Origin: an uncultured Christensenellaceae bacterium
GTDB taxonomy: Bacteria; Bacillota; Clostridia; Christensenellales; SZUA-584
Reading direction: 5' to 3'
Assembly (NCBI GenBank): GCA_964586785.1
Contig: CAZPHS010000005.1
Coordinates: 28,402-92,401, forward strand
DNA length: 64,000 bases
The notes under the pieces were generated by a model that searched no databases, was not told where the DNA came from, and saw only the letters and a program-made list of their open reading frames with translations. Below are positions 1 through 64,000 of this stretch, piece by piece. The position numbers and the translations under genes are program-made. The stretch's first letter is position 1. Every line of letters begins with the position of its first letter.

Positions 1-294
1 TACATTGAACAACTGTATACCGAGGAAATTACGCTTGAGGATATCGCGGGAGCGGTTAATTTAAGCCCATATTATTTCAGCAGATTTTATAAGGAACAAA
101 CGGGTGTAAATTTTATTGATAAACTGACTGCCGTGCGAATCGAACATGCCAAGAAATATTTAACCCGGTCGCAATATTCGGTTAAGGAGGTTTGCCATTT
201 GGTGGGTTATTCCGACCCGAATTATTTCTCAAAGCTTTTTAAGAAAAATGTTGGCATGAATGCCAGCGAGTATAAGGAACGATATGGAAAGTGA
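1..294 (+). CDS. 3' end of AraC-family (YesN-like) response regulator/transcription factor, truncated by window start
   Basis: Frame 1 reads YIEQLYTEEITLEDIAGAVNLSPYYFSRFYKEQTG...VGYSDPNYFSKLFKKNVGMNASEYK*, a typical double AraC HTH; stop TGA at 292-294. Confidence 0.9.
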   Translation, partial: YIEQLYTEEITLEDIAGAVNLSPYYFSRFYKEQTGVNFIDKLTAVRIEHAKKYLTRSQYSVKEVCHLVGYSDPNYFSKLFKKNVGMNASEYKERYGK

Positions 295-304
295 GGATAG
301 CTGT

Positions 305-1366
305 ATGGGAAATGCTTGTACACGGCGGCTTGCTTTGATACTGATAATTATGCTCTTACTGTCTTTACTGGCTTGTGATACTAACAATGTGGCTGAACAG
401 AGCGGACAAAGCAAAAACAACATACTTGTGGGGTTTTCTTTGGCGACTCTTAAGGAAGACCGATGGCTGCGGGATCGTGATATTTTCTTCGCTAAAGCGA
501 AGCAGGAGGGTATGGAAGTAATTGTATCCAACGCCAATAATGATTCCAAACTGCAATACCAGCAGGTGCAGGATATGGTTGATCGGGGTATCGATATACT
601 TGTGATTGCCCCGCACGATAGGAACGATGCCGCGCGAGCCGTGACTCTGGCGCAGCAAAGAGGCATACCGATAATATCTTATGACAGGCTGGTATGCAAC
701 GCAAACGTGGATGTGTACCTATCATTCGACAATGTTCTGGTTGGAGAAATTATGGCGGAAAGGCTTTTAAAAGCGGTGCCTTCCGGAGGCTACCTTATAA
801 TAAACGGGTCTCCGGACGACCACAACAGCGAAATGTTCAGACAGGGATATATGAACATATTGCAGCCGGCAATTGATAACGGTCAAATAGAGCTTCTTGA
901 TGAAACGTGGGTGCAAAACTGGACGCGCGAGCTTGCGTTCAATTTTGCTTATCAAATGCTTCAAAAGCACCGCAATAACGTAAAAGGCATTATCGCGGCC
1001 AACGACTCGCTCGCGTGGGGCGCCATAGACGCTATAAGCGAGCTGGGATTAAGCGGTCAGATTGAAGTAGTCGGAATGGACGCGGATCTTGCGGCATGTC
1101 AGCGTATTGCCGAAGGCGTGCAACTGATGACTGTGTATAAGCCTATCAAATCTTTGGCCGAGGAGGCCGTAAAACTATGCAAACTGCTGTACGGCAAGGA
1201 AAAAGTGGACAGTAAAAGGACAATATACGACGGCAAATATGATGTAACGTATGTAGCGGTGGGAGTGGTTGCGGTAACCGGTGAAAATCTTAAGGATACG
1301 GTAATTCAGGACGGATTTCATTTAGAGGAGGATGTTTACAGAAAAGCAAAAATGCCGAGCGAATAA
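305..1366 (+). CDS. XylF-like sugar-binding lipoprotein
   Basis: GAGGA RBS before ATG305; lipobox LLAC; EDRWLRDRDIF, ISYDRL and MTVYKPI motifs of D-xylose-type periplasmic binding proteins. Confidence 0.88.
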   Translation: MGNACTRRLALILIIMLLLSLLACDTNNVAEQSGQSKNNILVGFSLATLKEDRWLRDRDIFFAKAKQEGMEVIVSNANNDSKLQYQQVQDMVDRGIDILVIAPHDRNDAARAVTLAQQRGIPIISYDRLVCNANVDVYLSFDNVLVGEIMAERLLKAVPSGGYLIINGSPDDHNSEMFRQGYMNILQPAIDNGQIELLDETWVQNWTRELAFNFAYQMLQKHRNNVKGIIAANDSLAWGAIDAISELGLSGQIEVVGMDADLAACQRIAEGVQLMTVYKPIKSLAEEAVKLCKLLYGKEKVDSKRTIYDGKYDVTYVAVGVVAVTGENLKDTVIQDGFHLEEDVYRKAKMPSE

Positions 1367-1632
1367 CTTAAAAGACGATACTAATCAAAATTGTAATCAC
1401 ATGCAAGCCTTAAACATCGGGTTAACCTTAGAACTGGAATTTATTGCGTATAATTAATCCATGTCATAAGGTCATATTATAGGAAGCGCAATAATGTTAT
1501 GAATATAGGCAACTGTCTGCGTTGATATATTATCAACAGTTTTTATAATTATGCTTAAGGGGATAGATGTTGTCCCTTACACACGTTCATTTACGTTTTT
1601 CACGAGAAGTGAAAAAAAGAAAGGTGGTAAAA

Positions 1633-2775
1633 ATGAAAAGACTGTTGTTACTATTGTTGACAGCCGTGATGGTATTTGCTTTTGTAGCTTGCACTCCGGC
1701 AGATTCTCCTCCAGGTGAAGATACTTCGGGAAAAGATGATACTCCTCCCGCGAGCGGAGACCTTGACGTGGGTATAGTGCTTCCGACCAGAGACGAACCC
1801 CGTTGGATTCAGGACGAGGCCAGATTCAGGGATGCTCTTGAGTCGACGCAGTTTTCCGTTGAAGTTCTCTTCAGCCAGGGCTCCTCTGCCGTTGAAAAAA
1901 CAAATGTTGAAGCGTTGGTTGCACGGGGAATAAAAGTGCTCATTATTTGTCCGCATGACGGCGGCGCGGCTGCTGCTTCGGCGGAGTTGGCCAGAGCCGA
2001 AGGCATTACGGTTATATCTTATGACAGGCTCATAACGGATACGGAAGCCGTAGATTATTATGTTACATTTGACAGCATCTCTGTAGGCGCGGCACAGGCT
2101 CAATATCTTGTCGATAATGCCGTGGGCACCGGCAATCCTTTGTATCTGTACGCCGGCGCCGCATCCGATAACAACGCGTTTTTGTTCTTTGAGGGCGCTT
2201 GGAATGTATTGCAGCCTAAAATTGCTGACGGCACGTTCGTTATAAAGAATTCCTCAGAGGCTTTGGGTCTTCAAGACAAGGCGACGCTGACACGTGATGA
2301 GATGGGCAAAATAATCGGACAGGTTACAACAGACTGGAGTTTCGACGAAGCCAAGAAAAAGGCCGAGGCGCATTTGACAAATGCAACCGCCGCCGACAAG
2401 GGCGATGTGTTTATACTTGCTCCTAACGATGGCACGGCTCGCGCTATTGCGGACACATTCGCCGTAGACCCTGATGTTTCAAGCTATTTGGTAACGGGAC
2501 AGGATGCCGAGATTCCTTCGGTGCAGTACATAATCGACGGCAAACAGTCTATGACGGTGTTCAAAGATGTACGCACGCTGGTTTCCGACAGCATTGCCAT
2601 GGCCATTGCGGTTCTCGAGGGCAAAACGCCTCAGACTACAGGCAGCTATAACAATAAAGTTAAGGACGTAGCCGCGATGCAGACTGAAGTAATCGTTGTA
2701 TCTTCTGCAAATGTAAAAGCCGCGTTGATAGATTCAGGCTACTATGAGGCATCCGAGTTTACCGGTTTGAGTTAA
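1633..2775 (+). CDS. ChvE/GguC-type multiple monosaccharide ABC substrate-binding lipoprotein
   Basis: AAGGTGG RBS before ATG1633; lipobox FVAC; PTRDEPRWIQD, ISYDRL, VTGQDAE and MTVFKD motifs. Confidence 0.9.
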   Translation: MKRLLLLLLTAVMVFAFVACTPADSPPGEDTSGKDDTPPASGDLDVGIVLPTRDEPRWIQDEARFRDALESTQFSVEVLFSQGSSAVEKTNVEALVARGIKVLIICPHDGGAAAASAELARAEGITVISYDRLITDTEAVDYYVTFDSISVGAAQAQYLVDNAVGTGNPLYLYAGAASDNNAFLFFEGAWNVLQPKIADGTFVIKNSSEALGLQDKATLTRDEMGKIIGQVTTDWSFDEAKKKAEAHLTNATAADKGDVFILAPNDGTARAIADTFAVDPDVSSYLVTGQDAEIPSVQYIIDGKQSMTVFKDVRTLVSDSIAMAIAVLEGKTPQTTGSYNNKVKDVAAMQTEVIVVSSANVKAALIDSGYYEASEFTGLS

Positions 2776-2791
2776 AATCGTCTAATGTATG

Positions 2792-2825
2792 AAATTGGGC
2801 TAGCGAGAATCCGCTAGCCCAATTT
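2792..2825 (+). terminator. Intercistronic stem-loop (partial terminator or mRNA stabiliser) between SBP and ATPase
   Basis: 14-bp perfect stem AAATTGGGCTAGCG/CGCTAGCCCAATTT with a 6-nt loop. Confidence 0.7.
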
Positions 2826-2844
2826 TCTGGAGAGGTATTGCTCT

Positions 2845-4365
2845 ATGAACAATTATATTTTGGAAATGAGAGGGATTACAAAGATATTTCCGGGAGTTAA
2901 GGCGCTTGACAATGTAAACTTTAAGGTGAAAAAGGGCGAAATACATGGTCTGTTGGGCGAAAATGGAGCCGGCAAATCAACTCTGATGAAAGTATTATCC
3001 GGCGTATACCCGTATCGCTCTTACGACGGCGAAATATCGTTAGATAACGAGACGCAAAGGTTTAACCAAATTTCAGACAGCGAAAAGGCCGGCATCGCCA
3101 TAATTTATCAGGAATTAGCGCTGATACCGGAATTGACGGTTTACGAGAATATATTTTTTGGCCATGAGATAAAAAACGGCGCGTTTATTGACTGGAATGA
3201 AACATTCAAGCGCGCGGTCGGTATGCTTAAAAAAGTACGTCTAAACATAAATCCCGCAATAAAAGTAAAGGAACTGGGAATAGGCACACGGCAGCTTATA
3301 GAAATTGCTAAGGCTATAAGCAAGAATGTTAAACTGCTTATTCTTGACGAGCCTACGGCTGCGCTAAACGAGGACGACAGTATAAACCTGCTTAATTTAC
3401 TTCGTGAGCTCAAAGAACAAGGGGTCACAAGTATACTTATTTCACACAAAATTAAAGAAGTGTTATCCATAGCGGATACGATTACCGTGTTGCGTGACGG
3501 TAAAACGGTTTGCACGTTAGACCCGAAAGACCGGGATTTTAATGAATTCGGTATTATTAAACACATGGTCGGACGCGAAATTGAAAACATATATCCGCCG
3601 CGTTTGGAACAAAAAATAGGGGATGTATGTTTTGAAGTACGGAACTGGAGCGCAATAGATTCCGCAAAAGGGAAACAAATACTGCATGACATTAACCTTA
3701 ATGTGCGAAAGGGCGAAATTGTTTCCATAGCGGGGCTTATGGGAGCGGGACGTACAGAGTTTGCATTGAGCCTTTTTGGAAATACGGACAAATATGCAGT
3801 GCAAGGCGAAATGTATATAAACGGAAAGAAACAAAAATTTAAACACCCAAGACAAGCCATTGACGCCGGACTTGCGTATGCAACAGAGGACAGGAAGAAT
3901 AAGGGACTGATACTAATTCAAAATATCAAGCAGAACATAAGCATTGCAAACTTAAAATCGCTGTGTAATATGGGTGTTATTAATGAAAATCGTGAGATCA
4001 GAGCAACGGAAAGTTATATTGAATCCTTAAATATAAAAGCCACATCCGTGGCGCAGATCACCGAAAATCTTAGCGGTGGAAATCAGCAAAAGGTTTCCGT
4101 TGCAAAATGGCTTTACGCCAATCCGCAGATTATGATACTTGACGAACCCACTCGCGGCATAGATGTCGGCGCCAAATACGAGATATATTGCATAATGAGA
4201 GACCTTGTCCGCAAGGGTATGAGTATTATTATGATATCGTCCGAATTACTGGAGATTCTGGGCATAAGCGATAGGATATATGTCATGAACAAAGGCAGAA
4301 TCACCGGTGAGATAATGACATCGGAGGCGACACAGGAAACTATTATGCAAAAGGCGATGCTATAA
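2845..4365 (+). CDS. Monosaccharide ABC transporter ATP-binding protein (XylG/GguA type)
   Basis: Walker A GENGAGKS, two ABC domains, LSGGNQQK signature, DEPTRGID. Confidence 0.95.
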   Translation: MNNYILEMRGITKIFPGVKALDNVNFKVKKGEIHGLLGENGAGKSTLMKVLSGVYPYRSYDGEISLDNETQRFNQISDSEKAGIAIIYQELALIPELTVYENIFFGHEIKNGAFIDWNETFKRAVGMLKKVRLNINPAIKVKELGIGTRQLIEIAKAISKNVKLLILDEPTAALNEDDSINLLNLLRELKEQGVTSILISHKIKEVLSIADTITVLRDGKTVCTLDPKDRDFNEFGIIKHMVGREIENIYPPRLEQKIGDVCFEVRNWSAIDSAKGKQILHDINLNVRKGEIVSIAGLMGAGRTEFALSLFGNTDKYAVQGEMYINGKKQKFKHPRQAIDAGLAYATEDRKNKGLILIQNIKQNISIANLKSLCNMGVINENREIRATESYIESLNIKATSVAQITENLSGGNQQKVSVAKWLYANPQIMILDEPTRGIDVGAKYEIYCIMRDLVRKGMSIIMISSELLEILGISDRIYVMNKGRITGEIMTSEATQETIMQKAML

Positions 4366-4378
4366 GGAGGAAAAAGCA

Positions 4379-5554
4379 ATGCAATTGTTTTTGGAGTTTA
4401 AGAGCTTAATAAAAAAGAATATACGTGAATATGGTATGTATATCGCCCTTGTTGTAATATGCGCTTTTTTTGCAATTATGACAAAGGGAAACTTTATGTC
4501 TTCGCGTAACATAAGCAATCTTATCAGCCAATCCGGATATGTCGCCGTATTGGCTGTTGGGATGACGCTTGTGCTGATAATTAAGTGGATTGATTTATCC
4601 ATTGGTTTTGTCGCGGGATTTCTCGGCGCTTTGGCGGCTGTTTTAATAGTGCAGCAAAACATGCCCATGGAAATTGCCTGTATTATAGTTATTTTGGCCG
4701 GCATTGGCATAGGCATGTTTAACGGTTTTCTTGTGGCAAAAGTAGGCGTACCGGCCTTTGTTACTACTTTGGCGGTGATGCTTATATTCAGAGGCTCGCT
4801 GCTTGAAATAACAGGGGCGACCGGCACTATCGTTATACCGGACGAGAAGTTTAACGCAATAGGCAACGGTTTTATTCCCGATATTGCAAACGTGGAAGGC
4901 ATACATGTGCTGACACTTATTATTGGTATGCTCGCAATAGTGGCGTATATCATTTCACAGTTTATATCGCGTAAAAACCTTAAACGCTATCAGTTTGAGG
5001 TTATATCTATGCCGATATTTATATTTAAGCTAATATTTATATCGGTTCTTATCGGTTATATTGTCTGGATACTCGCGGGGTATAACGGGCTGTCTTGGAC
5101 CGCGGTTGTCGTGGCTTTGGTGGTTGTCATTTATCACTTCATAATGAGCAAAACGGCGCTTGGACGCCATATATACGGAGTCGGCGGCAACAAAGAGGCG
5201 GCGGAGCTGTCGGGCATTAACGTTAGAAGAATCACGTTCTTGGTTTTTACATCCATGGGAATGCTGGCAGGTCTTGCCGGATTGCTATACACATCCCGTC
5301 AGCGGTCTGCCATGCCAACGGCCGGCACATTGTTTGAGCTTGACGCAATCGCGGCCGCGTTTGTCGGCGGCGTATCCGCGGCAGGCGGCGTCGGCAAAGT
5401 TACGGGTTCTATTATCGGCGCGTTGGTTATGTGCGCCTTGCCTAATGGCATGAAGTTAATGGGGGTCAGCATCTCTTACGAATATATAATTCGTGGTGTA
5501 ATACTTGTCCTCGCGGTTGTATTTGATATAACAACACGCAAAACCAAGTCATAA
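4379..5554 (+). CDS. Monosaccharide ABC transporter permease (XylH/GguB type)
   Basis: Multi-TM; IDLSIG, GRHIYGVGGNKEAAELSGI and ELDAIAAAFVGG motifs. Confidence 0.93.
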   Translation: MQLFLEFKSLIKKNIREYGMYIALVVICAFFAIMTKGNFMSSRNISNLISQSGYVAVLAVGMTLVLIIKWIDLSIGFVAGFLGALAAVLIVQQNMPMEIACIIVILAGIGIGMFNGFLVAKVGVPAFVTTLAVMLIFRGSLLEITGATGTIVIPDEKFNAIGNGFIPDIANVEGIHVLTLIIGMLAIVAYIISQFISRKNLKRYQFEVISMPIFIFKLIFISVLIGYIVWILAGYNGLSWTAVVVALVVVIYHFIMSKTALGRHIYGVGGNKEAAELSGINVRRITFLVFTSMGMLAGLAGLLYTSRQRSAMPTAGTLFELDAIAAAFVGGVSAAGGVGKVTGSIIGALVMCALPNGMKLMGVSISYEYIIRGVILVLAVVFDITTRKTKS

Positions 5555-5560
5555 ACATTT

Positions 5561-5602
5561 TTGTTACGGCCGGTTTTCTAATAAGCAGACCGGCCGTAAC
5601 AA
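5561..5602 (+). terminator. Stem-loop after sugar ABC operon (likely terminator)
   Basis: TTGTTACGGCCGGT...ACCGGCCGTAACAA 14-bp inverted repeat just after the permease stop. Confidence 0.7.
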
Positions 5603-5777
5603 GCTAAACGCCCGCTATTGAGTAAGTATAATTATTATATGAATCTGTTTTAGATCGAGTTTGGATAAGCGCAAAATATGCCGGTTATAAACGGCTTATT
5701 TTGCGCTGTGTTTAGCGTTAAAAAACAGATTCGGTTCGTTTCATTAGCCGATCTTCGCCGCCCGATAGGGGTTATCG

Positions 5778-7550
5778 TTACAGCCCGAACAACTTGAGTA
5801 ACTTCTGCCAAAAGGTTAGCTTAACAGGAGCTTCGGGGGCGGGCTCCGGTGTTGCCGGCAGCTCTATGGGAGCGGTTTTCAGTACAAATTGTACTGAAAT
5901 CACGCTCGTGTTTTTTTCCGAAACAAACGATACCGGAGCGAAATCGGACTTGTCATATTGCTTAACTATCTCGTCTATCTCTATTTGTATTGTATCAGGC
6001 AAATCGGCCACCGCGCCGTTTAGCTCGCTCGTGCCTTTATATAAACGTGAAGCGCCGGCGCTTAATTCTCCGGCTCCGCTCGAAAGCGACCGAATACCCG
6101 CGTTTACCTCGCCGTACCCGCCGGCAATGAGTTCAACGCCGTTCATATATTCGCCAAGCCCTATATGGAATTGATTATAGTTATCCGAAAGTTGGGATAA
6201 TCCAATTTTAAGCTGCTGCATTTTTGCCGCCAGGTCCATATCGTCCAACGACTGCTCTATCTCGTCCGCCATCCCCGAAAGCGTACCCGATATTACGCCG
6301 ACAGAGCCGGCGAGGGTTTCCAGGCTGCCTTCAACCGCGGCAAACGCGTCCCGTACTACCGCGTAAGTGCCTTTGACCGTTTTAGCCGCGCCGTAATAAT
6401 CCATAAGCTGGCTGAGCGCGGCGGTCAGCGCGCCGTCGCCCGATACCGCCGTGTAAAGCTCGGTAGGGTCTATGTTCGTGTCGGGTATGGATAACATGGC
6501 GGAATCAAGCGCGGAATAAGCGGAGACATATCCGCTTTTTAAGGTGGAAATACCATTGGTGAGCCCCGTTAACCCATCGGCAAGCTGCCTTAATCCGACG
6601 GGCAACGCGGCAATGTCATTAAAATCGAAATCACCGCCCTGTTCATCGAACGCCTTTGAGATATTGAACAAAGCCGTATTGATTTGTACGGACGCTCCCA
6701 GCACTTCCGCGGAATTACCGCTTAATTCCGATAAGCCGCTCGCGATATCCGACGACCCGTCCGCTAATTTTTGCGCGCCCGAATAGGTTTTCGCGGTGCC
6801 CTCCGACAGCTTCTTTACGCCGTTATTCAAACTGTCCACAGCGTCCGACAGGCTGTTCATATCATCGGAAAGGCTGCCGGTATCCGGCAGGTCGATAAGC
6901 ATGGCGAGCGGTACGGCGGAAAACTCAACGCCGCTCATTATAAAATCCCGTACATTTGCCGATACCGTAATGTTTGCGTCATTTTCCGGCAATACGGTAT
7001 GTGCGATTATTTTATTTTTGCCCGCGCTGGCAATCATCGCGTTAGGTGATACAATATTCGTACATTTTTCCGTATCCAGCGTTAATGATACCGAAAGCAT
7101 GTAGTTTTCGTAAAACACGGAGTTTACAGACTTGTTTTGCGTTATGTATATCGTAATTTCCAGCGCGCCGGTTTTACCCGCTATATCGGAAGCCGAAAAC
7201 TCCTCTCCGTCCAGTTTATACCGTATATCTATGTTCCACGGCAATGCCTTTGCTTGAAGCGTCCCCTGATAATAAAATTGCTCTGCCGCAGTGTCGGCCG
7301 TAATCATATCACCGTTTCGCGTCAGCTTTTCCGACGAGGTTAAATTACTCACTTCGCTGTAATTGCCGTAATCGGTAATCATGCCTCCGGCAAAGCTGTT
7401 GACTACGTAAACGCTTTGTATACTGCCGTCCGGCTCCAACAAACCGTAGACGACCTCTTCTTTTTGAGTAGGCGTGCCGGCGGCAAATGCCGGAGCGGCC
7501 GCGGCAGCCGTAAGAACAATGGTTAAAAATATTGACAGAAACTTTTTCAT
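5778..7550 (-). CDS. Secreted coiled-coil protein with X-X-X-Leu-X-X-Gly heptad repeats (YhgE/Pip-like MMPL partner)
   Basis: Signal peptide (AAAAAPAFA); LxxG heptads such as LNNGVKKLSEGTAKTYSGAQKLADG; 1-nt gap to MMPL gene. Confidence 0.75.
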   Translation of the reverse strand: MKKFLSIFLTIVLTAAAAAPAFAAGTPTQKEEVVYGLLEPDGSIQSVYVVNSFAGGMITDYGNYSEVSNLTSSEKLTRNGDMITADTAAEQFYYQGTLQAKALPWNIDIRYKLDGEEFSASDIAGKTGALEITIYITQNKSVNSVFYENYMLSVSLTLDTEKCTNIVSPNAMIASAGKNKIIAHTVLPENDANITVSANVRDFIMSGVEFSAVPLAMLIDLPDTGSLSDDMNSLSDAVDSLNNGVKKLSEGTAKTYSGAQKLADGSSDIASGLSELSGNSAEVLGASVQINTALFNISKAFDEQGGDFDFNDIAALPVGLRQLADGLTGLTNGISTLKSGYVSAYSALDSAMLSIPDTNIDPTELYTAVSGDGALTAALSQLMDYYGAAKTVKGTYAVVRDAFAAVEGSLETLAGSVGVISGTLSGMADEIEQSLDDMDLAAKMQQLKIGLSQLSDNYNQFHIGLGEYMNGVELIAGGYGEVNAGIRSLSSGAGELSAGASRLYKGTSELNGAVADLPDTIQIEIDEIVKQYDKSDFAPVSFVSEKNTSVISVQFVLKTAPIELPATPEPAPEAPVKLTFWQKLLKLFGL

Positions 7551-7551
7551 A

Positions 7552-9639
7552 TTAAATACTCCTCTTTGTATTGTGTGTTTTATGTATGTGAAAGCCGTTT
7601 TTAAGCGTTGTTTTTTTAATAACCTTATCGAAAATGATAAGCAGCGCGGGCAATACGCATATTACCATAATAAGGGACAGCGCCGTCCCCCTGCCGAGAA
7701 GCGTGCCAAGCTCGGAGACAATAGGGTTTCCGGATGTCGCCGCAAGGGTAAAACCGGCAGCCATTAGTATACCCGCGGAAACGAGTATGGCCGCCAAGTT
7801 ATCCGCAAGCGTTTTTCGCATCGCTTCATTTTTCGGCAGACTTCTTCTATCCGTTAAATAGTGGTTGGTCAGCAGTATAGCGTAATCAACCGTAGCGCCA
7901 AGCTGCACCGTGCTTATAATAAGGTAGCCTACAAAACTTAGTGTATTATCGGTAAAATACGCAAAGGATAAGTTAATCCATATCGCCGTTTCAATGGTAA
8001 ATACCAATAACGCGGGTATGCTGAGCGAGCGAAAGGTCAGCAGTATAACGATAAAAATACCGATAATAGCCACCAGGTTGACAATGCCCGTATCCGTTTC
8101 CACAACGCTTTTCATATCAAACAAAGTAGCGCTTTGTCCGGTTAGATAGCGGGTGTCGTAATGACTTTCGGCGGTATTTAGAACCGATTGCACAGTATCA
8201 AAGGTTTGCTCCCCTTCTCTTTGCATATCTGTATACAGTATAATTCGCGCGTAATGCTCGGAGTAAAACTGGTCGATAACTTCTTGCGGCACATATTGCG
8301 GCGGTATCTTTGCGCCTACCGCCGTTACATATGAAACCACACTCGTGACATGAGGAATTAAGGCAAGCTCGTCGCATAGCTCGGCTTCGTTTCCCGCGGT
8401 TTCTTTAGGCACTAAAAGCACCAACGGATTTTCTTTGCCAAACGTCTCTTCTATTAACGCCGTGTCTCTTTCGGCGCGGGAGCCTTTGGCAATCTCCCCC
8501 ATGCCATACATAAAGGGGGTATTGGATTGCGCAATAAAACAGGGTATTACAACAACAAGGGACAATATAAGAAAAGGTATCCTAATCTTTAAAAGCCCTT
8601 TGCTGACGTTGCGGAAACTGGGGACGAGGCTTTTGTGCCTTGTTTTATCAAGCAATTTGTAGCCGGCAAGCGTTAATGCCGGCAGGAAAATCATAACCGA
8701 TAAAAAGCTTAACACGACACCCTTGGCCAGATGAATACCTAAATCCGATCCTATGCCAAACCGCATAAACAGTAACGCTAAAAAGCCGATTACCGTCGTC
8801 GCGGCGCTGGCCGCAACCGTTGGCAGCGCGCGCTTTATGGCGAGCACCATAGCTTCTTTTGGCTCGAAGGAAGTTCGGTATTCGTAAAAGCTATGCAGCA
8901 GAAAAATGGCGTAATCCATAGAAACGGCAAGCTGCAATATGGGGGTGACAGTTTGTGTGATATAAGATATCTCTCCAAAAAAAGCGGTGGTACCCATGTT
9001 TATAACCACGGCGACGCCTATTGTAAGCAGGAAAAATAAAGGCTCTATCCAAGACGTTGTAGAAAGGGCAAGTATAATCAGAATTATGGGAATAACAAAC
9101 GCCATGGCTGAAAAGACCTCGGATTCAGTCATGGACTGAAACGCGGCGGAATTGGCGGCGTCGCCGTCAACCGCGCCGTTTTCTTCTATCAAACCATAGA
9201 TTGCGTTTATCGTTTCCGATTCCTGACCGCTTATAACGGAAACGCTGAGTAAGGCGTTGCCGTCTTTGTAATAGTATTCGGTTATGGAAACGTCTAAAAA
9301 CTCAAAAGGCGTGGCCGTCAAAATGCTCTTGCCAAACACATCGTCAAGCCAGCTGACGGAAGATACGCCGGGAATAGCGGCCAGCTTTTCTTTGTATTCG
9401 AGAGCCTCCCTTACGGTAACGCCTGTAAGCATAACCCTGGCGTTGGGCATATCGCCGACGAATTCGTCCTCTATTATTTTTATGGCTATGGTAGACTGCG
9501 CATCTTCAGGCAGATAATCCACCATATCATAGTTTACCGAAACACAAGTGGAAAGCAGCGCGCCGGCAATTACCAGCGCTAAGAAGGTAAAAAGAACAAC
9601 CCTTTTATGTTTAACCACAAGCTGTGAAAGCTTTCTCAC
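7552..9639 (-). CDS. MMPL/RND family transporter
   Basis: Two TM bundles; LAVSMDYAIFLL and LGATVDYAILL MMPL motifs. Confidence 0.9.
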   Translation of the reverse strand: MRKLSQLVVKHKRVVLFTFLALVIAGALLSTCVSVNYDMVDYLPEDAQSTIAIKIIEDEFVGDMPNARVMLTGVTVREALEYKEKLAAIPGVSSVSWLDDVFGKSILTATPFEFLDVSITEYYYKDGNALLSVSVISGQESETINAIYGLIEENGAVDGDAANSAAFQSMTESEVFSAMAFVIPIILIILALSTTSWIEPLFFLLTIGVAVVINMGTTAFFGEISYITQTVTPILQLAVSMDYAIFLLHSFYEYRTSFEPKEAMVLAIKRALPTVAASAATTVIGFLALLFMRFGIGSDLGIHLAKGVVLSFLSVMIFLPALTLAGYKLLDKTRHKSLVPSFRNVSKGLLKIRIPFLILSLVVVIPCFIAQSNTPFMYGMGEIAKGSRAERDTALIEETFGKENPLVLLVPKETAGNEAELCDELALIPHVTSVVSYVTAVGAKIPPQYVPQEVIDQFYSEHYARIILYTDMQREGEQTFDTVQSVLNTAESHYDTRYLTGQSATLFDMKSVVETDTGIVNLVAIIGIFIVILLTFRSLSIPALLVFTIETAIWINLSFAYFTDNTLSFVGYLIISTVQLGATVDYAILLTNHYLTDRRSLPKNEAMRKTLADNLAAILVSAGILMAAGFTLAATSGNPIVSELGTLLGRGTALSLIMVICVLPALLIIFDKVIKKTTLKNGFHIHKTHNTKRSI

Positions 9640-9838
9640 GCAATATCCTCCTTAAAACTGTATATAGGGAAATATTTATTAAACAAAGTGTTGATAAATA
9701 AACCCAAGTACATTATAATAACAATGAGTTGATAGATCACCAACCAGATTTTTACCAGATGACAGATATTAAACAGACATAAGGTATAATGTATGGCAAT
9801 CAGCATATTTTTGAAAACTGGGGGGAAGGGAGAAGAAT

Positions 9839-10426
9839 ATGATGAGTAATGAAAGAAATGACAGGCGGGTCAAATATACAAAGATGGTGCTTAAGGACAG
9901 CTTTATCAGTCTGCTTGAGAAAAAGGAGATTTCTAAGATTACCATAAAAGAACTGTGCGAAGACGCCGACATAAACAGGGCAACCTTTTATGCCCATTAT
10001 AACGACCAGTATGATTTTATGAACCAAATACAAAACGAGTTGATTGCGAATATAGAAAAGCATCTTTCCGTATTTGTCCAAAACGATTTGCCGATAATAC
10101 TGGTAGATATGGTAGAGCAGATATTTGAATACATAAAAGAAAACGCGAGAATTTGCAAGCTGCTGCTCAGCGAGAGAGGGGATTTGAATTTTCAAAAGCG
10201 CGTTTTTATGCTTGTGTACGAAAAAATTATAATCAATATTACAAAAGGCGGCGCAATCTCCAAGGAAGACGCCGAATATATTCACGCTTTTACGCTTACG
10301 GGCTGTATCGGAGTTATACAAAAATGGCTTAACGACAACATGAAAAAACCGTCGCGCTTTATGGCGGAAACAATTATGAAACTGACTACGGCATACCAGG
10401 ATTTATGCCGTAACTCAATTAAGTAA
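9839..10426 (+). CDS. TetR/AcrR family regulator, divergent from MMPL operon
   Basis: NDRRVKYTK...ITIKELCEDADINRATFYAHY N-terminal HTH. Confidence 0.93.
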   Translation: MMSNERNDRRVKYTKMVLKDSFISLLEKKEISKITIKELCEDADINRATFYAHYNDQYDFMNQIQNELIANIEKHLSVFVQNDLPIILVDMVEQIFEYIKENARICKLLLSERGDLNFQKRVFMLVYEKIIINITKGGAISKEDAEYIHAFTLTGCIGVIQKWLNDNMKKPSRFMAETIMKLTTAYQDLCRNSIK

Positions 10427-10541
10427 ACCATTGAATTCGCTATATCAAGTTCTTTGCAAAATTATGTTTTTTACGAATTAACAAATTGAATAATTTTGTG
10501 GTATAATTAGAATATATTTTTATGACTTGATGAGGTGCGTT

Positions 10542-10922
10542 ATGCAAAAATTCAATTGGTCAACCGTTGTTGCCGCGGTTATTATCTGTATAGGAATAAT
10601 TATTGCCGGAAACGGCATTGTTACCGCGATTAACGACAGACCTTTCGCCGGTTCGGCTTTTGTTCCCGATGTGTTCCAAATATACAATCATGATAATTCC
10701 ACGGAGTTCCTGTACGAATACGAAGCGGCAAATTATTTGCGAATAGATGAGGACACCTTGTACAGGTGGATACAAGCCGGAAAATTACAGGGTACATATA
10801 CCACAATCGAGCTTGTAGGTTATGACGACAACGTGCAAGTTGTAAAAATGGGTACGGAGCGCATTTACAGCAAGGCAAAACTAAACGAATATATGAATAG
10901 CCTCATTGAGTCGGGGAACTGA
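10542..10922 (+). CDS. Membrane-anchored protein with excisionase/MerR-like (HTH_17) domain
   Basis: GAGGTG RBS before ATG10542; N-terminal TM; FLYEYEAANYLRIDEDTLYRWIQAGKL. Confidence 0.7.
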   Translation: MQKFNWSTVVAAVIICIGIIIAGNGIVTAINDRPFAGSAFVPDVFQIYNHDNSTEFLYEYEAANYLRIDEDTLYRWIQAGKLQGTYTTIELVGYDDNVQVVKMGTERIYSKAKLNEYMNSLIESGN

Positions 10923-11151
10923 GTTGAAAAAACTCATTTCCGTTTTATACTATGGCATATCTGCAAAGCAAAATGATTTTAGGTGTTAAATACCGCCGGG
11001 ACAATTGCGATATTTGGAGTGACAAAGATTGGTTAATGAAAAAGTTGTTTTCAAAACTGCGAATTGTTATTGACTGCATGAGCAATGCGGCGCGTTAATT
11101 AATGGCGGCGGGGCTTTCGAGGCGGGCGCCAGCGGGGCAGAGGGACGGAAT

Positions 11152-12591
11152 ATGGCTAAAATCCTAAATGGAAAGAAGAATATCGCGGCATCATTTCTCG
11201 CGCTTCTTCGCTCTAAAGACAATATAAATATCCGCAATGTGCGCGCGAGCCGAATAAAATATATGCTGATTTTTCCCTTGGCGCCTGTTTTCGCGAATAT
11301 GCAGGGCGCGCTGTTCAGCGACTCGGTGCGCCTTTTTAGCCTGGACGCCATGACGCTTATGGGGAGTGCCTATTGCGTTGGGGCGGGTGTTTTGTTTGCG
11401 TTCACAAACACAAAGAATATGGCGCGGGTATCGAAGGTATCCGCCGCAGCGACTGCCGCCGCTTTTGCCGTATGGCTTTTTATGCCCGAAAGCCTGCCGA
11501 GCCTGCTGACGGCTATATTTTTCATGTTCGGGCTGGGCGGCTGCGCTGCCTGCGCATCGTTTGCTTATACATTTGCCCTCAATAATACTGAACGGCTTTT
11601 AGGCGCCGCGGCAATCTCATTATTTTTCGCGATTAATCAGCTTTGTTCGGGGCTGTCTTTGCCGTTGGGGATTTTTGATAAAACATATTTGGCGGCGCTT
11701 ATACTTGGCACCTGTGTTTGTATGGCTTTTTATAAAGCGGATGATTTTACAGCCGCGGCGGACAGGCCGAAAGCAAGATTGAATCCGGCTCTTAAACTGA
11801 CGCTGTATTTCTTTGTAGCTCATTATTTTGTGGAGATATTTTATACTTATTTACCGGGAGCGTCGTCGCCTGCCGCCATGGCAGCCAATGGGGCTATAGG
11901 CATTTTCGTAGTATGCCTTGCCGTGGCGTTGCAGCTTATCACCCGACGCAGCGTCTGGAATATGTGTAATTTGTTTTTTATCGCTATGATTTGTACATAT
12001 GGATTGTATTTTATGCCTGAAGGAACGGCTTTGAGAAGCTTTGCCCGCTATGTTCACGGTTTCGAACAAATGGGGTATATTGCGGCCTATTACCTTCTCG
12101 GATGTGTTTTTAAGAAACACGGAGACTTTCGAATATTTAAGCTTTGCCTTGTAATAATATTGCCGTTAAGTATGCTCTCATATGTGATTCCGGGCGCTCT
12201 GTCCGTTTACTCGCCCTTCCTTCTGCCGCTTGCGGCCACTTTAACTTCCGGCGCCGTATTTATCGTATTTATATTATTATCACCAGCTTATTCGAAGTAT
12301 CTTTTTTATGCGGAATGGTCGGACGATTTTTGCTCGGTGGATATGATAAAAGACATACGGAAAACGGAGCGTTCGTATATGCCAGAAAGTTTAAATCTTA
12401 CCGCCCGCGAAAAAGAAGTAACCGCGTTGCTTTTGAACGGAAAGGATGCGAAACAGATAGCGCAGGAACTGAAAATCAGTATCCACACCGCCAACTTCCA
12501 CATAAAAAACCTTTATAAAAAGCTCAAAGTCAACAATCGTCTGGAATTATTCGTAAAATTTAATACTTGCGATTTTACTTCAAAAATATAA
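11152..12591 (+). CDS. Multi-pass membrane LuxR-family one-component regulator
   Basis: About 11-12 hydrophobic segments followed by LuxR HTH LTAREKEVTALLLNGKDAKQIAQELKISIHTANFHIKNLYKKL. Confidence 0.88.
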   Translation: MAKILNGKKNIAASFLALLRSKDNINIRNVRASRIKYMLIFPLAPVFANMQGALFSDSVRLFSLDAMTLMGSAYCVGAGVLFAFTNTKNMARVSKVSAAATAAAFAVWLFMPESLPSLLTAIFFMFGLGGCAACASFAYTFALNNTERLLGAAAISLFFAINQLCSGLSLPLGIFDKTYLAALILGTCVCMAFYKADDFTAAADRPKARLNPALKLTLYFFVAHYFVEIFYTYLPGASSPAAMAANGAIGIFVVCLAVALQLITRRSVWNMCNLFFIAMICTYGLYFMPEGTALRSFARYVHGFEQMGYIAAYYLLGCVFKKHGDFRIFKLCLVIILPLSMLSYVIPGALSVYSPFLLPLAATLTSGAVFIVFILLSPAYSKYLFYAEWSDDFCSVDMIKDIRKTERSYMPESLNLTAREKEVTALLLNGKDAKQIAQELKISIHTANFHIKNLYKKLKVNNRLELFVKFNTCDFTSKI

Positions 12592-12759
12592 GCGCAACGT
12601 ATAATCCGCGCGGTTTTTTTTTGCGTTGTTTTATGTAAACCTACCATGATTAGTAGCTATTCAAGACAATACGCCGCTTTTAAAATGAAGTTTGGGGCAA
12701 AATCTGCTGTTGACAGCGTTTCAAAATAAATCTAAGGAATTCCAAGGAGGACGGTTCTC

Positions 12760-14289
12760 ATGAAACAACAAATTAAAAAACTTTTTTATCTGCTGCTTCT
12801 TACAGTATTTATACTGTGGATAATGCCGCAGGCGGTTTATGCGCTGCCCGAGTTTAAAATTAATATAACAAGCAAGTTTGATGACGCAAAATTTTTGGCC
12901 GAAATACGTAAAACTTTGGGGATAGGTCCGTCCGACGCGGTGTATTCGAATGAGGTATCAAAAATAATAAGTCTGGATGTGGCCGGTAAGGGCATATTAA
13001 GCCTTGCCGGAATAGAGTATGCCACCGGTTTGGAAAGTCTTCATTGTGAAAACAACAACCTGACCGCGCTTGATATGAGCAGCTGTCCAAAGCTGAAAAT
13101 ATTGCATTGTTGGAAGAATAAGCTTACCGTGCTTAATGTGAGCGAAAATCCGGCGCTTAAAGAGCTTTATTGCGATCAGAACAAACTTGCTAAGATAGAT
13201 GTGAGCAAAAATGCGGACTTGCAGATTCTTAATTGTTTCACTAACAAGCTTACCAAGCTGGACGTGCGCAAAAACCCCAAGTTAGAGGTGCTGCGCTTGT
13301 ATGATAACAAGATTTCCGCGCTGGACTTAAGTAAAAATACCGCATTGGACAGACTGAATTGCGGAGTGAACCTGCTTACGGTGCTGGATGTGCGCAAAAA
13401 CATTAATCTGAGCGCACTGTCCTGTTACGAAAACCAGCTTACCGTTTTAGACCTGCGCAAAAACCCGAAACTTAAGGAACTGTACTGCCAAGCGAACTAC
13501 CTGCCGTCGAAAGGCGCCATCATGGGACTGAACGAATCCCAACTTATAAATTTTGATTATGATCCGCAAGCGCCCGTTCCCTCGGAGCCAAAAAATCTAA
13601 AAGCCTTTACCGGTAACGGAGAAGTAACCCTTAGTTGGGAGATGCCCGTTTATGGGGGCTCAAGCACTATTACGGGATTTGAGGTTTCAAGCAACGACGG
13701 CGGCGCGTGGATAACAGCCGGAACCGAAACCGGCTATACCTTTACCGGATTAACTAACGGGCAAAGCTATACTTTCAGAGTACGTGCCGTAAACAGCGCG
13801 GGAACGGGACTGAATTCCGCGATTAAATCTGCGCCCGAGGAAAAGCGTGAAACGATAGATTTCACACTCTCTTTTGACACCGGAGGGGGCAGCATAATAA
13901 ACAGCATATCCAAGCCCGAGGGGACAACGGTCGATCTTTTAGAGTTCAGGCCAACCCGCGATGGGTTTGATTTTGACGGATGGTACGAAGACGCGCTGCT
14001 TAAGAATGGTATTTCAAGTGTAAGGCTTGGCGAGGATACAACCGTTTATGCAAAATGGCTGGAGATTTCGGACATCGGCGGGCAACAGTACACGGAATCA
14101 GATGTTGAAATTCAAACCGTTCTTGATGCGGCGGAACAGTATACGAATGACAGGCAGGGCGCCGGCGATTTAAACGTTTGGCTGATTGCGGGTATAGCGC
14201 TGGCGGTTCTTTTATGCGGCGGCGCCGCCTTGGTTTTGGTGCGCGGCCGGAAACGATCAAGCCGTCCTCAAAAATCAGATAGTGAATAG
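12760..14289 (+). CDS. Surface protein: signal peptide, internalin-like LRRs, FN3, InlB B-repeat-like domain, C-terminal TM anchor
   Basis: AVYA signal; 21-aa LxxLxCxxNxLxxLD repeats; PSEPKNL...YTFRVRAVNSAG FN3; PTRDGFDFDGWY..AKW; TM followed by RGRKR. Confidence 0.85.
   Translation: MKQQIKKLFYLLLLTVFILWIMPQAVYALPEFKINITSKFDDAKFLAEIRKTLGIGPSDAVYSNEVSKIISLDVAGKGILSLAGIEYATGLESLHCENNNLTALDMSSCPKLKILHCWKNKLTVLNVSENPALKELYCDQNKLAKIDVSKNADLQILNCFTNKLTKLDVRKNPKLEVLRLYDNKISALDLSKNTALDRLNCGVNLLTVLDVRKNINLSALSCYENQLTVLDLRKNPKLKELYCQANYLPSKGAIMGLNESQLINFDYDPQAPVPSEPKNLKAFTGNGEVTLSWEMPVYGGSSTITGFEVSSNDGGAWITAGTETGYTFTGLTNGQSYTFRVRAVNSAGTGLNSAIKSAPEEKRETIDFTLSFDTGGGSIINSISKPEGTTVDLLEFRPTRDGFDFDGWYEDALLKNGISSVRLGEDTTVYAKWLEISDIGGQQYTESDVEIQTVLDAAEQYTNDRQGAGDLNVWLIAGIALAVLLCGGAALVLVRGRKRSSRPQKSDSE
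13040..13500 (+). repeat. Degenerate 63-bp tandem coding repeats (LRR units); boundaries approximate
   Basis: e.g. CTTACCAAGCTGGACGTGCGCAAAAAC, CTTACGGTGCTGGATGTGCGCAAAAAC, CTTACCGTTTTAGACCTGCGCAAAAAC. Confidence 0.7.
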
Positions 14290-14361
14290 ACGGGGACTTT
14301 ATTAAATGAGTAAGACCGTGCCATTGCGCAAAATATTAAGTGATTATAGGGAGAAACAGAT

Positions 14362-14994
14362 ATGAAAAAGATTTTTTGTTTGGGTGTAGTTTTATTAACT
14401 GCGATTCTATGCGCTTGCGGGACCCAGTTTGAGGTAAGCACAACTTTGCCCGCTTACCCCGCGCCGGAAGCAACCTTGGAAACCGCTGTTCCGTTCGCAT
14501 CGTCCGAGCCGACAGCGCCGCCGAGCGCCGGTCCCGAAACTGCAGGGCCCGAGGCTTCGCCCGAAGTAACCGGTCCCAAAATGTATTCAAGTTACGCGTA
14601 TCTTGTTTCGTTTGATCCGGATACCGGTTTGGCACAATTTGATTATTTCGGTATGCTCAGGGGCGAAGAGGCGGTAAACTTTCTTGTAGAGCGTAAGGGA
14701 TATTCCGAAGCCGAGGCACGGGCGATTGTGGATGATTTCGGGGATTCAGAGTTCGTGGAAAAAAACTTAAACAAGCAGCTAAGAGCGGTAGACATCAATA
14801 CTGTTTCCCTAAGCCTGATGTATCAGCCAAGCGGCGCGGTTTCAGAGGATATGATACCTATACCTTCCACCGCGTCAGATTTTATGGCCGTCTACGCGCA
14901 TGATCCTTCTTTGCTTACCTCATCATTTTTCTATTACATACATGTGGCGAATGACGGTCATGTGTTTCATGTCGAACAGGTATATTGGCCATAA
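14362..14994 (+). CDS. Hypothetical lipoprotein with Pro/Ala-rich linker
   Basis: GGGAG RBS; lipobox LCAC; PAYPAPEA...PTAPPSAGPE linker. Confidence 0.75.
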   Translation: MKKIFCLGVVLLTAILCACGTQFEVSTTLPAYPAPEATLETAVPFASSEPTAPPSAGPETAGPEASPEVTGPKMYSSYAYLVSFDPDTGLAQFDYFGMLRGEEAVNFLVERKGYSEAEARAIVDDFGDSEFVEKNLNKQLRAVDINTVSLSLMYQPSGAVSEDMIPIPSTASDFMAVYAHDPSLLTSSFFYYIHVANDGHVFHVEQVYWP

Positions 14995-15138
14995 CGGGTT
15001 TTGGGCTGGGCAAGTATACTATTACATTCATGACGCTTTATTCGGATATGAACAAAACGGAATATGCTGAATATAAGGACGGCTTATATTAAGAAAGACC
15101 TTTATTTATCTTGCAGCTGAAAATGTTATACTGGGGTT

Positions 15139-16134
15139 TCAGTGCGTATGCGCAGTTTCGGAAAAAACGCCGTCCTTCAACCCCCGCATAAATTCGAAAA
15201 TCTTGTCGCCCGACAAACGCAGATCCTCGTGGCCATAGTCCGGATACACAAGCATCTCCTTGGGCGAGCGGATTTTGCCGTAGGTGGCAAACTGCGTGGA
15301 CGGCGGGCAAAGCGTGTCCATAAGACCGGTCATCATCAGTACGCGCGCCTGAATGCGCGGCGCGATATTTTGGACGTCGATATAGCCAAGAGTGCTGAAG
15401 AACTCTTCCTCGTGTTCGTGCAGAGGATCGGTAGTTTTAAACCAATTTTGTATCTCGCTATACGCGCTGGATTCCGCGCCAACCTCCCAGGCGCGCCTAT
15501 AATCGCATAAAAATGGATACAGCGCCGCCGCGCGTTTTATCCGTGGCTCGAGGGCGGCGCACGCGAGCGCCAGCGCGCCGCCCTGGCTTGCGCCGAAACA
15601 GCCGATTCGGTTAGCGTCTGTGTCGGGCATGGTCGTCAGAATATGTGCTAGCTGCGCGGTATCAAGAAACACGGAGCGAAAATATAAACTTGCAGGACCG
15701 TCCGCCAGTCCGCGTATGATATGCCCGTCAAGCGTGTTGCCGGTGACGGCGGCGTTGTCCGAAGACCGTCCCGCCTGCCCGCGGCAATCCAGCGCGGCGA
15801 TATGAAAGCCCTCGGCCGCGTACGGCAACAGCCCCGTCCAGTCGCAGCTGGATAGGCGGTATCCGTGAAAATTCAGCAGTATGGGCAGCTGGGTATGGCG
15901 TTTTGCGGGTCTTGCGTATTTGGCGTATATCCGCGCGCCGCCCACGCCGTTAAAATACAGATGAAAACATTCCGCGAATCCGGTGGTAAAATTCGCCGGA
16001 ATCAGCTCGACGTCTGCGTTCACCGCCTTCATTTCGCTGATCGCTTCGTCCCAAAAGGCGTTGATATCCTTCGGGCATGGGCTAGAGCCCGTATAGCGCT
16101 TCAGTTGCTCCAACGGCATATCGGTAATCGGCAT
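15139..16134 (-). CDS. CE7 acetyl esterase (AXE1/cephalosporin-C deacetylase family), no signal peptide
   Basis: DMPLEQL..Y.G N-terminus, FHGY, LDCRGQ, GASQGG nucleophile elbow, DTLCPPSTQFA, YPDYGHE. Confidence 0.9.
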   Translation of the reverse strand: MPITDMPLEQLKRYTGSSPCPKDINAFWDEAISEMKAVNADVELIPANFTTGFAECFHLYFNGVGGARIYAKYARPAKRHTQLPILLNFHGYRLSSCDWTGLLPYAAEGFHIAALDCRGQAGRSSDNAAVTGNTLDGHIIRGLADGPASLYFRSVFLDTAQLAHILTTMPDTDANRIGCFGASQGGALALACAALEPRIKRAAALYPFLCDYRRAWEVGAESSAYSEIQNWFKTTDPLHEHEEEFFSTLGYIDVQNIAPRIQARVLMMTGLMDTLCPPSTQFATYGKIRSPKEMLVYPDYGHEDLRLSGDKIFEFMRGLKDGVFSETAHTH

Positions 16135-16157
16135 ATGTGTTACTCCTTTTGTATGGA

Positions 16158-17888
16158 TTATTTCTCTTCTGCCGCCTGCCGCGCTTTTCTTTTGCGCGCC
16201 ATGAAAAACACGGTGACTGCGTACATAACGGCCAGCACAGCCGCTGCAATCCAGCCCATCAATCCGCCGGTATTGTCCGCGGGGGCGGGGCGCGCCTGCA
16301 CAGTTTCGGTCTCCGGCGCAAGTTTGGCAGGCAGGCCGGTTTTGTTAGTATTGAGCGTATCCGGCAGTTCATCGAGCGTAATAACCTTTTCGTGCCCATA
16401 AACCTTGCGCAGCATGTTAAGACCGGTGTATTCATCGCTATAAGGCCGCCCGGGGGCCTGCATGTCTACAGTAAACTCGCGGTACCACGGGGCGAACCAG
16501 AGCCACATCGCGCCTTCTTTAACGAGAAGGTCGGGGTCGGGTATAACGCCTACCTCAGTCAGCGCAATGATCTTTGGTGTCCGGGTATACGTGAGCGCCT
16601 GCTGAAATTGTTCGGTCTGTGGTGAATAGTCATGTTTTTCGGGGTAGATATCAAGCCCTATGATGTCAACGGTATCGTCGCCCGGATACCATGCGTTAAA
16701 TTCGTCCGTGTCGTTGCTCTGGCCGTTCCAGACCCATATCAGGTTACGCAGCCCGTGGTGGTTCACAAGGCGATCGTAGATCAGGTTCCAAAGAGCTATG
16801 TAGTTCTCACTGCCCTGCGTGCCCCACCAGAACCAGCCTCCCGCCGCCTCGTGCAACGGACGCCAGAGCACGGGCACGTCCGCGTCCTGTAAAAGTTTGA
16901 GTTGCGCGGCTACCATATCGATATCCTTAAGCATCAGATCGTAGCCTTGCGGATCATCGCCGCTGAGCGCTTTGGCGAAATTAAAATTCGTGGCGGATTT
17001 GTAGAAAGATCTATTCCACGGGTTGTCGGCGGTATCCATGATATCCTTGGGCGAATACCAGTGCCAGCAAAAGGTCACGATGCCGCCCGCGTTCCACCAC
17101 TCGATCGCCTTTTCGATGGTGTGCTGCGGCTCCGTAAGTCGCTTTTCGCTCAGCGTTGTGTAATACATCAGATCGAAGCCCATTAAAGCGGGGTATTTGC
17201 CTGTCTGCGCAAAGATAGCCGCGGCTTCGGGCGCGTCATATCCTTCCGAATACTGGCCGGACAGCACATAATCGCCATAGATACCGCAAAGGTATTCCAT
17301 AAGCCGCTGCGCGCTGTCGGCGGCGTCGGGCGTTACCAGCTCCGGTCGCGCGTACAGCGGGCCCACCTTGGGCGTCTGCAATCTGACTATCAGCGCATCC
17401 ACGTAAAAATACCCCCAGTTTTCCATAATCTTTACGGTATGCGTGCCGACGGTGAATTCCGCCTCAAGCACCTGCGTGGTGAAGCTGTTGGATTGCGGCG
17501 TGGCCAGCGCTTCGCTTTGGCGCTCGCCATCGTCAATCGCGATGTCGTTCTTCTTATGAGTATACGGGCAACAGGTTTTGAACACAAGGTCGTATTTGCC
17601 CGCTTTGTCGATTTCAATGGTGAAAGTCAGCGTGCTGAAATCCGCGTCGGTGTTGTTGAACTCGCCAACAAACCCTGTTCCGGAGTAGCCTTCCACAGCG
17701 TAGCCCTGACCGACCGCATCGTCGGTAAACTCCGTCAGCACCTCGTTGTTTTCCAAAATCGCGTCCTCGGCCTCGTAAATAACGCCATTTTCGCCCGAGT
17801 AGTCGTTTTGTTGCGCCGCAAACGCCGCGTTCGGCAGACCTGCCGCCAGCATCACGACGGTCAGCGGGAGAATAAGATACTTTTTCAT
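16158..17888 (-). CDS. Membrane-anchored endo-beta-1,4-mannanase, CBM35-like module plus GH26
   Basis: Signal peptide; YEAEDA...GYSGTGFV CBM; WRPLHEAAGGWFWWG (acid/base) and ALTEVG (nucleophile); C-terminal TM plus RKRK. Confidence 0.92.
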   Translation of the reverse strand: MKKYLILPLTVVMLAAGLPNAAFAAQQNDYSGENGVIYEAEDAILENNEVLTEFTDDAVGQGYAVEGYSGTGFVGEFNNTDADFSTLTFTIEIDKAGKYDLVFKTCCPYTHKKNDIAIDDGERQSEALATPQSNSFTTQVLEAEFTVGTHTVKIMENWGYFYVDALIVRLQTPKVGPLYARPELVTPDAADSAQRLMEYLCGIYGDYVLSGQYSEGYDAPEAAAIFAQTGKYPALMGFDLMYYTTLSEKRLTEPQHTIEKAIEWWNAGGIVTFCWHWYSPKDIMDTADNPWNRSFYKSATNFNFAKALSGDDPQGYDLMLKDIDMVAAQLKLLQDADVPVLWRPLHEAAGGWFWWGTQGSENYIALWNLIYDRLVNHHGLRNLIWVWNGQSNDTDEFNAWYPGDDTVDIIGLDIYPEKHDYSPQTEQFQQALTYTRTPKIIALTEVGVIPDPDLLVKEGAMWLWFAPWYREFTVDMQAPGRPYSDEYTGLNMLRKVYGHEKVITLDELPDTLNTNKTGLPAKLAPETETVQARPAPADNTGGLMGWIAAAVLAVMYAVTVFFMARKRKARQAAEEK

Positions 17889-18123
17889 ATACACTGTTCC
17901 TTTCTAAAATACGTTAAGTTAATATTCTAATTGGGTTAGGTAACTGTTATGGTAATATACTTAACATATATACTAGTGTTTGTAAAGCAAAAAGTGCAGA
18001 CAAAACGCGTCCGCCGGTTAACTTAATAAGCTAGTGACAAGATGCGGCAGCGTGTGATATGATTCTGTGTAATGGTTGGGGCGGCTTTATTTTATATGCA
18101 AGATATGAGGAACAAATAGGAAT

Positions 18124-19143
18124 ATGGCAATGAAAAAGAAAGTTACAATGAAGGATATCGCGCGCGAGCTCGGTGTGAGCACGGTAACGGTTTCCAAGGC
18201 TTTAACGGATAAGGAAGGTGTGAGCGAAGAGGTCCGAACGCAGATCAAGTTGCTGTCTAAAAAGATGGGATACCTTTATATCCCCTCGAAGAACGGCGTG
18301 AATTCGCGTGAGACAAACATAGGCATTGTGATGGCGGATCGTTTTTTTTCCAATAACGCTTTTTATTCCAATCTATATAAGACGGTGGTGCTAAAAGCTG
18401 CTGACGCGGGCTTTTCGGGCATACTTGAGATCGTGTCCGAGCAGGCGGAAAGAGAGTTGACGCTGCCGCAGGTCATCGCGCAGAACAAGGCGGACGGTAT
18501 CATATTCCTGGGGCAAATGGATAAGGCCTATATCAATCTGATAGTGGGCGCGGGCTTGCCGTACGTGTTTTTGGACTTTTATGACGAACATGCCGATGTC
18601 AGCGCGGTGGTGAGCGACAGCGTGTACGGCACCTACCAGCTTACGAACTATCTGCTGGAGCAGGGGCATACGCGCGTCGGCTTTATCGGAAACATCACCT
18701 CGACCAGCAGTATACTTGACCGGTATCTGGGGTATTGCCGCTCGTTGCTTGAGCACGGCGTGCCCATGCGTGGCGACTGGCTGATAAGCGATCGCGACGA
18801 GAGGGGTCGTTTCATCGACATTGCGATGCCCGACGATATGCCCAGCGCTTTTGTGTGTAACTGCGACGAGGTGGCGTATCAGCTGATGGAGAAATTAAAA
18901 ACGCAGGGCTACAGCCTGCCTGCCGACATCTCGCTAGTGGGCTTTGACGATCACGTATACGCCAAGCTGTGCATACCGCAACTGACCACGTATCGCGTGG
19001 ACGTGGAGGCGATGGGCGCGGCCGCGGTTTCAACAATTATACGCAAAATCAACAAAAAGTACTGCATACCCGGGCGGATCGTCGTGGGGGGCGAGTTTGT
19101 CATAAGGGATTCTGTCGCTCGAATCGCGCCGTCCGCCGTTTAA
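18124..19143 (+). CDS. LacI family regulator of mannan locus
   Basis: KVTMKDIARELGVSTVTVSKAL HTH; ISLVGFDD..LTT sugar-binding domain. Confidence 0.93.
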   Translation: MAMKKKVTMKDIARELGVSTVTVSKALTDKEGVSEEVRTQIKLLSKKMGYLYIPSKNGVNSRETNIGIVMADRFFSNNAFYSNLYKTVVLKAADAGFSGILEIVSEQAERELTLPQVIAQNKADGIIFLGQMDKAYINLIVGAGLPYVFLDFYDEHADVSAVVSDSVYGTYQLTNYLLEQGHTRVGFIGNITSTSSILDRYLGYCRSLLEHGVPMRGDWLISDRDERGRFIDIAMPDDMPSAFVCNCDEVAYQLMEKLKTQGYSLPADISLVGFDDHVYAKLCIPQLTTYRVDVEAMGAAAVSTIIRKINKKYCIPGRIVVGGEFVIRDSVARIAPSAV

Positions 19144-19172
19144 CCATAGTGCGCCGCTAAAGTCCATAAACC

Positions 19173-19208
19173 AAGCTTTTCGGGGTCTTCGCTCGAAAGG
19201 CTTTTTTG
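19173..19208 (+). terminator. Rho-independent terminator after LacI gene
   Basis: AAGCTTTTCGGG/CTCGAAAGGCTT stem followed by a T tract. Confidence 0.75.
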
Positions 19209-19256
19209 TTTACGTAAATAAAGTAACTTGTTATACATAAATAGAGAAAGTTACCC

Positions 19257-19284
19257 TTGACAATTACTTAACGATGGATATAAT
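19257..19284 (+). promoter_or_regulatory. Sigma-A promoter of mannan ABC operon
   Basis: TTGACA (19257) - 16 nt - TATAAT (19279). Confidence 0.75.
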
Positions 19285-19344
19285 TAAAGCTATGTTAACC
19301 TAAAAACAATATTCCACAAACAAATCAAATCAAGGAGGAAAATC

Positions 19345-20694
19345 ATGAAGAAGCAACAAAAAATCGTTCTGGCGGCGCTTTTGTGCCTTGTGATGGTCAT
19401 GACTGTTTTTGCCGGATGCGGGAAAACCGAGGTGCCGGCGGATACCGGCGACCCGGACGCGTCAGCGCCCGTTGTTGTCGAACCGGAGAATATCAGCGGT
19501 ACTATCACCATGCTTACGCACAGGACGGATAGACTTGCGGACGGTACGTTTGACGCGCTGCTCGCACAGTTTAAGGAGAAGTACCCCGGCGCGGACGTAA
19601 AGTTCGAGGGTATTACTGACTATGCCGGCGAGCTGGCCACCCGTGTACAGACCAAAGAATACGGCGATGTGCTGATGATACCCGACGCAGTTCCCGCCAC
19701 AGAGTACCCGCGTTATTTTGAGCCGCTGGGCACCGTGGAAGAGCTTTCCGGCAAATATCGTGAAGAGTACCTGTACTCAAAATGGATCGACGGCAAGGTT
19801 TACGGACTCGCTTACATGAGCACGGTACAGGGCATACTTTACAATAAGGCCGTGTTTGCCGAAGCCGGCATTACCACGCTTCCCAAGACGCCTGAAGAAT
19901 TCCTCGATGCGCTAAGGCTCATTAAAGACAACACCGACGCAATTCCCTATTATACCAACGCGAACTCCGGCTGGCCGCTTAACCAGTGGGAAGACCACTG
20001 CGCAGGTTCGGTAACAGGCGATCCGGATTACAAAAATAACAAGCTTGCTCTTGACAAGCAGGCGTGGGCTCCCGGCAGCTCACACTATGTTGTTGCCAAA
20101 CTGCTCTATGACGTAATCGATCAGGGCCTTTGCGAAGCCGACCCCACAACCTGTGACTGGGAGGCGTCCAAGGGTATGCTCAACCGCGGCGAGATAGGCT
20201 GCATGGTTCTCGGAAACTGGGCGATCTCTCAGATGAAGGAAGCAGGCGACACTCCCGAAAACGTCGGATACATGCCTTTCCCCGTTACGGTCGGCGGCAA
20301 GCAGTATGCGACATCCGCGACGGATTATTGCTACGCCATCAACATCCACAGCGAGAACAAAGATCTCGCACGCGCATGGATCGACTTCCTGCTTGACGAA
20401 TCTGGTATTGCTGTGAGAGAGGGCGGTATCTCGCTGCTCAAGGGCGATCCCATGCCGGGCGGACTCGAAGATTTTGAAGGCGTAATATTTGTGGTGGATA
20501 ATCCGGCGACGGATGAAAACGTTGGCAAGCTGACCGAGGTGGAGATAGAATCGGGTCTCGCGCTCTATGACGAGTCCAGAATGGCGCGCATCGTTGACGC
20601 GGCGCGCAATATATCAGGTGAAACATTCGATGCGATCATGGCTGATCTCAACGCGAAATGGGCGGCCGCGATTGATGTCGTATACGGTGGCTAA
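19345..20694 (+). CDS. Oligosaccharide ABC substrate-binding lipoprotein (manno-oligosaccharides by context)
   Basis: Lipobox FAGC; family-1 SBP features; locus context. Confidence 0.9.
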   Translation: MKKQQKIVLAALLCLVMVMTVFAGCGKTEVPADTGDPDASAPVVVEPENISGTITMLTHRTDRLADGTFDALLAQFKEKYPGADVKFEGITDYAGELATRVQTKEYGDVLMIPDAVPATEYPRYFEPLGTVEELSGKYREEYLYSKWIDGKVYGLAYMSTVQGILYNKAVFAEAGITTLPKTPEEFLDALRLIKDNTDAIPYYTNANSGWPLNQWEDHCAGSVTGDPDYKNNKLALDKQAWAPGSSHYVVAKLLYDVIDQGLCEADPTTCDWEASKGMLNRGEIGCMVLGNWAISQMKEAGDTPENVGYMPFPVTVGGKQYATSATDYCYAINIHSENKDLARAWIDFLLDESGIAVREGGISLLKGDPMPGGLEDFEGVIFVVDNPATDENVGKLTEVEIESGLALYDESRMARIVDAARNISGETFDAIMADLNAKWAAAIDVVYGG

Positions 20695-20736
20695 ACAAGA
20701 ACTGACAACATATCAACTTTAATTCCGGCGTTTGAC

Positions 20737-20770
20737 GCGGGCTGTCCGACATGCCTTTTTGACAGCCCGC
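20737..20770 (+). other. Intercistronic stem-loop after SBP gene
   Basis: GCGGGCTGTC...GACAGCCCGC 10-bp inverted repeat. Confidence 0.6.
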
Positions 20771-20840
20771 TGCTTACCGCCGCCGTGCGATGTCCGTAAC
20801 AGGGCCGGGACGCGAAGCCGGAATGTATAGCGAGGTTCAT

Positions 20841-21791
20841 ATGAAACTTTCAACTTCCGAATCGGGCGTAGCCGGCACAAGCAAAGTGAAGACGATGTTA
20901 TCAAAGCCGCGCGGCATGTCGCAGATCAAGAGCCAGCAGCGGATTACAATCATTTGTTTTCTGGCTATTCCTTTGCTCTTGCTGTTTGTGTTCACATATC
21001 TGCCTTTGGTAGACATGGTCCGGTACAGCTTTTACAAATGGGACGGCTATTCCCAGATGAAGTTTATCGGTTTTGATAACTATATCACCGCGCTGGTTCA
21101 GTCCGAATACTGGGCGGCGTTTCGCACCAGCCTTTATTATCTGGTCGGTTCGCTTGTGCAGATAGCGATTGCGCTGTTCTTTTCTACGCTCTTTTGCTAC
21201 AAAATGCGCGGGCGCAGTTTTTTCAAGGGCGTACTGTTTTTTCCGTCGCTGATGAACGGCGTCGCAATCGGGTTTGTGTTTTTGTATTTTTTCAAAGGCG
21301 GCGGCACGTTGGATACCATATTAGTGGCATTCGGCGTACCCGCGAAGGACATTCCACTGTGGCTTGGCAATATCAACCTGATCAACATTTCGCTGACATT
21401 TGTGTCGGTATGGCGCTATATGGGACAGAACATGGTCATGTTCTCAGGCGCTACGGAGTCAATCAGCGGAGATTTTTTTGAGGCCGCCGAGATCGACGGC
21501 GCGAATAAATGGCAGCAGTTCTGGTATATCATACTGCCGAATATCCGCGGCGTAGTGGCGCTAAACCTGATACTGGCCGTCAAGGGCGCAATCAGCGTGT
21601 ATGAGATACCGTTCGTAATGACGCGCGGAAGCGGGGGTTCGATGACATACGTTATCAAAACGCTGCACACCGCGTTCACGAGCCGGAAGATAGGGCTGGC
21701 GTGCGCTCTGGGTGTGATACTGCTGATTATGGTTCTAATTATATCCGTAATCCAAAAACGGTTCGTGGAAGGCAAGGAGGAGAAAGCGTGA
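20841..21791 (+). CDS. Carbohydrate ABC permease 1
   Basis: GAGG RBS before ATG20841; EAAEIDGANKWQQF EAA motif. Confidence 0.92.
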   Translation: MKLSTSESGVAGTSKVKTMLSKPRGMSQIKSQQRITIICFLAIPLLLLFVFTYLPLVDMVRYSFYKWDGYSQMKFIGFDNYITALVQSEYWAAFRTSLYYLVGSLVQIAIALFFSTLFCYKMRGRSFFKGVLFFPSLMNGVAIGFVFLYFFKGGGTLDTILVAFGVPAKDIPLWLGNINLINISLTFVSVWRYMGQNMVMFSGATESISGDFFEAAEIDGANKWQQFWYIILPNIRGVVALNLILAVKGAISVYEIPFVMTRGSGGSMTYVIKTLHTAFTSRKIGLACALGVILLIMVLIISVIQKRFVEGKEEKA

Positions 21792-22633
21792 AAACAAACA
21801 CACCCGTCAGAACGGCGGTGCTCAAAACGCTCAAATATTTAGTATTGACCGTCGCGGTGCTGATCACGCTGATTCCGTTGCTGGTCGTATTATTAGGCTC
21901 GCTTAAGACTAATCAGGAGCTTTTCAGCACGGGACCGCTCGATCTGCCGCGGAACTGGTTCAATCTGCAAAACTACGTGACAGCGTTCACCGACGGCAAG
22001 ATGCTGCTCGGCTTTTGGAACACGGCGTTGATACTGGCAGCGGCTCTATGTGCCACCGTGCTGTTGGGAGCCATGACGGCGTATGTGCTGAGCCGCTTTC
22101 GCTTCAAGTTTCGCGGCACAATCAAAATGCTTTTTTTGGTGGCGTCGCTGATTCCCAGTATCACCATGCAGATGAGTACGTTTCAGATAATTGTGGGGCT
22201 CGGGCTTTATGATACCATGTGGGCGACGATATTGCTGTTTGCGGGCACGGATATCATCTCTATCTATATTTTCTTGCAGTTCCTCAACGGCATACCGGTC
22301 TCGATTGACAGTGCGGCGATTATGGACGGCGCGTCCTTCCCGCAGATATTTTTCAGGATCATTATGCCGCTGCTAAAGCCGGCCATCGTGACGGTAGTAA
22401 TCATAAAGGGCGTGGCGTTTTACAACGAGTTTTACACGCCGTACCTTTATATGAAGAATCAGAATCTGTCGGTGATATCCACATCTCTCTACCGTTTTCA
22501 GGGACCATATAACACACAGTGGGAGGTAATCTGCGCGGGTATCATAATAACGATGATACCGACATTGGTCATATTCCTGCTGCTGCAAAAATGGATATAC
22601 AGAGGACTGACGGAAGGTTCGGTTAAGGAATAG
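21788..22633 (+). CDS. Carbohydrate ABC permease 2
   Basis: GTG overlapping upstream TGA; SAAIMDGAS EAA-like motif; WIYRGLTEGSVKE. Confidence 0.9.
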   Translation: MKTNTPVRTAVLKTLKYLVLTVAVLITLIPLLVVLLGSLKTNQELFSTGPLDLPRNWFNLQNYVTAFTDGKMLLGFWNTALILAAALCATVLLGAMTAYVLSRFRFKFRGTIKMLFLVASLIPSITMQMSTFQIIVGLGLYDTMWATILLFAGTDIISIYIFLQFLNGIPVSIDSAAIMDGASFPQIFFRIIMPLLKPAIVTVVIIKGVAFYNEFYTPYLYMKNQNLSVISTSLYRFQGPYNTQWEVICAGIIITMIPTLVIFLLLQKWIYRGLTEGSVKE

Positions 22634-22652
22634 AAACGAGGGTTTTGACATC

Positions 22653-23666
22653 ATGGAAAAAATCAAACTGATAATGGGCAAGTCGCTGCCGGATCTGCCT
22701 TGGGAGCCAAGACCGAAAGGATGCGGCGATGTCGTCTGGCGATATTCGGGGAATCCGGTCATAGGGAGAAATCCGATCAAAAACGTGGTACGGATATTCA
22801 ACGGCTCGGTGCTGCCCTATGAAGGCGGCTATATAGGCGTGTTCCGCGGGGAACAGCGCGACGGTATCCCCCATATTTATCTTGGCCGCAGCAAAGACGG
22901 TTTTGTGTGGGGCTTTGAGCAAGAACGTGTCCGTCTTGAGGATACCGGTGGCCGCGAGGTTTGTCTCAAATATGCGTACGATCCGCGTCTTGTCGAAATC
23001 GACGGTACGTATTATTTCATGTGGTGCACGGATAACCACGGCGCCACCATAGGGCTTGCCAAAACAACGGATTTTAAGCGCTTTAGTATTATGGACAATC
23101 CGTTTCTGCCATTCAACCGCAACGCCGTGCTGTTTCCGCGTAAAATCAACGGCAGCTATATTATGTTGTCGCGCCCGAGCGACGGCGGCCACACGCCCTT
23201 CGGCGATGTGTTTTTAAGCGAAAGTCTCGATCTTGTGTATTGGGGCAAACACAAGCATGTGCTTGCGCCCACGGGCAATTGGTGGGAATCCGTCAAGGTT
23301 GGGGGCGGCGCGGTGCCCATTGAAACCAGCGAGGGATGGCTGCTTTTCTACCACGGCGTAACGAGCACCTGCAACGGCTTCGTTTACAGCGTCGGTTGCG
23401 CGCTGCTGGATCGCGAGCGGCCGTGGATCGTGCGTCATCGCAGTAAAAACTTTCTGCTCACGCCCGAGACAGCATACGAAGAGCGCGGCTTTGTGCCCAA
23501 TGTGTGCTTCCCGTGCGCGGCGCTTGTAGACGCTCAGACGGGGCGCATCGCCATATACTACGGCGCGGCGGACAGCTGTGTGGCGCTGGCTTTTGCGTTC
23601 CTAGATGAGATTGTCGCCTATGTGAAGGACAACGGAATGTCTGCCGATGCGGGGAGCGCCAAATGA
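22653..23666 (+). CDS. GH130 beta-1,4-mannooligosaccharide phosphorylase-type enzyme
   Basis: RYSGNPVI, YAYDPR, NRNAVLFPRKING, YYGAADS motifs. Confidence 0.9.
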   Translation: MEKIKLIMGKSLPDLPWEPRPKGCGDVVWRYSGNPVIGRNPIKNVVRIFNGSVLPYEGGYIGVFRGEQRDGIPHIYLGRSKDGFVWGFEQERVRLEDTGGREVCLKYAYDPRLVEIDGTYYFMWCTDNHGATIGLAKTTDFKRFSIMDNPFLPFNRNAVLFPRKINGSYIMLSRPSDGGHTPFGDVFLSESLDLVYWGKHKHVLAPTGNWWESVKVGGGAVPIETSEGWLLFYHGVTSTCNGFVYSVGCALLDRERPWIVRHRSKNFLLTPETAYEERGFVPNVCFPCAALVDAQTGRIAIYYGAADSCVALAFAFLDEIVAYVKDNGMSADAGSAK

Positions 23667-24856
23667 CAAAGTCGATACACACTCTCGCGGAATGGTCCAG
23701 ACACGAGCTTAAAGAACGCATTATTCCGTTTTGGCACGCGCTGCGCGATGATACGCACGGCGGCTTTTGCGGAAGGGTAGATTACAACCTTGATAAGGAC
23801 TGGCAGGCCGACAAGGGCAGCATACTCAACAGCCGCATACTCTGGTTCTTTTCCAACGCGTATATGCTTTTTGGGGACGAAACGCTAATGGACGACGCGA
23901 ACCATGCGTATCGTTTTTTGTGCGATCACTGCCTTGACAGCCGAAACGACGGGGTTTATTGGTCGGTTAAATACGACGGCGCTGTCAGCGATAGCACCAA
24001 GCACACTTATAATCAGGGCTTCGCGATATACGCGTTGTGCGCTTATTACGATGCCACCGGAGACAAGCGCGCACTTAACCGCGCGCATAAGCTGTGTACC
24101 CTCATCGAGAAAAAGTGCCGCGACGATATGGGGTATCTGGAATCGTTCACGGCGGATTTTCTGCCGGAGCCGAACAAAAAGCTTTCTGAAAACGGCGTTA
24201 TCGCCCACCGCACGATGAACACCACGCTGCACGTGCTGGAGGCCTATACCGAGCTTTACCGAATGGGAGGGCGCGCGCAAACCGCCGACCTGCTGCGCAC
24301 GCTGCTAGATATAATCGCCGACAAAATATACGACCCTCAAAAAACGCGGCTGAACGTATTTTTCAATGAGCAGATGGGGCACATTCTTGATCTTGAGTCG
24401 TACGGACACGATATAGAGGCGGCATGGCTTATCGACCGTGCGTGCGCCGTGCTCAAAGACCCCGCGTATTCCGCGAAGCTCGCGCCGCTCACCGCCGCGC
24501 TTGAGCGCAAAACACTTAGCCGCGCGCTGGAAAAATCCATGCTGATCAATGAAAGTTGCAACGGCAAGGAGGATCGCACGAGCATCTGGTGGGTGCAGGC
24601 TGAGGGTGTTGTGGGTTTTGTTAACGCGTATCAGAAAGCGCGGTCTGGCAAAGGGTATCTGAAGGCCGCTTACGACCTTTGGACGCACATTCGTGAAAAT
24701 CAGATAGACCGCCGTACTGGGTCCGAATGGCTCTGGGCTGTGGACGAGAACGCCGTTCCGAAGGAAGATCAGCCGATTGTAAACGAATGGAAATGCCCGT
24801 ATCATAACGGCCGAATGTGCATCGAGCTGATAAGGAGAGCGGCACATGCTTCATGA
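23663..24856 (+). CDS. Cellobiose/mannobiose 2-epimerase (AGE family)
   Basis: [52 protein letters not shown]. Confidence 0.92.
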
Positions 24857-26021
24857 ACGTTACCGTACCGAGCTTGAAAAGCATCACGCGCTGCTTGCGC
24901 GGAAAAATGAAAGGGCCGGGTTTTACAACGGCCTGTTCGAGCGTTATGAGAACCCGGTGCTCACGCGGGATCATATACCGCTTACCTGGCGGTACGACCT
25001 TGATGCGCGAAGCAACCCGTATTTTATGGAGCGACTTGGCGTCAACGCGGTTTACAACGCGGGCGCGATCGAGATGGACAGCCGCTATTACCTTGTCGCG
25101 CGCGTGGAGGGCAACGACCGCAAATCGTTTTTCGCAGTGGCGCAAAGCGACAGCCCGGTGGACGGCTTTGCGTTCTGGGACTATCCAGTTTGCCTGCCCG
25201 ATACGTGCGCCGAGGAAACCAACGTGTACGATATGCGCCTTACGCGCCATGAAGACGGATACATCTACGGCGTGTTTTGCTCCGAGCGCAAGGATACGGC
25301 ATCGCAAGACGTTTCCGCGGCCATTGCGTTGGCAGGCATTGTACGCACGCGCGACTTGAAAACATGGGAAAGGCTGCCCGATCTCGTGACGCCGCGCTCG
25401 CCGCAGCAGCGTAACGTGGTGTTGCATCCCGAATTTGTGGATGGCTGTTACGCGTTTTATACGCGGCCGATGGACGGCTTTATAGATGCCGGCTCGGGCG
25501 GCGGCATCGGCTTTGGGCTGTGCGCGGATATTGAAAACGCGCACATCAATGAGGAACGTATAATCAGCGCGCGCCGGTACCACACCGTCTCGGAAGCCAA
25601 AAACGGTGCGGGCGCCGTACCCATCAAGACGCCCGAAGGTTGGATACATATAGCGCATGGCGTACGTCATACGGCCGCCGGACTGCGCTACGTGCTGTAC
25701 GCGTTCGCGACGGCGCCAGACGACCCATCGCGGCTGATCGCCGAGCCGTCGGGGCTGCTGCTGGGGCCGCTCGGAGCGGAGCGCGTGGGTGATGTATCCA
25801 ACGTGGTGTTCACCAATGGCGCTATCGCGCGCGATAACGGCGAGGTTTACATATACTACGCGTCGTCCGACACGCGGCTGCATGTGGCATCAACGCATAT
25901 CGAGCGCCTTGTCGATTATGTATTCAATACGCCTGCCGATCCGCTGCGCTCCGCCGATTGTGTGCGGCAGCGCTGCGCGATGATTGATAAAAACGCTGCG
26001 CTGCTGGAAAGCGGGCGGTAG
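24846..26021 (+). CDS. GH130 4-O-beta-D-mannosyl-D-glucose phosphorylase
   Basis: [41 protein letters not shown] motifs; follows the epimerase. Confidence 0.92.
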
Positions 26022-26035
26022 CGGAGGATAACGCT

Positions 26036-27076
26036 ATGCCGGTATTTAAGCTTACGCCCGTCTGCAAAAGCTATGTCTGGGGCGGGGCGCGGCTGATAAC
26101 GGAGTTTGGCAAGCGCTGCGAACGCCTGCCGCTGGCCGAGACGTGGGAGCTTTCATGCCATCGGGAAGGCCAGAGCACCATTGCGCAGGGCGTTCACGTA
26201 GGCTGTACGCTTGCGGACTGGCTGGTGTCGGTGGAATGGGATGCGCTCGGGTATAACTGCGCCGGAGATTTTCCGATACTTATTAAGCTTATCGATGCCG
26301 CGCAGGCGCTCTCCGTACAGGTGCATCCGGATGACGATTACGCGGCGGCGCACGAAGGGCAGAGCGGCAAAACCGAGGCGTGGTATATTGTAGATTGTGA
26401 CGCAAATAGTTACATATACTTGGGTTTTACGCGTACGCTGGATACGGAAGAGTTTGTTAGGCGCACCGGGGATGGCACGCTAGCCGAGGTAATGGAAAAA
26501 ATTCCCGTCAAAAAAGGCAACGTTTTTTTTGTGCCGCCGGGTACGGTGCACGCTATTGGCCCGGGGTTACTGATTGCTGAGATACAGCAGTCCTCCAACG
26601 TGACGTACCGCGTGTACGACCATGGGCGTGTTGATATTGATGGCACCGCTCGGGAGCTGCACATCGCACAGGCCTGTGATGTGGCACGGCTGGAACCTGC
26701 GCGCACCGACTACGATTTTAAGGGGCATCTTGTGGACTGCCCGTATTTTACCGTCGACAAGTTGCGTGTACAGGGCGGCGGAATGTATTTCGCGGGTGCG
26801 GATTCGTTTCATTCGCTGCTCGTTCTTGAGGGCGAGGGCGAAATCATTTGCGGCGGCGACGCGTTGCACTTTTGCAGGGGCGACAGCCTTTTTGTGCCGG
26901 CGTGCTCGGGCGAATACGTCGTATCGGGGCGCTGCGAAGCGCTGCTGACTACAATCGGTTCAAAGGCGCGGGCGCATACGGCGGGCGCGATAGACGAAGA
27001 TGCGTATGAAGGAGGGCGGGCTGCTGATGGATTATATGGCGGTGTACGGCGAATGGATTGGCAGTTCGGTTTTTGA
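26036..27076 (+). CDS. Mannose-6-phosphate isomerase, type I
   Basis: YVWGG, AETWELS, PILIKLIDA..LSVQVHPDD, GKTEAWY, EIQQSSNVTYRVYD. Confidence 0.92.
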   Translation: MPVFKLTPVCKSYVWGGARLITEFGKRCERLPLAETWELSCHREGQSTIAQGVHVGCTLADWLVSVEWDALGYNCAGDFPILIKLIDAAQALSVQVHPDDDYAAAHEGQSGKTEAWYIVDCDANSYIYLGFTRTLDTEEFVRRTGDGTLAEVMEKIPVKKGNVFFVPPGTVHAIGPGLLIAEIQQSSNVTYRVYDHGRVDIDGTARELHIAQACDVARLEPARTDYDFKGHLVDCPYFTVDKLRVQGGGMYFAGADSFHSLLVLEGEGEIICGGDALHFCRGDSLFVPACSGEYVVSGRCEALLTTIGSKARAHTAGAIDEDAYEGGRAADGLYGGVRRMDWQFGF

Positions 27077-28742
27077 TGCCCAGACAAGGCAAGAACTGCG
27101 CGCGCTGCGCAGTAACGCCGCCGAAATAGCAGACCGTTTCGGCAAAGAGCTTGAATTTGGTACGGGAGGGCTGCGCGGAATTATAGGCGCGGGCACCAAC
27201 CGTATGAATATATACACGGTGCGCAAGGCCACACAGGGGCTTTGTGATTACATCAGCGCTGTGGGCGGGCGCGAAAAAGGAGTAGCGATAGCATACGATA
27301 CGCGGCGGTTTTCGGAGTTATTTGCCGAGGAAGCGGCCTGTTGTTTGTGTGCCAATGGCATACCAGCCTATGTTTTTTCGGGGCCGGCGCCTACGCCGCA
27401 GCTGTCTTTCGCGGTGCGCGCGCTTCACTGCACGGCGGGCATAGTGATTACCGCGAGCCACAATCCGCCCGAATATAACGGCTATAAGGTGTATGGAGAG
27501 GACGGCGCGCAGATCACACCGCCGCATGACGCGCAGATCATCGCTGCCGTCAGGGGCGTGGCGAGCTACGGCGCGGCCAAAACGATGCCGAAGCGCGAGG
27601 CCATTGACGCGGGGCTTTACCGCATACTTTCTAAAAATATGGATGACGAGTACATCGCCGCGATTAAGCGTCTTAGCTTAACGGATGCGGCGCACGCGCG
27701 GAATCTGACGATTGTCTATACGCCGCTGCACGGCACAGGCGGCGCGCTGACCGCGCGAATACTGGACGAGGCGGGGTTTGGCAACCTTTATATAGTGCCC
27801 GAGCAGGCCGAACCGGACGGCGCTTTCCCCACGGTCAAGTTTCCGAACCCCGAGGATACCGGCGTTTTTGCGTTGGCCGAAAGGTTGGCACTCAGTGTGG
27901 GGGCGGACATCATTCTCGCGACGGACCCGGACGCGGACAGGCTTGGAGCGGGTGTGCGCGACAGCCGTTCGGGCGGATATGTGTATCTTAACGGCAACAT
28001 GACCGGCGCGCTTTTGTGTGATTATATACTCGGCCGACACGCGCGGCGCGGCACGCTGCCCGCCAACGGCGCGGTGGTATCCACCATTGTGTCCGGTAAG
28101 TTAGGCGCTGCCATTGCCGCCGGTTACGGCGTACGCTATTTTGAAACGCTGACCGGGTTTAAATACATCGGCGAAATGATCGACCGTTTCGAGCTTTCGT
28201 CGCACATATTTTTGTTCGGTTACGAGGAAAGTTGCGGATATCTGGCGGGCTCGCACGCGCGCGATAAAGACGCGATATGCGCCGTGATGCTGCTGTGCGA
28301 AGCCGCAGCATATTATAAGGAAAAAGGCAAGACGCTTTGTGAACGGCTGGACGAGCTTTATGAACAATACGGCCATTACCGCGAGAAACTGGTGACTGTT
28401 ACACTTAAAGGCGCCGAGGGAGCCGGCCGGATTGACACGCAAATGGCCGGATTGCGCCGCAACCCACCGCGTACGCTTGGCGATATGCGTGTGAATCGTA
28501 TCCGTGATTATAAGGTTGGTGTAATCGCGGACACGGCCACAGGCGACATACAAAAAACGCAGCTGCCTGTTTCAGATGTGTTGTATTTCGAACTGGACGA
28601 AGGAGCATGGTGCTGCGTCCGGCCTTCGGGTACCGAACCTAAGCTTAAATGCTATTTCGGCGTCAGGGGAGAAGACGACGCCGATGCGATGCGAAGGCTT
28701 AAAGCTCTGGAAATGGCGCTAAAGCCGGTGCTGGCGGTCTAA
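27027..28742 (+). CDS. Phosphoglucomutase/phosphomannomutase
   Basis: FGTGGLRG, ITASHNP, TDPDADR, GYEES, RPSGTEPK; GGAGGG RBS before ATG27027. Confidence 0.93.
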   Translation: MDYMAVYGEWIGSSVFDAQTRQELRALRSNAAEIADRFGKELEFGTGGLRGIIGAGTNRMNIYTVRKATQGLCDYISAVGGREKGVAIAYDTRRFSELFAEEAACCLCANGIPAYVFSGPAPTPQLSFAVRALHCTAGIVITASHNPPEYNGYKVYGEDGAQITPPHDAQIIAAVRGVASYGAAKTMPKREAIDAGLYRILSKNMDDEYIAAIKRLSLTDAAHARNLTIVYTPLHGTGGALTARILDEAGFGNLYIVPEQAEPDGAFPTVKFPNPEDTGVFALAERLALSVGADIILATDPDADRLGAGVRDSRSGGYVYLNGNMTGALLCDYILGRHARRGTLPANGAVVSTIVSGKLGAAIAAGYGVRYFETLTGFKYIGEMIDRFELSSHIFLFGYEESCGYLAGSHARDKDAICAVMLLCEAAAYYKEKGKTLCERLDELYEQYGHYREKLVTVTLKGAEGAGRIDTQMAGLRRNPPRTLGDMRVNRIRDYKVGVIADTATGDIQKTQLPVSDVLYFELDEGAWCCVRPSGTEPKLKCYFGVRGEDDADAMRRLKALEMALKPVLAV

Positions 28743-28744
28743 AC

Positions 28745-28872
28745 GGGACGTTTGCCGTAAGGCGAGAGGCTCGATTCGCCGCTTAACTCTAAACGGCGCG
28801 TTTACAAGCCGATAGCCGGCAAACCCATGGTTTCTTACGGAAGAGGGGAGCAAGGCGAACTTTGCTCCGTCG
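28745..28872 (-). repeat. Structured element B (CCA-CGWC-stem-CCTYTT-stem architecture), unnamed
   Basis: Minus strand CCA|CGAC GGAGCAAAG TTCG CCTTGCTCC CCTCTT CCGTAAG...CTTACGG; same layout as element A next to the tRNA. Confidence 0.55.
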
Positions 28873-28953
28873 TGGAATGCTTTGACTAAAAAGATATCGT
28901 TCGGATTCCATGGATAAGTGAGTAACCGCAAAAGACAGTGCGCAACATGGCCA

Positions 28954-29676
28954 TCATAAATCCTTTATCATAAGGAAGTCTTCATGTCCTGCGTGGTCGA
29001 GCCGCTCGCCCGACACCCTATATCCGAGCCGCTGATAAAACCGCACGGCAGGATTATTCTTTTGTACCGAAAGCGAGGTCTGTTTATATCCGTTTTCGCG
29101 CAACACTTTAAACAGTTTTTTCATAAGCTTAGTTCCAATACCATAGCCACGGAATTCGGGTAAAATTGATATGGCAAGTTCAGGTATATAATTATCAATG
29201 TGTCCATAAGCCGGGACAATGCGCGTCCATGCCGCACCGATTACTTGCCCGTTCTGTTCAGCAACGACCCCCAAGTCTCCCGCCTGTACTCCAAACTCCT
29301 TTATATAAATAAATATCTCCGGCTCGTTGATAACGCTTCGTGGCGGTGGTTCTTTTTCTTCGGGAATGAAAATTGCCTGATACAAAAACTCAGGCAGGCA
29401 TACATAATCGGATTCTCGCATCACACGGACTTTGGCGTTTATTTTGTGCGCCGTGATGATCGTGTAGCTATGCGTATTGATGGTGATGACGACACCGCCG
29501 CTATACACATACCAGTTCTTGCCTTGCCCAATGATAATATCCGAACGCTTCACAACATCCTTACACCAACCCACAACATCATCTGTTTGCAAATTAAGAT
29601 GGCGCTTTATCCGCGCTTTTCCCAATTCCGTTGTATGGAGTTTATCAAGGCTTGCGATTAAGTCTTTCAATTGCAT
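28954..29676 (-). CDS. DUF3781-like domain fused to GNAT acetyltransferase
   Basis: N-term LHTTELGKARIKRHL...GKNWYV...TIITAHK; C-term ELAISILPEFRGYGIGTKLM...SLSVQKNNPAVRFYQRLGY. Confidence 0.8.
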   Translation of the reverse strand: MQLKDLIASLDKLHTTELGKARIKRHLNLQTDDVVGWCKDVVKRSDIIIGQGKNWYVYSGGVVITINTHSYTIITAHKINAKVRVMRESDYVCLPEFLYQAIFIPEEKEPPPRSVINEPEIFIYIKEFGVQAGDLGVVAEQNGQVIGAAWTRIVPAYGHIDNYIPELAISILPEFRGYGIGTKLMKKLFKVLRENGYKQTSLSVQKNNPAVRFYQRLGYRVSGERLDHAGHEDFLMIKDL

Positions 29677-29819
29677 ACCGCCTTTCCCCGGCTCTTTTTA
29701 TTGCGATTGAGCTTTTTTAGCTCTCCTGCAAAAGCGTAATATTCGGGTTTCATGTCGTAAAACAGTTTCAGATTGAATGAGGCGTTTTGAATAATATCAT
29801 CAAACAATTCGGCATTCAT
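29667..29819 (-). CDS. Small hypothetical ORF (50 aa) overlapping the DUF3781-GNAT start
   Basis: MNAELFDDIIQNASFNLKLFYDMKPEYYAFAGELKKLNRNKKSRGKAVCN*; TATAAT on minus strand at 29844-29849; no clear RBS. Confidence 0.4.
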   Translation of the reverse strand: MNAELFDDIIQNASFNLKLFYDMKPEYYAFAGELKKLNRNKKSRGKAVCN

Positions 29820-29920
29820 GCAGCAATGGTCGTCCGACGGTTTATTATACAGTATAAAACTTCACGACAGTGTATCATATTAGAAAATAGATAACAACCC
29901 GCCATCAACCGGATTCTGTC

Positions 29921-30030
29921 AATCTGCGGTGGGTTGCTTGAAATGTACCCGCAGAAAAGGAGCGGTGACGGAGCATGGAAAATCCCGCAGGTTTTCCCGC
30001 GGGATTGGAATCGCGGAGTCCACCGCGACG
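29921..30030 (-). ncRNA. Structured element A immediately 3' of tRNA-Arg, unnamed (RNA or folded-DNA site)
   Basis: Hairpins TCGCGG/CCGCGA, AATCCCGCGGG/CCTGCGGGATT and TCTGCGG/CCGCAGA, plus long-range GCGGTG(G)AC/GTCACCGC. Confidence 0.55.
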
Positions 30031-30107
30031 TGGCGTACCCGGGAGGATTCGAACCTCTGGCCTTTGGAGTCGGAGTCCAACGCTCTATCCGGCTGAGCTA
30101 CGGGTAC
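30031..30107 (-). tRNA. tRNA-Arg(CCG), CCA encoded
   Basis: Cloverleaf GTACCCG/CGGGTAC acceptor, anticodon loop CTCCGAC, TTCGAAT T-loop, 77 nt. Confidence 0.96.
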
Positions 30108-30118
30108 ACGGCTCATTA

Positions 30119-30147
30119 AATATAACAGCTAAAAACGGTCAAGTCAA
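30119..30147 (-). promoter_or_regulatory. Sigma-A promoter of tRNA-Arg
   Basis: TTGACT - 17 nt - TATATT on minus strand. Confidence 0.65.
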
Positions 30148-30321
30148 TTTAATTCAAGCCGCTTTTATTGCCGCGGTTTGCGGCTCGCGTATTTATCAAA
30201 CATAAAACATTATCAGCTTTCTTTAACAAACGCTGTTTTTTTCTATCCGAAATTGCGCACATAATTTGCGGCAAAAGGCGAAAAATATCATCAGGACAAA
30301 CTTTAGAAAGGTGGAGCTGAC

Positions 30322-30477
30322 ATGCAAAAATTCAAGTCGGGTCAAAAAGCGCCGCAAAGCGGAGATTATAAGATAGTAAACGAAAGGGGACAGGTGGTCA
30401 GAAACGGCGTTACGCTCGACAAGGGCGATTCGTTTCCGCCGACACCGGGCGCAAACCAGCATTTCGTAAAAGAGTAG
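30322..30477 (+). CDS. YjzC-family small protein (51 aa; absent from ORF track)
   Basis: GAAAGGTGGAG RBS; MQKFKSGQKAPQSGDYKIVNERG...LDKGDSFPPTP motif. Confidence 0.85.
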   Translation: MQKFKSGQKAPQSGDYKIVNERGQVVRNGVTLDKGDSFPPTPGANQHFVKE

Positions 30478-30554
30478 GGATAAAGGGGGAAAGGAATATC
30501 CGGGGATTTGCGGAACAGAAAAACTCTTTGTCCGACTATCCTCGTGCGGAGGCG

Positions 30555-30589
30555 AACCAGTTACTATCAGGTGTAGTAGCTGGTTTTTT
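30555..30589 (+). terminator. Rho-independent terminator
   Basis: AACCAGTTACTAT/GTAGTAGCTGGTT stem plus T tract. Confidence 0.75.
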
Positions 30590-30734
30590 GCGGATTAAAA
30601 CAACATGTTGCAGGGAAAGTTAAACGTCATTTTAATAATTTATGTATTATATAATACCAAAACAAATATCAATTTGATATAATGGCTGTTAAGAAAATTT
30701 TTAAGCTTAATAAACAAAAGGATACGGGTGCGCG

Positions 30735-32018
30735 ATGGAAGCGAAAACCATAACATTAATACTGTTCTTGATTACTTACGCGTGTTTATTAATATATTCA
30801 AAGGCCAAAGCCTATATAGCGATTGGCTGCGCATTGATATTTGCCATTCTGGGTCAAATAGGTTTGTTGCCGGTATACAACTACTTAGCTGCAATCGATT
30901 GGAATGTTATAATGATGATTGCCGGCACAATGGGTGTTGTATCACTTTTTATTGAATCGAAAATGCCTTCAAAATTAGCCGATTTTATTATAGATAGGGT
31001 TCCCAATGTAAAATGGGCTATGGTGTCCCTGGCGTTATTCGCGGGCGTTATTTCCGCTTTCGTTGATAACGTCGCAACGGTTATAATGGTGGCGCCGGTC
31101 GCTCTTAATATCTCAAAGAAGCTTAGGATATCTCCCATACCAAGCATTATAACCATAGCGGTTTCATCCAATCTTCAAGGCGTCGCAACCTTAGTCGGCG
31201 ATACCACTTCCATTCTTCTCGGCGGAGAGGCAAACATGAATTTCCTTGATTTTTTCTTCTACAAAGGAAGGCCCGGGATATTCTGGGTGGTGGAAGCGGG
31301 CGCTCTCGCAACGGTGTTTATACTGCTCTGGTTGTTTAAAAAATATAAACATCCTATAAAATCTATGAACAAGACCGTAGTAAAAGATTATTTTCCCACC
31401 GTACTGCTTGTCGGAATTGTTGTTTTGTTAACGGCCGCTTCTTTTATAGGCAACAAGCCCGCCATAACAAATGGCCTTATATGCGTTGGATTAATGGTTG
31501 TGGGGCTGATACGTAAATTTATAAAGACAAGGGACAAAAATACGCTTGCCGACGCGCTCAGAGAGATTGATTATACAACGCTGAGTTTGCTGGCGGGTCT
31601 TTTCATTGTTATTGGGGGAATTAAAGAAGTGGGCATTATAGAAGATATTGGCGCGTTTTTTGTGTATGCCGGAAAGGGCAATTTATTTGTTATCTATTCT
31701 TTGATTCTTTGGGCGTCTGTGGCCATTTCCGCGGTTATTGATAATATACCGTATGTCGCCACCATGCTGCCGGTAACAACCGCTATCGCCGCAACAATGG
31801 GTATTGACCCGACGATTTTATATTTTGGTCTATTGGTTGGCGCAACCTTGGGCGGAAACATTACGCCAATAGGCGCATCGGCCAATATAGCGGGCATAGG
31901 CATACTCCGTAAAGCGGGTTACGACGTAGAGGCGAAAGATTTTATGAGAATAAGCGTTCCGTTTACACTCACGGCCGTGGCAACCGGTTATATATTGGTT
32001 TGGCTTATCTGGGCGTAA
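30735..32018 (+). CDS. ArsB/NhaD/SLC13-type ion or anion permease
   Basis: ISAFVDNVATV, SSNLQGVATLVGD, IDNIPYV, GGNITPIGASAN motifs. Confidence 0.88.
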   Translation: MEAKTITLILFLITYACLLIYSKAKAYIAIGCALIFAILGQIGLLPVYNYLAAIDWNVIMMIAGTMGVVSLFIESKMPSKLADFIIDRVPNVKWAMVSLALFAGVISAFVDNVATVIMVAPVALNISKKLRISPIPSIITIAVSSNLQGVATLVGDTTSILLGGEANMNFLDFFFYKGRPGIFWVVEAGALATVFILLWLFKKYKHPIKSMNKTVVKDYFPTVLLVGIVVLLTAASFIGNKPAITNGLICVGLMVVGLIRKFIKTRDKNTLADALREIDYTTLSLLAGLFIVIGGIKEVGIIEDIGAFFVYAGKGNLFVIYSLILWASVAISAVIDNIPYVATMLPVTTAIAATMGIDPTILYFGLLVGATLGGNITPIGASANIAGIGILRKAGYDVEAKDFMRISVPFTLTAVATGYILVWLIWA

Positions 32019-32128
32019 AAGCGCCGACGGTTAGAAACCGTTAAGACACATTCCGCAAAAACAAGCTTTATAATCCGGTGCGCGTTGTGCCATACTTAAA
32101 TAATAGGACAATAAGGAGTGCATTGTAA

Positions 32129-32620
32129 ATGCGCATTATATACAGCTTTAAACCGGTTTATGACAATAAAAGCCGGGTGTTGATATTAGGCTCCATTCCG
32201 GGCGGCGAATCACTGCGTAAAAAACAGTATTACGCGCATGAAAGGAACGCTTTTTGGCCTCTTATAAGCGCATTGCTTAATATGCCCTGCCCTGAAGATT
32301 ATCAGGCAAGGCTTAATATGCTGTTATCGCGCGGCATTGCGCTTTGGGACGTAATTAAAAGCTGTGAAAGAAAAGGCAGCCTTGATTCTAATATAAAAAA
32401 TGAGACGATAAACGACTTTGCGGATTTTTTTATAGCGCATACTAAAATAAAGCATGTCTTTTTTAACGGGGGCAAGGCATACAGCTTGTTTAAAAGCCGT
32501 ATAGGCTTCGCGTTTGACAACATAGGGTTTACAAAGCTTGGGTCAACAAGCCCCGCCCACGCGGTCACGTTTGAATCGCGTATTTCCGACTGGAAGCAAA
32601 TACTGCCTTATTTAATATAA
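32129..32620 (+). CDS. Uracil-DNA glycosylase superfamily, hypoxanthine/deoxyinosine glycosylase type
   Basis: LILGSIPG, QYYAHERNAFW, WDVIKSC, STSPA motifs. Confidence 0.88.
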   Translation: MRIIYSFKPVYDNKSRVLILGSIPGGESLRKKQYYAHERNAFWPLISALLNMPCPEDYQARLNMLLSRGIALWDVIKSCERKGSLDSNIKNETINDFADFFIAHTKIKHVFFNGGKAYSLFKSRIGFAFDNIGFTKLGSTSPAHAVTFESRISDWKQILPYLI

Positions 32621-32675
32621 ACGCACACGCCTTATTCTTTTTTACACTTTCGTTTAAATAAACTTAAGGGAAATT

Positions 32676-32705
32676 GCATGTTTTAGCGGCTTTACAGGAA
32701 AAATA
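32676..32705 (+). promoter_or_regulatory. Possible forespore sigma-F/G promoter of YhfW-like gene
   Basis: GCATG - 16 nt - GGAAAAATA. Confidence 0.35.
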
Positions 32706-32729
32706 GAATAAACTATTTATGGAGCCGGT

Positions 32730-34229
32730 ATGAAACAAATATCCTTATGGGAGGAGACATCTTCTCCGCCAAAATATAAGCGGCTTTCGGGCACGCACCG
32801 CTGTGATATCGCGGTGGCGGGCGGCGGTCTTTCAGGCATAACGGCGGCGTTGCTTTTGCGCCGTGCCGGACTTAACGTATGTGTGGCGGAAGCCGGCGCG
32901 ATAGGGAGCGGCACCAGCGGGCGCACCACCGCTAAAGTGACTGTGCAGCACGGCTTGAAGCTAAAAGGGCTTTCACAAGAGACGGCGCGCGCTTATATGG
33001 CCGCAAACAACGCGGGACTTGTACTCATTGAAAAGCTTATTCGCGATTTGAATATTGATTGCCATTTTGAACGCCTTCCGGCATACGTTTACGCGCTGAC
33101 AGAAAAAGAGCGGCGGGACATAATAAAAGAAAAGAAGGTTTATGATAAGCTCGGCGTAAACGCAAGTATAGAAAAAAGCGTACCGCTGCCTTTTGATATA
33201 ATATGCGCTTTGAAAACGGAAAATCAGGCGCAGTTTCATCCGTTAAAATATCTTTATTCGCTCGCGGACGAATTAACTAAAGAAGGGGTTCCGATATTTG
33301 AGCAAACTCGCGTAAACAAAGTGGAAAGGAACGATTATGGCGTTACGCTGCACACGCGGGACGGGCGGATACACGCGGATGCCGCCGTGCTTGCCGCCGG
33401 CTATCCTCTGGTAGAATTCCCGGGACTGTTTTTTATCCGTATGCATCAAAGCCGTTCATACATTATTGCGGCAAAAGGGTATAAAGAGGGTATGCGCGGC
33501 ATTTTTATTAACGCGGGCGAACCGGTAAACTCGGTGCGGTCGTATAATACAGACGCAGATAACTGGCTGCTCGCGGTAGGGTATGGTCATAAAACGGGCA
33601 GTGAGTATGAGGCGAACACAGGCATTGAACCGCTAGAAGGTTTTTTGCGCCGGTATTTTCCCAAAACGCGCGCGTACTGCGGCTGGTCTGCGCAGGATTG
33701 TATTACTGTGGACGGAATGCCGTACGCGGGCGCGCTGTATAAAGATAACCCTAATGTATACGTAGCGACGGGCTATGCCAAGTGGGGCATGACTAACAGC
33801 GCCGCCGCCGCCATGATTATTTGCGACGAACACACCGGAAACAACATGATAGATAAGGAGGTGCGCGCACATTTTAGCCCCCTGCGCGTTGCTCCGGCCG
33901 CGTCCGCAAAAGGCTTTGTAAAGCAAACCGCGGATACGCTTCGCACATTTGCAGCGGGCAACATCAATATTAAAGCGGGCGCTTATGACGATGTGCCGGC
34001 AGGGGAGGGGGCGGTAAGGCGCGTGGACGGTCATGCCGCCGCCATAGGAAGGGAGAAAGACGGTACGCTGCATGTATTTAACGCGCACTGCACGCATATG
34101 CGCTGTCCGGTGGAATATAACGAAGAATCCCGCTCTTTTGACTGCCGGTGTCACGGCTCGCGCTTTGGGCTTAACGGCGAGGTGTTAAGCGGTCCCGCGA
34201 AACGTCCGCTTGAACCGATGGAAGACTGA
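32730..34229 (+). CDS. FAD-dependent oxidoreductase with C-terminal Rieske domain (YhfW-like)
   Basis: GGGLSG, GTSGRTTAKVT, GYAKWGMT; Rieske CTHMRC...FDCRCHGSRF. Confidence 0.9.
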   Translation: MKQISLWEETSSPPKYKRLSGTHRCDIAVAGGGLSGITAALLLRRAGLNVCVAEAGAIGSGTSGRTTAKVTVQHGLKLKGLSQETARAYMAANNAGLVLIEKLIRDLNIDCHFERLPAYVYALTEKERRDIIKEKKVYDKLGVNASIEKSVPLPFDIICALKTENQAQFHPLKYLYSLADELTKEGVPIFEQTRVNKVERNDYGVTLHTRDGRIHADAAVLAAGYPLVEFPGLFFIRMHQSRSYIIAAKGYKEGMRGIFINAGEPVNSVRSYNTDADNWLLAVGYGHKTGSEYEANTGIEPLEGFLRRYFPKTRAYCGWSAQDCITVDGMPYAGALYKDNPNVYVATGYAKWGMTNSAAAAMIICDEHTGNNMIDKEVRAHFSPLRVAPAASAKGFVKQTADTLRTFAAGNINIKAGAYDDVPAGEGAVRRVDGHAAAIGREKDGTLHVFNAHCTHMRCPVEYNEESRSFDCRCHGSRFGLNGEVLSGPAKRPLEPMED

Positions 34230-34289
34230 ACAAGTTCCGCGCCGCTTTTTAGTTAAGTCCGCAAAATTTCTCGCCATACATCCTCTATT

Positions 34290-36164
34290 TTACGAAACCG
34301 ACTCTTTGTGTTTGGATTCAAGCATAGCCTCCATCGCGTTGTGTACCGCGGTTCGCATTTCAAGCATTTTTGAACGCTCGGTACCGCTTTTAGCGGGATA
34401 TTCCGGCTTGCCTATATTAAGGTCAACAAGCGGCTTTTTGCGCAATTTTGAAAGCAGCCCTTTAGAATTCCGGAATGTAAACACCATAGGCACAACCGGT
34501 ACCCCCGATTTAACCGCCAAATGGAAAGCGCCGTTCTTAAACGGTCTGAGTTTATTGTGCCATGGCCACAAAGAAGCCTCCGGATAAAAATGAACGATTC
34601 GTCCTTTTAAAAGCTGCGTGCGCATAGACTCCATAAAGGCGTGAAGCGCTTTAGGGGATTCGGGAATCGGAACGCCACCGAGCAACCGTATTATTCGTCT
34701 TATAACGGGTATTTCAAGGTTGTTTTTCAGAGTGGCGAATAACGGTTTGCGCGGAAACAGCGTACACGCGACCATGGGCGAGTCAAGATAATGCACATGA
34801 TTGGTGACGGTTACCGCGCCGCTTTTTAAAAATCGAAGGTTCTTTTTCCCGTGTATCTTCAAACCGAAAAACAGCATTGATACAATATCAAGAAGCGGTA
34901 TCGCTATTATATAGAAAAGAAGCCACGAGCCTATGCGGAAGAAAATGTTGCGGTTGATAAAGCGGTATCGCGCGTCAACACGGCAGACATACGGCGTTGG
35001 CATATGCAAGGCGTGGGAATGGGGGTCGTCCGGATTAAACGCGCCCTTGCGGTGCTCCGCGACGACGCCCTTGTATACGGCTTCTATTTTATCTATAGAT
35101 TTGTCAATAGAATATTCGCCCGCCTTGGCAAGATACAGCTTGCCCATGCGCGCCCGCTCGCTTGTATTCTCAATCCAGTAATCAATTTTCGCCGCCAAAT
35201 CCGCGGCGCTGTTATTGGAAAACAGGCTGCGCTTATCAATCGCGAACTGCTTCGCGGCGCTTCTGTCCGAATCGGAAATAACGGGCACTAAGCCTGTCGC
35301 TATGGCTTCAAGGCACACTATAGATTCTATTTCCGCCTCCGCGGCGTGAACATAAAGGTCTGCTTGGTTGTAAGCTAAAGCCATTTTATACTGATCGACG
35401 TATTTAAAAACAGGGCGGTTTTTAAGTTTTCTTCCAACGCGTTCATAACGGTTCTTTAAAGGACCCTTGCCCAAAAACACAAGCTGAATTTTATCGGAGT
35501 GTTTGGATTTTAACGCGGCCTTTATCACAATGTCCTGGCGTTTTTCGGGCGCTAATCTGCCCGCCATGAGTATTACGAATTTATCCTCCCATTCCGAGGG
35601 CTTTTTTGTATCAATAGGGTGAAACGCATAGCTTATACCGTTGGAGATTATGTGCATTTTCGCGGCGTAGCGGTGCTTTAGAAGCTGCTTTGCTATAAAG
35701 CCGGACGGACAATGAATGTCGCGTATATAGCGGTAGAACCGGCGGCGAAACCGGCGGTATAATATGCTGGGAAGCCATCGGCCTCTAATACCCATATTAA
35801 AAGAGATGTTTTCCGGCTGGCAGTGAAAAGCGGCCATGTACGGTATATTCATTTCGTCCGCTATTTTGCGCGCCTTTAAACAAAGCTTAAAAGGCAGGTG
35901 CAGATGAACCACATCGGCCCCTTCAAACGCCTTTTTAATAACCGATTTATCGGGTACGCCGAAAACCATACCGTGAGATTTGAATATAGGATTTAGAAGG
36001 CTTTTCTTTGCGCGGACGACGTATTTATACGGACCGGCGCGGCCGGTTGAAACAACACGCACCTCATGGCCGCGCTCACGCAAGCAGTTTACGAAACGCG
36101 CAGCGGAAACAGACGTACCGTTATTATGGCTGTCAAATTGATCGACCACATATACAATTTTCAT
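34290..36164 (-). CDS. GT4 glycosyltransferase fused to lysophospholipid acyltransferase domain
   Basis: N-term NNGTSVSA..HCQPEN..EIESIVCLEA; C-term NHVHYLD (HX4D) and FYPEAS. Confidence 0.85.
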   Translation of the reverse strand: MKIVYVVDQFDSHNNGTSVSAARFVNCLRERGHEVRVVSTGRAGPYKYVVRAKKSLLNPIFKSHGMVFGVPDKSVIKKAFEGADVVHLHLPFKLCLKARKIADEMNIPYMAAFHCQPENISFNMGIRGRWLPSILYRRFRRRFYRYIRDIHCPSGFIAKQLLKHRYAAKMHIISNGISYAFHPIDTKKPSEWEDKFVILMAGRLAPEKRQDIVIKAALKSKHSDKIQLVFLGKGPLKNRYERVGRKLKNRPVFKYVDQYKMALAYNQADLYVHAAEAEIESIVCLEAIATGLVPVISDSDRSAAKQFAIDKRSLFSNNSAADLAAKIDYWIENTSERARMGKLYLAKAGEYSIDKSIDKIEAVYKGVVAEHRKGAFNPDDPHSHALHMPTPYVCRVDARYRFINRNIFFRIGSWLLFYIIAIPLLDIVSMLFFGLKIHGKKNLRFLKSGAVTVTNHVHYLDSPMVACTLFPRKPLFATLKNNLEIPVIRRIIRLLGGVPIPESPKALHAFMESMRTQLLKGRIVHFYPEASLWPWHNKLRPFKNGAFHLAVKSGVPVVPMVFTFRNSKGLLSKLRKKPLVDLNIGKPEYPAKSGTERSKMLEMRTAVHNAMEAMLESKHKESVS

Positions 36165-36424
36165 TTTTACATATAATAAAGGAAATAATAATATGAAAAA
36201 ATAATAGCGGGCGCTCCTTTATTAAGAAACCTCCTTCGCGCTTTTATTTTATGAATATATTTATGATACATCAGCAAGGCTGTTTTGGCAAATACGGAAC
36301 GATTGCCGGTAAAAATACGGAGCGAATATTATCAGCCAAATGCGCGCAATTACGAATACGCGCACCTTGTTTTATGATCAATTTCGTATTATAATTGGCT
36401 GATTAAATATAAACGGGGTATTTT

Positions 36425-37159
36425 ATGCTTGAGCTTAATGATATTTCATTGACAATAGGGGGAAACCCCATACTTAAAAATATAAGCCTGCAGCTTGATT
36501 TGGGCAAAATATATGTGATTACCGGTCCGAACGGAAGCGGCAAATCATCGCTCGCTCGCGTTATTATGGGAATTGACACGCCTGATAAAGGGACTGTCGT
36601 TTTAGACGGGCAAGATATTACAAATCTTGATATTACGCGGCGCGCGCGGCTTGGCATAGGCTATGCGTTTCAGCATCCTCCGCGCTTTAAGGGCATAAAG
36701 GTTTCCGATTTGTTAAAGCTTTCGGTAGGCGAAGGCTCGCGTAAGGTGTGGGATCTTTTATACAGCGTAGGGCTGTGCTCTCGCGATTACCTTGAACGCG
36801 ACGTTGACGCGACTCTTTCGGGAGGAGAGATAAAACGAATAGAGATAGCGACCGTTCTGGCGCGCAATCTTAAAGTTGCGGTATTTGATGAACCCGAGGC
36901 AGGTATAGACCTGTGGAGCTTCCAGAAGCTTGCCGAAACATTCAAGCAAATGCACGAGCGCCTGTCAACCACAATAATTATCATTTCTCATCAGGAACGC
37001 ATTTTAGAGCTGGCTGATGAGATTATGCTTATTAATAACGGGGGCATTCGCAGAAATGTGGCGTGCGGCGATATTTACAAGCCGGGCGTTCGGGCAAACT
37101 GTGAATGCAGCGAAAACTGCGGTAAGGTGGAGGTTAAAGATGCTCAGTGCATTGGATAA
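36425..37159 (+). CDS. sufC: SufC-like Fe-S assembly ATPase
   Basis: GPNGSGKS, LSGGEIKRIEIA, FDEPEAGIDLWSF; Cys-rich C-terminus. Confidence 0.85.
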   Translation: MLELNDISLTIGGNPILKNISLQLDLGKIYVITGPNGSGKSSLARVIMGIDTPDKGTVVLDGQDITNLDITRRARLGIGYAFQHPPRFKGIKVSDLLKLSVGEGSRKVWDLLYSVGLCSRDYLERDVDATLSGGEIKRIEIATVLARNLKVAVFDEPEAGIDLWSFQKLAETFKQMHERLSTTIIIISHQERILELADEIMLINNGGIRRNVACGDIYKPGVRANCECSENCGKVEVKDAQCIG

Positions 37160-38060
37160 GCTGATTTTAGAACAGGTGGCGGATATTCACGATGTACCGC
37201 AGGGCGCGTACAATATACGGCGGAACGGGGAAGGCGCGGGGCGCAACACCACTGTAAATATTGATATTGCCACAAAAAAGGACAGGCAGGGAATAAACAT
37301 AACCGTTAAGCCGCATACAAAGAATGAAAGCGTACATATTCCGGTTATACTGACTGCCGAGGGCTTAACCGACATCGTTTATAATACGTTTGAGATAGGC
37401 GAGGGCGCGGACGTGCTTATTGTCGCGGGCTGCGGTATACATAATACGGGCAGCGGAAAATCCCAGCACGATGGCGTCCACGAATTTTTTGTACGGCGGG
37501 GCGCGCGCGTGCGTTATATAGAAAAGCATTACGGGCAAGGAGACGGCACGGGTCAAAAGGTTTTAAATCCCAAAACAATAATACACGCGGAGCCGGATTC
37601 GACGGTTGAGCTTGAGCTTGTACAGATACGCGGGGTTGACAGCACCCGCAGGGATACGGTGATAAACCTTGAGGATAAAGCCAAGCTTATTGTTACGGAA
37701 CGGCTTTTAACCGACGGGGTTCAGCAGGCGTTTTCGTCCATAGCGATAGATATGAAAGGCAAAGACTGCTCCGCCCAGATAATATCGCGCTCTGTGGCGC
37801 AGGGCGGTTCCAAGCAGGATTTTGTATTCGACCTTATCGGAAGGAACGCGTGCCGCGGGCACATACAATGCGACGCCATAATAATGGACAACGCTGTTGT
37901 AATATCGACACCGCGAATATCGGCATACCATGAATACGCGCAGCTTGTGCATGAGGCGGCGATAGGACGCTTAGAATCGCAGCAGCTGCTTAAGCTTGAA
38001 TCGTTAGGATTATCGCCCAAAGAAGCGGAAGACACTATACTTAAAGGATTCTTGCGATAA
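37140..38060 (+). CDS. SufB/SufD family Fe-S scaffold
   Basis: GGAGG RBS before ATG37140; GHIQCDAII, LVHEAAIGRL..LGLS..EAE motifs. Confidence 0.88.
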   Translation: MLSALDKLILEQVADIHDVPQGAYNIRRNGEGAGRNTTVNIDIATKKDRQGINITVKPHTKNESVHIPVILTAEGLTDIVYNTFEIGEGADVLIVAGCGIHNTGSGKSQHDGVHEFFVRRGARVRYIEKHYGQGDGTGQKVLNPKTIIHAEPDSTVELELVQIRGVDSTRRDTVINLEDKAKLIVTERLLTDGVQQAFSSIAIDMKGKDCSAQIISRSVAQGGSKQDFVFDLIGRNACRGHIQCDAIIMDNAVVISTPRISAYHEYAQLVHEAAIGRLESQQLLKLESLGLSPKEAEDTILKGFLR

Positions 38061-38302
38061 GGGGCAAAACAACATACCATTTGCGTGGCACAATGATGTA
38101 CGTAATAGCTAGCAATATTACATTAACTGGCGCACTTTACATATCCTACTAATAATACTGTAAGGTTTAACTTTAATTATTAGTTACTTTTTTAATTGAG
38201 GAAACCAGTGGTAAAAAAATATTTGTTACAGTATAATGGCCTTGGTAATACTTACAATTACCACCATATAAACCCGACCACCAATTATTGAGAGGATATA
38301 TT

Positions 38303-40042
38303 ATGGATACAGTTAGAATAAAAAAAGCCAAAAACCTTATTAATAACAAAGCTGTTTTGCTGATTGCTGTTTTAGCAATGATTTTGGCGCTTGCCGCATG
38401 TTCACAACCTATTGAAGAATTAATCATTAAGACGCCGCCTGCAACGCCGTCCCCCGAAGTTACAACACCGGCTGATTCGTGCAAACAAGTTATTGTGCAG
38501 AAATCAGGGCTTAGTAAAGCGGTCAGTGTGCAGGGGCTTGATTCAATAGGCCAGGTCATATGGACAAGGAACTGGATATTGAAAAATGAATGGGATTACA
38601 TCGGTTTCTCGGACGCTCTTTTGCGTGAAAAAATTGTTTATCTGGTCGCGGATCATCATTTAACGGCATTGGATTCAGAAAATGGCGATACCATATGGAT
38701 AAATAGAAATTTTGACTGTAGTTCATGCACCCCTGTTGTAGATAATGATACAATTTATACCGGTGGTTATTATAGCAGCTTTGCAGGTTTTTCTATCGAA
38801 GATGGGACATTTATGTTTTCAACCCCATCGTTGGATGGTGATTTCTATTCGCCTCATAAGCTGGAGTTGCGGGATAATAATATTATCATATATTTCTTAT
38901 GTGGCGCCGCGGAAAAGGAATGTGATGGAGAAGAAGACGAAGGTGATGGGGAATACGAAGGTGAAGACGATGAGTATGAAGAGGAAGTCGAAGAGGGGTA
39001 CGCAATCTTTGATTTAGAAGGTAACCTTTTGTCGGTTTTTGCAGGAGAACGGTGCGAAAAAATTCTTATCAACTATGAAGATGATTCAATTACAGTGCGC
39101 GGTATAAATTCAGCAGGCACGGCATTATGGGCGCGTAATTTTGATATTGTAGATGAATCGGAATATACCGCTTATTCATATGCCGCAATAATCAAGGGAG
39201 TTGCTTATCTACAAATTAATTATTGCATGGCGGCTTTAAATTTCGAAGATGGCTCCACAATTTGGATGAACGAAAAAGACGAAGGCGCATATTGTACGCC
39301 AATCTTACGCGGTACCACAGTTTATAGCTGTGATTATGAGGCTTCGTGTTTAACCGGGTTTTCAACTAAGAACGGTAAAAGGCTATTTGAAACTCCGGCA
39401 AGTGATGATTTTTTCGGGGCATATGACCTTGAATTCAGCGGAGACAATATTCACGTTTATTATGAGTACGCATATGAGGATTATAGTGGAACGGCGCTGT
39501 TTGATACTAAGGGAAAATTAATATCGGTTACGGTAGGAGACCCTTGCGAAAAAGTTGTTTTTGTCTGCAATGATGACGAATTTATAACAATTCACGGGCT
39601 TGATTCAGAAAGCGAGTTATTATGGTCGCGAACCTTTACAATTGCGGATGATTGGGAAGATAACGGAAATTCAAGAGCCTCAGTAAACAATGGAGTAGCT
39701 TATCTTCAAATGAATTATTACATGATGGCGTTGGATTTCGCGACAGGTGAGACAATTTGGAGAAATGAAGATGCAAAGGGAGAATACTGTACTCCCATTG
39801 TTTACGGCGACACGATTTATGCCGGAGATCTTGAGACGTCATTTTTGTCAGGCTTTTCAGTTATTGATGGAGCATTACTTTTTAAAACACCGGCTGGCAA
39901 GCACTGCTCCGGCGGATATGAGCTTGAATTTGTTGGAGATAAAATTCTAGTCCATTTTTGGCAAATAAATGAAGAAGATGATGAAGGAACAGCGTTGTTT
40001 GATTTGAAAGGAAAGCTATTGTCAACTGAAGTTATCGATTGA
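38303..40042 (+). CDS. Acidic lipoprotein with three tandem PQQ-like beta-propeller repeats
   Basis: Lipobox LAAC; three ~165-190 aa units each with G..LW.R, YL....ALD...G.TIW.N, CTP.V....IY, G.A.FD..GKL.S. Confidence 0.75.
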   Translation: MDTVRIKKAKNLINNKAVLLIAVLAMILALAACSQPIEELIIKTPPATPSPEVTTPADSCKQVIVQKSGLSKAVSVQGLDSIGQVIWTRNWILKNEWDYIGFSDALLREKIVYLVADHHLTALDSENGDTIWINRNFDCSSCTPVVDNDTIYTGGYYSSFAGFSIEDGTFMFSTPSLDGDFYSPHKLELRDNNIIIYFLCGAAEKECDGEEDEGDGEYEGEDDEYEEEVEEGYAIFDLEGNLLSVFAGERCEKILINYEDDSITVRGINSAGTALWARNFDIVDESEYTAYSYAAIIKGVAYLQINYCMAALNFEDGSTIWMNEKDEGAYCTPILRGTTVYSCDYEASCLTGFSTKNGKRLFETPASDDFFGAYDLEFSGDNIHVYYEYAYEDYSGTALFDTKGKLISVTVGDPCEKVVFVCNDDEFITIHGLDSESELLWSRTFTIADDWEDNGNSRASVNNGVAYLQMNYYMMALDFATGETIWRNEDAKGEYCTPIVYGDTIYAGDLETSFLSGFSVIDGALLFKTPAGKHCSGGYELEFVGDKILVHFWQINEEDDEGTALFDLKGKLLSTEVID

Positions 40043-40065
40043 ACAGCGATACTGAAAATTCATTA

Positions 40066-40108
40066 GAACGCAATAAGCGGCCATCGCTCCTGACCGCCTA
40101 TTGCGTTC
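40066..40108. terminator. Stem-loop between convergent genes (likely terminator)
   Basis: GAACGCAATAAGCGG...CCGCCTATTGCGTTC followed by TTTTGTTT. Confidence 0.7.
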
Positions 40109-40154
40109 TTTTGTTTGTACACTATCGCGCCGTCATAGGGATGAGGGCAATCGG

Positions 40155-40451
40155 TTATTCCTGTTTTATATTTTCAAGCTGCTCTAAAGCTTCCTCCGAA
40201 AGCGTAAGATAGTACGCTTGGTCGGATTCCGCCTCGGTGCTTCTGTTTTTAGCCTGAGCCGAAAACACATATTTTAGCTGCACGGCCGAAGCCGAAGCCT
40301 TTTCGCTGCCTTTGGTTTTAGTCAAAACTTCGCTTCCCGCTTGTTCGGCCGCCCTTGCGGCGCCGGCCGAATTTGCATAATGCGTGCTTGAATTTAACAC
40401 GCTCATCGCACCGCTCGATTGCGCCCCCTGCAGTACGGATATGCCGGACAT
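40155..40451 (-). CDS. Ser/Ala-rich 98-aa hypothetical protein under c-di-GMP riboswitch
   Basis: Strong GAGGAGGAG RBS; directly downstream of riboswitch and terminator. Confidence 0.75.
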   Translation of the reverse strand: MSGISVLQGAQSSGAMSVLNSSTHYANSAGAARAAEQAGSEVLTKTKGSEKASASAVQLKYVFSAQAKNRSTEAESDQAYYLTLSEEALEQLENIKQE

Positions 40452-40477
40452 AAAACTCCTCCTCTCGAACCGATAAA

Positions 40478-40511
40478 TAAAAACCCTTGCTTAAGATTGA
40501 CAGCAAGGGGT
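40478..40511 (-). terminator. Expression-platform terminator of c-di-GMP-I riboswitch
   Basis: Minus strand CCCTTGC...GCAAGGG followed by TTTTTATTT. Confidence 0.8.
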
Positions 40512-40526
40512 GCAAACAAAATTATT

Positions 40527-40603
40527 TGCAACCCGACTGTCATAGCGTATAAGCCTTAGACTCGTAGCTTTGCGTCCCATCCTTTCGGATAGTTTGCCCG
40601 TTT
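40527..40603 (-). ncRNA. c-di-GMP-I (GEMM) riboswitch
   Basis: GGGCAAACTATCC-GAAA-GGATGGGACGCAAAGC..GAGTCTAAGG..TATGACAGTCGGGTTGCA with the GAAA tetraloop and conserved GACGCAAAG. Confidence 0.93.
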
Positions 40604-40781
40604 TATGTGCTTACTTATATTATTTTATCTATATATAATACATTCCTACACGCTTGAAACATTTATTTTTTGCGCGGCAAAACACATTTGTTTTATATCG
40701 AAATTATTTTATGTTCCGCAAAACGATGGGGCGAAAACCTTCTTTCGAACATAAGCAATACAAGGCTTGTAAAAGCGCCGT

Positions 40782-41897
40782 TTAGTAATGTACGCTTATA
40801 AGATAAAAGATGGTGCCGTTGTAACGCCAACCTATATCCCAAGGCACCCGGTATCTGTCGGCATTGTGGCAATTAACCAGAGGATAGCCTTTAGAGTCAA
40901 AACCCGTTACCACAGCGACGTGCGCCACCGAGCCTTTTTTAGAGTACGCAATAATATCGCCGGGCTGAAGGCTGTAGGCGTGCTTGTAGACGTCCGCGTA
41001 TTTGCCGTTTGAGATAAGCGTCGCCCTGCCGCTGTAAAGCATAAAGCTTCGCAATCCTCCGGCTTTTATCCATGAATAGCTGCCTTTGCCTGATTTGTAA
41101 TTCCATGTGGAGGTCTTTTTAAAGCCGCCCCCTTCGTGCAATACTTGAGAGACAAAGTTAGCGCAGTCTCCCCCTAAAGAGTTGTAATCCGAGTATTTAT
41201 TGTTATAGCCTGTGCTTGCGTTAAACGCGGCGCCGCAGTATTTATCGGCATATTCGACAGCGGCTTTTCTGCGCTCGTTTATATCGGAAATATCTTTTGG
41301 CGGCTGAGACGTTATTTTTTCGCTTATCCCCTCAGGCAGCTTTTCGGTATCAAGTATGCAGGAGAGGGGGTCGGTATACCATTCGCGGCTTATTATAAAC
41401 CCGTCGCCGCGGGGTATCAAATCTAAAGAATGATAGGTGCCTAAATAAAATGAGTTTACAGTGTCCGGCTCGTTTATGTAAGAATACGCGTACTCGTTTG
41501 ATGAAACAATATAAAACGAATGGCCCCTGCCCGCTTGTTTTACGCGTTTTATAATAAAATCGCTGCTTATATTCAGTATTACACATCCCTGTTTTTCCGC
41601 CCAGCCGGAAAGATATTTTGATCTGCGCACTTCGTTTTCATAAGCCCAAAGACCGTTGCGCTCATCCACAAGATACATTGTTTCCAGTCTGTCGAATTCC
41701 GAATGCAATACGGCTTGATTACGCAAATCGAAAATAGTGTTAATAATTTTTCTCCATTTTGCGTCTTCGTCAGAGGATATGGTTTGAAGAGTGGCGGGCA
41801 AAATATCGGATATGAAAAACGCTATAATAAGCGCAAGTATAATAAGAGAAACGTAATATAATAACGTCGTTTTTTTAACGGCTTTAAACAAGAGCAT
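40782..41897 (-). CDS. Putative amidase-domain protein (Amidase_6/YhbB-like)
   Basis: N-terminal TM; AAVEYADKY, GGDCANFVSQ, HVAVV..PLVNCH motifs. Confidence 0.82.
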   Translation of the reverse strand: MLLFKAVKKTTLLYYVSLIILALIIAFFISDILPATLQTISSDEDAKWRKIINTIFDLRNQAVLHSEFDRLETMYLVDERNGLWAYENEVRRSKYLSGWAEKQGCVILNISSDFIIKRVKQAGRGHSFYIVSSNEYAYSYINEPDTVNSFYLGTYHSLDLIPRGDGFIISREWYTDPLSCILDTEKLPEGISEKITSQPPKDISDINERRKAAVEYADKYCGAAFNASTGYNNKYSDYNSLGGDCANFVSQVLHEGGGFKKTSTWNYKSGKGSYSWIKAGGLRSFMLYSGRATLISNGKYADVYKHAYSLQPGDIIAYSKKGSVAHVAVVTGFDSKGYPLVNCHNADRYRVPWDIGWRYNGTIFYLISVHY

Positions 41898-41974
41898 ATC
41901 TTTCCCCCAAAGCGGCGCTATTAATAAAATATGTAAGTATAAAGAAAGGTAGACGTAAAGCGGGTTTATATATT

Positions 41975-42018
41975 AAAAAGCCGCCTTGACGCGTTTTGCG
42001 CCCTAAAAGCGGCTTTTT
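41975..42018 (-). terminator. Likely terminator after cupin gene
   Basis: AAAAAGCCGC...GCGGCTTTTT inverted repeat. Confidence 0.5.
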
Positions 42019-42033
42019 GACCCGTAATCAGTA

Positions 42034-42588
42034 TCAGTAGTGTCTTTCGGCGGTTTCCGCCTCCTCTTTGGTTTGGTGCACGGTACCGTGAGTATGCTGC
42101 GGCGGCGCATAAATTGAATACAGCTTTATAGGCGCGTTGCCTGTATTGGTTAAGTTGTGCCACTTGCCGGCGGGAATAATAAACACAAAATCATCATAAA
42201 CTTTTCTTCTAAAATCAAGCCTGTCTTTTTTATCGCCCATTTCAACAAGTCCCTGCCCTTGTTCTATACGGATAAACTGATCAAGGTGGGGATGCATCTC
42301 CAAGCCTATATCTTCCCCTATATTAATGCTCATCAAAGTAAGCTGCAGATGCTCTCCCGTCCATAAAGCGGTGCGGTAAGTATTATTAAGCTTAGCCGCT
42401 TCGTCAATGTTTATTACAAAAGGCATAGGTCCGTAATCTTTGGAATCTGCATATCGCGTATTCCGCCCGCCGGCATTCTCATTGGCATACGGGTGATTCG
42501 CGTATTCATTGTACTGGCAAAAGTCGTCTGCGTCGTAATGCTCGTCGTAGTACGGGAGATGATGATAACGCCTGTATGGGTTATACAT
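42034..42588 (-). CDS. Cupin-domain protein with Tyr-rich N-terminus
   Basis: DYGPMPFV, YRTALWTG, EMHPHLDQF.RIEQG, IPAGKWHNL. Confidence 0.85.
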   Translation of the reverse strand: MYNPYRRYHHLPYYDEHYDADDFCQYNEYANHPYANENAGGRNTRYADSKDYGPMPFVINIDEAAKLNNTYRTALWTGEHLQLTLMSINIGEDIGLEMHPHLDQFIRIEQGQGLVEMGDKKDRLDFRRKVYDDFVFIIPAGKWHNLTNTGNAPIKLYSIYAPPQHTHGTVHQTKEEAETAERHY

Positions 42589-42745
42589 ATTTTGCTCCTT
42601 TCATATGATATATTCTTATAATATGCGTATAACTGAAAGGTGTGTTTTGCCCGCAAGAGTGAGGAATAACTGAACAATTAGATAAAAAAATTGTTGAATG
42701 CGTACCGGAATTATGCCGCTTAAGCGTTAAACACAAGGAATATGT

Positions 42746-43222
42746 TCACTTAGAAACAATAATAAAATGTTTTTTATTAACAATCAAAAAGATGAAAGCG
42801 ATAATATCAATAATAAATATATATAAAAACAATTCATGTACGTTGCTGCTGATATATTGATATAACAACCATATCGCGTCTACTCCGGCCAACCATAAAG
42901 CCCGTTTATACCAAACGATGTTTCTTTTAAACAGTTGGTATATGACATAAAAGCCGAAAATCGTCCAAATAATATTCCAAGTCGAAACCGCGGGATAATG
43001 TGCTATAAACATTACCGACGCTATTGCCCACATTACGGAGCGTGTACATAAAAAAATAATTGACCATAAAACGCCTTGCGGGTAATCTTTGGAACTTTTC
43101 AGATTGCCGGCACTTGCGTAACTGTTTTTGGCAGTCGTTTCATTTACAAGCATACTTCCGCAATAAGCACAAAACTGTCCGGCGTCGTCGAGTGATTGTT
43201 TACCGCATTTTGTACAAAACAT
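42746..43222 (-). CDS. Zinc-ribbon membrane protein
   Basis: MFCTKCG...FCAYCG followed by about four TM segments; GAGGG RBS. Confidence 0.75.
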   Translation of the reverse strand: MFCTKCGKQSLDDAGQFCAYCGSMLVNETTAKNSYASAGNLKSSKDYPQGVLWSIIFLCTRSVMWAIASVMFIAHYPAVSTWNIIWTIFGFYVIYQLFKRNIVWYKRALWLAGVDAIWLLYQYISSNVHELFLYIFIIDIIAFIFLIVNKKHFIIVSK

Positions 43223-43410
43223 TTGAAAACTTCCCTCAAATATGATAACAAATATATTGTAATTCATAATAGCACATTATTCAACGAGATTATTATGAGC
43301 GGAAAGTTAAGCGGCTTTTCAATATAATAGCGCCGAGTGTTTCGCATTTTTTAGGTCTTTCTGGCCAATACTATTATATTATAAATCCGTAAAATAAGGA
43401 GAGCTTTGCT

Positions 43411-45417
43411 ATGCCCGCCGCAGCCGTTAAACAAAACCGTCTATCCCTTGAAAAATCTCCGTATCTTTTACAGCACGCCGGCAATCCGGTTGACTGGTAT
43501 CCGTGGGGAGACGAGGCTTTCGAAAAAGCCAAAGCGGAGGATAAACCGGTTTTTTTGTCCATAGGCTATTCCGCCTGCCATTGGTGTCATGTGATGGAGC
43601 GCGAAAGCTTTCGGAACGAAGAAGCGGCAAGCCTGCTTAACAAAAGCTTTGTGCCGGTAAAGGTGGACAGGGAAGAACGTCCGGATGTGGATATGGTATA
43701 TATGAACGTCTGCCAGGCGATGACGGGAAGCGGGGGATGGCCGCTTACCGTTTTGTTAACTCCGGAGAAAAAGCCTTTTTTCGCGGGTACATACCTGCCG
43801 CCGCGTTCCATGTACGGGCGCACAGGCCTTGTGGAGCTGCTTGAAAATATATCGCTGCTGTGGAATACGCATAGAAAAGAGCTTATTGAGCAAGGCGAAA
43901 AAGTGGCGGGGCACATGTCTGTTTCAAAAGAGAAGACCGGCTCCGCGGATACGGGCAAGGCGCTTGAAAACGGCTTTCTATCGCTTGAGGCGTTGTTCGA
44001 CAGCGAGCGCGGCGGCTTTTCGTATATACCGAAATTTCCTATGCCGCATTACCTGCTTTTTTTACTGCGCGACCACAAGCTTTATGGGCGAACGCGTTCT
44101 CTTAATATGGTGAAAAAAAGCTTAGAGTATATGTACAGGGGTGGAATATTCGATCATGTAGGCGGCGGATTTTCACGCTATTCCACGGACGAAAAATGGC
44201 TTGTTCCCCATTTTGAAAAAATGCTCTACGATAACGCGCTTTTGCTTAAGGCATACGCAAAGGGCTTCGCGGCGACGGGCAATGAGATGTTTCGGCATGT
44301 CGCCGATAAAACTGCGGCATACCTTATACGCGATATGCAGTCGCCCGAAGGCGGTTTCTATTCGGCGGAGGACGCGGATTCGGAAGGCGGGGAAGGACTT
44401 TTTTACATATGGCAATATGACGAGTTAAAAGAGGCGGTGAACAAAAATGAGTTATCTTTGCTGGAAGACCGTTACGGGCTTAATAAAAAGGGCAATTTTG
44501 AAGGCGGGACTATACTAAACAGAACAGAAACGCAAGGCTTCGCGGACAGGGCGGACGAAGAGGTGCTGGCAAAGCTTTATTTGCACAGAAAAAACAGGGT
44601 GCCGCCGTTTAAGGATACCAAAATATCGGCGGCGTGGAACGGTCTTGCGATAGAAGCGATGGTAAATGCGGGTATGTTCCTTAATGTTACTGAATATATA
44701 ATATGCGCAAACAAAGCGGCGGACTTTGTGCTTGATAAGATGACCGATAAAAAAGGGACTGTAAGCTGCGGAACTTACATTGACGGGGCGGCGGGGCCGG
44801 CGTTCCTCGCAGATTACGCCAACATGATAAACGCTCTCGCGGCGCTTTTTATTGCGCGAAGGGATTTGCGTTATTTGGAGCAGGCTCTTTTGCTTGCGGA
44901 AAAAATGCTTTTGCTTTTTGAAGACGAGCACGGTTTTTATATGAGCGCGCGGGACGAGTTGTTTGTTCGCCCCCGCGACGAGCACGACGGCGCCACGCCT
45001 TCGGGAAGCTCGTGCGCCGTTATGGCGCTTGTGGCTTTATGGCAGATTACCGGAGTGGAGAGGTGGCGTAAAGCGGCGGATAAGGCTATAGCCGCTATGC
45101 TGCCCGGCGCGGCGGAATCCGCGGCGGAGCATATACACTTTCTTTCGGTGCTTATGCTGCGGACAGCGCCGCACCGCCAGATAATAATAGCGGCGCGGGG
45201 AGACAATGCGGAAGCCTTGGCGGCGTATAATACGCTATGCAAAAGATTTGAGCCGTTTACTACGGTTATATGGCACGATATAAGTAAAGAGACGGAAAAA
45301 TTTATTCCGCATATTGCGCATTATAAAAAAGACGCGCCTTTCGCCGGTTACATATGTGAAAATTTTATGTGCAAACAGCCTGTATACTCGGCCGTGGAAT
45401 TGCTGAATATGGTTTAG
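43411..45417 (+). CDS. Thioredoxin-domain protein YyaL/SPATA20 family
   Basis: [51 protein letters not shown]. Confidence 0.93.
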
Positions 45418-45968
45418 AACTGTGCAGCTACACGGCAAGGAAGACCGGAAAGTCCTTCGAAACGGACAGGAAAAACGTAGGCGGTAAACCTTGCGGAAGC
45501 GCGTCCCGCAAGCACTTGCTTAAGATTGCACAAATTTTCTATAACAAAAACGTCTCTTTTCGCGCAGTAATTGTCTGTGGGGGTGTGCTGTTCGCCGCGT
45601 CTTATTCCCGCCGCGTCTATGCCTATATAGCGAACGCGCTTTTCAAGCAGAGAATCTATAAGCGCAAAAGAAAGCCATGGGTGTCCGGAAAAATATTGCG
45701 GGGTGCCGTAAGGCGTTTTGTCAATAAAGCCGGTATGAAAAATTACAAAATCTCCTTCGAATATATCGCAAAGCGGCAGCGAGTCAATTTCGCCGCAGGT
45801 TGTTGAAACGTCAAAAACTATTGCGGGGCATATTGCATGTCGAATATCGAAGCTTTTATCTGCAACGTCAAAGTGTGTGCCAAGATGTCCGAAAGCCGTC
45901 ATTTTTTCATTGGCAAACGCTTTGTCGATATGGTTTTTTGTTACGCTGAGCGTAAGGTCTGTAAGCAT
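45414..45968 (-). CDS. Cyclase/kynurenine formamidase-family metal hydrolase
   Basis: [21 protein letters not shown] motifs. Confidence 0.85.
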
Positions 45969-46328
45969 TTAAAAACCCTGCCTGCGGCGTCCCCGCCTTC
46001 TGCCGCAGCCCTCGCATAAAGAAGGGTCTTTACGTTTAGGACACAGCTTATAGTCTCCGCCCGAAATATTAAGTATGCTGCCGACAACAAGGCTCTTGGC
46101 TATCTTTGCCCGAGCGTCGGTATAAAGGCGCTGCACGGTGGAACGGGCTACCCCCAATTCGACCGCGCACTGCGCTTGGTCCATCCCTTCATGGTCTATA
46201 AGCCTTATTGTTTCATATTCCTCAACGCTGAGTATTACCGGTTCCCCGCTTTCCCTTAATTCCCGCGGCCCGAATACACTGCATTTTGGCATGGAGCATA
46301 TTATTTTTTGTTTGCGCGGCCTGGGCAT
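45969..46328 (-). CDS. DUF134-family predicted DNA-binding protein
   Basis: MPRPRK, EEYETIRLIDHEG..Q..CA..LGVARSTVQR, ISGGDY, C-terminal Cys. Confidence 0.88.
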   Translation of the reverse strand: MPRPRKQKIICSMPKCSVFGPRELRESGEPVILSVEEYETIRLIDHEGMDQAQCAVELGVARSTVQRLYTDARAKIAKSLVVGSILNISGGDYKLCPKRKDPSLCEGCGRRRGRRRQGF

Positions 46329-46424
46329 AAGAAACCTCAACCTCCTTAATAATAAAACAGTCCCGTTTATGGGACTATTTTATCATAATCAGGCGTAAAA
46401 CTCAAATTTGATGAATGCGCGATT

Positions 46425-46673
46425 TTATGTACCGGCGTCCTCTTTGGCTGCCGATTGCAGTTTTTCCGTAAGCTCCGCAACCTGCGCGCGAAGCTGGGCG
46501 ACTTCCGAAGCGAACGCGCCGCCGCCATATTCCGCCCTGAAACGCCTGCCGCAGCCTCTGCCGCGCCGCGCGTAAAAAAAACCGTTTTGCGCTCCCGCCG
46601 CTCCGCATACGCCAAAACCGCCGCCCGTTCCCGGGCATTGTCCCATAGGGCCTGTTCCGTCAAATCCCGGCAT
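46425..46673 (-). CDS. DUF5320-family protein
   Basis: MPGFDGTGPMGQCPGTGGGFG..C, RRGRGCGRRF, C-terminal coiled coil. Confidence 0.85.
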   Translation of the reverse strand: MPGFDGTGPMGQCPGTGGGFGVCGAAGAQNGFFYARRGRGCGRRFRAEYGGGAFASEVAQLRAQVAELTEKLQSAAKEDAGT

Positions 46674-46698
46674 TTTAGTTACCTCCTTTTGTTCAATA

Positions 46699-46819
46699 TG
46701 GGTATATACCCAATTCTGATAACAGTATACATTAGTTATGGGTATATGTCAAATATATTTTTCGTATATATTGACAAAGCGGCGGCGCGGGCATACTATT
46801 AATAAGTGGCATATGACAT
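46699..46819. promoter_or_regulatory. Divergent sigma-A promoters with three related palindromic operators
   Basis: Minus TTGACA(46752)-17-TATACT; plus TTGACA(46771)-17-TACTAT; TGGGTATATACCCA 46699, TGGGTATATGTCAA 46739, GTGGCATATGACAT 46806. Confidence 0.75.
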
Positions 46820-46836
46820 TAAAGGAGTAAACAACT

Positions 46837-47655
46837 ATGGCAGACTGTGATAACTGCCCGTCTAAGGGCAAGTGCGGCGATACCGAAAACTGCACTATAA
46901 AAAACAATCCATACAGTAATGTAAAACGTGTTATAGGGGTGATGAGCGGCAAAGGCGGCGTCGGTAAATCCACTGTTTCGGTGCTTCTGGCGAAAGCGCT
47001 TGTAAAACAAGGCTATAAAGTAGGCATAATGGACGCGGATATAACAGGGCCCAGCATACCGCGGCTCCTGGGAATAAAAAACGCTACAATCGAGCAGAGC
47101 GAAATGGGACTTTTGCCCGCCGATGCCGGTGGAATAAGCGTTATATCGTTAAACCTGCTGCTTCCCGACGAAACGCAGCCTGTTATATGGCGCGGTCCTA
47201 TACTCGCCGGAACGGTCAAACAATTTTGGGAAGAGGTTTTTTGGGGAGAACTCGATTATCTTATAATAGATATGCCGCCGGGCACGGGGGATGTTCCGCT
47301 TACCGTAATGCAATCCATTCCCTTAAGCGGCATGGTAATAGTCAGCGTTCCGCAGGACATGGTTTCAATGATAGTGTCAAAAGCGGTAAAAATGGTTGAG
47401 ATGATGAAAATCAAGCTTATAGGCGTGGTTCAGAATTTCGCGCTGCTCACCTGCCCCGATTGCGGTAAAGAAATACGGCTTTTCGGCGACGCTCAGGACG
47501 ATTTTCAAAAAAGCAGCGGTATACGGCTGCTCGGCGAGCTGCCCATGGCTTCGGAGCTTGCGCGCATAACAGGCGAGGGGCTTATGGTTGCCGACAAACA
47601 TATAACGGAAATTATGGACGGCGTCGCGAAACAGGTTGCGGACGCGGTAGATTAA
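46837..47655 (+). CDS. Mrp/NBP35 (ApbC) Fe-S carrier ATPase
   Basis: CDNCPSKGKC, SGKGGVGKS, DADITGPS, IWRGP, DMPPGTGD, CPDC. Confidence 0.93.
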   Translation: MADCDNCPSKGKCGDTENCTIKNNPYSNVKRVIGVMSGKGGVGKSTVSVLLAKALVKQGYKVGIMDADITGPSIPRLLGIKNATIEQSEMGLLPADAGGISVISLNLLLPDETQPVIWRGPILAGTVKQFWEEVFWGELDYLIIDMPPGTGDVPLTVMQSIPLSGMVIVSVPQDMVSMIVSKAVKMVEMMKIKLIGVVQNFALLTCPDCGKEIRLFGDAQDDFQKSSGIRLLGELPMASELARITGEGLMVADKHITEIMDGVAKQVADAVD

Positions 47656-47697
47656 TACGGCAAATAATAAACGACTTAACAAGCGGTGTGCTTTTCG

Positions 47698-48393
47698 CTA
47701 TTCGAATATTTTCGGGCGGCCGAATGTGTTCCAGTTGTTATTCTGTAAAACGCCGCCGCGGACTATATCGTTATACACCCGCTTATCGACGGTTCGCTTT
47801 AGCACAACGCCGGCAAACCCGCTTACCGCTTCATAGATAAACCCGTGACGGCCTACTATGCCCATATGCGCCACGCGCCCTTCGGCGTTTGTAACAAAAA
47901 CAATATCGCCGGGGCGAAGCTCTTCTTTTGTTATGGGATTGCAGAAATCGTAATATGTGTCGTGAGCCGTCTTGTCCGTATATTCCTCATACAGCTCAAG
48001 CTCGTTGGCAGCATACCACCACAGTCCGCTGCAGTCCCAGGCGTAATCCTGCGGAAAACGGTGTCCGTTTAACTGCGCGGACCGCGCAATACCGCGCAGG
48101 TATTCCAGCCGCCCTCCGTCAAAATAATCGGGATATATTTTGTACGTACTATCAATAAACGAATCGGTAATCGCGTGTCCTTGGCCGCCGAATATATATT
48201 GCCCCCCAACGCAGCCGTCAAGAAAGGTAAGCAGCCGCTCTATATCTCCTTGCGGCTGTTCTTCGTTTTCGTATTTGTACTCATAATACGCGCGCTCCCG
48301 TTCGGTTTCTTCAGCCGAAAGCGCGCAGCCGGAAGTAAGCGCAAGCACAGAAATAATAAGCAGTATGCATGTATTTTTAATTATAGTAAACAT
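47698..48393 (-). CDS. NlpC/P60-family lipoprotein
   Basis: Lipobox TSGC; WDCSGL catalytic Cys, PGDIVF, HMGI. Confidence 0.8.
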   Translation of the reverse strand: MFTIIKNTCILLIISVLALTSGCALSAEETERERAYYEYKYENEEQPQGDIERLLTFLDGCVGGQYIFGGQGHAITDSFIDSTYKIYPDYFDGGRLEYLRGIARSAQLNGHRFPQDYAWDCSGLWWYAANELELYEEYTDKTAHDTYYDFCNPITKEELRPGDIVFVTNAEGRVAHMGIVGRHGFIYEAVSGFAGVVLKRTVDKRVYNDIVRGGVLQNNNWNTFGRPKIFE

Positions 48394-48451
48394 GTTTTGA
48401 ATTATATATTATTATAAGCCGCGAATCAAGACACACAACCTTAATATAGAA

Positions 48452-48481
48452 GAATATGCTTTATGCCTTTCGGAAAAACTA
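48452..48481 (+). promoter_or_regulatory. Sigma-F/G-type promoter of dacF
   Basis: GAATA - 15 nt - GGAAAAACTA. Confidence 0.6.
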
Positions 48482-48503
48482 TAAAAAAACGGGAGAACCG
48501 ATT

Positions 48504-49640
48504 ATGAAAAAAATATTTATTGCTATTGCGGCGGCAATTTTGCTGTGCGCGCCGCAGTCAGCAACGGCCGAAGGCTTAAGCACCAAGGCGAAGGCGGCGA
48601 TATTGGTGGACGCGGGAACGGGAAACGTTCTTTATGAGTTAAACGCGGATGAACAGCTGGAATGCGCGAGCGTAACGAAAATAATGTCTCTTCTGCTTTT
48701 CTGCGAGTCGGAAAAGTCGGGGCGCCTTTCTCTTGCCGATACCGCCGCGATAAGCTCGCACGCTGCGTCAATGCGGGGCACAAGAGTGTTTTTGGACGCC
48801 AATACCACACACAACGTTGAAAATCTGTTTAAGGCGGTGGCGGTATGCAGCGCGAACGACGCGTGCGTCGCCTTGGCGGAAAAGATAGCGGGCAGCGAAC
48901 AGGCGTTTGTTGAGATGATGAACAAAAAGGCGCAGGTGCTGGGGCTTGGCGCGAGCTTTGACAACGCGACGGGCTTAGGAGCGGCAAACAAAATGAGCGC
49001 GCGGGACGCGGCTGTTATATGCCAGGAACTTCTAAAGCATAATTTAGCTTTTAAGTTCGGCGGCGTCTGGATGGAGAACTACATTCATCCGGACGGGCGC
49101 GAAACGGAAATGGTTAACCAGAACAGGCTTGTGCGCTTTTACGAAGGCTGCGACGGTATTGCCACTGGGTCTTCCGCGTCGGCCGGTTACTGCCTTGCCG
49201 CAACCGCGAAAAGGGACGGCGGACGGTTTATATACGTTTCATTTGGCACGCCTGGCAGCGCGGCGCGTTTTGACGAAGCGAAAGGCGCTTTTGATTACGC
49301 GTTCGCGGGGTTTATATCTAAAACAGTTGTGCGGGAAGGGCAGCAGCTCGCGGGGAATCTGGCGGTATCGGGCGGTACGCTGCCCTTTATAAACGTATAT
49401 GCCGCGCGGGAATTCTCGCTGCTTCTCGAGAAAGGCAAGGAGGGCTCTCTTGAAAAGGAGCTTGTTTTGCTGGAGGATATACGCGCGCCGCTCGCGGAGG
49501 GAGAAATTGTAGGTTATCTTAGTATTTCGCTTGACGGTACGGAAATAGGGCGTGTGGACGCGGTAACCGGACAGAACGTTGACGCGCTCAACTTTTTAAA
49601 CGCTTTCAGGCGTATTATGGTTTGGTGGCTTTTTGCATAA
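48504..49640 (+). CDS. dacF: D-alanyl-D-alanine carboxypeptidase (DacF-like)
   Basis: ASVTKIM (SxxK), SANDA (SxN); usual KTG motif appears as ATG (DGIATGS). Confidence 0.8.
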   Translation: MKKIFIAIAAAILLCAPQSATAEGLSTKAKAAILVDAGTGNVLYELNADEQLECASVTKIMSLLLFCESEKSGRLSLADTAAISSHAASMRGTRVFLDANTTHNVENLFKAVAVCSANDACVALAEKIAGSEQAFVEMMNKKAQVLGLGASFDNATGLGAANKMSARDAAVICQELLKHNLAFKFGGVWMENYIHPDGRETEMVNQNRLVRFYEGCDGIATGSSASAGYCLAATAKRDGGRFIYVSFGTPGSAARFDEAKGAFDYAFAGFISKTVVREGQQLAGNLAVSGGTLPFINVYAAREFSLLLEKGKEGSLEKELVLLEDIRAPLAEGEIVGYLSISLDGTEIGRVDAVTGQNVDALNFLNAFRRIMVWWLFA

Positions 49641-49697
49641 CCGGCCGCGTTGACAGTATTAATCGCCTTGCGATAGAATATGAGGCGGAGGGATATG

Positions 49698-50474
49698 ATG
49701 CGTATACTTATTGTCAACGACGACGGCATACACGCAAAGGGTTTGCGAGCCTTAGCCGCGCGTATCGCGCGCAATCACGAGGTTACGGTTGTCGCGCCGG
49801 AATCCGAAAAAAGCGCGACATCCCACGCCATAACATTGCACCGTCCGCTGCGGGCGAGAAAGACTGACAATATAGGGCTTGAGGGCGTTAATTGTTACGT
49901 TGTGGACGGGCTTCCCGTAGACTGCACAAAGATAGGCTTAAGCCACTTAATGCGGGGGAAAGCGGATATTGTTGTTTCGGGCATAAACCACGGTCCTAAC
50001 CTTGGCTCGGATATAGTTTATTCCGGCACCGTCGCCGCCGCGCTTGACGCGGTTATTATGGGCTATAAAGCGCTCGCGGTCTCTTTAGCCGCGCACGCCG
50101 TCGATAATATTAATACCGCCGCCGAGATTGCGGCAAGGCTTATTGACGGCGGGCTGTTTGACGGGGCGCACGAAAATGTGCTTTACAACTTAAACGTGCC
50201 GGATTTGCCGCTGTGCCGTATAAAAGGGCTTAAGGCGGCGGCGCAGGCGCATACGGTATACGACGAATCGGTGGAGCTGCGCGAAGACCCGCGCGGCGGT
50301 AAATACATATGGATAACGGGCGCAATGCGGCAGATAAGCCCCGGAGATAAAACCGACGTCGCTCTTGTAACCGACGGTTACGCGGTTATAACCCCAATAA
50401 AGCATGATTTTACCGCCAAAGACAAAATGGAAACGCTTGAATGCAAGATTAAGGATATAAAATTGCAAACTTGA
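49698..50474 (+). CDS. surE: 5'/3'-nucleotidase SurE
   Basis: ILIVNDDGI, SGINHGPNLG..YSGTVAAA. Confidence 0.93.
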   Translation: MRILIVNDDGIHAKGLRALAARIARNHEVTVVAPESEKSATSHAITLHRPLRARKTDNIGLEGVNCYVVDGLPVDCTKIGLSHLMRGKADIVVSGINHGPNLGSDIVYSGTVAAALDAVIMGYKALAVSLAAHAVDNINTAAEIAARLIDGGLFDGAHENVLYNLNVPDLPLCRIKGLKAAAQAHTVYDESVELREDPRGGKYIWITGAMRQISPGDKTDVALVTDGYAVITPIKHDFTAKDKMETLECKIKDIKLQT

Positions 50475-50524
50475 GTATATTGTGCTACAATAATATCGAA
50501 TAACCGTATCTTGTAGGAGGCAAT

Positions 50525-51391
50525 ATGCAAGACAGCGATATTATCGGATTCATAAAGGAACAACAATCAAAAATGAGCAAGGGACACAAAGCCATTGCGT
50601 CATATATAATAGATCATTATGACACCGCGGCTTTTATTACCGCGGCTAAGCTTGGGGAAACCGTGGGGGTAAGCGAATCGACGGTTGTGCGTTTTGCTTG
50701 CGCTCTTGGGTACAACGGCTATCCGGAACTGCAAAAAAAACTGCAAAAGCTTATACGCTCGAGGCTGACAAACGTGCAGCGCATGGGATTGGGCGCTGAC
50801 ATGCCCGAAGAAGATCTGATAAGATGGTCGCTGCGGAACGATATAACGAGCCTTAGGCATATAAGAGAAGTTTTAGATTATGATATGATGCGCAAAGCCG
50901 CCGACTGTATACTGCAAGCCAACCATGTTTATATTATGGGGCTGCGCTCCAGCGCGCCTCTCGCGCAGTTTTTCTGGTTTTATTTAAACTATATAATAAG
51001 CAAAACAAGTCTTGTAACCTCAAGCGCCGGTGGGGATATATTCGGGCAGCTTATGCACGCCAGGGGGGGAGACCTTGTTATTGCCATCAGCTTTCCGCGC
51101 TATTCATCCCGAACCGTGGACGGCGCGGGCTTTGCCCGCAACAACGGCGCGAAAATAATAGCGGTTACGGATAACGCGTTATCGCCCCTCGCCAATATTT
51201 CTGACGAGAATCTTTTTATTTATTCGGATATGAACCTTTTTGTGGATTCCCTTGCGGCGCCTATGAGCGTTTTAAGCGCGCTTGCGCTTCTTGTGGGAAT
51301 GCGCAAGAAGGACGGGCTTAAAACTAATTTTGAAATGCTGGAAGACTTATGGCGCAAGCATGAGGTATATACGGGCAAGGATGTAAACTGA
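50525..51391 (+). CDS. MurR/RpiR family regulator
   Basis: VGVSESTVVRFA HTH; SIS domain ISFPRYS. Confidence 0.93.
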   Translation: MQDSDIIGFIKEQQSKMSKGHKAIASYIIDHYDTAAFITAAKLGETVGVSESTVVRFACALGYNGYPELQKKLQKLIRSRLTNVQRMGLGADMPEEDLIRWSLRNDITSLRHIREVLDYDMMRKAADCILQANHVYIMGLRSSAPLAQFFWFYLNYIISKTSLVTSSAGGDIFGQLMHARGGDLVIAISFPRYSSRTVDGAGFARNNGAKIIAVTDNALSPLANISDENLFIYSDMNLFVDSLAAPMSVLSALALLVGMRKKDGLKTNFEMLEDLWRKHEVYTGKDVN

Positions 51392-52602
51392 TGGGGAATG
51401 TTTGCGTTATAGGCGGAGGACCGGCGGGTATGGCGGCGGCTTATGCCGCGGCGGAAAACGGACATACCGTCACACTCCTTGAAAAAAACGAAAAGCTTGG
51501 TAAAAAGCTTTTTCTTACGGGAAAAGGGCGGTGCAACATAACAAACGCCGCTCCCATAGAAGATTTTTTCGACAGCGTCGTTAAGGGCGGCGCTTTTTTG
51601 CACAGCGCGTTTTATACATTTGATAACATGCGGCTTTTACAGACGCTTGAGCGGTTCGGGTTTGCCGCGAAAACCGAGCGGGGAGGACGTGTATTTCCGG
51701 TGTCTGATAAATCAAGCGATGTTATCAAAGCGCTTTCAAACGCGCTCGCCGGCGTCGGTGTGCGCGTTAAGCTTAACGCGAAAGCAGATTCGCTTATTAT
51801 AGAAAAGGGCTGCGTCGCCGGCGTTAAATGCGGCGGCAATAAGCTTCCCTTTAACAGCGTTATAGTGGCGACGGGCGGTGTTTCTTATCCGTCGACAGGC
51901 TCCGATGGAGACGGATACCTATTCGCTAAGGCGGCGGGACACAATGTGACGGAGCTTTCCGCGTCGCTTATAGCGTTGGATACCAAAGAGGACACCGCGC
52001 GGCTTTCGGGTCTTACCCTTAAAAATATTGGTTTTACGCTTTTTAAAGACGGATTTAAAGCATATAAAGCTTTGGGCGAGCTTTTGTTTACACATACGGG
52101 CATTTCAGGCCCTTTGGTTTTAACCGCAAGCGCGTATATGGACGGCGGGGCGGATTATTCGGTATCTGTAGATTTAAAGCCGGCGCTCGATGAAAAAACA
52201 CTGGACGCGCGTATTCTGCGCGACATTGCCGAAAAAACAAATCAACGCTTTGCCAGCCTGCTTAAAGGGTTAATACCCGGTTCGCTTGTTCCGCTGATAG
52301 CGGCGCGTTCCGCAATACCGGCGGATTTGCCCGCGCATTCAATAACGCGCGATAGGCGCCGGGCTTTGTGCAAGGCTTTAAAACAGCTTGAGTTTTCGAT
52401 TCGTGCCAAGCGCCCCATTGAAGAAGCCGTCATAACGCGCGGCGGCGTTAGCTTAACGCAGATAGACCCGTCCACAATGCAAAGCAAAATATGCAAGGGA
52501 CTTTACTTCGCCGGAGAGGTGATAGACGCTGACGCGCTAACGGGCGGGTATAATCTTCAGATTGCTTTTTCAACCGGATACCTTGCCGGCGCAAGTTGTT
52601 GA
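51391..52602 (+). CDS. HI0933/YhiN-like flavoprotein
   Basis: GGGPAG, GKGRCNITN, TGGVSYPSTGS, GGYNLQIAFSTG. Confidence 0.92.
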   Translation: MGNVCVIGGGPAGMAAAYAAAENGHTVTLLEKNEKLGKKLFLTGKGRCNITNAAPIEDFFDSVVKGGAFLHSAFYTFDNMRLLQTLERFGFAAKTERGGRVFPVSDKSSDVIKALSNALAGVGVRVKLNAKADSLIIEKGCVAGVKCGGNKLPFNSVIVATGGVSYPSTGSDGDGYLFAKAAGHNVTELSASLIALDTKEDTARLSGLTLKNIGFTLFKDGFKAYKALGELLFTHTGISGPLVLTASAYMDGGADYSVSVDLKPALDEKTLDARILRDIAEKTNQRFASLLKGLIPGSLVPLIAARSAIPADLPAHSITRDRRRALCKALKQLEFSIRAKRPIEEAVITRGGVSLTQIDPSTMQSKICKGLYFAGEVIDADALTGGYNLQIAFSTGYLAGASC

Positions 52603-52627
52603 CAATAACAAGTATCTGTGTTATTAT
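52599..52627 (+). promoter_or_regulatory. Sigma-A promoter of infC operon
   Basis: TTGACA - 17 nt - TATTAT with extended TG. Confidence 0.8.
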
Positions 52628-52637
52628 TTTTTTGCTT

Positions 52638-52737
52638 GAAAGCAGAGACAGCCCGTTTCTCACCTTCCGGCTTTAAGGCCAGGCATGGTAAGCAGCTTAA
52701 GATAAAAAAGTTGACGGGTCTGTGCGCCCGTTTTTTG
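52638..52737 (+). ncRNA. L20 leader (ribosomal protein attenuator)
   Basis: GCAGAGACAGCCCGTTTCTCACC...ACGGG..CCCGT-T6; alternative CCCGT/ACGGG pairing; upstream of infC-rpmI-rplT. Confidence 0.85.
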
Positions 52738-52801
52738 TTTTCGTTAAAAAAGATTTAAGCGAATTTACTATAATCTGAATAAAAATGCGGAGGTGTTTGC
52801 A

Positions 52802-53311
52802 ATAGTAAACGATCATCAGATTAATGAGCAGATTAGGGATAAAAGCGTGCGGCTTATCTCGGAGGACGGAGAGCAGCTTGGTATTGTGTCTGCGCGTGAG
52901 GCTATTGAGATTGCGCAAGAGAGAGGGCTTGACCTTGTAAAAATCTCCCCGGGGGCGCAGCCGCCCGTGTGCAAAATACTTGATTATGGCAAATTCAAGT
53001 TTGAACAGGCGAAAAGGCAAAAGGAAGCTAAGAAAAACCAGCATGTTGTCACTATAAAAGAAATGCGCCTTTCAACGACAATAGACAAGCATGACCTTGA
53101 CGTGAAAGCAAAATGCGTAAGCAAATTTTTAAAGGCGGGCGATAAAGTTAAAGTATCGCTGCGCTTTAGAGGCAGGCAGATGACCCATACGGATAAAGGA
53201 AGGCAGGTTATGGAGTTTTTTTATTCCATGGTGCAGGAGGACGCCGTAATGGAGAAAAGCGCAAAGCTTGAAGGTCGGAGTATGTTCATGATATTAGCAC
53301 CAAAGAACTAA
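52802..53311 (+). CDS. infC: Translation initiation factor IF-3, probable AUA start
   Basis: INEQIR, LDLV.ISP, KEMRLS; GGAGG 8 nt before in-frame ATA. Confidence 0.95.
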
Positions 53312-53330
53312 CAAGGAGGACGATGCAGTA

Positions 53331-53528
53331 ATGCCAAAAATTAAAACGCACAGAGGCGCGGCCAAACGGTTTTCGCTGACCAAAAGCGGCAGGGTCAAGA
53401 GAGCCAAAGCTTATAAAAGTCATATACTGACTAAAAAAAGCGCTAAAAGAAAAAGAAACTTAAGGCAGGGTACGTATATAACTGCACAAGAGGAAAAGAA
53501 CGTTAAGCAGCTTATTCCTTATAAATAG
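53331..53528 (+). CDS. rpmI: 50S ribosomal protein L35
   Basis: [14 protein letters not shown]. Confidence 0.97.
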
Positions 53529-53549
53529 TCGGCACAGGAGGAAACGAGA

Positions 53550-53906
53550 ATGGCTAGAGTAAAAGGGGCGATAAACGCCCATAAAAGACATAAGAAAGTA
53601 CTAAAGCTCGCGAAGGGGTATTTCGGCGCCAAGTCCAAGCAATTCAGGACGGCTAATCCCGCCGTTATGCGCTCGTTGCGGTATGCCTATGTAGGCCGCA
53701 AGCTGAGAAAAAGAGATTTTCGCAGGCTTTGGATTACGCGCATAAACGCCGAAGCGCGCGTAAACGGGTTAAGCTACTCCCGTCTTATAAACGGTTTGAA
53801 GAATGCCGGTGTTGCCGTAAACAGAAAAATACTCGCGGATATGGCCGTTAACGACAAAACCGCGTTCGCTGGCATGGTAAACGTCGCGAAGAAAAAACAA
53901 AAATAG
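53550..53906 (+). CDS. rplT: 50S ribosomal protein L20
   Basis: [21 protein letters not shown]. Confidence 0.97.
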
Positions 53907-53928
53907 CGCCGGTTACGCAAAACGCTTT

Positions 53929-53957
53929 AAGCCGCCAAATGATACGGCGGCTTTTTT
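53929..53957 (+). terminator. Terminator after rplT
   Basis: AAGCCGCC/GGCGGCTT plus T tract. Confidence 0.8.
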
Positions 53958-54182
53958 ATATGCCGGTATGATTTCGCAAATAGAGCCTTTTAACTGTTCC
54001 GTTTTATAAAATTGCCGCGAAGCATTCGTTTTAATCCGTGCTTTATATTTAGAGCTTTCACGCAAGCGGCTAAGGAGCCGCCGTATTTTATTACGGCTCT
54101 TTTTGCGCGCCGTATCGCTTTCGTTTTGGTTGTCAAAAGACGTACGCAATGATAGTATAGAAATAAAAACAGGGGATTGGCA

Positions 54183-55487
54183 ATGAAGCTTAACTATAAA
54201 TATACGTTTATCGCGGGGCTTGCGTTTCTAACCATATCCGCGTTCTGGCAGCTGTACGACTTTATCATCCCGCTTATATTGCATAATAGATTTGGCGTCG
54301 ATCACACCACATCCGGTTTTATTATGTCTATTGACAATATCATAGCGCTTTTGCTGCTGCCGCTTTTCGGCGCTATTTCCGACAGGACAAATACGGCTAT
54401 GGGGCGAAGGATGCCGTTTGTTATATTCGGTACAATCGCCGCGGTATTGTTTATGATGGCGCTTCCTTTGGCCACACACATGGGCAACATTATATTTTTC
54501 ATGATAGCGCTGGGGCTGGTGCTGCTGGCAATGGCGGTTTACCGCTCTCCGGCGGTCGCGCTTATGCCGGATATAACTCCCAAACCTTTTCGTTCAAAAG
54601 GAAACGCCGTTATCAATCTTATGGGCGCGCTTGGCGGCGCGGTGATATTGTTGTTAAATTCTTTTTTGGCGCCTGATTCCAAAGATCCAAACGCTAATTA
54701 CTGGCCTATTTTTATAGTAACGGCGGGTATAATGATAATTGGAACGGCGGCGTTAAAATCATTTTTAAACGAGCCTAAACTGGTGAAAAAAATGCGCAGC
54801 GACAGCGCGGCGATGGGTATCGACGCGGAAGAGGCTAAAGAAGGCGCGGAGCTTAATTTAAAGAAAGAAAAGCTGCCGCCAAAGGTGCGCGCAAGCATGG
54901 GGCTTATACTTGTGTCCATATCATTATGGTTTATGGGCTATAACGCCGTAACCACCGCTTTTTCCAAATATGCGGTTAACGCCCTTCACATGGAAGAGAG
55001 CCAAGCCTCGCTTATACTTATGGTAGCCATTATAACCGCGACGATTGCGTTTTTACCGGTCGGTATTATATCGACAAGGATTGGCCGGAAAAAGAGCATA
55101 TTGGCGGGAATAGTGCTACTTTCCGCGGTGTTTGGCACCGCGTCTTTGTATACCGAGTTTTCACCGCTTATGTATGTTTCATTCGGTTTGGCCGGCGTGG
55201 CGTGGGCGTGCATAAATGTAAATTCGCTTCCAATGGTGCTTGAGATGTCAAAGGGCGCGAGCGTAGGCAGATATACCGGATATTATTATACTTTTTCTAT
55301 GGCCGCCCAGATTATAACGCCTATACTTTCGGGCGCGCTGCTTGATAATATAGGTTACTTTACGTTGCTGCCTTACGGGTCGCTGTTTGTCGCGCTGGCG
55401 TTTATAACGATGGCGGCGGTAAAGCACGGAGACTCAAAACCGTCCGTACCCGCGGTTAATATTGAATCAGCGGGCGTGGCGGACTGA
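54183..55487 (+). CDS. MFS transporter (SLC45/GPH-like)
   Basis: 12 TM; GAISDRTNTAMGRRMPF, GRYTGYYYTFSM. Confidence 0.88.
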   Translation: MKLNYKYTFIAGLAFLTISAFWQLYDFIIPLILHNRFGVDHTTSGFIMSIDNIIALLLLPLFGAISDRTNTAMGRRMPFVIFGTIAAVLFMMALPLATHMGNIIFFMIALGLVLLAMAVYRSPAVALMPDITPKPFRSKGNAVINLMGALGGAVILLLNSFLAPDSKDPNANYWPIFIVTAGIMIIGTAALKSFLNEPKLVKKMRSDSAAMGIDAEEAKEGAELNLKKEKLPPKVRASMGLILVSISLWFMGYNAVTTAFSKYAVNALHMEESQASLILMVAIITATIAFLPVGIISTRIGRKKSILAGIVLLSAVFGTASLYTEFSPLMYVSFGLAGVAWACINVNSLPMVLEMSKGASVGRYTGYYYTFSMAAQIITPILSGALLDNIGYFTLLPYGSLFVALAFITMAAVKHGDSKPSVPAVNIESAGVAD

Positions 55488-55488
55488 T

Positions 55489-56295
55489 ATGGGTCTGGCG
55501 GCGGCGGCGTTCGCGCTTCTTGTTTTATACGTATTCCTTGTTGCGCCGGGACGCTTGCCAAACAACGGCCGCGATATTTTTCCGGCCAGGTTTTATGCGC
55601 ATCGCGGGCTGCATACAAAAGACGGAGCCGTGCCCGAAAACTCGCCTTTGGCTTTCGAGGCGGCGGCGGCGGCGGGTTACGGAATTGAGCTGGACGTTCA
55701 TATAACATCCGACGGGAAGGCGGTAGTTTTTCACGACGATGATTTGCTGCGTATGTGCGGCGTGTCAAAGAAGGTTAAGGAATGCGCATATAAAGAGCTT
55801 CTCGTATATCGGCTGCTTGATACGGACGAGAAAATACCGCTGTTAAGCGATGTTCTTCGTCAAATCGACGGGCGCTGCCCGCTTGTGGTGGAGCTTAAAA
55901 ACGGCCGGAAAAACAAAACGCTGTGCGAGAAGACGGCGGAGCTGCTGGACAGTTACAGCGGCGCGTACTGCATAGAGTCGTTTCATCCCATGATTGTAAG
56001 GTGGTTTTACAAAAACAGGCCTAATGTTGTGCGCGGGCAGCTTGCGGCGGGGCGCAGGCAGTATAAAGGCGTTCCTTTCTTACAGGGAGCGCTGCTTTCG
56101 GCTTTGTTGACAAATGTGCTCGGGCGTCCGCACTTTGTGGCGTACAGGCACGAGGATGCCAAAAAACGTATATCTCTTAAGGTTGTCCGGTTGTTTGGAG
56201 CCAAGCTTGCCGGCTGGACGGTGCGCGGCGCGGATGATTTACCGTTCTGCAAGCGTTTTTTTGACGCAATAATATTTGAGCTTTTTAATCCGTAA
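55489..56295 (+). CDS. Glycerophosphodiester phosphodiesterase
   Basis: AHRG, PENS, IELDV, VFHDD, VELK motifs. Confidence 0.9.
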   Translation: MGLAAAAFALLVLYVFLVAPGRLPNNGRDIFPARFYAHRGLHTKDGAVPENSPLAFEAAAAAGYGIELDVHITSDGKAVVFHDDDLLRMCGVSKKVKECAYKELLVYRLLDTDEKIPLLSDVLRQIDGRCPLVVELKNGRKNKTLCEKTAELLDSYSGAYCIESFHPMIVRWFYKNRPNVVRGQLAAGRRQYKGVPFLQGALLSALLTNVLGRPHFVAYRHEDAKKRISLKVVRLFGAKLAGWTVRGADDLPFCKRFFDAIIFELFNP

Positions 56296-56343
56296 AAAAG
56301 GCTGTCCGCCTTATGTATTAACGGTTTAATCAAGGAAGTGCGT

Positions 56344-56838
56344 ATGATAATTTTGGGCATAGATCCCGGGCTGGCGCTTTTAGGTTACGGCGTTCTGCTG
56401 CTGCGCGATAACCGCCTTTCTCTTATAGAATGTGGTACAATAGTTACCGAGGCGGGTATGCCGCTGCCGCGCAGGCTGAAAATAATATACGAAAACATAG
56501 GAGCGCTGATTTTAAAACACGCGCCCGACTGCATAGCGTTTGAGGAGCTTTTTTTCGGGCGAAACACAAAAACGGCTATACAGGTTGCGCAGGCGCGCGG
56601 AGCCGCCATGGCGGCGGCGTTTTCCGCCGGCGCGGAGCTTTTTGAATATACGCCTATGCAGATAAAACAGGCAATAACAGGCTACGGTCACGCGGATAAG
56701 AATCAGGTGCAGCAGATGGTGCGCCTTCTGCTTAGCCTTAAGGAGGTTATAACCCCAAACGACGCGGCCGACGCCGTGGCGTGCGCCATATGTCACGCTC
56801 ATTCAAGCCGGTTCGCGGATAAATTTCGAATCAAATAA
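56344..56838 (+). CDS. ruvC: Holliday junction resolvase RuvC
   Basis: ILGIDPG, FEELFF, YTPMQIK, DAADA. Confidence 0.96.
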   Translation: MIILGIDPGLALLGYGVLLLRDNRLSLIECGTIVTEAGMPLPRRLKIIYENIGALILKHAPDCIAFEELFFGRNTKTAIQVAQARGAAMAAAFSAGAELFEYTPMQIKQAITGYGHADKNQVQQMVRLLLSLKEVITPNDAADAVACAICHAHSSRFADKFRIK

Positions 56839-56847
56839 GGGGCGGGT

Positions 56848-57432
56848 ATGTACGAATATATAAAGGGCGAGGTAATAAACACCGAAACAGACTGCGCCGT
56901 CGTCGAGACGGGCGGTATAGGCTACCGCATTTACACCACAACACAATCGCTGTTTCACATAAAAACGGGGCGGAGCGCAAAGCTTTTCTGCCGATTTGTC
57001 GTGCGCGAAGATTCGCACACGCTGTACGGTTTTGTAACGCCGGAAGAAAGAGAAATGTTTGTGCGGCTGACGAGTGTTTCGGGTATAGGACCAAAGGCGG
57101 CTTTAGCCGTGCTCTCGGCAATGAAGGTGGGCGAGCTTGCCGCCGCCATAATAACGTCCGACGAAAGCGCTTTGACGAAGGTTTCGGGCATAGGAAAAAA
57201 AACGGCGCAGCGAATTATAATCGATCTTTCGGGTAAGATACAAAGCGCGGAAATTTCATATACCGGAGGCGGAGCGGAAGGGGCGGCAGACAAGGAAATG
57301 GAGGCTGTAAGCGCTCTTGTGTCGTTAGGCTACAACCGCGCGGAAGCGGTGCGCGCCGTCTCGTCAGTACGGAATCTGGCGGATACAACCGAGGAGCTTA
57401 TACTTTTGGCGTTAAAACGCATGGGCACATAG
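56848..57432 (+). CDS. ruvA: Holliday junction branch migration protein RuvA
   Basis: VREDSHTLYGF, VSGIGPK, SGIGKKTAQRI. Confidence 0.96.
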   Translation: MYEYIKGEVINTETDCAVVETGGIGYRIYTTTQSLFHIKTGRSAKLFCRFVVREDSHTLYGFVTPEEREMFVRLTSVSGIGPKAALAVLSAMKVGELAAAIITSDESALTKVSGIGKKTAQRIIIDLSGKIQSAEISYTGGGAEGAADKEMEAVSALVSLGYNRAEAVRAVSSVRNLADTTEELILLALKRMGT

Positions 57433-57446
57433 GGGAGGAATAACAA

Positions 57447-58484
57447 TTGGACGAGAACAGGATAGTATCCGCACAATACAGCGAGGCGGACGCCGCCAAC
57501 GAATTATCTTTGCGTCCGGCCGCTTTGTGCGAATACATCGGCCAGCAGAAGGTAAAGGAAAACCTAAGGGTTTTTATAGACGCGGCGAAAAAACGCTCGG
57601 AACCGCTCGACCATGTGCTGTTGTACGGACCCCCGGGGCTTGGCAAAACCACGCTCGCGTATATAATAGCGACTGAGCTGGGGGCGGGCATACGCGTTAC
57701 CTCGGGTCCGGCGATAGAGCGTCCGGGAGATTTGGCTTCCGTTCTTACCAATCTAAACAAAGGCGATGTGCTTTTTATTGACGAGATACACCGTTTAAAC
57801 AGCAGCGTTGAGGAAGTGCTGTACCCCGCTATGGAAGATTTCGCGCTGGATATTATAATAGGCAAAGGTCCGTCCGCGCGTACATTGAGGCTGGGGCTTC
57901 AGCCGTTTACTTTGGTAGGCGCAACAACCCGGGCGGGAATGCTGACATCGCCTTTAAGAGACCGTTTCGGGGTAATTAATAGGCTGCAGATGTACAGCGC
58001 CGAAGAACTTGGGGAAATTGTAATGCGTTCCGCGGGCATACTGAATATAAAGATAGATGAAGACGCCGCAATAGAGATAGCGTCGCGCTCGCGAGGCACG
58101 CCGCGGGTGGCGAACAGGCTGTTAAAGCGCGTGCGCGATTTCGCGGAGATAGTCGGCGAAGGGCGCGTTACGCTTGATATCGCGCGGTATGGTTTGGAGA
58201 AGCTGGAGGTTGACGAGATAGGGCTTGACGGCGTGGACAAGGCAATACTGGAAACGATTATTCATAAGTTTGGCGGAGGACCGGTCGGCCTCGATACGCT
58301 GTGCGCCGCGACGAATGAAGAGAGCGTGACTATAGAGGACGTGTACGAGCCGTTTTTGATTCAGCTTGGTTTTATAAGCAAAACTCCGCGCGGGCGCGTG
58401 GCGACGCAGCTTGCGTACGCGCATTTGGGCTGCCCCTGCGACGGCCAAAGCCTGCAGATGCGCATTGACTTAACGGAGGAATGA
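57447..58484 (+). CDS. ruvB: Holliday junction helicase RuvB
   Basis: [21 protein letters not shown]. Confidence 0.97.
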
Positions 58485-60627
<2,143 letters not shown>

Positions 60628-60642
60628 GCAGCAACCGGTAAC

Positions 60643-60670
60643 GAAAAAGGGCAAGCATCAAACTTGCCCT
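60643..60670 (-). terminator. Terminator between convergent tgt and clpX
   Basis: AGGGCAAG/CTTGCCCT stem with A tract on plus strand (U tract on minus). Confidence 0.65.
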
Positions 60671-60716
60671 GCAGAACCATAAAAATGCCGGCGCCGCCAC
60701 ATCTTTTTGTATCTTA

Positions 60717-62000
60717 TTATGCCAGGCTTTCTTTTTTAGCCTTGGGCAGCGCTTTTTGCTTTGTTTCTTTCTCGCCGAGTATAAGCATCGGTACTTTGGC
60801 GTTTCTTACGGTATCCCGCGTGATAACGCATTTTTTTATGTCAGTGCGGGACGGAATCTCGTACATCACGTCAAGCATAATAGCTTCTATTATAGCCCTT
60901 AAGCCGCGCGCGCCTGTTTTTCTCTCTATCGCAAGCTTAGCAATCTCGGCAAGAGCCTCGTCCTCAAACTCAAGAGCCACCCCGTCCATCTCTAGCAGCT
61001 TTGAAAACTGCTTTATAAGAGCGTTTTTAGGCTGCGTTAATATGCTTACAAGCGCGTCTTCCCCAAGCTGATGCAGTGTAACGATTATGGGAACACGGCC
61101 TACGAATTCGGGAATCAGCCCAAATTTAAGCAAATCTTCCGGCAATATCTGCTTGTAAAGCTCCGCCAAATCTTTTTTCTCGTTGGAAACCACCTTGGCG
61201 CCAAACCCCATTGTTTTGTGCCCTATGCGCCTCTCTATTATTTTTTCGAGCCCGCCGAACGCGCCGCCGCAGATAAATAATATATTAGTTGTATCCAGCT
61301 GTAAAAACTCCTGATGCGGATGCTTGCGGCCGCCCTGCGGAGGAACGCTTGCCACGGTTCCCTCAATTATTTTAAGAAGCGCCTGCTGCACGCCTTCACC
61401 CGAAACGTCGCGCGTTATGGAAGGATTGTCGCTCTTGCGCGCAATCTTATCTATCTCGTCAATATAGATTATACCGCGCTGTGCGCGCTCAATATCGTAA
61501 TCCGCCGCCTGTATAAGCTTTAACAGTATATTTTCCACGTCTTCGCCCACATATCCGGCTTCCGTTAAAGACGTGGCGTCCGCCATGGCGAACGGCACGT
61601 TAAGAACACGCGCAAGCGTTTGCGCCAAAAGCGTTTTGCCGCATCCGGTAGGCCCCAGCATTACTATGTTGCTTTTCTGCAGCTCGACATCGTCCTTTTT
61701 TATATCGGAATTTATGCGCTTGTAGTGATTATAAACCGCTACGGCAAGGTTCCTTTTAGCGTCGTCCTGCCCTATAACATAATCATCAAGACATGCCACG
61801 ATTTCTGCCGGTTTAGGTATATCTCCCATATCGAACGCGGTGGCGTCCTGATAATCTTCTTCTATTATCTCCTTGCATAATTCAATGCACTCGTTACAGA
61901 TATATACACCCGGCCCCGCGACAAGCCTTCTTACCTGTTCCTGCGCCTTACCGCAAAAAGAGCATTTTAACTGTTTTTGATCGTCCGTATAGCTTGGCAT
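60717..62000 (-). CDS. clpX: ATP-dependent Clp protease ATPase ClpX
   Basis: CSFCGK zinc finger, [15 protein letters not shown]. Confidence 0.98.
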
Positions 62001-62018
62001 TGATTCACCTCGTTTTTG

Positions 62019-62606
62019 TTATCTTTGCTTCGGCGGAATAATTTCATCTATAAGCCCATACTCCAGCGCCTCCCGGGCGCTTAAAAAATTGTCTCTTTCG
62101 GTATCCGCCGCAATTTTCTCCGCGGGCTGACCGGTTATTTCCGCCAGTATTTCGTTCATTCGCTTTCTTGTTTTTAAAATATGTTCAGCATGTATCGCTA
62201 TATCCGTGGCTTGGCCCCGCGTTCCGCCGGACGGCTGGTGAATAAGCACCTCGCTGTTAGGCAGCGCTTTGCGCTTGCCCTTTGTTCCCGCGGCAAGCAG
62301 GAACGCGCCCATAGACGCCGCAAGCCCTATGCATATGGTGCATACGTCGCACTTTATATACTGCATTGTATCATATATGGCCATGCCGGCGGTCACTGAA
62401 CCGCCCGGGCTGTTAATATACAAAAATATATCTTTGTCCGGGTCCTCCGCCTCTAAAAATATCATCTGCGCCACGGCCAGATTAGCCATATTATCTTCTA
62501 TCTCGCCGCTTATAAACACAATTCTGTCTTTGAGCAGCCTCGAATAAATATCGTAGCTTCTCTCGCCTTTGCTTGTCTGTTCGATTACAAATGGTACTAA
62601 CGTCAT
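62019..62606 (-). CDS. clpP: Clp protease proteolytic subunit
   Basis: [27 protein letters not shown]. Confidence 0.98.
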
Positions 62607-62636
62607 AAATACCTCCGACTTAATAACTATAGTATT

Positions 62637-63974
62637 CTATTCGCCCGATGTGTTTTCCTTCTCGGGCTTACCCTTTTTGTCCTTTTTCTTCGGAGCCTGA
62701 AGGGCGGCGTTTTCAACCAGAAAACTTACCGTATTATCATACGCCAGATTTTCCTTGATATACTCCAGCGCATCCTCGCTTAAATCCTTTTTGTATTCAT
62801 TTACATCTTTCTTTGCCTGCTCCGCGCGCTTTTCAAGCGATTGCCGCACCTGTTCCTCCGTCGCTTCCAAGCCCTCCGCCTTCATTACCGCTTCAATAGT
62901 CAGCTGTGTGCGGACAGCTTCTTCCGCTCCCTGTTTGTACCGCTCGCGTACATCCTCTATTTTTGTGTCCGTCATCTTAAGATAATCGCTAAGCTTTATG
63001 CCCTGATACATCATGCTGTACTCAAGCTGCCTTATCTGGTTATCTATCTGGTTCTCTATCATGCATTCCGGCACGTCTATGTCTGTATTCTTAACGACGG
63101 CGGCAAGCACGTTATTTTCAGTAGCCGTTTTTGCCTGTTTTTCCGCCTGCGCGACAAGCTTTTCTTTAACGTCGGCGCGGTATTGCTCCATAGTATCAAA
63201 TTCGGACACGTCCTGCGCGAACTCATCGTCAAGCTCGGGAATTTCTTTTTGTTTTACGTCGTGCAGCGTCACATGAAACACGGCATTTTTGCCCGCAAGC
63301 CGCTCCGCTCGGTAATCGTCCGGAAACTTGACTCTTACGTCTTTTTCCTCTCCCTTTTTCATACCGACAAGCTGTTCTTCAAAACCCGGTATAAAAGTGT
63401 CCGAACCAATTTCAATCGCCTGGTTCTCGGCGGCGCCGCCTTCAAACGGTTCGCCGTCAACGCTTCCCGCGTAGTCTATTATTACCTTGTCTTTATATTG
63501 AGCGGCGCGGTCCGCCTCAACCCATCTGGCATTGCGGTCGGCAATACGCGCTATTTCTTCATCAACCTGCTTTTCTGTTATATCGGCAGTTACCAGCTCG
63601 GCCTTTACACCCTTGTATTCTCCAAGTTTTACTTCCGGCTTTATATAAACCTGCGCCGTATACACAATACCCTGTTGCTTGCCCATATCGGAAACATCAA
63701 GCTTAGGGTTTGAAACAGGCTCTAAATCGCACTCTTTAACCGCTTTCTGATAACTGTCCGGAAACACGATATCAAAAGCGTCCTCAAAAAAAACGCCTTC
63801 ACCGTAATGGCTTTCTATAACGGGTTTCGGCGCTTTACCCTTTCTGAAACCCTGTATGCTGAATCTGCCCCTGTTTTTCAAATATGCCCGCTGCAGCGCC
63901 TCCGCGAAATCTTCCGCGGAAACTTCAATCGTCAGCTTAATCTTGTTTGCGCCAAGCGTCTCAACCTTCGCCAA
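62637..63974 (-). CDS. tig: Trigger factor
   Basis: GFRKGKAP, FIPGFEEQL, FPDDY; TTG start with GGAGG RBS. Confidence 0.97.
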   Translation of the reverse strand: MAKVETLGANKIKLTIEVSAEDFAEALQRAYLKNRGRFSIQGFRKGKAPKPVIESHYGEGVFFEDAFDIVFPDSYQKAVKECDLEPVSNPKLDVSDMGKQQGIVYTAQVYIKPEVKLGEYKGVKAELVTADITEKQVDEEIARIADRNARWVEADRAAQYKDKVIIDYAGSVDGEPFEGGAAENQAIEIGSDTFIPGFEEQLVGMKKGEEKDVRVKFPDDYRAERLAGKNAVFHVTLHDVKQKEIPELDDEFAQDVSEFDTMEQYRADVKEKLVAQAEKQAKTATENNVLAAVVKNTDIDVPECMIENQIDNQIRQLEYSMMYQGIKLSDYLKMTDTKIEDVRERYKQGAEEAVRTQLTIEAVMKAEGLEATEEQVRQSLEKRAEQAKKDVNEYKKDLSEDALEYIKENLAYDNTVSFLVENAALQAPKKKDKKGKPEKENTSGE

Positions 63975-64000
63975 TTTTATTGCCCCTCCTAAGAGAATAT

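Follow-up and report, generated by a model that had tools for sequence, protein, structure and literature searches.

The window analysed here, a stretch of 64,000 nucleotides from a landfill or digester Clostridium that is uncultured and belongs to the order Christensenellales, contains a single tRNA gene, a tRNA-Arg(CCG) with an encoded CCA, which is located on the minus strand at 30031-30107 and is recognized by ARAGORN and by the Rfam model RF00005 (63.9 bits). A putative sigma-70-type promoter, formed by TTGACT, a 17-nt spacer, TATATT and an upstream TG, lies 12 nt upstream of the tRNA on the same strand (30119-30147; 10/12 in a consensus scan), and the upstream neighbours are yjzC, a gene for a CitMHS transporter and a UDG-family gene. 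On the other side, the 110-nt trailer (30030-29921, minus strand) abuts the CCA with zero gap, as an earlier note on this DNA had stated and as ARAGORN, Rfam and the sequence agree, leaving no space for a second promoter between tRNA and trailer. Given the 10/12 promoter-like site, the tRNA is most likely its own transcription unit and the trailer would be transcribed from the same promoter, so that the co-transcription proposed in that note is plausible.

Downstream of the trailer another promoter-like site of the minus strand (29851-29878; consensus scan 9/12, with a perfect TATAAT at about 29845-29850) would serve the cargo of the locus (28954-29819, minus strand), in which a 50-aa ORF (29667-29819) overlaps the start of a gene encoding a DUF3781 plus GNAT acetyltransferase (28954-29676; Pfam PF12636, 3e-24, and PF00583, 1e-16). 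Homologues of the GNAT protein sharing 70–83% identity are found in unrelated arrays of small accessory genes and never beside tRNA-Arg(CCG). A mannan-use operon (GH130, PMI, PGM) converges from the opposite side and ends at 28742. An ORF of the plus strand (29975-30205), preceded by a GGAG that is the complement of CUCCU in the trailer, was considered and discarded as spurious, since it crosses the tRNA in antisense and its start is not conserved in the related locus L034. Elsewhere in the window, the Rfam search recognized a c-di-GMP-I riboswitch.

The trailer is predicted to fold with an energy of -44.9 kcal/mol, compared with -30.1 ± 3.2 kcal/mol for shuffled sequences (z -4.66; 0/200 shuffles equal), and the three hairpins seen in the earlier note were found again. 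H1 (GUCGCGG/CCGCGAU; 30010-30029, minus strand) is a local hairpin pairing trailer nt 2-8 with nt 15-21 (-11.6 kcal/mol, z -3.0). H2 (29981-30006, minus strand; trailer nt 25-50) is an 11-bp hairpin located 24 nt past the CCA, with -19.2 kcal/mol and z -4.3; it is terminator-like in its core, is bordered by AA on the 5' side and by UUUU on the 3' side, and reads AAUCCCGCGGG-AAAA-CCUGCGGGAUU-UUCC, with four U in the 8 nt past the G+C core, followed by CC. H3 (29923-29955, minus strand) joins trailer nt 76-82 to nt 102-108 (-11.3 kcal/mol, z -3.0). A fourth hairpin, H4 (29915-29896), with its U-rich tail GUUAUCUAUUUUCU (29885-29915 in all, minus strand), was called by a terminator scan and folds no better than shuffles (z -0.4); it aligns with the inner hairpin of the related locus L020 and with the terminal AUCUAUUUUCU of L045. 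A simple scan requiring at least five T in 8 nt did not call H2, and the corresponding hairpins of relatives have 4–6 U. The earlier note had described the trailer as having no U tract; this does not hold, as a short UUUU tract lies at the 3' foot of H2 (29979-29982, minus strand, read from the sequence), UCCUUUUCU follows the outer helix described below, and GUUAUCUAUUUUCU follows the fourth hairpin.

The long-range pairing that was proposed to compete with H1 was also confirmed. Its 5' arm, GCGGUG(G)AC with one bulged base (30018-30026, minus strand; trailer nt 5-13), pairs with the 3' arm GUCACCGC (29962-29969, minus strand; trailer nt 62-69) in the minimum-energy fold, and the 3' arm is supported by alifold and covariation as well. 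This outer helix excludes H1 and is the one chosen by the minimum-energy fold, although the two states hardly differ in energy (-33.6 kcal/mol for the outer helix and about -30.8 for H1, a gap of about 3 kcal/mol). The competition is restricted to H1 and the outer helix, and H2 is intact in both folds. With a CGUC spacer in front, the outer helix, its enclosed sequence and the pyrimidine tail behind it make up the first domain of the module discussed below (29954-30030, minus strand; MFE -33.6 kcal/mol, z -4.8). The CU-rich linker UCCUUUU (29955-29961, minus strand) is unpaired in the minimum-energy fold and corresponds to the family motif UCCUYUUCC; the CUCCU segment of trailer nt 69-73, which the earlier note had read as complementary to Shine-Dalgarno sequences, is present and overlaps this best-conserved region of primary sequence. 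To see whether the trailer contains a degenerate repeat of the tRNA 3' end, the tRNA end and the initial 30 nt of the trailer were aligned with the sequence from +30 onward; nothing scored above shuffles, and the idea was rejected. The heptamer CGGGUAC (trailer nt 80-86) also occurs in the acceptor 3' strand of the tRNA, a coincidence within chance by our own estimate.

Related loci were collected by scanning one genome per species with the last 28 nt of the tRNA, which gave 41 loci, and by scanning metagenomes with the tRNA end plus CGTCG, which gave four further loci. Most loci of the genome scan carry a plain terminator directly past the CCA, and a recognizable common trailer is shared by L020 (identical to L043 and L044), L034, L008, L042, L045, L007, L019 and L002. 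Its layout consists of CGUC, an arm A, a short stretch B, a strong G+C hairpin ending in a U-rich tail, a second arm (C) that complements A, and the motif UCCUYUUCC(GC), continued in most members by about 100 more conserved nt closed by the long-range stem CCGCAAAAAG...CUUUUUGCGG. An nhmmer profile of seven modules, used for the search of copies since inner hairpins of different lineages cannot be aligned, scores positions 30030-29890 of the window at E 3e-22, and the first domain has fold z-scores between -4.3 and -6.7 across six lineages. To judge from these alignments, the trailer belongs to a noncoding module of about 150–200 nt and forms its tRNA-proximal portion; the module copy in the window extends from 30030 to about 29885. 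Conservation of the region, on which the earlier note had staked its proposal, reaches beyond the species; the discrete RNA of about 110 nt is not borne out, since homology to related loci continues to about 29885, making the 110-nt limit arbitrary, and H3 is absent outside the species.

The profile found module copies only at the tRNA-Arg(CCG) locus, both in the 64 kb of the window and in 72 related loci (about 410 kb), and a repeat search of the window for dispersed elements of the REP or MITE type found no copies. The module resembles REP/BIME repeats as a family of intergenic hairpins that occur in tandem and might act as terminators or insulators, and differs from them in not being dispersed. 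The covariance-model search suggested in the earlier note identified the tRNA and assigned no Rfam family to the trailer: in Rfam 15, tRNA was the only match there at the gathering score and at E values up to 10, and seven related loci gave no match at E up to 0.1, so that no aptamer or leader family was recognized in this set. As far as these comparisons reach, the modules represent an undescribed, locus-bound family of hairpin elements behind tRNA-Arg(CCG) in gut and digester Clostridia of the Christensenellales, of which Guopingia tenuis NSJ-63 is a cultured carrier.

The outer helix is the best-supported element of the family. Its arms vary in sequence between lineages while keeping their complementarity: GCGGUG(G)AC/GUCACCGC in the window corresponds to GCGG(U)GGAC/GUCCCCGC in L020, to GCAGCA(A)AC/GUUGCCGC in L034 and to GGAGCA(A)GC/GCUGCUCC in L008 and L042. 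RNAalifold on a plain MAFFT alignment recovered the outer helix and nothing else. Among six sequences 93.8% of the cells are paired and five of the eight pairs have changed on both sides; a count on seven sequences agrees, with double changes at 5–7 of the 8 pairs, and the covariation score, which rests on three or four independent lineages, is 0.62, compared with 0.30 for shuffles (0/500 as high). Sliding the partner by 1–3 columns, as a control, lowered pairing to 25–73%. Selection has evidently kept the outer pairing through compensatory changes.

The other helices behave differently from one another. Inner-hairpin sequences are unrelated between lineages, in that L034, L008, L042 and L004 have other G+C hairpins at the position of H2 and in L045, L007, L019, L002 and L054 a plain hairpin directly follows the CCA; a homologue of H2, AAUCCC...GGGAUUUUUU, occurs in the second copy of L007. 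In 11 of 12 trailers the U in the 8 nt past the stem (4–6) exceed the A in the 8 nt ahead of it, and this turnover of the hairpin with a downstream excess of U indicates that the functional strand is that of the tRNA. Such sequence-free and orientation-specific conservation, as read from the alignments, is typical of terminators. Local hairpins resembling H1 can be read in L034 and in L008/L042 in a register that differs per lineage, so that H1 is not a homologous helix. H3 is restricted to the window and L051, that is, to this species; compared with the other modules, 11 nt are inserted in its 5' arm (alignment A2), and in strains about 98% identical the substitutions G81>A and G107>A both break H3 pairs without compensation. 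The most conserved primary sequence (alignments A1, A2 and A4) is the single-stranded linker UCCUYUUCC, which reads CCUCC in L008, L042, L045, L007 and L019.

A second copy of the module, in a simple form, lies beyond the cargo at 28745-28872 of the minus strand and includes CGAC, the hairpin GGAGCAAAG-UUCG-CCUUGCUCC, CCUCUUCCG and a long-range stem CCGUAAG...CUUACGG (MFE z -3.5); with its flank it reads ..UUCCA followed directly by CGACGGAGCAAAG-UUCG-CCUUGCUCC-CCUCUUCCGUAAG...CUUACGG. This copy has an nhmmer E value of 0.017 and aligns locally with the modules of L045, L042, L004 and L034 (z 4–6, 0/200 shuffles), compared with a z of 0.3 against the first copy; by our count 23 of the 26 positions of its first hairpin are identical in that of L045, and L045 has the same upstream tRNA-yjzC synteny as the window. 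The first copy is instead 95.6% identical, over the tRNA and 80 nt, to L020/L043/L044, which has nothing else in common with the window, suggesting that the past of the first copy may differ from that of the chromosome around it. Two pieces are located on the minus strand between the second copy and the stop codon of the GNAT gene: CUGUCUUUUGCGGUUAC (28922-28938), whose resemblance to the 3' arm of the second module domain (CUUUUUGCGGUUA) is suggestive only (local alignment with the module end of L034, 31 vs 17.5 ± 2.9, 0/300 shuffles), and a spacer ending in ...AUAUCUUUUUAGUCAAAGCAUUCCA (28873-28921), which resembles the tandem spacer of L007 (4/300 shuffles) and the ...GUCAAAGGUAAGCA ahead of the second module of L042. 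Tandem copies exist in relatives, two or three in L007 and two in L042, where the second begins 195 nt past the start of the first and is of the window's type (22/24 nt). The arrangement suggests that the cassette of promoter, 50-aa ORF and GNAT gene may lie inside or between two ancestral tandem modules.

Comparison of the flanks indicates that the tRNA-Arg(CCG) 3' end is a recombination hotspot, with the module lying exactly at the junction of CCA and CGUCG. A search with the identical YjzC protein led to L051-L055. Among them L054, a 1-kb contig encoding that protein, shares 99.4% identity with positions 30030-30829 of the window (800 nt); from the first base past the CCA onward it is unrelated, with a long, plain terminator in place of the module, which does not support a need for the trailer at the tRNA. 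In L036 a tyrosine integrase gene (PF00589, 2e-28) lies 95 nt downstream of tRNA-Arg(CCG) and reads toward it, L001 and L022 encode a ParA and a ParB protein at the same tRNA, respectively, and in L004 a complete module (...ACA directly followed by CGTCGGAGC at its start) is separated from the tRNA by a GmrSD-type restriction gene. L008 has a perfect repeat of 42 nt (21 nt of tRNA end and 21 nt of trailer) 328 nt downstream, and isolated tRNA 3' halves of 46 nt occur in L005, L025, L027 and L030. All displaced module copies, namely those of the window (28873/28872), of L004 and the second ones of L042 and L007, are preceded by ...CA joined to CG(T/A)CG. A hotspot at this junction explains the tandem copies, the copies flanking cargo genes and the likeness of the window's first copy to that of a non-syntenic genome. 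YjzC orthologues of 76–92% identity adjoin tRNA-Ser(GGA) and not tRNA-Arg, and the integrases found there are irrelevant to the locus. A phage or viral origin was considered and set aside, as no viral contig carried the 3' 20-mer of the tRNA and no phage was matched by BLAST.

The reading that we prefer, and to which we would give about an even chance, is that the trailer is a nested compound terminator and insulator for a tRNA at a hotspot of DNA insertion, and not a switchable RNA. The module would be composed of nested and serial hairpins of the Rho-independent terminator type. H2, with its A tract, 11-bp G+C stem and UUUU, would be the working terminator of the monocistronic tRNA gene and would stop most transcripts about 52 nt past the CCA, although termination may be leaky given the short U tract (4 U, then CC). 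The outer helix would be an older hairpin, starting 4 nt past the CCA and backed by a pyrimidine tract, into whose loop H2 is placed; with its pyrimidine tail it would handle read-through ahead of the next promoter, while H3 and H4 with the U-rich tail would catch transcripts that still read through and shield the next gene's promoter. In the proposed order of folding, H1 would form first, as soon as it is transcribed, and the outer helix only in molecules that read through H2. The gene layout fits this reading, the tRNA having its own promoter and the promoter-like site of the next gene lying downstream of the module.

The mutually exclusive pairings would find their explanation in the nesting of the hairpins. 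In a terminator/antiterminator an alternative pairing overlaps the terminator stem; here neither pairing alters H2, so that no switch and no output result, and the switchable RNA of the earlier note is not supported, also in view of the shifting register of H1 and of the lack of any obvious regulatory output. As in intrinsic terminators, including the tandem and bidirectional forms with A tract and U tract, a stable G+C-rich hairpin such as H2 lies directly at the 3' end of the transcription unit, on the strand of the gene and with U-rich tracts behind, short as the one past H2 is, and the stem sequence turns over while structure and U tract stay. In contrast to them, the working hairpin of the module is nested inside a second covarying helix, its U tracts are short and interrupted by C, and behind the helix lies a C-rich motif whose sequence is conserved. 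A terminator role alone leaves three facts unexplained: the covariation of an outer helix with arms 50 nt apart, the top conservation of the C-rich linker UCCUYUUCC, and the distal block that follows an already good terminator in L045 and L007. What would be new here is the nesting of intrinsic terminators at a tRNA integration hotspot, both ingredients being of known kinds.

The status of the locus as a hotspot keeps alive the alternative that the folded trailer acts as DNA, that is, as a folded or duplex target, or a scar, of a site-specific recombinase inserting at the tRNA-Arg(CCG) 3' end, which we regard as unlikely. Its recognition features would be the covarying, bulged, imperfect palindrome and the invariant CGUCG beside the CCA, and the terminators would be there only incidentally. 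The insertion of L054 starting exactly at the CCA, the CA/CG(T/A)CG joint ahead of all displaced copies, the perfect repeat across the junction in L008, the copies that flank or follow cargo (GNAT in the window, GmrSD in L004), the integrase adjoining the tRNA in L036 and the mosaic of a first copy close to a non-syntenic genome and a second like the syntenic L045 all agree with such a site, as does the alignment A2, in which A.C cells are about as many as G.U cells among the non-standard ones, as expected of a helix without RNA strand bias. The strand-specific U tracts are instead an RNA-level feature, and no recombinase gene was found within 30 kb on either side of the trailer, nor a second copy of the tRNA-end 23-mer in the window with up to three mismatches, nor an integrase beside four partial tRNA copies (L005, L027, L030 and L037, whose neighbours are ROK, DegV, PRTase and amidase genes), nor empty-site or excision joints in eight metagenome runs. 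To our knowledge few or no integrons occur in the host phylum. The module resembles integron attC sites in its imperfect palindromes of about 60–140 nt, bulged base, conservation of structure above sequence and position at cassette boundaries; it was rejected as an attC, since the core sites RYYYAAC/GTTRRRY are absent from the arms GCGGTGGAC/GTCACCGC, GGAGCAAGC/GCTGCTCC and GCAGCAAAC/GTTGCCGC, the window showed no intI gene, and a tRNA takes the place of attI as the anchor of the array. Integrative elements that target tRNA genes, such as genomic islands, defence hotspots and tycheposons, are treated in parts of PMC10121019 and 10.1101/2020.12.28.424599; their att junctions share with the locus the strain-variable DNA starting at the tRNA 3' end (L054 vs the window), the genes for an integrase or for partition proteins that relatives have at this tRNA, the partial tRNA repeats and the integrase-less cargo (GNAT, GmrSD) beside the tRNA. 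They differ in that the repeated unit of the window is the trailer module and not a tRNA fragment, and in that the window has neither an integrase nor a tRNA-end repeat within 30 kb. Among the relatives, such a repeat (42 nt) is present in L008 and an integrase in L036.

That the trailer works as an RNA of the 3' external transcribed spacer type is less probable still: co-transcribed with the tRNA and stabilised by its two helical domains, it would act through the CU-rich linker, whose anti-Shine-Dalgarno-like sequence (UCCUYUUCC, or CCUCC in several lineages) would pair with purine-rich mRNA or sRNA sites. The Escherichia coli precedent is 3'ETS-leuZ, the 3' external transcribed spacer RNA of a tRNA, which is freed by RNase E in this proteobacterium and acts as a sponge by binding Hfq-dependent sRNAs. 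The module shares with this RNA, mentioned in passages of PMC7213987 and PMC9514646, a structured sequence immediately 3' of a tRNA, a tRNA promoter (putative here) and a possible single-stranded pairing motif; it differs in belonging to a Firmicute with a CCA-encoded tRNA and in that its release, stability and targets are putative. In favour of such an RNA, covarying helices enclose a conserved motif that is unpaired, a layout usual for sRNA seeds; tRNA and module adjoin without a gap behind a good promoter, and pieces pile up on the L034 module in four RNA-labelled runs, one of them spanning the tRNA-trailer junction. These runs of the L034 species are, however, unstranded contigs, at least two of them clearly DNA-like (contigs of 17 kb), and the window sequence was found in none of the RNA runs searched. 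H2 should moreover stop many transcripts ahead of the linker, L054 has no module beside its tRNA, and in L004 the module follows a protein gene and not the tRNA. The release by 3' processing assumed in the earlier note also fits poorly with this tRNA: RNase Z is repressed where the CCA is encoded, and in Bacillus it is exonucleases that trim such precursors, as stated in a passage of PMC7479834 citing Pellegrini 2003 and Wen 2005, so that the default pathway would degrade the trailer rather than release it. We hold it equally improbable that the trailer is a decaying relic without a function of its own, made of leftover insertion ends and duplicated terminators whose hairpins persist by descent and G+C richness. 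H3 and H4, which are not conserved or fold no better than shuffles, the mosaic and indel-rich pattern in relatives, and a module that is dispensable in a near-identical strain would suit a relic; double changes at 5–7 of the 8 outer-helix pairs with 94% pairing are unexpected unless pairing is under selection.

If the reading as a nested terminator and insulator is true, the locus illustrates how terminators of tRNA genes evolve through nesting and how foreign genes gather at a tRNA 3' end in a poorly studied order of gut and digester bacteria, a result useful for annotation and not surprising. Behind tRNA-Arg(CCG) there might instead be an undescribed class of structured sites, either the folded recombination site by which an integron-like system would stack cargo lacking an integrase (acetyltransferase, defence genes) or a trailer-derived regulatory RNA with an anti-Shine-Dalgarno seed, a prospect for which the chances are slim. 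Should a recombinase recognise the outer helix and the CU-rich motif, or should both act as RNA, the module would represent a new tRNA-anchored cassette site or a new family of trailer RNAs in Clostridia, and its presence in the cultured G. tenuis NSJ-63 makes it directly testable.

A conserved module directly follows the CCA of tRNA-Arg(CCG) in the window and in several of the related loci recovered from genome and metagenome scans. In L008 (3839-3470, minus strand), the tRNA-proximal trailer contains a 62-nt insert relative to the downstream repeat of the same locus; this insert includes a terminator hairpin and CGUCGCUGCUCCUCCUUUUCC, and is bordered on both sides, as read from the sequence, by the 12-nt duplication AAGCTCCGCTTC, to which a duplication of CTTGCTCC in L045 is similar. 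In L004, tRNA-Arg(CCG) is separated from the module by an inserted gene for a 682-aa GmrSD_N restriction-type protein (PF03235, 6e-32; 1839-3887, minus strand). A contig from the landfill sequencing run X8 carries domain 1 of the window type followed, from window position 29954 on, by CACAAAAAGTCACGTTCGCATCGGCGAAGC, the second block of the L020 type; the junction of these two parts indicates that the unsplit form of the module is also present in landfill samples.

Among the genes 3' of the module, the 50-aa ORF, which is without a Pfam match, overlaps the start codon of the GNAT gene by 10 nt (29667-29676, minus strand), an arrangement that suggests translational coupling of the two. On the opposite strand, a 76-aa ORF antisense to the tRNA (29975-30205, plus strand) is preceded by GGAG, the complement of the CUCCU motif of the trailer, and was judged spurious.

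The tRNA lies about 1.3 kb from the end of a G+C-rich block (~14000-28800; G+C 0.51-0.585 versus 0.43-0.49 in the flanks) in which a gene cluster for sugar use encodes, among others, GH130, mannose-6-P isomerase, and phosphoglucomutase. This block may be transferred DNA; neither an att repeat nor an integrase was found for it. Elsewhere in the window, a c-di-GMP-I riboswitch aptamer is located at 40524-40608 on the minus strand (full-length match to RF01051 at 78.5 bits, E 1e-13), and six tandem units of 63 nt with 60-70% identity (13108-13482, plus strand) fall within the ORF 12760-14289, where they look like coding units for the leucine-rich repeats of a 509-aa protein.

A second recurrent hairpin, AAAA(A/G)CCCCG-AAAACAgnnnGTTTT-CGGGG(C/T)TTT, is found in many Clostridia genomes after the 3' end of tRNA-Arg or after isolated 46-nt tRNA halves (loci L001, L005, L009, L014, L022, L023, L025, L030, L031, L033, L039, and L040, with three copies, L005, L030, and L033, in one MAG), and also in L004 (~1560-1525) and in L017, 105 nt past CCA. 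This hairpin looks like the conserved end of a family of integrative elements. In relatives in which yjzC, the gene upstream of the tRNA in the window, stands beside tRNA-Ser(GGA), a tyrosine integrase adjoins the latter tRNA (L061/L062 and L067-L069), so that a second tRNA integration site adjoins the same small gene.
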